Source: Promethearchaeota archaeon (lineage in GTDB: Archaea > Asgardarchaeota > Lokiarchaeia > Sigyniarchaeales > SOKP01). From it: a stretch of DNA of 29,837 nucleotides. The first letter of the stretch is position 1. Each line of letters begins with the position of its first letter. Below are positions 1-29,837 of the stretch, one piece after another. The stretch spans positions 1 through 29,837 of the forward strand of contig JABXKD010000045.1 in assembly GCA_013375475.1 (NCBI GenBank), in the 5' to 3' direction. The translations under genes and the position numbers were made by a program. Below the pieces are notes generated by a model. The model was not told where the DNA came from and made no database searches. It saw nothing but the letters and a program-made list of their open reading frames with translations.

Positions 1-1
1 T

Positions 2-238
2 ATTGACCGAGAAAACAAGCTAAGGGGAATTGTTACAAGTTTTGATATTACAAAAGCAATAGCCGACGATAAGCATAGATTAGATGAAATTATTACAACA
101 CGCGTCATTACTGCTTCTGATAACGATCCGATTGATGTTGCAGCAAGAAAAATGAAAACTAACGAAATATCCGCCTTGCCTGTAGTAGACGATCAGAAAA
201 AAGTGCTAGGAATAATTACATCAGAGGAGTTGATGTGA
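2..238 (+). CDS. C-terminal part (5'-truncated by window edge) of a tandem CBS-domain protein, probably DUF39-CBS L-aspartate semialdehyde sulfurtransferase (MA1821/MJ0100 type)
   Basis: Manual translation from base 2: IDRENKLRGIVTSFDITKAIADDKHRLDEIITTRVITASDNDPIDVAARKMKTNEISALPVVDDQKKVLGIITSEELM*, stop TGA at 236-238. It has two CBS signatures (LRGIVTSFDI; ALPVVD..VLGIIT). The DUF39 identity is inferred only from the adjacent NIL-ferredoxin. Confidence 0.8.
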   Translation: MDRENKLRGIVTSFDITKAIADDKHRLDEIITTRVITASDNDPIDVAARKMKTNEISALPVVDDQKKVLGIITSEELM

Positions 239-239
239 A

Positions 240-632
240 ATGACTATAATAAACTGTACTCTACCATTTGGGATTATTAGAGATATTAATAACTACTCTA
301 AGATTATCAATGAAATTTTAAAATACGATATTACCTTCAACATTTTAAAGTTTTCAACCGATTCAAGTGGAGTTAACTTACTATTAGATGTTCCTGAGGA
401 CAAAATTAAAACTATCACGGAATCTTTGAAAAAAAATGACGTAATAGTGAACAAGAAAGGACGCGTGATAGTATTAGATAGCTGTATAGATTGCGGAGCT
501 TGCATTTCATTATGCCCTACCGAAGCGTTGTACTTCAACGACGATTTCAAGTTAGAATTCGCCTATGAGAAATGTATTGGATGCTTGTTATGTGTAAATT
601 CGTGTCCGCGGTATGCAATTGAAGAAATGTGA
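240..632 (+). CDS. NIL-domain + 2x[4Fe-4S] ferredoxin protein (MA1822/MJ0099 type)
   Basis: N-terminal ACT/NIL-like region (YDITFNILK...LLLDV) and two CxxCxxCxxxCP motifs (CIDCGACISLCP, CIGCLLCVNSCP). Starts 1 nt after the CBS gene stop. Confidence 0.85.
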   Translation: MTIINCTLPFGIIRDINNYSKIINEILKYDITFNILKFSTDSSGVNLLLDVPEDKIKTITESLKKNDVIVNKKGRVIVLDSCIDCGACISLCPTEALYFNDDFKLEFAYEKCIGCLLCVNSCPRYAIEEM

Positions 633-661
633 GTATTATTACGTGGATTTTTTCTCTATGA

Positions 662-1675
662 CTACAGTTGAGTAATAATTTCAAAAATTTCCTCAAGACG
701 AGGAGTTTTTCTCGTTAAAGAAATACAGCGTTCTTCTTCGCAACCTCGTAGAATAGCGATTAATTCGTTAAGATGAATCGTTGGAATTTCTAGCTTTTCG
801 CCGAACCACTTCTCTATATTATCTCTGTACTCTGGTTTACTTAGAGTATAGAGACAAGTTGGGCAAGGCATCAAAAGAAAGTCCGCGCCAACATTTTCAG
901 CGCTTTTCAATTTGTTATAAGTAATTTTAAGAGCTTCTCGCGGATTTATTAATAGTTGGCTAGCGCCCCATCCGCAACAGCTCTCTCTTTCTTGGTAGTC
1001 AACAGGAATTCCTCCAAAAAGTTCGATAAGGTCTTCAAGTTTATTTTTACTTCCCAAATAGCTATCTAGTGTTTTTTTATCCCTGGAAAGATTTAGGTAA
1101 TGACAACCGTAATGAACAGCAACTTTAAGGCCCTTTAAGTCGAACTTTAAGGTGTTTAGAACATCGTTCCGTATAAGATGTAAGAAGTCCAATTCGTGAA
1201 CCAGTTTTAGCTTAGGATTTTCTAAAATTTTGTATATTCCGGGGTATCTTTCACCATCGGATTTCTTGCTGACTGAATTTAAAATTTTTTGAGTTTTAGC
1301 TCTTATTTCAGGATTTTTAAGAAAATCGCGCCCTCTAAGAAGGGAATTGTAGCATCCATTACAACTAAAAAATGCGATATCTGCCTGATGATTCATTTCA
1401 CTAAGATTTCTTTCATTTATCGCGGAAAATTGTGCGCGGGTGATGAGATTTCTCTGAAAAAAAGTTCCGCTGCAGCAGGATTGATTTTGACACGTAATTG
1501 ATTCTAGTTCTAGTTCTTCTAAGAGATCTTGGAAGCCCCATCTTACGCCTGGAAAATATTTTTCCAAACATGCTTTAAACAGACATAATTTTTTTTCTCT
1601 GAAGTAATTTAAAGGGTTTTCAGGGTACTCCTTTTCAATTTCAAGTAAATCTAACGCTAAGCTATTAAAATTCAT
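662..1675 (-). CDS. hdrB: Heterodisulfide reductase subunit B-like protein (two CCG domains)
   Basis: Two Cys-rich CCG domains: FKAC...QSCCSG...SCNGC and HYGCH...ESCCGWG...PCPTC, plus C-terminal IPTIHLNEL. Lies downstream of an hdrC-like gene. Confidence 0.85.
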   Translation of the reverse strand: MNFNSLALDLLEIEKEYPENPLNYFREKKLCLFKACLEKYFPGVRWGFQDLLEELELESITCQNQSCCSGTFFQRNLITRAQFSAINERNLSEMNHQADIAFFSCNGCYNSLLRGRDFLKNPEIRAKTQKILNSVSKKSDGERYPGIYKILENPKLKLVHELDFLHLIRNDVLNTLKFDLKGLKVAVHYGCHYLNLSRDKKTLDSYLGSKNKLEDLIELFGGIPVDYQERESCCGWGASQLLINPREALKITYNKLKSAENVGADFLLMPCPTCLYTLSKPEYRDNIEKWFGEKLEIPTIHLNELIAILRGCEEERCISLTRKTPRLEEIFEIITQL

Positions 1676-1704
1676 TCTATTCTAAAATAATGTGTTTGTT
1701 TCTT

Positions 1705-2226
1705 TCAAGTTTTTTTTCTTTTTGGTTTTTTCTTCTGGTCACTTGCTTTAAATACGTAGTTGATACGTGCGAAGTTGCATATCGCATTTAATTCGTCGAT
1801 TCGCTCCTGTGGCAAATTTTCTTCTAACGGTTCTTCTAACACTATTCCCCGCGTTAGGAATCTCTCTGACATCTCGACATATTTTCTTAAGTCGTTATAA
1901 CGAGGACCGTAGCCTCTCTTAAACGACTCGTTTCTTAGGTTAATAATAAGCATGGGTATATTGATGTTCTCTTTAGGACAAACTCGCTTACACCGCTCGC
2001 ATAAATAGCAATGCCAGATATCAGAATCTTTTAAAACGCTTTTATCTCCACGAAGAACCTTTTGTATAATTTTTCTACTATTAAAGCTAGATACTTTTGA
2101 AGCAGGGCAATCGCCCACGCACTTTCCACACGCAATACACTTAATGATATTTTTATTTTCATCTACATCTTCTACGAGTTCCTCGTAAAATTCCCAATTC
2201 CAATCCTGTTCGGTGTAATCGTCCAT
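1705..2226 (-). CDS. hdrC: Heterodisulfide reductase subunit C-like 2x[4Fe-4S] protein
   Basis: CIACGKCVGDCP and IWHCYLCERCKRVCP motifs typical of HdrC. Ends 29 nt upstream of the hdrB-like gene on the same strand. Confidence 0.85.
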   Translation of the reverse strand: MDDYTEQDWNWEFYEELVEDVDENKNIIKCIACGKCVGDCPASKVSSFNSRKIIQKVLRGDKSVLKDSDIWHCYLCERCKRVCPKENINIPMLIINLRNESFKRGYGPRYNDLRKYVEMSERFLTRGIVLEEPLEENLPQERIDELNAICNFARINYVFKASDQKKKPKRKKT

Positions 2227-2439
2227 TTTTTAAATAAAATCTATTTTTAATTGGAATATTTCAGTTTCTATGAGAGATTAATTGAATATAATTATTAGTG
2301 ATTATAAGATTTATTGATTATATAAATAAATAGGACCGACATAAATACATTTAATTTATGAAGTACATTAGTAAATATTATAAGAAAGCACGAATAAGCA
2401 AAAATCAACAGTATAGAATATTTTTTTGGAGTAAATTAA

Positions 2440-3132
2440 ATGGTATTATATAAAGATGGAAAAGTTTATCTGAAGATAGTGTATTGGGGTATGGGTGGCT
2501 CCGGAAAAACTACCATTCTAAAAACTTTATATAAAATAACCAAGGAAAGTAAAAAAGACATAATTCCGATTGGTGAACTCCAAATAATTGAAAAGGATAG
2601 TGGTGCCACCTTATATTTTGATCGTGGTCTTTTTCAGTCTACCAAGCAAAAGAAGGTTTTTTATAGAGTTTATACTGTTGCGGGTCAAAAAGGATTCTCT
2701 CCTTTAAGAAGAAAGATTTTTGCTAAGACTGAAGATCAAACTGATGCGGTTATTTTAGTAATAGATTCTCAAACGAAATTTTTAGAAGATAATGTTGAAT
2801 CCTTGTTGGAATTAAAGAACATGGCAAGAAATCGATTAATCAACGAAATTCCTGTGATTGTTATGTTGAATAAACAGGATCTTGATGATGTCATAGAAGT
2901 AGAGGATTTTAAACTGGTATTGAAAAACGAAAAATTATGGTTCGAACCAGATAATAAATTATACATTTGGAATCCTCTAATTTACTCTTCTTGTGCGCTT
3001 TATGAGAAGCAAAAGGAGATTTACCGTAGTTTTCATGAGTGTGCTCGGAGAACGGTACTCTATCACATATATGGAGACGGTAAGGCACCATCAGAGGAAG
3101 AAATACTCGATGATTCCATTGTAAACATTTAA
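2440..3132 (+). CDS. Small GTPase, MglA-like (Ras superfamily)
   Basis: KIVYWGMGGSGKTT (G1), TLYFD (G2), YTVAGQ (MglA-type G3 lacking the DxxG Asp), NKQD (G4), SCA (G5). Confidence 0.9.
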   Translation: MVLYKDGKVYLKIVYWGMGGSGKTTILKTLYKITKESKKDIIPIGELQIIEKDSGATLYFDRGLFQSTKQKKVFYRVYTVAGQKGFSPLRRKIFAKTEDQTDAVILVIDSQTKFLEDNVESLLELKNMARNRLINEIPVIVMLNKQDLDDVIEVEDFKLVLKNEKLWFEPDNKLYIWNPLIYSSCALYEKQKEIYRSFHECARRTVLYHIYGDGKAPSEEEILDDSIVNI

Positions 3133-3200
3133 CACGCTTTTTACAATTTATTACCTTATTTATTATTGAGATTAATAATAAATCAAAACGACTTAAAAAT

Positions 3201-4283
3201 TTAAATAACGGTATAATCTAAGATTGACGATTTATCCTTAAGTTGGCTAATCAATAGCTCTAAATGACATAAATATTGATCTAAAGATATTTCTTGGTTC
3301 TTATAACGAGATGGTAATATTTTGATTATGTAGTATGGTGTATATTTAATAAACCGAATATCAGTAAAGAGATATACGTTTCCCTTTGCTTCGAATAATA
3401 TTTTTTTTTCCAATAATTCTTCAAATAATTCCTCTCTATTATTCAGACAGTTAAGACACTCGTTTACAGTTAAATGATTCTTTCTTAGAGTTCTAAGTAA
3501 ATTATACACGCCATTGTCGATTAAGAAATTAACAATTACCTTGCTGTCGATTTCTTGGCTGCAGTTGTAGGTATAGTAAAAATTAACAATTTCTTCTTTA
3601 AAATATTCGGCTGTCTCTTCATCTATTTCTTCATTAGGTAGATGTTTAGGAGGTAGACGCATGTAAGCTAAATCTTTAATTAAGAAATAGCACTCTTTAC
3701 TTCCTGGAAGATTTTTTTTTAGAATTAACTTTTCTCGAAGAAACGATATGAGCAGTAAATCTATATTAATGGTAGAGAAGCCGTATTCTTGTCGTAATAT
3801 ATTACTTAATTCGTTTTTCGAAATTACTCCATTCCGAAGAATCTGTAGTATTGTAACTTTTATCTTTTTTTGAAAAAAAGCGATTAAATCTTCTCCTTCT
3901 AATTTGGTATAGTTTTTTATCGTATTAAACGCTTCAGATATAGCTCTAGTTATTTTATTGGTGTTAATAAGCTCCAATAGGTTTTTCGTAATAACTGCTA
4001 ATGTATCTGAAGAAATAATCTCGCTCACTTTGCTTTTAGAACCGATTATTAACACTAAAAAATAAATTTCACTTTCATATTCTTGGATAACAGATACAAT
4101 GTTTTTTTCGTTTTTTCCTATAATTGCGTTAAGTTCTATTAATGAGTTTTCTTTATTCAATTCGTGTTGAGCCCATATTTTTAGAAATACATCTTTTGAA
4201 GGATATATCCCTTCAGGAGGATACTGAATTATTGGTATTGGCCCAGTACTCTTATTCCAATGAACAATAATTAATCGTTCCAT
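3201..4283 (-). CDS. Longin/uDENN-like domain protein with C-terminal winged-helix-like domains (NPRL2-like architecture)
   Basis: N-terminus LIIVHWNKSTGPIPIIQYP resembles the beta1-beta2 'GP' hairpin of longin/uDENN domains. Two wHTH-like segments follow (ILQILRNGVISKNELSNIL...LREKLI..; LLRTLRKNHLTVNEC...LLEKKILFEAKGNVYL). Confidence 0.6.
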   Translation of the reverse strand: MERLIIVHWNKSTGPIPIIQYPPEGIYPSKDVFLKIWAQHELNKENSLIELNAIIGKNEKNIVSVIQEYESEIYFLVLIIGSKSKVSEIISSDTLAVITKNLLELINTNKITRAISEAFNTIKNYTKLEGEDLIAFFQKKIKVTILQILRNGVISKNELSNILRQEYGFSTINIDLLLISFLREKLILKKNLPGSKECYFLIKDLAYMRLPPKHLPNEEIDEETAEYFKEEIVNFYYTYNCSQEIDSKVIVNFLIDNGVYNLLRTLRKNHLTVNECLNCLNNREELFEELLEKKILFEAKGNVYLFTDIRFIKYTPYYIIKILPSRYKNQEISLDQYLCHLELLISQLKDKSSILDYTVI

Positions 4284-4406
4284 TATAATGTGTCCTTACG
4301 CAATAATAGTAATATAATTGATTTTATCATTCAGAAATTTGTTAAATATATAATAAGATAAGGGAATTCAATAATAAATTCTATTGCCAAAAAAAGTTTT
4401 AAAAAA

Positions 4407-4661
4407 TTAAAATAATTCAGGATAAATATTTTTAATTGATTTTAAGGTATCGATTAATAACTGATTCATTCTGATGTCCTCAGAACAATTAATACACTCA
4501 GTAATACTATTAATAATCTGATTTGCGAGATCTCTATCTTTTTGAGAATATTTAGTCTTCTTAGAGTTAAATAGAAAACTGAACTCTTCTTCTAACCAGT
4601 TCAATTTTTGTATTAAACCGTCCTTTAACGTATTTTCATAATCCGTGGCATGCAAAATCAT
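4407..4661 (-). CDS. Small helical hypothetical protein (84 aa)
   Basis: ATG start, GGGG-containing purine run upstream on the minus strand, amphipathic helical composition, fills intergenic space. Confidence 0.7.
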   Translation of the reverse strand: MILHATDYENTLKDGLIQKLNWLEEEFSFLFNSKKTKYSQKDRDLANQIINSITECINCSEDIRMNQLLIDTLKSIKNIYPELF

Positions 4662-4695
4662 ATATTAAAAACCCCTTTTTTAATATTGAAAATAT

Positions 4696-4728
4696 CCTAC
4701 TATAACTCTAGTAGGTTTTTGCTTTAAA
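4696..4728 (-). promoter_or_regulatory. Palindrome CCTACTA-N6-TAGTAGG next to a TTTAAA TATA-like box upstream of the 84-aa gene
   Basis: Perfect 7-bp inverted repeat at 4696-4702/4709-4715 and TTTAAA at 4723-4728. On the minus strand the palindrome would cover the expected transcription start. Confidence 0.3.
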
Positions 4729-5137
4729 TAATTATGTATGTGAACATGTAGTAGACTTTAAAAAGACATTCTGCTACAATTCTTAAAGATATCCCAATTT
4801 AAAGCATAAAGGATTATAAGAAACTAAAGAAAATTATTAGGATATTAATACAGCCAAAGAATTTTATTAAATTTCGCTGTCCCTAAAGTGATATCTTGTT
4901 ATGGTTTTAGAAAGTTCCCAGATCGATTGAATATTATTAGAATTTATCGCTCTATTGAGATCTTTGTATAATTTTGATAAGGATGTTTGGTCCTCTTTGA
5001 GCAGTTCCTTTCCCTTTATTGAATTATCATTATTATTCATACCTAAAAATCAAATAACAGAAATTAAAAAAATGAATAATATCACAATCATATATATAAA
5101 AAGTGGAAATCGATTAAAAGAAAAAATAGGAATATAA

Positions 5138-6415
5138 TTATTGTTCGAGATAGAAAAATCTCTCTAAATAATATACCCAGACTTGTGAAAAACTGTTTCC
5201 TACAATGAAATCGCTAGCATGCCCTGCGAAAGGAAATGTTAATAATAGACAATCCACACCTTCGTTGTTTAAGGAATTTTTAATTCTTAATGGATTATCT
5301 AAGGAAACTAAATCATCTCTGAGACCTTGATATATTATAGCTGGAGGGTCGCTTGCATCTGCCAGATTGCTCGGAGTAAATTTTTCGAATGCCAAGGGGT
5401 TTGATAATTCATCACCTGGCAGTAGATAAGAAGGAGCAAAATCAGGGGGATACATTGGAACTATTCCTTTTATTTTTAGTGCGTTGCTGAAATTACCTGC
5501 AAAATATGGATCGTTATATCCTAAACCAATTACTCCTGTTAATTGCCCACCTGCTGAACCACCCATTATAAACGCAGAATTTAGATTAGCGTCGTATGTG
5601 CTAGCATATGTTATTTCAAGGAGCTTGGTAAAATTTCCTATTTGATATACCATATCGTGTAAAGTAAAATTACCTAATACATAATCTGGTGTTGGGATAT
5701 AAGAAGCATAACCAGAATCAAACAATCCATATTGGATATCAAAAACAATATATCCTTGAGAGGCAAGATATTTGCTTAACACGAGAGCATTTCCTAAACT
5801 TTTATCACCATATTGCCAACCTCCTCCGTGGATCTTTATTATTATACTACCATTTCCGGGTAAATCTGCAACATTGCCTTTTGGATAAAACACATCAAAA
5901 TAAAGCTTTATCCCATCATCGTCGTAATATAAAATATCGGTTTCAAAATTACAGTCCTTGTGTGGGAATCCCAAGTAATAATTATATAGGTTAAATTGGG
6001 TTGGTAAAAAATAATTATCAGCGGATTGAGGAATTTGAGACTCCCAATCTGATCCGTATGTCATAGCAAACTCATTCTCTGCAGTTTGAATTGAAACTGG
6101 AACCGACATAAAAGGCAAGGCGTTTAAAATTGTTATCGAAAGTCCGATGACCAAAATTGATAGTCTATTCCAATTTTTAAAACGCTTTTTCTGAGTTAAT
6201 TTTAAGAGAAGTAGGGTTGTTGGTAAATACAGAAACATTAGAAAGCCTGTGATTTGGGATAAAAAATAGGAGATTATAAATGTTAGGCTGCTTCTTATTG
6301 GAAATAGCAAAAATATTGTAAAAATTATGCCCACAAACAAAGTGATATAGCATAAGATTCTTAAAAAATGCTTTAAATATTTCACCTTTTTCGATTTATT
6401 CATGCTTCCATGCAC
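5138..6415 (-). CDS. Membrane-anchored alpha/beta hydrolase (HSL-family esterase/lipase); true start probably the ATG at 6403
   Basis: Three N-terminal TM helices, HGGGW oxyanion motif, GGSAGG nucleophile elbow, and GLRDDLV / AGHA completing the Ser-Asp-His triad. Confidence 0.9.
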   Translation of the reverse strand: MHGSMNKSKKVKYLKHFLRILCYITLFVGIIFTIFLLFPIRSSLTFIISYFLSQITGFLMFLYLPTTLLLLKLTQKKRFKNWNRLSILVIGLSITILNALPFMSVPVSIQTAENEFAMTYGSDWESQIPQSADNYFLPTQFNLYNYYLGFPHKDCNFETDILYYDDDGIKLYFDVFYPKGNVADLPGNGSIIIKIHGGGWQYGDKSLGNALVLSKYLASQGYIVFDIQYGLFDSGYASYIPTPDYVLGNFTLHDMVYQIGNFTKLLEITYASTYDANLNSAFIMGGSAGGQLTGVIGLGYNDPYFAGNFSNALKIKGIVPMYPPDFAPSYLLPGDELSNPLAFEKFTPSNLADASDPPAIIYQGLRDDLVSLDNPLRIKNSLNNEGVDCLLLTFPFAGHASDFIVGNSFSQVWVYYLERFFYLEQ

Positions 6416-6845
6416 CTCTAGTATTAACGTTAGTATATGTCATAATGCAGAAATTTAATCCATAAATTGTAGTAATTAGGAACCCCAAAATTATCATTAT
6501 ATTTCCAAGCATTAAGGGAATACCACTAATCATGTAGGTTGAGAAAATTACGCCAAAGACCATAAGAATTATACTTGCGATAAATAAAGCTAGGTAATAA
6601 TAAGATATTTTGTTAAGATGTTTTCCAATCTGAACACTTTTATTTAGAGAGATATCTAAGGTGTAAATAAGAATTCCACTTAAAAGCCAAGAGGAGATTA
6701 AAGTAAAACCTAAGATATCGTATAAAAATAAATTCGCTGGGAAAAAAAAGTAGAAAATTGCGATAGAAAGTGTAACAATATGGATAAAAATCCCTAAATT
6801 ACTCAGATTTTTAATCGCCGCTTTACGATGCTTTTCTTTATTCAT
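6396..6845 (-). CDS. Hypothetical 4-TM membrane protein
   Basis: Four hydrophobic segments; its stop codon overlaps the esterase start, consistent with translational coupling. Confidence 0.8.
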   Translation of the reverse strand: MNKEKHRKAAIKNLSNLGIFIHIVTLSIAIFYFFFPANLFLYDILGFTLISSWLLSGILIYTLDISLNKSVQIGKHLNKISYYYLALFIASIILMVFGVIFSTYMISGIPLMLGNIMIILGFLITTIYGLNFCIMTYTNVNTRGAWKHE

Positions 6846-6902
6846 ATTAAAGTATCCGTTTATGTTTAAATTTATATTAAAAAAAAATACAATTAAATTA
6901 TC

Positions 6903-7727
6903 TTAAGTTTTTTCAGTTTTATCGATTTTTTTTGCGTAATGCTTGCTTATGAAGTAGTAAAGTACAAACATTAGAACAAGAATTGCCAATACCACTAATA
7001 AGATTATATTAAACACTTCTGATTGAGCTCTAATTAACTCAACATCTGTAGTATCAATAGGGGGCGTGAATCCTAGTAAAGCACCCCATACGGAGTAAAA
7101 GAAAGCTCGAAAAATTGAGCCTATTAATGTACCAATTGAATATTTCTTAATATCTATATCGACCAAACCAGATGCGTATGAAATTACATCAAATGATATG
7201 AAAGGAATAAATCTGGATACAACTATTGCTTTAGTTCCATATTTATTAATCAATTTGTCTGCCATAGCAAGTCCACTCTCTCCAACAAATTTTTTTGCTA
7301 AAGGTCTTCCTCCTCTCCTACTTATATAGAAGCACAATAAACTCGCAGCCATTGAACCAATAATTCCCATGATTCCTCCGAAAAACCAGCCCCAGATCAT
7401 CCCAGTAGCTAAGAGAACTACTTCGGACGGGATTGGAACTATTAATCCTTGTATCGCCATAATACCAATAAAAAGGAATATTCCTAAAAATTCTAAAGCG
7501 TAAATTGGATTAACAAACCATTCTGCAACAATTGTATAAACGAACGTCGTATCTATAAAATAATTGTAATATAATATGATGAGGGAAAGCACTACAAGTG
7601 CGACAAACAATACAATATATAGCATAGTCTTTATGCTATACTGAGAAAAATTAAACAGATTTTTGATATATTTTTTAAATTTAAAAGAAAATGATTCGTC
7701 GTTCTTGTTCTCTTCCATGGCAATCAA
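6903..7727 (-). CDS. DedA/VTT (TVP38/TMEM64, SNARE-associated) family membrane protein; start probably ATG 7718
   Basis: IVPIPSEVVLLATGMIWGWFFG, G.MAASLLCFYISRRGGRP and SRFIPFISFDVISYASGL motifs of the VTT domain. Confidence 0.9.
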   Translation of the reverse strand: MIAMEENKNDESFSFKFKKYIKNLFNFSQYSIKTMLYIVLFVALVVLSLIILYYNYFIDTTFVYTIVAEWFVNPIYALEFLGIFLFIGIMAIQGLIVPIPSEVVLLATGMIWGWFFGGIMGIIGSMAASLLCFYISRRGGRPLAKKFVGESGLAMADKLINKYGTKAIVVSRFIPFISFDVISYASGLVDIDIKKYSIGTLIGSIFRAFFYSVWGALLGFTPPIDTTDVELIRAQSEVFNIILLVVLAILVLMFVLYYFISKHYAKKIDKTEKT

Positions 7728-7914
7728 TTCATTTTATATCTATTAAGTGATATCTATGTTAAATTTCTATAATAATTATTATTTTCTTTTTCAATAAATT
7801 AAATACAGTAGTAATAATCAAATTATTTTCAAAAAAACGAGATTATAAAATGAAAAAAAAATAAGTAAATTCTAACTATCAAATTATAGTCATATTGATT
7901 AAAGTTGGCATACG

Positions 7915-8718
7915 ATGTCAAGCATAAAAAATTGGTCGGAAATTAAGAAATTAACCGTAATTTTCTTAATCGTCTGGATTGTTCTCGCTGTGATTTTTGG
8001 TTTTACTGATTTAGCAATTTCGATCTTAGTAGTGGATGAAGCGTCCATTTGGGGAAATTTTGGAGCCGATTACGGAGAAACGCCGGGGTATGCTCTTATA
8101 GCGTTAGCTTTAGCTACGCTACTTGGGAGTCTTTTTACTAATTTGAATTTACAAAAGATCCCAGCTTATGTGGGAATAGTTGTTGGTATATTGTTCACAT
8201 TATTAATAGATGACGAAAGATTTATTAACATAGGATGGAGCTTAATTGTATCACTAGCAGTATATGTAATAATAACCTGGAAAAAAGATTGGAAGAACTA
8301 TAGAAGAATTTCTGGTATTATAGCACTTTTAGCAGTCATTAACCCCCTCTTATTTGTTCAAATTACGAAGATACTATGTGGAAGAATTAGGTTTAGAGAT
8401 TTAAGCCCACCGGGTTATACAGAATTTACTCAATGGTTTTTACCGCCTGGTTTAACTGTGGGAGGGAACTCGTTTCCTTCGGGGCATGCAGCAATGGGTT
8501 GGATGTTTTTACCTATGTTAATCGCGGTGAAGGATCGTAAAAATACTGATCCATTAAGAATACTGACACTTATCTTAGTCATTGGTTGGGGTATGTTTGT
8601 AGGACTTTCTCGTATTGCAGTTGGAGCTCATTACGCTTCTGATGTTCTCTTTTCGACAGGAGCGGCTGTAATCGTCACGATATTCCTATATACAAGATTT
8701 TACAGAAAGCAGAATTAA
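7915..8718 (+). CDS. PAP2-family membrane phosphatase (lipid/polyprenyl pyrophosphate phosphatase-like)
   Basis: C1 KILCGRIRF (Kx6RP variant), C2 SFPSGH, C3 SRIAVGAHYASD; multiple TM helices. Confidence 0.9.
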   Translation: MSSIKNWSEIKKLTVIFLIVWIVLAVIFGFTDLAISILVVDEASIWGNFGADYGETPGYALIALALATLLGSLFTNLNLQKIPAYVGIVVGILFTLLIDDERFINIGWSLIVSLAVYVIITWKKDWKNYRRISGIIALLAVINPLLFVQITKILCGRIRFRDLSPPGYTEFTQWFLPPGLTVGGNSFPSGHAAMGWMFLPMLIAVKDRKNTDPLRILTLILVIGWGMFVGLSRIAVGAHYASDVLFSTGAAVIVTIFLYTRFYRKQN

Positions 8719-8781
8719 TTAAAAACGGGTTTTTTCAAAATTTTATTTATTTTTACACTTAGAAGATGTTCAAAAAAAGTA

Positions 8782-9450
8782 GTGATCATGAAAGAAATTA
8801 TTAAAAATGTTTATCACGTTGGCGATTCAGGCTGCTCCGTTTATTTAGTAGACACTAATAGCAACGAAGGACTTATCCTAATCGATTGTGGAATGGACAT
8901 CGAAATTATAAAAAGAATTAGTAAGTTAGGATTAAATCCAAGAAATATTAAGCACTGTTTTTTAACTCATTTTCACATAGATCATACAGGAGCTTGTTCT
9001 GACTTGAAAAACTTCAATAAACAAGTTAAATTTTATGCACATGATTTGGACGCTAACGCAATAGAAGAAAAAGGGTACGATAGTATGACCGCTGCTTCTT
9101 GGTATGGGATTGATTATAAACCAGTTGGATTAGAAAGGAGATTGAAGGGAGATTTAGAAAAAGTTCGATTGGGATTGTACGAATTCCAATGTATTCACAC
9201 TCCAGGGCACACTCCAGGATCTATTTCCATTTTAGTAAAAGTTGAGAATACTAAAGTTCTTTTCGGTCAAGATATTCACGGACCTTTTTATAAGTCGTTT
9301 GGATCAAATCTCGATGATTATCAAATTTCCATGCAAAAACTTCTTGATTTGAAAGCGGATATTCTTTGCGAAGGGCATTTTGGTATCATAAAACCAGCGA
9401 GTGAAGTGGCTCGTTTTATTCAGAGCCACAAGGATGCGAATCTCCCTTAA
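8782..9450 (+). CDS. Metallo-beta-lactamase fold hydrolase (glyoxalase II-like); start probably ATG 8788
   Basis: LIDCG, THFHIDH (HxHxDH), HTPGHTPGS, GQD and EGH motifs. Confidence 0.9.
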   Translation: MIMKEIIKNVYHVGDSGCSVYLVDTNSNEGLILIDCGMDIEIIKRISKLGLNPRNIKHCFLTHFHIDHTGACSDLKNFNKQVKFYAHDLDANAIEEKGYDSMTAASWYGIDYKPVGLERRLKGDLEKVRLGLYEFQCIHTPGHTPGSISILVKVENTKVLFGQDIHGPFYKSFGSNLDDYQISMQKLLDLKADILCEGHFGIIKPASEVARFIQSHKDANLP

Positions 9451-9579
9451 AAAGAAGTAGGGTTAAAATTATAATTATCCTTATTAAAAATCTTTAGAAT
9501 TAAAAAAAAACACAAAATAAACTAGAAATAACTATTCAGAGATAAGAATGAAATAAATATAAAAATAGGGAGTAAATTT

Positions 9580-12500
9580 TTATTTAGTTTTGCTTTTAAT
9601 TAGCTTTATATTGCTTTTAATCACTTTTGCAACGGGTAACTTCTCCGCACCAGCTTGAACAAGTGTATTAAGCGCGTCTTGATGATTTTTTAAAGCTTCA
9701 GCATAAGATTTCTGTTCTAGGTAAGTTAATCCTAATCTATATTGACTTTCAGCCATTCCTTCACTATCTTCAAGTTCTTCGTATATTTTAAGGGCTTGAT
9801 TGCATTTTTTCCACGCCTCGGTATATTTTCCCTCGTTTAGATAAGCTAATCCTTCATTATTCAAATATTTAGCGTTGTTTTTCCGGTCTTCTTCCCGCTC
9901 TGCTATTTGTGCAGCTTCTTCGAAGCGTTTTAACGCAACGGTATAATTACCCTCGTCCAAATATATTAAACCTATATTATTAAGGCTTTCTGCTTTTCGG
10001 GAAAAATTTTTTAATTCCTCATCTAAATTTAAAGATTCTTCGAATGTCTTCAATGCATCAAGATATAACCCCTGGTCCCTATAGATCATAGCAGTATTAT
10101 ATAAATTTTCAGACCTCTCATTTGAGGGCCCTAATACTTTGAAGAGCTTTGTTCCACGATCGTACCACTTAAGTGCTTGATTGTAATCACCGCGATCTTG
10201 ATATACTAAACCAACTCTATTCAAACAATATGATTTGCCAATTAAGTCACCAATTTGATCAAAGATCTCAAGTGCCAAGTTATATCGCTTAAATGCATCT
10301 TTGTACACACCTTGCTTGTGAAAGAGGACACCAATTCTACAAAGGATTCGCGCTTTTCTTTCCTCATCATAAATTTGTTCTGAAATTTTATACGCTTCAT
10401 TGTTCCACTTGAGAGCTTCAGGATAATTGTCTAATTCTTGATAAATTAACCCTATGCTTTCAAAACAATCTGCATTGCCGTCAAGATTTTCGATTTCGTC
10501 GAAAAGTTTATATGCTTCCTCATACCATTTCAAAGCTTCTTGATAATGTTCTTGATCCTTAAAAATATCTCCAATTTTGCGTATAATTGTTGCTTGGTTT
10601 GTAAGGTTGCCTAGTTTTTCTTCAATCTCTAGCGCTTCTTTATATCTATTTAATACTTCAGGGAATTTTTTACGGACAAGAAATATATTACCGATGCAAA
10701 GAAGTCTATGGGCTTTGCCTTTCATGTTTCCGAGTTGATCATCAATGTTTAAAGCTTCTTCGTATAATTTTAGCGCTTCAAGATAATTATCTTCGTCGAA
10801 ATAAATATCCCCTATACTCGTAAAAATATCCGCTTTGATCTCAAGATTTCCTAAGCTTTCTGAAACATAGATAGCTTCATTATATCTCCTCACGGCTTCG
10901 GGATAATGTTTTTGAGCTTGATAAATTTCACCAATTATGTTAAGGATTTCAACTTGTTCTTCTAAATGGCCTAATTGATCTGCAATAAGTAAAGCTTCTT
11001 CGTAACGTTTTAAAGCTTCTACGAAATCCCATTGATCTCGATAGATCTTACCCGAAATATTTAGACAAACGGATTTTTTATGTAAGTTTCCAATCTGTTC
11101 AGCAATCTTGATCGCATCATCAAATTTTTCTAATGCTATCTCATCTTTTCCGGTATAATGATAATTTTTACCGATTAAGTGAAGGCTCTCAATTTTGCCT
11201 TCCATGTTATTATCCTTACTGAAAAGTTCATACGCTTCTTCGAATTTTTGCAGAGCTTGTGGATAATCTCCTTGATCTTGGAAAATAACCCCAATCATAT
11301 TTAGGAGCTCAGCTTTTTTATCGTCTTTTCCAATTTTTTTAATAATATCAAGAGCATCTTTATATCTACTTAAAGCATCTTTGAAATTAGCTTGTTCTGC
11401 ATAGTAGTTTCCTAAATTTTTCAAAGTTTCAGCATTTCCCTTAAGATTTTCCGTTTCTCCATAAATTCGAAAAGCTTCTTCAAAGTTATTTAACGAAGCT
11501 ACGAAATTTCTTTGATCGAGATAGATTTGTCCAATAGTAGTAAGAATAGCTGCTTGATTGTTTAAATCTTCATACTGTTCTAATATTTCGAATGCGCTTT
11601 CAAATCGTTTTAGAGCTTTCGGATAAGATTTCTGTTCCTTGTATATTAATCCCATACTTCTTAAGACATCAACCTTACCCTTTACTTCTCCAGCTTGGTC
11701 AAAAAATTTTAAAGAATCTTCGTACCATTTTAGGGCTTCAAAATGTTTATCTTGTTTTTGAAAAATTAAGCCTAGTTGGTTTGAAAACTTAGCTTGTAGT
11801 AAATTATCTCCCATTTTTTCCGCAATTTGAAAACCCTCTTCAAAGTAATCGAACGCTTTAGGATAGTTCCATTGATCACTATAAATTTTACCAATAGAAT
11901 TTAGAGCCTCTAGTTTTCCTTCCATATTTTGCAGTAGATCATAGATTCGTAACGCTTCATTACATTTTTCAAGACCAGTGAGCGAATCCCCCATCTCGTG
12001 AGATATTTGGCCAATGAAATTTAGAATTTCTGCTTTATCTTCAAAATTCTCTAATTTCTCGCTGATTTCTAAGGCTTGATTAAACTCTTTTAAAGCTGCT
12101 TCGTAATTCTTTTTTGAATAATAAACCTTTCCTTTGAGTTTATAATTAGATGCTTTTTCAGCAAGATTTGCATATCTCTCATTAATTTTAATAGACGATT
12201 CAAAGTATTTCAAAGCTTCATCGTAATTCTCCTGGTTTTGGTATGTTATACCTAGATATTTTAAGATTTTCGATTTTTCGTTAAAATCTTTGATTTTTTC
12301 ATTCTCTTTTAGAGCATATTCAAAATTTCTAATTGCTTCAGTATAATTTTTCTGAGCTTGATAGGAAAGACCCAAATACTTAAAAATGGAGACTTTTTGA
12401 GGAAAGATCTTTATTTTGAGTTGAACTTGTAAAGATTTCCGCAACCATTCTACTGCTTCCTTATAGTTCATTTGAGCATAGTTGATAATACCCATCTCCA

Positions 12501-13647
12501 TTAGGGAAATTGCTTTCCACGGATTATCTCCTGAGTCTTCGCTTAATCGAAAAATTCTTTCTAAACATCTTAATGAATCAGTGTAGTTTTTAGTTTCGAA
12601 ATAAATCTTATTTGAAATATATAACTTAGTCAATTCGCTTGGTTCATTAACGTTAGATTTAAGCCATTCCATCAAATTAATATTGAATTTATCTTTGCTT
12701 AGCTTTTCTTTAATCTTTAAGAGTTTCCCAAGAAATTTTGGAGTATTGATATTTAGGCGATAAACGTTAACAGAATCGTTTAATCTCTTAATTTCTGAAA
12801 GTTGTTGATCTAAATCATCCATACCGGTTATTTCGCTACTTTTTGGCTTTCCAACAACAAAAAGATCTTCTTTAGTTTTACTATCTGAAATGTGGTTTAT
12901 CCAAATTAGAGTTTTCAAATCGTCCATGATTTTAAGAGTCGAAATAAGATCGTAATCGTTCTTACCTGAATATCCCATAATTATAAGTGTGCGTTCTGAT
13001 GAGGTTTTTTCTAAAAATTGAGCTTTATAAGGTTCTAACTGGATGATATTATTCTTGGTCTGGTTTAATCCGATTAATTTTAAAGTATTTATAAACGATT
13101 TTCTTGTGTCTTCTCCCGTGATTATGTTTTTAGAAGAACCATGAATTTTATATACAGGAAATCTCCCACTCCGATAAAGTTTTTCTGGATCGCTGAATCG
13201 TTCGTAATCTTTCTCTGTAATAACGGGGACAATTTTCTTTTTAGGGATATCAGATTGTAAGAGAGCATATTCCAGAAGAAAATCGAAGTTGGTAGTTATT
13301 ATAAAATGCCCTTTTTTTATCATCTCAGCTAAAACTAAATGCTCAAGGTTGGGTTTGTCACTTTCCTGATAAAAATCTAGAAATTTCACATCATCTAAGG
13401 ATTCAAGAATAATACCCGTTAGAATTTCAAATGGTAAATTTTCTATTTTCGAGATTTTGTCTATTTCTGACTTAGAACATGAAAATTTAATGAGCGCTTC
13501 AATCGTTTCATTCGCTGCGGGTAATTGCGAAGGAGACTCCACCGAAGCTCCCGCTCCTACTAAAAATGTAAATTTTTCGTCTTCTGATATTAACTCATTA
13601 ATATTTAAATTAGATTTTTTAATTGAACTCAAATTATTCTCACCCAA
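9580..13647 (-). CDS. SIR2-like (SIR2_2) domain + 25x TPR repeat protein
   Basis: N-terminal FLVGAGAS..SQLP, IITTNFD, KIHGS and IMGYSG..DYD motifs of SIR2_2 domains, followed by about 1000 aa of 40-aa TPR-like repeats. TTG start. Confidence 0.9.
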   Translation of the reverse strand: MGENNLSSIKKSNLNINELISEDEKFTFLVGAGASVESPSQLPAANETIEALIKFSCSKSEIDKISKIENLPFEILTGIILESLDDVKFLDFYQESDKPNLEHLVLAEMIKKGHFIITTNFDFLLEYALLQSDIPKKKIVPVITEKDYERFSDPEKLYRSGRFPVYKIHGSSKNIITGEDTRKSFINTLKLIGLNQTKNNIIQLEPYKAQFLEKTSSERTLIIMGYSGKNDYDLISTLKIMDDLKTLIWINHISDSKTKEDLFVVGKPKSSEITGMDDLDQQLSEIKRLNDSVNVYRLNINTPKFLGKLLKIKEKLSKDKFNINLMEWLKSNVNEPSELTKLYISNKIYFETKNYTDSLRCLERIFRLSEDSGDNPWKAISLMEMGIINYAQMNYKEAVEWLRKSLQVQLKIKIFPQKVSIFKYLGLSYQAQKNYTEAIRNFEYALKENEKIKDFNEKSKILKYLGITYQNQENYDEALKYFESSIKINERYANLAEKASNYKLKGKVYYSKKNYEAALKEFNQALEISEKLENFEDKAEILNFIGQISHEMGDSLTGLEKCNEALRIYDLLQNMEGKLEALNSIGKIYSDQWNYPKAFDYFEEGFQIAEKMGDNLLQAKFSNQLGLIFQKQDKHFEALKWYEDSLKFFDQAGEVKGKVDVLRSMGLIYKEQKSYPKALKRFESAFEILEQYEDLNNQAAILTTIGQIYLDQRNFVASLNNFEEAFRIYGETENLKGNAETLKNLGNYYAEQANFKDALSRYKDALDIIKKIGKDDKKAELLNMIGVIFQDQGDYPQALQKFEEAYELFSKDNNMEGKIESLHLIGKNYHYTGKDEIALEKFDDAIKIAEQIGNLHKKSVCLNISGKIYRDQWDFVEALKRYEEALLIADQLGHLEEQVEILNIIGEIYQAQKHYPEAVRRYNEAIYVSESLGNLEIKADIFTSIGDIYFDEDNYLEALKLYEEALNIDDQLGNMKGKAHRLLCIGNIFLVRKKFPEVLNRYKEALEIEEKLGNLTNQATIIRKIGDIFKDQEHYQEALKWYEEAYKLFDEIENLDGNADCFESIGLIYQELDNYPEALKWNNEAYKISEQIYDEERKARILCRIGVLFHKQGVYKDAFKRYNLALEIFDQIGDLIGKSYCLNRVGLVYQDRGDYNQALKWYDRGTKLFKVLGPSNERSENLYNTAMIYRDQGLYLDALKTFEESLNLDEELKNFSRKAESLNNIGLIYLDEGNYTVALKRFEEAAQIAEREEDRKNNAKYLNNEGLAYLNEGKYTEAWKKCNQALKIYEELEDSEGMAESQYRLGLTYLEQKSYAEALKNHQDALNTLVQAGAEKLPVAKVIKSNIKLIKSKTK
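9634..12633 (-). repeat. 25 tandem 40-aa (120-nt period) TPR-like repeats within the SIR2-TPR gene
   Basis: Residues about 339-1338 divide into 25 consecutive 40-aa units (consensus A..LN.IG.IY..Q..Y.EAL..YEEAL.I.E.LG....K) with no indels on manual alignment. Confidence 0.85.
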
Positions 13648-13821
13648 ACTAAAAAATGTCTGTAGTAAGATTACTATTACTTTATCGTTTTAAAAAATTA
13701 TGCCTTATTAAAAATTTAATTTAAGATTATTAAGTTAAGAATTTGAAAAAAAAATTTTATCTGTTTTAATTAATAGTACCAAATATTAGAATGATTTTAG
13801 TTAATCTATGATTTAATCAAA

Positions 13822-14682
13822 ATGCGATATGAAGATTGGCATACTCACAACTCATTATGCAAACATGCGATTGGTACTATAGAAGATTATATAAAAGAGG
13901 CTGTTAAACTAAATTTAAATGTAATTGGAATTAGCGATCACTTCCCGTACGAGTATCTAGTTTCAGAACTTCCCACTCTTGATCAAATTCCATATGAAGA
14001 GTATGCAATGCCTTTATATGATCTTGATAAATACATGTTCCAACTAGAAGAACTAAGAGAGAAATACAGTGATCAAATACACGTTAGGTTCGCTTTCGAG
14101 ATTGACTATTTCAAGCACCAAGACTACATGCTCAATAAATATCTAAAAAAGTATATAGATAAACTAGACTATATTTTAGGGTCTGTTCATGTTCTTTTTG
14201 GTAAAGCAGGCACATTTGCTTTCGATGATGGGCGTTTCCTAAATAAATACAGGGAATATTCCGTTAACGATGAAATCTATATAGAATTCTACAATTCCTT
14301 ACAAGATATGATTAAATCACCTACATTTGAATTAGATATCGTTACCCACTTCGATTTACCAAAAAAATTTGATAAGAGAGTTGAAGATCATGATACCGTT
14401 ATGGAAAAAGTCATCGAAACTCTTGAATTAGTGAAAAAAAATGATCTTATGATCGAAATTAATACGAGCGGTTTGAGGAAGAAAGCGAAAGAACAATACC
14501 CTAGCGAAGAGATTATTAGAAAAATGTATGAACTTGACATTCCCATTCTTTTAGGTTCAGACGCTCACCATCCTAAAGAAGTCGCGTATAAATTTAAGGA
14601 AATAACGAAGTTATTGAAAACTATTGGGTATAATCAACTCGCCCATTATGAAAAAAGAAAAAGATCGTACATAGATTTCTAA
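13822..14682 (+). CDS. hisK: Histidinol-phosphatase, PHP family (HisK/HisJ type)
   Basis: DWHTH...CKHA, ISDH, EIDY, LDYILGSVH, THFD, EINTSG and LGSDAH metal-binding motifs. Confidence 0.85.
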   Translation: MRYEDWHTHNSLCKHAIGTIEDYIKEAVKLNLNVIGISDHFPYEYLVSELPTLDQIPYEEYAMPLYDLDKYMFQLEELREKYSDQIHVRFAFEIDYFKHQDYMLNKYLKKYIDKLDYILGSVHVLFGKAGTFAFDDGRFLNKYREYSVNDEIYIEFYNSLQDMIKSPTFELDIVTHFDLPKKFDKRVEDHDTVMEKVIETLELVKKNDLMIEINTSGLRKKAKEQYPSEEIIRKMYELDIPILLGSDAHHPKEVAYKFKEITKLLKTIGYNQLAHYEKRKRSYIDF

Positions 14683-14704
14683 TTTATAAATTAGTTTAAC
14701 GCCT

Positions 14705-15595
14705 TCAATCTAGCTTCCGAGCACGCAACCAGCCTTCCATAACCAAACTTCGTAGCAATCGCTGGTGTTTTACATCTTTTGTATAGAGCACCAAATTGTT
14801 GTCATCTCCCTCTCCTACAATTGAAAACAATAATTCCTCACCGTCCCGATCAATTAAGTATCTATCACGATCTTCATACAATCGAATAGAAATATTATCC
14901 AAACTTTCCAATTCCTCTAAAAGTTCAGCATCCTCCTCGAGACTTGGATCGATGTTACACATAATTTTCACATTGACGGAAGAACGTACCTCATACAGGT
15001 GTAAATCTTGTAGGTCATTAATGTCAAGAACTGCAATTGTAACGTTATGAACGGCATTCCCAAGGATTTCTCTTATTTTTCCCAATATATCCGCCTTAGG
15101 AATCTCTCTGAAGGTGGAATCGATAATTTTCGCATCAGATTCAGATGAAAGGTTATTCCGTAGTTTTTCATTTTCTGCTTCTAACGCTTCTAAATCCTCA
15201 TCTGCTTTTTCTAATTCCCCAGTTAAAATGGTTAGTTTCTTTTGATAATCTTCTATTTCTTCATCCTTCTCTTCAATGAGGTTTTTTTTAACAGTAGAAG
15301 AACTCAACTCTTTCAATTCTTCTTCCTTTAAACTGATGGATGTCTCTAAAGTTTTTATTTTCTGGTTTTTGATTTCTAAAGATTTGTTTAGCGTATCAAT
15401 TTGTTGCTCTTTTAAGTTCATTGAGTCTATCATTGTTTTTATTTGATCATCTTTCAGGTTTAGAGATGTGGTTAAATTATTTGTTAAATCCTCTTTGCTC
15501 TTTATTATAAGGTCGTAATTTTCAAATTTTTTAATAACTTTATTTAATTCATCCTTTAATTCGCGAATGATTCTGTCCCTATCGTCTTCTCCCAT
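14705..15595 (-). CDS. Coiled-coil protein with C-terminal TrmB-sugar-binding/PLD-like domain
   Basis: About 150 aa of heptad coiled coil, then an alpha/beta domain (IREILGNAVHNVTIAV...NISIRLY...LIDRDGEELLF...W..ARKL) typical of PLD-fold/TrmB C-terminal domains. No HKD motif. Confidence 0.65.
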   Translation of the reverse strand: MGEDDRDRIIRELKDELNKVIKKFENYDLIIKSKEDLTNNLTTSLNLKDDQIKTMIDSMNLKEQQIDTLNKSLEIKNQKIKTLETSISLKEEELKELSSSTVKKNLIEEKDEEIEDYQKKLTILTGELEKADEDLEALEAENEKLRNNLSSESDAKIIDSTFREIPKADILGKIREILGNAVHNVTIAVLDINDLQDLHLYEVRSSVNVKIMCNIDPSLEEDAELLEELESLDNISIRLYEDRDRYLIDRDGEELLFSIVGEGDDNNLVLYTKDVKHQRLLRSLVMEGWLRARKLD

Positions 15596-15797
15596 CTTAA
15601 CTTCTCTCAGATGTCTAGTTATTCTGATATAGTTTATGAATAATAATAAAAGAATTTCTTTATAATTTTTAGTTAAAAAAAGATGCTATTGCCAATAAAA
15701 ATGGAAAAAAATAAATTGCAGATAGTGATTTATTTTTGTACTCTTCTTTGACCATTTTAAGTATAGCTTTAAATTTGATTAGTTTTATTATATTCTC

Positions 15798-16535
15798 ATG
15801 TCTAAAGAAGACCACATGAAACATTTAAATCTTGAGTTAACAGAATTATTAAGTAACGAAATTAAAGACCAGAAAAGCATCCTCGGTATTTCTATCTCAA
15901 CACACGGAGGAACACATATTGTAAGCGAGTTAAAGGAAGATATCAAGATGACAAAAACTGAACTCGCTGCTGCGAGTAGTAGCATGGTATTCCTTTCGTC
16001 TAAAATGTTAAGTGACTCTTTAAATCAAAAAAGCTCGTACACCTTAATTACCGGCCAAAAAAGGATAATTTTGTCAATTTTAACAGATTATATGGCCTTA
16101 ATCGCCTATTTAGATAGGGAATTAGCAGAACTTGAAGGGTTAGATTTTTACATACGTTCTCTAAGAAAACTCGCCATAAAAATGTCAGCAATTATAGAAA
16201 CTAGCGATCTCATCAAGGAAGAGATTTTTGTGGCTCTCAAAAGAGCAATTCCAAACGCGTTAGTTATCGCCATCATCACCAAAGATGGATTACCTATTAA
16301 AGTTCAGTCTACGATGCCTGAACCGATCATATCCGCAATGACTTCCGCAATTTATAATTTAGCGGGAATCTTATTAGAGGGAAGTCTAGAATTCTCAATA
16401 ATTGGTGGAGATCACGGCTCGATTATTATCCACGAATTAGACGAAAGCAGGATTCTCGCAATCGCTGTGTCCGAAGGAGATGAGAAAATCCTAAGAAGTC
16501 ATATAGCTAAAATCAAATCGATTATTAAACAATAA
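15798..16535 (+). CDS. Tandem (double) roadblock/LC7 (MglB/LAMTOR-like) domain protein
   Basis: Two units: ILGISISTHGGTHIVS...ELAAASSSMV.LS..ML and ALVIAIITKDGLPI...IISAMTSAIY.LA, each followed by the roadblock beta-sheet and terminal helix. Confidence 0.85.
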   Translation: MSKEDHMKHLNLELTELLSNEIKDQKSILGISISTHGGTHIVSELKEDIKMTKTELAAASSSMVFLSSKMLSDSLNQKSSYTLITGQKRIILSILTDYMALIAYLDRELAELEGLDFYIRSLRKLAIKMSAIIETSDLIKEEIFVALKRAIPNALVIAIITKDGLPIKVQSTMPEPIISAMTSAIYNLAGILLEGSLEFSIIGGDHGSIIIHELDESRILAIAVSEGDEKILRSHIAKIKSIIKQ

Positions 16536-16543
16536 TTCTTAGG

Positions 16544-17791
16544 CTATTTAATTATCTTTTTTATCTTATCTACTACTTTTAAACTACCCAAATAAGAATC
16601 AGAAAAAGATTTAGCCTTAAATAAAATAGTACAAACTGGCTCGTTTTTGTAAATGTTCTTGACTGGTTCCGACTTATCGTGAACATATTCCAGGTCGTTA
16701 ATTTTATTTAGTAACATTTTATCGATTTCTTTAGGTGCAAAGAAAATAATCTTGGTCGAAAAATTTTCGAATTTTGCATCCTTCAGCGTCTTTTTGACGA
16801 ATTCCCACCCCTTGTCTGTAAAACTCTTTATATGCAAATCTAATAGATTTATGTTCATTGCCTCTTCAGAAGCACTAATTGATCCCGGAATTCGGGGATT
16901 GATCTCCATTAAATATGGATAGTGGTTTCTCAAAACGAAATCAAACCCGTTAATTCCCTTTAGACCTAACTCGGTTGATAACTTTAACGAAATATCAACT
17001 ATCAACTTCTTTTCTTCTTCAAATAAATTAGCAGGAACTATATTCCCACAATACATAAATTCTTTTGGAGCATTCAGATATTTATCTCCCACTACCTGAT
17101 TATTTACCGAAATTACTTCGCTTTCTACTCCGTTAGATATTGTCGTACAACTTACCGGATTTCCTTCTATATATTCTTGCATTAGCCAATCTTTTGGATC
17201 GAAGGTTTCTCTATTAATTAGGTTGATGGTAAAGGAGAGATCGGATTTATTTTGTATTTTATATACATTTGTTCCACCAGAACCACTCCCTTTCTTTAAT
17301 ATAAATGGGTATTCTAACTCGTTAACTTTAGACCTAACTTCTTCGAAGAGAACTGTTCTTGGAACATCGAAACCTCCTTTTATTAAAAAATTTAAAATGA
17401 AGAGTATATCTCTGCTCTTTTTAATCGCTTCTAATTCGTTATTAAGGTTAAGAATTCTGTATTTCTTTCGATTTATCTCTTTTAAAATGAGAGCTCTCTC
17501 TTCTATAGCATCGTCTAAACCACTTCCAATAATCAGATATTTGATTTCAGGATATTTGTCTAAGAGCTCTAGAATTAAGATGGGGAGGTATTCACTATAA
17601 TTATTTTTAATTAAATCATAGTTTACGCTTAACTTCTTGGTAAGTATTAAACAATCTTTAACATAGGAATAAAGGTCTAAGTCGCCAAAGAAATCAACAG
17701 CATACACTTCAAACCCTGCTCTGTTTAAAGAATAAACTAAAGGGCGAGTGTTGAAACCAGCAACTAAAACAGATTCTTCTTTATTGCTCAT
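16544..17791 (-). CDS. ATP-grasp domain carboligase (archaeal ATP-grasp_3 / COG2232-like)
   Basis: AGFNTRP...AVDFFGDLDL N-terminus, YPFILKKGSGSGG, QEYIEG, YCGN, GINGFDFV and MEINPRIPGS motifs. Confidence 0.85.
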   Translation of the reverse strand: MSNKEESVLVAGFNTRPLVYSLNRAGFEVYAVDFFGDLDLYSYVKDCLILTKKLSVNYDLIKNNYSEYLPILILELLDKYPEIKYLIIGSGLDDAIEERALILKEINRKKYRILNLNNELEAIKKSRDILFILNFLIKGGFDVPRTVLFEEVRSKVNELEYPFILKKGSGSGGTNVYKIQNKSDLSFTINLINRETFDPKDWLMQEYIEGNPVSCTTISNGVESEVISVNNQVVGDKYLNAPKEFMYCGNIVPANLFEEEKKLIVDISLKLSTELGLKGINGFDFVLRNHYPYLMEINPRIPGSISASEEAMNINLLDLHIKSFTDKGWEFVKKTLKDAKFENFSTKIIFFAPKEIDKMLLNKINDLEYVHDKSEPVKNIYKNEPVCTILFKAKSFSDSYLGSLKVVDKIKKIIK

Positions 17792-17821
17792 TATTTAAAT
17801 AATAAGAAGTTAAATTTGAAC

Positions 17822-20029
17822 TTAAAGTATTTTTTTTAGTTCCAAAATCAAGTTTTTAGGATTAACTCGATCGAATTGGAATATTTCAGCGCTTCCGTAT
17901 TTTTTAAAGTTTTTTTTTATGTTGTCGGCCGCAAAGGTATTCACACCTAAAGCTCGCGTTGCGTATGATTTTTTAGGCTCCAACACCACCATGTGCGCTC
18001 CTTTTTTAGATAGTTGTTTTGTCAAAACTTTTAATTCGTTAACAATTAAAGTGTAGTCTGATTGGATTTGAGCGACTAAGTCGGGATATTTATAAGATAT
18101 GTTTGCTCCCATGTCGCTACAGACAAAAACAACCGGAATTATGTTTCTATTTTTTAATTTCTCAGCGTCTATTAATTTTATACATTTTGTTAACGCTGCG
18201 GCCATAGGGGTGTAAGATTTTCCTTCAACTTTTTTGAGTTTGTTAACGGCAGATTTGAAGTAAACTGTAGGCTTTTGAAGAACTACAGCCTCCTTAGCTC
18301 TAAAAATAATTAAACTTAACTTATCTTTTTTCCTGTAGCCTTCTCGCTGGAGAGAAAGAATAACATCAGTCATTTGTTTGATTACGTAATACATTGAAGC
18401 TGAGCTATCGAGAACGAAAAAAAGTACTAGGGGAGCTCGATACTCGTAAATTTTATCCATTAAATCGTATTTATCAAATTTAATTGGAAATGATATATCC
18501 GTCTGGTTGTAAATTGTATTTTTTAAATAACTCCGTATTGTCGCGTCGAGAGCAATAGTTTTAGGACGATTAAGCGGCCTCCTGTATGAAACATACCTAC
18601 CTTTTTGAGAAGAAGCGATTTTTATGCGCCTTCCGATTCCCCTACCACCATAATCGGAAACTTTTCTATCTTTTCTTATCGTATCTAATACAGAAGTCAT
18701 TTTTGTTTCCATTTGGTAAATTAATGGCAGCGATTCAATTCCATTTTCAAAAAAATTGAATTCTCGGTCGTCGTAATCTGGTATATCTTTTACTTTCCAA
18801 CCTCCAGCAGGTGAGGGACTTCTTTTCTTGTTGTCGGGATATTTAGGGGGGGGTAGCTTTTGTTCTTTAGTTTCTGGAACATCAACTTTTTTTGGATCAA
18901 CTGATTGGCGCTTGAATTCTTTTTGTGGAGTTTCATCGTGCTTTAAAGGTCCTTCAGTATCTTTATTTGGTTGATAGATTTTTGGATCTTCGTAGGCTTT
19001 TTGTATTTTCCCATACACTTCTACTATTTTAGCTTTGACTTCTTCTGGAGTCATTTCGTAGTGGAGCGATTTTATTCTGTGCTCGAAAACTAAATCCATT
19101 GCTGCATTTAAATCTTCTTCAGCGACTTCAGTTCTTCCGTTTAACGCAGCGTGGGCACGAGCACACCTGATAAAAGTTATATCAGCTCTTTGAGAAAAAA
19201 TATCCAATTCGTTAACTAACTTCGAAACGAATTCATAGACGGAGGCAGGAATTTTGACATCCTTAATCAATTTACGCGCTTTTACTATTTTTTTTCTTAA
19301 TTCTTCTTGCTCTTGCTCGTATTTTTTAATAAAAGCTTTAGGATTGTCGTCGAAATCAATCACTCGTTTTGTGATTTCAGCGCGTAGTTTAGCATCTCGT
19401 GGAGCCTTTATTTTTACTTCTAAACCCAGTCTGTCTGCTATTTGTGGGCGAAGATCTCCTTCTTCTGGATTCATTGAACCAACTAATATGAACCGAGAAG
19501 GGTGCATAACAGAAATTCCTTCCCTTTCAATAATATTCACACCAGAAGCAGAAGCATCTAATAAAGTATCGACTATATGATCTTGGAGTAAATTTATCTC
19601 ATCAATATAGAGAATACCACGATTAGCTTTAGCAAGAAGTCCAGGGTGTAAGCTCCTTATCCCTTCAGTTAATACTTTGTCAATTGATAGCGAACCTGTT
19701 ACCATATCTTCTGTAACTCCTAAGGGTAAGTTAATTAACCGCATTTCTTTAAATTGAATACTTAGTTCACCCTTTTCTTTTCTTTCGCGGCATTCTTCGC
19801 ATAGATCATCAACATGGGATTTAGGATTGCATGAAAACTGACAATCTTTAACTACTTCTATATCTGGCATTACTTCTACGAGAGAGCGAACACCCGTTGA
19901 TTTTCCAGTGCCTTGCTGACCAGTTAACAAAACTCCACCGATTTGAGGGTCAATAACATTCAAAATAAGTCCGAGTTTCATTCTATCTTGTCCCAAAATA
20001 GCAACAAATGGGAATTGAGCTTTACGCAT
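17822..20029 (-). CDS. Mg/Co-chelatase ChlI/ChlD-type AAA+ ATPase fused to a vWA domain
   Basis: FPFVAILGQD, GGVLLTGQQGTGKST (Walker A), GLLAKANRGILYIDEINLL (Walker B), NPEEGDLRPQIADR, a Pro-rich charged linker, then vWA with MIDAS FVLDSSASM / YTP / SD. Confidence 0.9.
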   Translation of the reverse strand: MRKAQFPFVAILGQDRMKLGLILNVIDPQIGGVLLTGQQGTGKSTGVRSLVEVMPDIEVVKDCQFSCNPKSHVDDLCEECRERKEKGELSIQFKEMRLINLPLGVTEDMVTGSLSIDKVLTEGIRSLHPGLLAKANRGILYIDEINLLQDHIVDTLLDASASGVNIIEREGISVMHPSRFILVGSMNPEEGDLRPQIADRLGLEVKIKAPRDAKLRAEITKRVIDFDDNPKAFIKKYEQEQEELRKKIVKARKLIKDVKIPASVYEFVSKLVNELDIFSQRADITFIRCARAHAALNGRTEVAEEDLNAAMDLVFEHRIKSLHYEMTPEEVKAKIVEVYGKIQKAYEDPKIYQPNKDTEGPLKHDETPQKEFKRQSVDPKKVDVPETKEQKLPPPKYPDNKKRSPSPAGGWKVKDIPDYDDREFNFFENGIESLPLIYQMETKMTSVLDTIRKDRKVSDYGGRGIGRRIKIASSQKGRYVSYRRPLNRPKTIALDATIRSYLKNTIYNQTDISFPIKFDKYDLMDKIYEYRAPLVLFFVLDSSASMYYVIKQMTDVILSLQREGYRKKDKLSLIIFRAKEAVVLQKPTVYFKSAVNKLKKVEGKSYTPMAAALTKCIKLIDAEKLKNRNIIPVVFVCSDMGANISYKYPDLVAQIQSDYTLIVNELKVLTKQLSKKGAHMVVLEPKKSYATRALGVNTFAADNIKKNFKKYGSAEIFQFDRVNPKNLILELKKIL

Positions 20030-20123
20030 AATTATCTAACTTAGTTAAATGAGTAATATGGTATGGAAAACAATAAGTAAAATAAAGATTTGCCCTTTAA
20101 ACAAAAGATTAAAAGTAGGAGTA

Positions 20124-21122
20124 TCAAAATGCAAATTTTTTGGCTATTTCTGTGAGTTTAGTGTTTAATTGAGAAACTGTATTGTCCCACTGAGATAAAA
20201 TCGTATCGATTTTAGGGATAATTATAGATCTCTCTTTATATTCTAGGTAATTCATAAATTCTCTGATATTTTCAACTTTAATGAAAGTTTCAGCTATAAA
20301 TTTTCTTATATCGCGAGTTTGACTACTAAGAACTTCATGTATTCTATGGGATTCTCCCGTTCGAGATAAAGTGTGTAGATATTCTTCAACACCTTGTAGA
20401 AGTGAATTCAATTCATTTATCCGACTATCAATAAATTTGTCATAAATTTCAAAGACATTTTCACCAGAAAAGAAATTAGTGATGTCAATAGCCAATTTCT
20501 GAGCAGATCTTACCATTTGCTCATTATCTTCAAAGCCTTCAATCTTATATTCAACTTCGTAAAAATTGCTATACCTGTCGTTTGGATCTTCCATTCTAAA
20601 AATTTTAAATCCGGGATCGTCCCTTAGCTGTCTTACGGGATCACCTGCTTTTTGGGGAAGTTCAATTTGCCTTATAAGTCTGTCGGGATTGAAAACGAGC
20701 GCTATTGCTAATGGATTATGAGCTTGATACGAGATAGTAGTTTTACGATCTCCAAACCCAGATAGCATTACTTTAAATCCAGGGTGACTATGCCACCAAC
20801 CTACAGTGAAGTCTCCTCTTGAAAATGCCTCTTCATCAATTAAGGCAAAAGATTCGTGATCTTCGTCAGAATATTCGTAGCCATCAATAACAGTACGAGG
20901 ATCAGATTCATCAACATTAGCGTCATTGGGATCAAAAGTGTCATGCATTATTGGGTAGCATGCTGAAACATAGAGATCTTTCCCATTTTTATTTTCGATG
21001 AATTTCCCAGTAAAAATTCCACTTACTTCTTTCCAATCCTCTTTGGGTCTTTTTCTATTAGCAAATCTTACGCAGGCTGCAACAACAGTAAAATATACTT
21101 CTTTTGGGATAATAACAGTCAT
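20124..21122 (-). CDS. MPN/JAB1 (JAMM-like) domain protein with C-terminal helical region
   Basis: KEVSGIFTG (catalytic Glu), CYPI, VGWWHSHPGFKVMLSGFGD, AIALVFNP. Start placed at ATG 21122 (MTVIIPKEVY, first MPN strand) instead of the TTG at 21227 used by the ORF track. Confidence 0.85.
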   Translation of the reverse strand: MTVIIPKEVYFTVVAACVRFANRKRPKEDWKEVSGIFTGKFIENKNGKDLYVSACYPIMHDTFDPNDANVDESDPRTVIDGYEYSDEDHESFALIDEEAFSRGDFTVGWWHSHPGFKVMLSGFGDRKTTISYQAHNPLAIALVFNPDRLIRQIELPQKAGDPVRQLRDDPGFKIFRMEDPNDRYSNFYEVEYKIEGFEDNEQMVRSAQKLAIDITNFFSGENVFEIYDKFIDSRINELNSLLQGVEEYLHTLSRTGESHRIHEVLSSQTRDIRKFIAETFIKVENIREFMNYLEYKERSIIIPKIDTILSQWDNTVSQLNTKLTEIAKKFAF

Positions 21123-21375
21123 AGTTTGAATTTTGACTATAGTATTTGAACAATTAATACCATTACATATATTTATGTCTTTATTTTTACTTATGATACC
21201 CGATTCTGTTGGCGAAGGAGTATTCAACCATAAATATTATAACTACGGAAAGATTGATTTTGCTTGGTTGAACATAAAATTATTTAAAGTCAAAATTTAT
21301 CATAATATTATTATTTCAATAAATCAATCTGATTTCAACTGATTAGAATATATACCAAATAGAGTTGACTAAATT

Positions 21376-22020
21376 ATTTCTGAAAAAGGATTTGAACCCC
21401 TTAGTAGCCAATTAGGAATCCCTGGAACATCGTACAGAATTCAGTTAGGGCTCATAAATGGCAAGTGGGCATCTCGTTTGCTAAAGGGCAATACTTTAAT
21501 AGATTCATATGTTTATAAGGATGAAGATATGAGCGCGTCTGGATTCCCTAATCAAAATCTCATAGTAGGTTGGGTATTGAGGACAGTAGCAATTCCAAAT
21601 ATTAATCCTCACCAAATAATGAAAACCACGCAAGCCTTAACAAAACAAGCGATTACGAAAAAAGAAGAAAAGAAAGTTGTAGCACCCATCGAAGAAGCTA
21701 AAAAAGTAGAGTTAGAAAAGGTTCCTGTAAGCGAACTAAAAAGACCTATGGTAACAGGATGGGTAAAAGAAGAGGGGATTAAATCGGTCCTAGAGTTAGA
21801 AGAGGAAAAACGCCAAGCATTCCAAGAAAGAATGAAATACAAAAAAGAAGAAGAGAAAATCTATGCAGAAGATACTACTACTTCTACCTTAAAAACAACA
21901 AGAGAGTTGCCACAAATACCAAAAGGAGAGGGAGCCGAAACTTCGACTTTTTGTCCTCACTGTGGGAAAGATTTAGGATGGAAATTCTGCCCATACTGCG
22001 GAAAACCTCTACCGCATTAA
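21376..22020 (+). CDS. Hypothetical protein with charged linker and C-terminal double zinc ribbon; probable non-canonical ATT start
   Basis: C-terminal FCPHCG...FCPYCGKPL. The frame is open from 21373 (after TAA at 21370-21372) and encodes ISEKGFEPLSSQLGIPGTSYRIQLGLINGKWASR before the TTG at 21478 called by the ORF track. Confidence 0.75.
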   Translation: MSEKGFEPLSSQLGIPGTSYRIQLGLINGKWASRLLKGNTLIDSYVYKDEDMSASGFPNQNLIVGWVLRTVAIPNINPHQIMKTTQALTKQAITKKEEKKVVAPIEEAKKVELEKVPVSELKRPMVTGWVKEEGIKSVLELEEEKRQAFQERMKYKKEEEKIYAEDTTTSTLKTTRELPQIPKGEGAETSTFCPHCGKDLGWKFCPYCGKPLPH

Positions 22021-22270
22021 TTAAATAAATTTTATTTTATAATTTCTTTTTAATTTTGCATATAAATATAGAAATTCACACATTTTTTGAAACTTAGGTA
22101 TCCCAACATTTTTTGTAGAGATTTTAAAGTAGGAAAAAAAGATATAAATGAAATAGAAGAATAAATTATCATTTACTATATATTTATATTAAGTGCTCAA
22201 AATTAAAATTGTTAAAAATATAAATCTAATCTAATAATTTTTCAGTTTCTAAAAGTTTAAGTGAGTAAAT

Positions 22271-23725
22271 ATGGGGAAAGATGTAGATAGTAGCGTAGTT
22301 AAGATAAAACCTGACGCTTATTATAAAATGATTCTGCACGTTTTTCGATTTGGTAATAGAGCTAGAAATCACTCTCAAAATATTGAAGTTATGGGTGTTC
22401 TCATTGGTCATCTCGAAGAGGGCGAAGATAAAAAATTTAAGAACGTGATAATAGAGGATGCTGTGCCTATTTCGCACGGTAGTAGCGTAGAAGTTGAATT
22501 TTCAATCAATGATTACATATTCTTTGAAAAAGCTAATTCCATGTATTTAGAAAAAAACTGGTTTATGGTTGGCTGGTATCATAGCCACCCCGATTTATTC
22601 CAACACAAAATTTTCTTTTCACCTACAGACGTTAAGAATCAATTTGGATGGCAAAACGAATTGAATCCTAGTGGAATAGCCTTAGTGTTTGATCACGCAT
22701 ATTTGGATAACCCTGAAGATCCGGGATTTAGAGCAATTCGTTTAACGAACCCTACTAACGTCAGAGATTCGAGTGTTCACCAAGTAACTGCTATAGTAGA
22801 ACCCCCAGATAGCCTTGAATATTATTTTAAAATAGTAGAATTAATTAATTGTGTTCATACAAAAGACCCTCCCATAACGGAAGAAAATGAGACCGCTGAC
22901 ATTTTCGGAGATGTGAAAGTTCCTAAGCTAAATCAATTACAATTTAAACAACCAATGATCGATCAACATAAGGTTATAGAATCTTTTCAGATAGGACTTG
23001 CTAATTTTCTGGATTTATCTTTAACCCCCTTAATAGACTTCCTTAATTCTATCAGCACAAATATTTCAGGAGAAATTGAGAATAATAATGTAGAAATTAG
23101 TACAAATTTAAATCAGCTAAAAGAACTGATTAACACTGGGATTGACAAAATACAAAGGAAATATAAAGACGATCTAAACGCGGAATTATTTAATGCAGAG
23201 GGTTATGTTGACGACTTTTTAGACCAAATCGATGGGTATCAGGGAGAAATTATTACTATATTAGATGAAATAAAAGAAATCGTTGAAGTGAAAGTTAGTG
23301 ACCTATTGAAAGAAAAATTTGATGTATTGAAAAACGAATTTTCAAGAGATTATGACGAGTTTCATAAGAAATTAGTAGATTTTAATAGTGATATTTCAGT
23401 TAATCTTGATAATTTGGAAAAGATTGAAACCTCCTTAAACTCCTTATCAGAAAAAATCAATACTATAAAGGAAACAACTCTTGAAAAAATAAAAAAGATG
23501 CAAAAAGAAACTTCTGATGTAACATCAAAGAAGCAAAGTAAAGCATTAGGTATTCTAACTGATCTAAATAAAAAATCGCAGAAATTCTTGACTAACATGA
23601 AAGCAGCTGTTCTTATTTTGGAAAGCACAAAAAAGCCCATATTTGAAAAGATTGATAAATTGGAGTCAGAAAAAAAACAACTCTTGTCTAAAATTAAAGA
23701 ACTTGAAAAAGGAGGTTCAGATTAA
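22271..23725 (+). CDS. MPN/JAB1 (JAMM) domain protein with long C-terminal coiled coil
   Basis: VKIKPDAYYKMILH, IEVMGVLIG (Glu), DAVPISHG, VGWYHSHP..x10..SPTD, GIALVFD, and about 250 aa of heptad-rich C-terminus. Confidence 0.9.
   Translation: MGKDVDSSVVKIKPDAYYKMILHVFRFGNRARNHSQNIEVMGVLIGHLEEGEDKKFKNVIIEDAVPISHGSSVEVEFSINDYIFFEKANSMYLEKNWFMVGWYHSHPDLFQHKIFFSPTDVKNQFGWQNELNPSGIALVFDHAYLDNPEDPGFRAIRLTNPTNVRDSSVHQVTAIVEPPDSLEYYFKIVELINCVHTKDPPITEENETADIFGDVKVPKLNQLQFKQPMIDQHKVIESFQIGLANFLDLSLTPLIDFLNSISTNISGEIENNNVEISTNLNQLKELINTGIDKIQRKYKDDLNAELFNAEGYVDDFLDQIDGYQGEIITILDEIKEIVEVKVSDLLKEKFDVLKNEFSRDYDEFHKKLVDFNSDISVNLDNLEKIETSLNSLSEKINTIKETTLEKIKKMQKETSDVTSKKQSKALGILTDLNKKSQKFLTNMKAAVLILESTKKPIFEKIDKLESEKKQLLSKIKELEKGGSD
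23711..23715 (+). promoter_or_regulatory. Shine-Dalgarno-like GGAGG for the 23728 gene, embedded in the end of the upstream MPN gene
   Basis: AAAGGAGGTTCAGATTAAAGATG: GGAGG lies 12 nt before the ATG, and the intergenic gap is 2 nt. Confidence 0.5.
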
Positions 23726-23727
23726 AG

Positions 23728-25110
23728 ATGACTGATGAAAAAGAAGCAGTAAGTGAAAGTGGAAAAATTTTTATAAAGATGAGCGCGTTTAACGACATGC
23801 TTTCCCATGTCCTAAGATTTACTAATATATCTCTTGATTTTCATGATCAAGTTTTGGGATTTTGCCTAGGGAATAGAGATCCTAATAATAACAATCTTAT
23901 TGTAAGTCAGGTTATTCCAATAACCCATGGTGACATTGTCGAGTTAGGGTTTTCCGAAAAGATTCACAAATTTTTAGTCCAAACTAAAGAAGAGACAGAA
24001 GGCAAGGATATTGAGGTATTAGGGTGGTATCACAGCCATCCTGAAAGCGAATCGTTTTTCTTTTCTGATGTTGACAAAAAAAATCATCTTAATTTTCAGA
24101 ATGAAAAGACTCCTAATGCCTTTGGAATTGTTTTTGATCATTCCAAACTCCAAATGGGAAGTAATTTTGGTTTAGAAGTCTTTCGTTTAGAGGAACCTAA
24201 AAAGGGAGTAAAAAGTAAAGCGATTAAGGTTGAATATGAAATAGAAGCACCCAAATCTTTAGATTTCTATAGAAGGATTCAAAAACTCGTTGAATATGGT
24301 CAAATGAAAAACCCAATAATAATTCGAGAGAAATTGGAGATGAACGATCAAATTCCTCCCGATCTTCAAGAAATTCCTATGTCTGTAGAACAATTGGATT
24401 CCGATGTCGAACTAAAATATCCAAACATTGAACCGGTCGTAGAAGGAGTTAAGAAAGGTCTACAAAACTTTTCTAACTTAGTCTTGAATAATTACAAAAT
24501 GGAGCTAGAAACATGGTCTACGGAATTTAACGATGGAGCACTAATAGGTTTAGCAAAAATTAGTAATTCCATATCATATATGAATTCAGCAATAAACAAT
24601 GGGTTTGAGAAAGTAGAAAAATGGATAGACCTTAATTTTAAAGAAAGAATTGACGAATATAAAGGTAAGATAGAGGGATACGTAAAGAAACGTATTGTAG
24701 GTCAAGAAGATTTAAAATCTAATACATCTAATATAAAAGAAAGTTTAATAAATGAAATCAATAAAAATCTAGAGCAAAGTATCGAGGTTATCACTAAATC
24801 TATTAAGAAAGATCTGAATGAAACCATTAACAAATTGTATGAACTTTCAATGCAAGATAAAAAGATTAAAGAAAGCATTGAGAAATCAAGCAATCAAATC
24901 TCCAATCTGACATATATGATCGAAAATCTTTCAATTGACATGTTAAAAGGGATAAGCGCCATCAATCACCCCTTCGAATTAAATTTGAGTACAAATTATG
25001 ATAAAACCATTTCAGAACTCGAGCTTTTTAACAGTAACTTCGTTGAGCTTGAAGAATTAATAGAAAGACTTCAATCTATAATTCCTGATTTCAGGAATAT
25101 TAAAAAATAA
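23728..25110 (+). CDS. MPN/JAB1 domain protein (Glu->Gln at the catalytic position) with long C-terminal coiled coil
   Basis: IFIKMSAFNDMLSH, DQVLGFCLG (Q where the paralogs have E), VIPITHG, LGWYHSHP..x8..SDVD, AFGIVFD, coiled-coil C-terminus. Confidence 0.9.
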   Translation: MTDEKEAVSESGKIFIKMSAFNDMLSHVLRFTNISLDFHDQVLGFCLGNRDPNNNNLIVSQVIPITHGDIVELGFSEKIHKFLVQTKEETEGKDIEVLGWYHSHPESESFFFSDVDKKNHLNFQNEKTPNAFGIVFDHSKLQMGSNFGLEVFRLEEPKKGVKSKAIKVEYEIEAPKSLDFYRRIQKLVEYGQMKNPIIIREKLEMNDQIPPDLQEIPMSVEQLDSDVELKYPNIEPVVEGVKKGLQNFSNLVLNNYKMELETWSTEFNDGALIGLAKISNSISYMNSAINNGFEKVEKWIDLNFKERIDEYKGKIEGYVKKRIVGQEDLKSNTSNIKESLINEINKNLEQSIEVITKSIKKDLNETINKLYELSMQDKKIKESIEKSSNQISNLTYMIENLSIDMLKGISAINHPFELNLSTNYDKTISELELFNSNFVELEELIERLQSIIPDFRNIKK

Positions 25111-25203
25111 TAAAAGATAATTTTTTTATTTATTAGCTAATTTTAACTTACGAAACAAGGTTATAAATAGAATATAGATTGTAGAATTTTGCTAATTTGG
25201 TAA

Positions 25204-25491
25204 TTAATGATATTGAAGTCCCGCAACTTTCGATATCTGTAACTTATATTTTGGGATGTTTGTCCCAAGACGCTTAAGTTGATTATTTTTGGCTACAGAG
25301 GACAGAATTCTTCCAATTCGGTCGACCTTAATATCGACGCCGTAATTATCTTTTAAAACTGAGTTTATTTTATAAGACGATAAAATCACTACATCTGAAA
25401 TGTTCCTTTCAGCTAACATTTCAATCCCTTGCTTGACAAGGTTTATCAAGGTTTCTTTATCTGGTTTATTTGGCTGATTTTCCATCTGCAT
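25204..25491 (-). CDS. Small basic hypothetical protein, possible winged-helix fold
   Basis: Helix, then SSYKINSVLKDNYGV, VDRIGRILSSVAKNNQL and a terminal beta hairpin (KRLGTNIPKYKL), compatible with a wHTH. ATG start. Confidence 0.7.
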   Translation of the reverse strand: MQMENQPNKPDKETLINLVKQGIEMLAERNISDVVILSSYKINSVLKDNYGVDIKVDRIGRILSSVAKNNQLKRLGTNIPKYKLQISKVAGLQYH

Positions 25492-25638
25492 TATAATTAT
25501 TATTAGAGTCCTTTTAAATTTTAAGCAATAAAATCTAGAAAAGTATTGAGAATAAAAAACTATTTTTCTTTCAATTCATATACGAAAAATAATAATTTTT
25601 TTTTTAAAAACATTTCTTCCCAACAAACTTATTATTTG

Positions 25639-27960
25639 ATGAAAATGAAAGCTAAAGAAAATATTGCTAAAATGAAAAAATCTCTACAGCAGAGTGTACG
25701 AAAAATCTTCGTACAAGATTTATATGTAGAGGGGCAAGAACCTACAAAATCGTACTTTGGAGAAAGGAAGTTTTTTGGATTATATGCGATATTTTTAATT
25801 TATTCTTTTTTGATTCTAATAGGGATTAATTTTTCAGGACCCATCCTTGATTTTCTAACTTTTGGAAATCCTTTCGCTTTTGGAAACGCATTAGTTGCTT
25901 TTTTCCTTGCATTATCTTTACTATACAGCAATGATACGATCAGAAAGTTTATTTTTGAAAAAAATTCGCTAATTAAGCAAGTAGTATTATATGTAAGTAT
26001 TATCTTCGGATTTCATTTACTCTTTTCTTTCATTAATAGTATAAATACCAATTTCATAAGTTATCTCTTAGGTTTATCAACGATATGGCTTATTTTATTG
26101 AGCATTAGATTTTTTATGTACTCTAGAAAGTTTGCGACAAAAATTGAAGCACGTTTTATAACTAAATATTCTGTAATGCGCCGATTTGTTGCTTTTATAG
26201 CTCCATACTTTATATTGGGAGTATTGGTTGTTATAGCGCTGTTCTACAGAGGTTTATTAGTTTACATATCATTAGACGTCTTAGGTCCTTCCGCTCCTAG
26301 TGAAGCCCTAGGAGTTTATGTATTAGAAATGCGTTTGATTATGCCATTACTTTACTTTAGCTTAATATTAACTTTGCTATTTGTTATTTTTGAATTTGTA
26401 TTTACGAGACGAAGAGCTGAAACAAAACGAGCAGGACTGTTTGATAATTATACATTTTCATTAATAGTTTTATTTATATTTTTCTTTCAGGTATTTCAAT
26501 TATCCTTATTTTTAATTTTAAATCCTGTTACTGTCACTGCATTAAAAGCTACCGTGGGAGCAAGCAATTCGACGGTATGGTTCATTTTTATTATTGAATT
26601 TGCTTTTTCGATGTACTTCTTATATAGAATTATTAAAAAATTAGGTCATTCTTTAGAATGGAGATTTCTTATTTTTAAAAGAGACGGTTTAATATTGTTA
26701 GTATTAGGGTGCGTTCTTGCTCAAACTCTTACTCGTTTTGCGTTACAATCTCAGATACCAAATCAAGAAATTACTGTACTCGGTCAGTTCTTCATGGCAG
26801 ATAAATATGTTGTTTCTATTATAATGATTATATTCCTTGGAAGTACTTTACTATTTTATTATTTAAAACCACACGAAACATCGATGTTTATTCGGTTACA
26901 AAAAGAAACCGTTAACCAAGAAGAAGAAAGTATGGATATAATTTATAAGTTGATTAGAAGTGAGTATATCCGTAGAGGAGACGGTTTTCCTCTAGAGATT
27001 TTAGACCGCGAGTTAATAAGGGCAACGAGACTCTCGAAAAACAATATTTATTCAATAATCGAGGATTTAGTGAACCTTGACATAGATATTAGTTTAACAG
27101 AAAAAATAGATGAAGACGGAAGAATTCAAAAGTTTGTTGATTTTTCTTCGGTTCTTGAAAAATTTAACAAAAAGACTATTGCTCAAAAAAAGGCTAAAAA
27201 ATATCTTTCGGATAGACTCTACAACACGATGGTTTCGAAGAAGCCTAAAAAACTTGAATTACATGCCAATACTAATAGTAATCAAGCTTCTGATCGATTC
27301 ATTTCCTCTCTTGCTGCTGATTATACAAAAAAACAAAAGGACAAATTATCCTTTGAACAGAAACAAAAAGATCTTTCAATATCGTTTACTCAAAAAGAAA
27401 TTCCAAGCTCGTTGAAAAATACAATTTTAGAAATCTTAAAAAATGAATATATTTACCGAATTGAGAATCAAGAAAAATACCCCGACTTTAAATATTCTAT
27501 TTCAGAAATCGCGTCTGAAATTCAAATGCAAACAAGGATAACTCCAGGCCAGCTTTACCCAATATTAGAAACTATCAGCGAAGGAGATATAGAACTGGAT
27601 TTAATTAAAAACCCCGACGAACATGAAGACAGAAGAATTACATTTTTTCCGATTGCAGATGATTATTTATGTTATGCGCTTGCTAATTTTAGACCTGAAG
27701 TATATAGAAAAATTAGAATAAAAGTAATTAAGAGTTTTATCAAATTTTTAAATCGTACGAATGTTAAAACGTTTTTTTCTAAGCTTAGGAAAGAAATAGG
27801 AGAGAAAACTGAAGAACAAAAGGTATGGAACGATTTATACAAGGTTCTTAACAATTACTACCCTGTATATACTGAGGAAGTTGAAAAATTAAAGATGGGA
27901 ACAGGACTATTGAAGATTATTAAGATATTTCCTAAGAAGGATGTCGATATTTATCTCTAA
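25639..27960 (+). CDS. Large polytopic membrane protein (about 11-12 TM) with a cytoplasmic C-terminus holding two winged-helix-like repeats
   Basis: Hydrophobic segments across the first about 440 residues of the ORF and a soluble C-terminus with an internal duplication. Start moved from TTG 25546 to ATG 25639 (or 25645) because the leader is low-complexity A/T sequence. Confidence 0.8.
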   Translation: MKMKAKENIAKMKKSLQQSVRKIFVQDLYVEGQEPTKSYFGERKFFGLYAIFLIYSFLILIGINFSGPILDFLTFGNPFAFGNALVAFFLALSLLYSNDTIRKFIFEKNSLIKQVVLYVSIIFGFHLLFSFINSINTNFISYLLGLSTIWLILLSIRFFMYSRKFATKIEARFITKYSVMRRFVAFIAPYFILGVLVVIALFYRGLLVYISLDVLGPSAPSEALGVYVLEMRLIMPLLYFSLILTLLFVIFEFVFTRRRAETKRAGLFDNYTFSLIVLFIFFFQVFQLSLFLILNPVTVTALKATVGASNSTVWFIFIIEFAFSMYFLYRIIKKLGHSLEWRFLIFKRDGLILLVLGCVLAQTLTRFALQSQIPNQEITVLGQFFMADKYVVSIIMIIFLGSTLLFYYLKPHETSMFIRLQKETVNQEEESMDIIYKLIRSEYIRRGDGFPLEILDRELIRATRLSKNNIYSIIEDLVNLDIDISLTEKIDEDGRIQKFVDFSSVLEKFNKKTIAQKKAKKYLSDRLYNTMVSKKPKKLELHANTNSNQASDRFISSLAADYTKKQKDKLSFEQKQKDLSISFTQKEIPSSLKNTILEILKNEYIYRIENQEKYPDFKYSISEIASEIQMQTRITPGQLYPILETISEGDIELDLIKNPDEHEDRRITFFPIADDYLCYALANFRPEVYRKIRIKVIKSFIKFLNRTNVKTFFSKLRKEIGEKTEEQKVWNDLYKVLNNYYPVYTEEVEKLKMGTGLLKIIKIFPKKDVDIYL

Positions 27961-27969
27961 CCTAGAATC

Positions 27970-29256
27970 ATGGCAGTTAAAAATGCAAAATATTCGTTGA
28001 GAAGCACATTTATAGGCTTATCTTCGTTCCAACTTCTTGCGATGTTTAGACGGGGTATGTTTTACACTTATTTATCTATTTATATGAGAGATTTCTTGCT
28101 TTTATCCGTTACTGAAACAACTCTATACGCAACACTTCCTATGATTATGAGTGTAGTTTTTCAAAACTTTGTTTGGGGTCCTCTAAGTGACAAATTTCAA
28201 AGAAGGAGAACTTTGATTGTCTTAGGTGAAGTTTTAGCAGGGATTGGAACAATTACAGTTTGGTTTGTTCACTCAATTTTTTCTAGTTTACTGCTTGCTG
28301 GATATGTTATTATTATCGGATTAATGTGCATTGAAGCTTTTTGGTCAATGTCCAACATTAGTTGGAGTGCTCTCATTAGCGATATTTATCCTTCTAAAGA
28401 TAGAAGTAAGATAATGGGACAATTAACCAGCGTAGGGGGTTTTGGAAGGATCATAGGTATATCCCTAGGAGGAATACTCTACAACTACGGCTATGGTTTT
28501 CGTGATGGACCACTATTCTTTGTAGCAGCACTGGTTATGTTTGCGTCTTCTATTCCTATGATTTTCGCACCGGAAGGGGGGATTAAATCTGAAGAAGAAA
28601 AAATAGAAGTGGAGAATAATAACAATACAACGCATAACTACAATTTTAAAGTTATTTTCATCGTATTCATTATTTCCTTAACATTTATTAATTTTGGACG
28701 TAATTCAATCGCAACGATCTATAGCCAATATTTAACTTTAGAAACGGGATTTGCGGTAGATAGTATATTGTTAAGTTATATTGCTAACACTCGATCATTA
28801 GCAGTGTTGACTATAGGTTTTTTAGCAGGCACATTAAGCAAAAAGTTTGGACATTCTCGAACTCTAATATTAGGTGTGAGTTTAGCTATCTTCGCGTTAC
28901 TTATTACAGGATTAACTGACAATTTGATATTAATATTTATTGGTAGTTTTTTTATAGGTATGGGTGAAGTAGTTATTTATGCAGCCTCCTATGTTATTGC
29001 GTCTAACTTGATTCCTTCTAAGGTTAGAGCTAAATTATTTGGAGTATATAATACTACTTTTTTTCTTTCCTGGGGACTCGCATGTACAATCATATCAGGT
29101 CCATTAATAGACTTTCTACTCAATAACGGTTTCGAGGAAGTGATATCTTATCAAGCCGCTTTTATTGTAGCAGCTCTGATAACAGGAATAGGTTTAATAA
29201 TTTTTTTAGTTTTAGAAATATGGCTTAAACCAAATAATCTTAAGGAAAAAATATAA
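27970..29256 (+). CDS. Major facilitator superfamily (MFS) transporter
   Basis: About 12 TM helices, motif A GPLSDKFQRRR and GTLSKKFGHSR, plus the repeated ISDIYPSKDRSKIMG / ASNLIPSKVRAKLFG. Confidence 0.92.
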   Translation: MAVKNAKYSLRSTFIGLSSFQLLAMFRRGMFYTYLSIYMRDFLLLSVTETTLYATLPMIMSVVFQNFVWGPLSDKFQRRRTLIVLGEVLAGIGTITVWFVHSIFSSLLLAGYVIIIGLMCIEAFWSMSNISWSALISDIYPSKDRSKIMGQLTSVGGFGRIIGISLGGILYNYGYGFRDGPLFFVAALVMFASSIPMIFAPEGGIKSEEEKIEVENNNNTTHNYNFKVIFIVFIISLTFINFGRNSIATIYSQYLTLETGFAVDSILLSYIANTRSLAVLTIGFLAGTLSKKFGHSRTLILGVSLAIFALLITGLTDNLILIFIGSFFIGMGEVVIYAASYVIASNLIPSKVRAKLFGVYNTTFFLSWGLACTIISGPLIDFLLNNGFEEVISYQAAFIVAALITGIGLIIFLVLEIWLKPNNLKEKI

Positions 29257-29294
29257 AATGTTTATTTTAGTACAACAAAAGAGAAAAAAAAATA

Positions 29295-29474
29295 TTAATT
29301 TAGTTTTGTGCAACACTCTTCACATTTTAGTTCAGATAAGCTTAAGTATCCGCAGTTGTCACCCATATAGCACTCAAATTGATTTTTATCTTCGTTATAA
29401 ACCATATTATGCGCACAACATTGTGGAATAGTTTCTATTATTTTTCCACAGCCACTACATCTATAGGTTTCCAT
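29295..29474 (-). CDS. Small Cys-rich metal-binding protein (59 aa, 9 Cys), not in the ORF track
   Basis: Manual translation METYRCSGCGKIIETIPQCCAHNMVYNEDKNQFECYMGDNCGYLSLSELKCEECCTKLN*. Archaeal SD AAGGTGA lies upstream on the minus strand. Confidence 0.85.
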   Translation of the reverse strand: METYRCSGCGKIIETIPQCCAHNMVYNEDKNQFECYMGDNCGYLSLSELKCEECCTKLN

Positions 29475-29506
29475 TTCTTTAAATCACCTTATTTAAGCTT
29501 AACTTA

Positions 29507-29602
29507 CTAAACAAGTTCCATGGTTTTGCCATGATGTTTTGGGATTGGCTGAGCTCCGCAAGATGCTCCCATCCAGCAAACTAATTGATCATTTTCTTTA
29601 TT
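29507..29602 (-). pseudogene. 5'-truncated paralog of the small Cys/His metal-binding protein
   Basis: Frame NKENDQLVCWMGASCGAQPIPKHHGKTMELV* aligns with NEDKNQFECYMGDNCG of the neighbouring gene. It is preceded directly by an in-frame TAG and lacks the N-terminal CxxC part. Confidence 0.6.
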
Positions 29603-29837
29603 CTAAATTAATAAAAAACAGCTAATTCATGATTCTTCTTTTTATATATTCTATTGAGGAATCCTATGAAATATTGACTAATTTCACAAATATATTAAGA
29701 GAAATTTATGTGATTGTTAAATATGAGATGATTTTTATGCCAAACCATTTCAAATTAGACGATTTGAAAGAAACGTGAAAAAACTACATTTTATTTAAAG
29801 AAATTTTAATATCGTACTTTGATGAAATAGAGGATTA

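Follow-up and report, generated by a model that had tools for sequence, protein, structure and literature searches.

Paired active and inactive MPN subunits are a hallmark of the eukaryotic ubiquitin system and occur in the proteasome lid, the COP9 signalosome, eIF3 and the BRISC/BRCA1-A complexes. Rpn11-Rpn8 of the 26S proteasome lid and CSN5-CSN6 are paralogous MPN+/MPN- heterodimers which arose through gene duplication. According to passages of the structural work on BRCC36-KIAA0157, this MPN+/MPN- pair is held together by a coiled-coil helical bundle, and the pseudo-subunit both activates and scaffolds the enzyme (PMC4579573). The archaeal deubiquitinase CsRpn11 of Caldiarchaeum subterraneum is described in its structural paper as a short, stand-alone protein whose gene belongs to a Ub/E1/E2/E3 operon and whose crystals contain a homodimer; according to the same paper, no MPN+/MPN- organisation is known from archaea (PMC6043591).

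The window analysed here is a stretch of 29,837 nucleotides of the genome of a Promethearchaeota archaeon (contig JABXKD010000045.1). It contains two MPN genes in tandem on the forward strand: gene A (22271–23725), which codes for an MPN+/JAMM protein of 484 amino acids, and gene B (23728–25110), coding for a 460 amino acid paralog with a decaying active site. We propose that A is the catalytic member, and B the co-translated, decaying MPN- member, of a paired heterodimer acting on ubiquitin-like modifiers, a reading to which we assign a probability of roughly 0.6.

The A/B junction (23711–23727) is compact. A GGAGG sequence (23711–23715) lies inside the last codons of A, followed by the A stop codon TAA (23723–23725) and a 2-nt spacer before the ATG of B at 23728, exactly as had been noticed from the letters alone. 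The tight coupling suggested at that time proved to be conserved: of 23 loci with an A gene, 21 have B directly 3' of it, one has unrelated genes over about 6 kb between the two and one is at a contig end, and the tandem recurs in all 10 further loci. Over the window and 10 other loci the gap between the genes ranges from -8 to +12 nt, and a Shine-Dalgarno-like purine run is present within the 3' end of A in the window and in 9 of 10 other loci, being weak in L043. RNA-library contigs from four runs of one study cover parts of both genes, the uncovered parts being uninformative. One contig of 202 nt bridges the junction (23670–23871). This is weak evidence: such a contig is no proof of a single transcript, and RNA libraries may contain DNA. 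A scan for sigma-70 promoters and terminators gave counts not above those of shuffled sequences, and the sigma-70 model is not applicable to archaea.

The AF2 model of protein A shows an MPN domain, a disordered linker and long helices. The protein matches the Pfam JAB/MPN family (PF01398) with 49.6 bits (E-value=4.1e-13; cut-off 22.5 bits), and the MPN domain (residues 1–197, 22271–22861) is supported by the AF2 secondary structure, Foldseek and a profile search of the PDB. As the sequence-only reading had it, A retains the JAMM Glu and the HSH..S..D motif; the catalytic set is complete, comprising E39 (GAA, 22385–22387), H104, H106, S117 and D120, with the HxH...S..D core at 22580–22630. This EHHSD set was found in all 23 genomes, in 8 of 10 further loci (the other two are unreadable) and in 24/24 complete cluster representatives. 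HxH and Ser are spaced by 10 residues within the clade of the window and by 7 in the other orthologs. Foldseek matched the model to Rpn11, CSN5, BRCC36 and CsRpn11 with a probability of 1.00, the top matches being BRCC36 structures (BRISC, BRCA1-A and CfBRCC36-KIAA0157) over some 295 columns, and the profile search returned CsRpn11 (4.1e-14) as best match and yeast Rpn11 at 1.1e-12. The gene evolves with a dN/dS of 0.08–0.10. A is probably the catalytic subunit, with a putative zinc-dependent isopeptidase activity. The linker (residues 205–230, 22883–22960) has a pLDDT below 50, despite which E204, N206, E207, F212, G213, P218 and P228 in and beside it are invariant or nearly so in a 22-sequence alignment. 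A orthologs flagged for one TGA prompted the idea of selenocysteine, which was rejected: in three of the five fetched loci the flagged stop is the gene's own, at the end of the match; in L063 the tblastn match has no internal stop and ends short of the end of A; and the sole internal TGA among the five is that of G170.

Protein B also matches PF01398 (38.0 bits, 1.6e-9, against the cut-off of 22.5 bits). In the window, Q41 (CAA, 23848–23850) stands at the position of the JAMM Glu, and H102, H104, S113 and D116 (24031–24075) are kept, in agreement with the reported exchange of Glu for Gln with preservation of the zinc ligands. The window's B thus has the MPN fold but, through Gln41, an incomplete set of catalytic and zinc-binding residues, as defines an MPN- protein. 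The broad claim of an active/pseudo pair was strengthened by the orthologs, with A complete in 23/23 genomes and B substituted in 25 and intact in 7 of 32 genomes over two sets (19 substituted and 3 intact among the 22 of the first; intact in 4 of the 10 further loci). Gln as the hallmark of B did not survive, and the narrow E/Q claim fails by the refuting condition set for it beforehand, since 18 of the 22 first-set B orthologs keep Glu, most of them having lost His, Ser or Asp instead; Gln occurs in 4/22 and is confined to the window's subclade. On a global scale, 25 of 29 B-type clusters at 50% identity carry substitutions, which fall into 20 different patterns. The motif is complete in 7 of 13 'intermediate' clusters. 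The B tree carries at least 10 motif changes against none on the A tree, with at least two origins of Glu to Gln, and the zinc ligands themselves are lost in many B lineages (His to Ile, Leu, Ser or Arg).

The MPN domain of B is 2–8 times more relaxed than that of A (dN/dS 0.17–0.22 versus 0.03–0.08), the tails being alike. B as a whole, in MPN domain and tail, has a dN/dS of 0.13–0.24, which indicates purifying selection. Its frames are open and near full length in 32 genomes, except where cut at locus or contig ends, and 21 columns outside the catalytic site are invariant among 26 sequences. With 25/32 orthologs substituted and 7/32 intact, the B family taken together is in a state of transition. 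Because 7/32 orthologs and 7/13 'intermediate' clusters keep the complete motif, certain lineages may have an active B, and asymmetry of the pair need not be obligatory.

The two proteins share 28% identity over 420 amino acids by BLASTP (E-value=6e-35), an alignment which spans the post-MPN motifs and reaches deep into the tails, and their clades are sisters (98/92) in an MPN-domain tree, which bears out the tandem duplication first suspected from those motifs. The MPN trees were built without eukaryotic Rpn11, Rpn8, CSN5/6, BRCC36 or AMSH sequences. Whether B is recovered as a single clade varies with the data set, the B-like sequences forming a grade when full-length sequences with long outgroup branches are used. 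The genome's own Asgard-type Ub-operon Rpn11-like JAMM (277 amino acids, beside an E2) differs in lying outside the clade of A, B and C, the third MPN paralog of this locus (100/100 split).

Matches to the pair occur in 142 of 154 genomes of one Lokiarchaeial order (E<=1e-18), including 130/134 in the window's own family. In a sample of 151 genomes from the phylum, 25/25 members of that family matched with E<=1e-23, and these matches, contig limits permitting, took in most of the query; outside the family no full-length pair was found in this sample, the best match (E about 5e-18) covering the MPN domain only. Synteny across Asgard genomes thus holds as a tandem across one order, and not at full length in the other families sampled. 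With the 'intermediate' protein P0248 as query, no related loci were found. The sequence comparisons place the A/B duplication before the origin of the families of the order. Since the pair is confined to that order and B is nearest to active MPN+ enzymes, we regard it as probably a lineage-specific, independently arisen MPN+/MPN- pair, present at many stages of decay and parallel, not ancestral, to the eukaryotic ones; the earlier suggestion of an intermediate stage in the origin of eukaryotic pairs is accordingly not supported.

Comparison with the eukaryotic complexes leads to the same place. Rpn11 and CSN5 are the proteins most similar to the A and B MPN domains in sequence and fold, and CsRpn11, itself an archaeal Rpn11-like deubiquitinase, is the best PDB match of both (4.7e-12 for B). 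The MPN domain matches of the B profile are all to MPN+ chains (Rpn11-like, CSN5 and BRCC36), with neither Rpn8 nor CSN6 among the 44 matches listed, and active Rpn11, CSN5 and BRCC36 are also its best matches by structure. Orthology with the Rpn11/Rpn8 pair is therefore not supported, A and B being sisters within one order with B matching MPN+ chains, and unlike Rpn11-Rpn8 and CSN5-CSN6 they lack a PCI-lid context: no PCI subunit occurs in the conserved neighbourhood, and the genome's single PCI-like match is on another contig. The resemblance to BRCC36-KIAA0157/Abraxas, the core of BRISC and BRCA1-A, lies in an MPN+ protein with a putative MPN- partner, each followed by C-terminal helices. 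The A/B tails, however, are several times longer, at about 250 residues; the ancestor of B was Rpn11-like, active and recent, and some species still have an intact B; partners of the BRCC45/MERIT40 type are not evident; and A/B is of archaeal, lineage-specific origin, with a predicted pairing. Like archaeal JAMM1 desampylases (HvJAMM1 type), A would be a JAMM/MPN+ metalloprotease removing a ubiquitin-like modifier, but the NCBIfam desamp_Halo match is marginal (16–18 bits against a cut-off of 130), and Pfam Prok-JAB stays below its cut-off whereas the eukaryote-type JAB model passes.

The tail of A (residues 232–481, 22964–23713) is modelled by AF2 as two helices, 232–308 and 316–481 (pLDDT 71), and that of B (residues 236–456, 24433–25095) as one long helix (pLDDT 74.5, with blocks up to 92), each behind a low-confidence linker. 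In both tails hydrophobic residues recur with a period of about 3.65, and the autocorrelation is highest at lags 11, 7 and 4. The roughly 250-residue coiled coil of the sequence-only reading is thus retained as a long helical tail, the canonical heptad giving way to a mixed 11/7 periodicity; the value of 3.65 is as compatible with amphipathic or bundle helices as with a two-chain coiled coil. A search of the ESM Atlas with the A tail returned no usable match.

Prediction of the A+B complex gave an ipSAE of 0.49 (runs 0.49, 0.50 and 0.44), against 0.00 for the best of three controls, and was graded weak, as a pass this low, for a guess without good prior odds, is wrong in more than half of cases. 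Of 80 solved complexes 58 passed the mark, as did 2 of 110 mismatched pairs; passes at or below 0.60 comprised only 7 of the 80 and both mismatches. The runs share at least 56% of their contacts, and the partner pLDDT is at least 65. The alignments were of our own building, and similar complexes have already been solved, so that the pass may reflect memory. The evolutionary rates of A and B correlate across 12 genomes (r=0.90; partial r=0.66 with three neighbouring genes removed), a value reached by none of 5000 permutations. Shared architecture and composition, instead of contact, could produce such a correlation. Together with the tight coupling of the genes, it lends indirect support to a possible A-B heterodimer.

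The most serious alternative is that A and B act apart, each self-associating by its own tail, with B co-expressed but unbound to A, as a neofunctionalised 'reader' of ubiquitin or a ubiquitin-like protein, a substrate trap or, in some lineages, a second enzyme of different specificity. The fully intact B genes in 7/32 genomes would suit it, as would the window's B, which has lost only the general-base Glu and with its zinc ligands has the look of a substrate-binding, non-cleaving form; the genome with A and B some 6 kb apart and the weak complex prediction point the same way. We consider it unlikely, given the near-universal adjacency, the overlapping or abutting stop and start codons with their embedded Shine-Dalgarno-like run, and rates which co-vary beyond those of neighbouring genes. 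In addition, many B lineages have lost zinc ligands, so selection is not preserving a zinc-dependent binding pocket.

The surroundings bear on a second alternative. Directly upstream of A on the same strand is a gene for a 180 amino acid zinc-ribbon protein (21478–22020; Pfam Zn_Ribbon_1, 1e-6), found there in 12/12 fetched loci. Downstream of B are a conserved 95 amino acid protein on the reverse strand (25204–25491; 12/12 loci, 62–87% identity), which has no Pfam or NCBIfam family match, and, on the forward strand, an 804 amino acid protein (25546–27960; 11/12 loci) with no match in Pfam, NCBIfam or PADLOC; the N-terminal half of the latter is hydrophobic as judged by eye. Gene C, the third MPN paralog (20124–21227; Pfam JAB, 1.5e-7), is in divergent orientation on the reverse strand and did not figure in the sequence-only reading. 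It is adjacent to A/B in 10 of 12 fetched loci and forms a separate clade in the MPN-domain tree. Ortholog alignment revealed that C keeps E, HSH and S...D and has a conserved, helical C-terminus of about 130 amino acids; its true start is likely an internal Met at about 21122. A functional link to a neighbouring AAA+/VWA gene, putatively cobaltochelatase-like (TIGR02442, 580.7 bits, under the cut-off of 779), was discarded as ordinary synteny, since that gene is non-adjacent in 2/12 loci.

JAB proteases are known attached to CBASS or Bil-type systems, and the locus might be a fast-evolving conflict, defence or other non-ubiquitin JAB system in which A cleaves another tag or a precursor. A and B are indeed its most divergent and fastest-evolving genes (32–77% and 29–66% identity, compared with 74–94% for the chelatase-like neighbour), and the tails give weak compositional matches to the ZorA and LmuB models (E 5.6e-5 to 9e-3). 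The PADLOC JAB matches are weak as well (E 1.7e-4 to 5e-3), as are those of coiled-coil type, and no system partner accompanies them; membership of an anti-phage defence system, for which PADLOC looks for a JAB model match with partners, was rejected. Stable synteny across a whole order, unlike the patchiness of defence islands, dN/dS well under 1, and MPN domains closest to Rpn11, CSN5 and BRCC36 make such a system quite improbable. That B is a redundant duplicate drifting to loss, without function of its own, deserves almost no credence: its catalytic residues decay in many ways and it evolves faster than A, but its open frames, its low dN/dS and its invariant columns argue otherwise, and a duplication predating the order's families is too old for a useless gene to have persisted intact.

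The paired heterodimer which we favour could have arisen as follows. A single gene for an Rpn11-like JAMM isopeptidase would have been duplicated in tandem in the common ancestor of a Lokiarchaeial order. A would have stayed catalytic, and B, co-translated with it, would have become dispensable as a catalyst. Many sublineages would then have converted B separately into an MPN- pseudoenzyme; in the subclade of the window, Gln replaced Glu and the zinc ligands stayed. By analogy with BRCC36-KIAA0157/Abraxas and Rpn11-Rpn8, the two may pair through their MPN domains and their tails, the long helical stalk serving as a spacer or docking platform. The complex would detach ubiquitin-like modifiers that the Ub/E2 system of the same genome produces; candidate substrates and machinery include four ubiquitin-family matches (three over the cut-off) and three E2 matches, and the genome has a separate Ub/E2/JAB cluster. 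More tentatively, and at somewhat less than even odds, the locus may represent an independent prokaryotic case of an obligate MPN+/MPN- heterodimer, with living stages from two intact sites to a partner with all five residues replaced, whose stalk, a mix of hendecads and heptads, keeps the enzyme that removes ubiquitin at a set distance from an Asgard cellular structure.

No description of the A/B pair was found in the literature searched; supplementary tables of Asgard comparative genomics may include the two proteins among JAB-domain clusters. If the proposed pairing is true, these loci would be a natural time series of the origin of pseudo-deubiquitinases of the Rpn8, CSN6 and Abraxas type. 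The dozens of natural B variants, running from intact through single-residue loss to full loss, would allow the role of a pseudo-DUB partner in activation, scaffolding or substrate capture to be tested. Asgard ubiquitin signalling would also gain a lineage-specific expansion of long-tailed MPN proteins, comprising A, B, C and two more paralogs.

The sequence-only reading described genes A (22271–23725, + strand, 484 aa) and B (23728–25110, same strand, 460 aa) as a closely spaced pair of MPN paralogs, and its account of the open reading frames, the 2-nt spacing, the embedded GGAGG and the Glu in A versus Gln in B proved correct. Two bases separate the TAA of A (23723–23725) from the ATG of B, and the GGAGG (23711–23715) lies within the final codons of A. 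The Pfam JAB/MPN model (cut-off 22.5 bits) recognises both proteins, with 49.6 bits for A and 38.0 for B, and both score under the cut-off of the prokaryotic JAB model of Pfam. BLASTP aligns them at 28% identity over 420 residues (E 6e-35), spanning the MPN domain, the post-MPN motifs which that reading had quoted, and most of the tails. The catalytic residues of the JAMM motif are E39, H104, H106, S117 and D120 in A; in B, Gln41 takes the place of the Glu, and the other four residues (two His, one Ser, one Asp) are retained. Portions of both genes are covered by RNA contigs, which derive from four metatranscriptome libraries of a single study; one of these contigs (23670–23871) bridges the junction, which is compatible with co-transcription.

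Overlooked in that reading was a third MPN gene, C (20124–21227, − strand), which is divergently oriented, with a zinc-ribbon gene between it and A. Its E/HSH motif is intact and its C-terminal helical region of about 130 aa is strongly conserved; in the window and one relative (L043), an extra residue produces S-x3-D in place of S-x2-D. The annotated TTG start of C is probably too far upstream, since its orthologs start at an internal MTVIIPK.

The genome of the window has seven JAB matches: A, B, C, paralogs of 515 and 428 aa, a fragment, and a 277-aa copy. The last adjoins an E2 gene and an E1-like fragment, and its contig also has a ubiquitin-family match; this grouping is the usual Asgard ubiquitin cluster. 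A maximum likelihood tree inferred from 40 MPN-domain rows recovers a clade of A (100/98) whose sister, with support of 98/92, is the clade of B (98/92). Next to branch are the C clade and the paralogs of 515 and 428 aa; the 277-aa copy falls among MPN proteins from other Asgard families, set apart by a 100/100 split. In the subclade of the window, A and B sit on matching long stem branches (~0.9), and the loop that joins HxH to the catalytic Ser is longer in both genes than in all other orthologs (22589–22606, +3 residues in A; 24040–24051, +1 in B). The 515- and 428-aa proteins, encoded on two other contigs of this genome (C273, L002:1399–2943, and C266, L004:754–2037, respectively), are long-tailed MPN+ paralogs whose JAMM motifs look complete. 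More MPN-domain matches in frames of approximately 370–570 aa recur among the genomes of the family in the Asgard sample, a pattern suggestive of an expansion, specific to this lineage, of MPN proteins bearing C-terminal helices.

A was searched against 151 evenly drawn Asgard genomes. It was matched at E≤1e-23 in all 25 sampled genomes of its own family and, contig limits permitting, these matches cover most of the query; outside this family the best match (E ~5e-18) involved the MPN domain alone. Across the whole order, 142 of 154 genomes matched at E≤1e-18, comprising 130 of 134 in the own family (the four non-matching genomes are 61–99% complete) and 1/1, 6/14 and 4/4 in the sister families, the matches in the last being weaker by E-value (1e-26 to 1e-30). 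Named relatives of A and B are from Promethearchaeota/Lokiarchaeia metagenome bins. Since the A-B tandem is also present in loci from two sister families, the duplication predates those families. In one sister-family genome (G154), an additional 251-aa MPN-like ORF lies directly upstream of A (L066:584–1336, +), making this locus a triple tandem; it scores 21.3 bits with Pfam JAB, just below the cut-off, and its motif, YKIRD, has four of the five catalytic residues replaced.

Adjacency of the two genes, which the sequence-only reading had named as something to check, is conserved: 21 of 23 A-bearing loci have B as the next gene after A, as do 10/10 further ones. Of the two exceptions, one stops at a contig edge and the other is the sole split pair among the loci seen (genome G144, L045:4825–10869), in which about 6 kb of unrelated genes intervene, namely those of an Arf-like protein and a hexapeptide-repeat transferase plus two ORFs that belong to no family. 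The stop-to-start gap ranges from −8 to +12 nt, and a purine-rich, Shine-Dalgarno-like run occurs within the 3' end of A in the window and 9/10 other loci. The neighbourhood has a constant order of zinc-ribbon gene, A, B, a 95-aa gene on the opposite strand (25204–25491, −) and an 804-aa protein (25546–27960, +). Neither product has a family match; the N-terminal half of the larger is hydrophobic by eye. As they accompany the pair in 12/12 and 11/12 fetched loci, respectively, they are candidate functional partners. C and an AAA+/VWA fusion gene (17822–20029, −) are each adjacent in 10/12 fetched loci. No other gene of the locus is nearly as conserved as this fusion gene (74–94% identity across the family). 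It matches TIGR02442 at 580.7 bits, under the cut-off of that model, and is a putative cobaltochelatase or BchD/ChlD-like subunit; its position is regarded as bystander synteny. Elsewhere, the window codes for a 1355-aa protein with a SIR2-like N-terminal domain followed by many TPR repeats (9580–13647, −; TPR_12, E 1.5e-134), and for the eukaryote-like signature genes of an Arf-family small GTPase (2440–3132, +), a Roadblock/LC7-domain protein (15798–16535, +) and a VTT-domain membrane protein (6903–7727, −).

The active sites of A and B have fared very differently. In the family genomes, EHHSD is present in 23/23 A orthologs and intact in 3/22 B orthologs; in ten further genomes, A has EHHSD in eight, with the Glu masked in one and the gene broken by a TGA in another, and B is intact in four. 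Combined, A shows no substitution, while B is intact in 7/32 and substituted in 25/32. The MPN domain of A was also scored against 1.84 billion cluster representatives, and matches were classed with our own A and B profiles. Among 50%-identity representatives, all 24 complete A-type sequences have EHHSD, versus 4/29 of the B type, the other 25 showing 20 patterns; a B-like group of intermediate type, similar to the genes that lie downstream in sister-family loci, retains the full motif in 7/13. Substituted B motifs in the family genomes are EHRSD (six), QHHSD (four), EHHTD (three), and ESHSE, ELRTT, EIHVD, EVHTD, EIHRD and EIHND (one each); the further genomes add ELHSG (three), QCHTD, NHHSD and SSRNN. 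When the catalytic columns are left out of tree building, at least 10 motif changes fall among B sequences and none among A sequences, with at least two origins of the Glu-to-Gln change. Of the 90%-identity clusters that are close relatives of the window's B, 91 carry Gln and one (61% identity) carries Glu; more distant relatives have Glu, so the Gln is a local variant of a general trend. The Glu/Gln contrast is thus real in the window and its close relatives but is not the hallmark of B (QHHSD in 4/22), and the proposal of an active enzyme beside a pseudo-enzyme is strengthened, resting on repeated, independent loss of the active site rather than on one residue. The TGA-broken A ortholog (L065, genome G170) has an internal in-frame TGA within the MPN domain, for which error, recoding and a pseudogene are all possible explanations; among the other four TGA-flagged loci that were fetched, the stop falls at the match end in three and is absent from one.

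Against three close relatives, dN/dS was 0.13–0.24 for B and 0.08–0.10 for A; it is the MPN domain that sets them apart (0.17–0.22 versus 0.03–0.08), the tails being alike. Across 26 B sequences 21 columns are invariant, none of them catalytic, and B is not a dying gene.

AlphaFold2 models of moderate confidence (mean pLDDT 71 for A, 74.5 for B) share one layout: an MPN domain (residues 1–197 in A, 1–191 in B), a linker of about 25 residues which is of low confidence yet contains conserved residues, and very long helices (232–308 and 316–481 in A; 236–456 in B). The long tails of the sequence-only reading are modelled as helices. Their hydrophobic periodicity is ~3.65 residues in both proteins, and autocorrelation is highest at lags of 11, 7 and 4. 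These values indicate a hendecad/heptad mix rather than a classical heptad coiled coil, and this mix probably explains the compositional matches to apolipoproteins and designed helical bundles. Foldseek placed BRCC36 chains first for A (BRISC, BRCA1-A and CfBRCC36-KIAA0157; ~295 columns aligned) and Rpn11 first for B. In sequence profile searches both match CsRpn11, Rpn11, CSN5, BRCC36 and AMSH, and no MPN protein other than an active enzyme is among the matches listed.

Prediction of the A+B complex gave an ipSAE of 0.49 (runs 0.49, 0.50 and 0.44), the best of three controls scoring 0.00; at least 56% of contacts agree between runs and the pLDDT of the partner is at least 65. The mark is reached by 58/80 solved complexes and 2/110 mismatched pairs, counts which hold only roughly here as our own alignments were used; seven of those 80 and both passing mismatches score ≤0.60. 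Because similar complexes have been solved, the pass may be memory. The prediction came with no reported interface; it weakly suggests binding. Evolutionary distances of A and B correlate across 12 genomes (r 0.90; partial r 0.66 after removal of three neighbouring genes, reached by 0/5000 permutations), a measure which does not separate contact from shared architecture. Together with the conserved translational coupling this argues indirectly for binding. The A-B heterodimer, like the enzymatic activity and the substrate, is an inference.

Membership of the Rpn11/Rpn8 lineage was rejected, because A and B are sisters inside one archaeal order, B resembles active enzymes and is unlike Rpn8 and CSN6, no PCI context accompanies the pair, and the canonical Rpn11-like gene of the genome is a separate paralog in the MPN-domain tree. 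The suggestion that the pair is an intermediate toward eukaryotic MPN+/MPN− pairs is likewise not borne out. Nearest in architecture is BRCC36-KIAA0157/Abraxas; according to PMC4579573, its pseudo-subunit activates the enzyme and the post-MPN helices build a joint bundle. PMC6043591 states that MPN heterodimer organisation is not known in archaea, and full-text literature searches turned up no account of the A/B pair. The A/B system would function as the eukaryotic pairs do and be an independent parallel of them. The overall model, in which A is an active enzyme and B its pseudo-enzyme partner, a pairing that would have arisen in this archaeal order in parallel with those of eukaryotes, has a probability of roughly 0.6.
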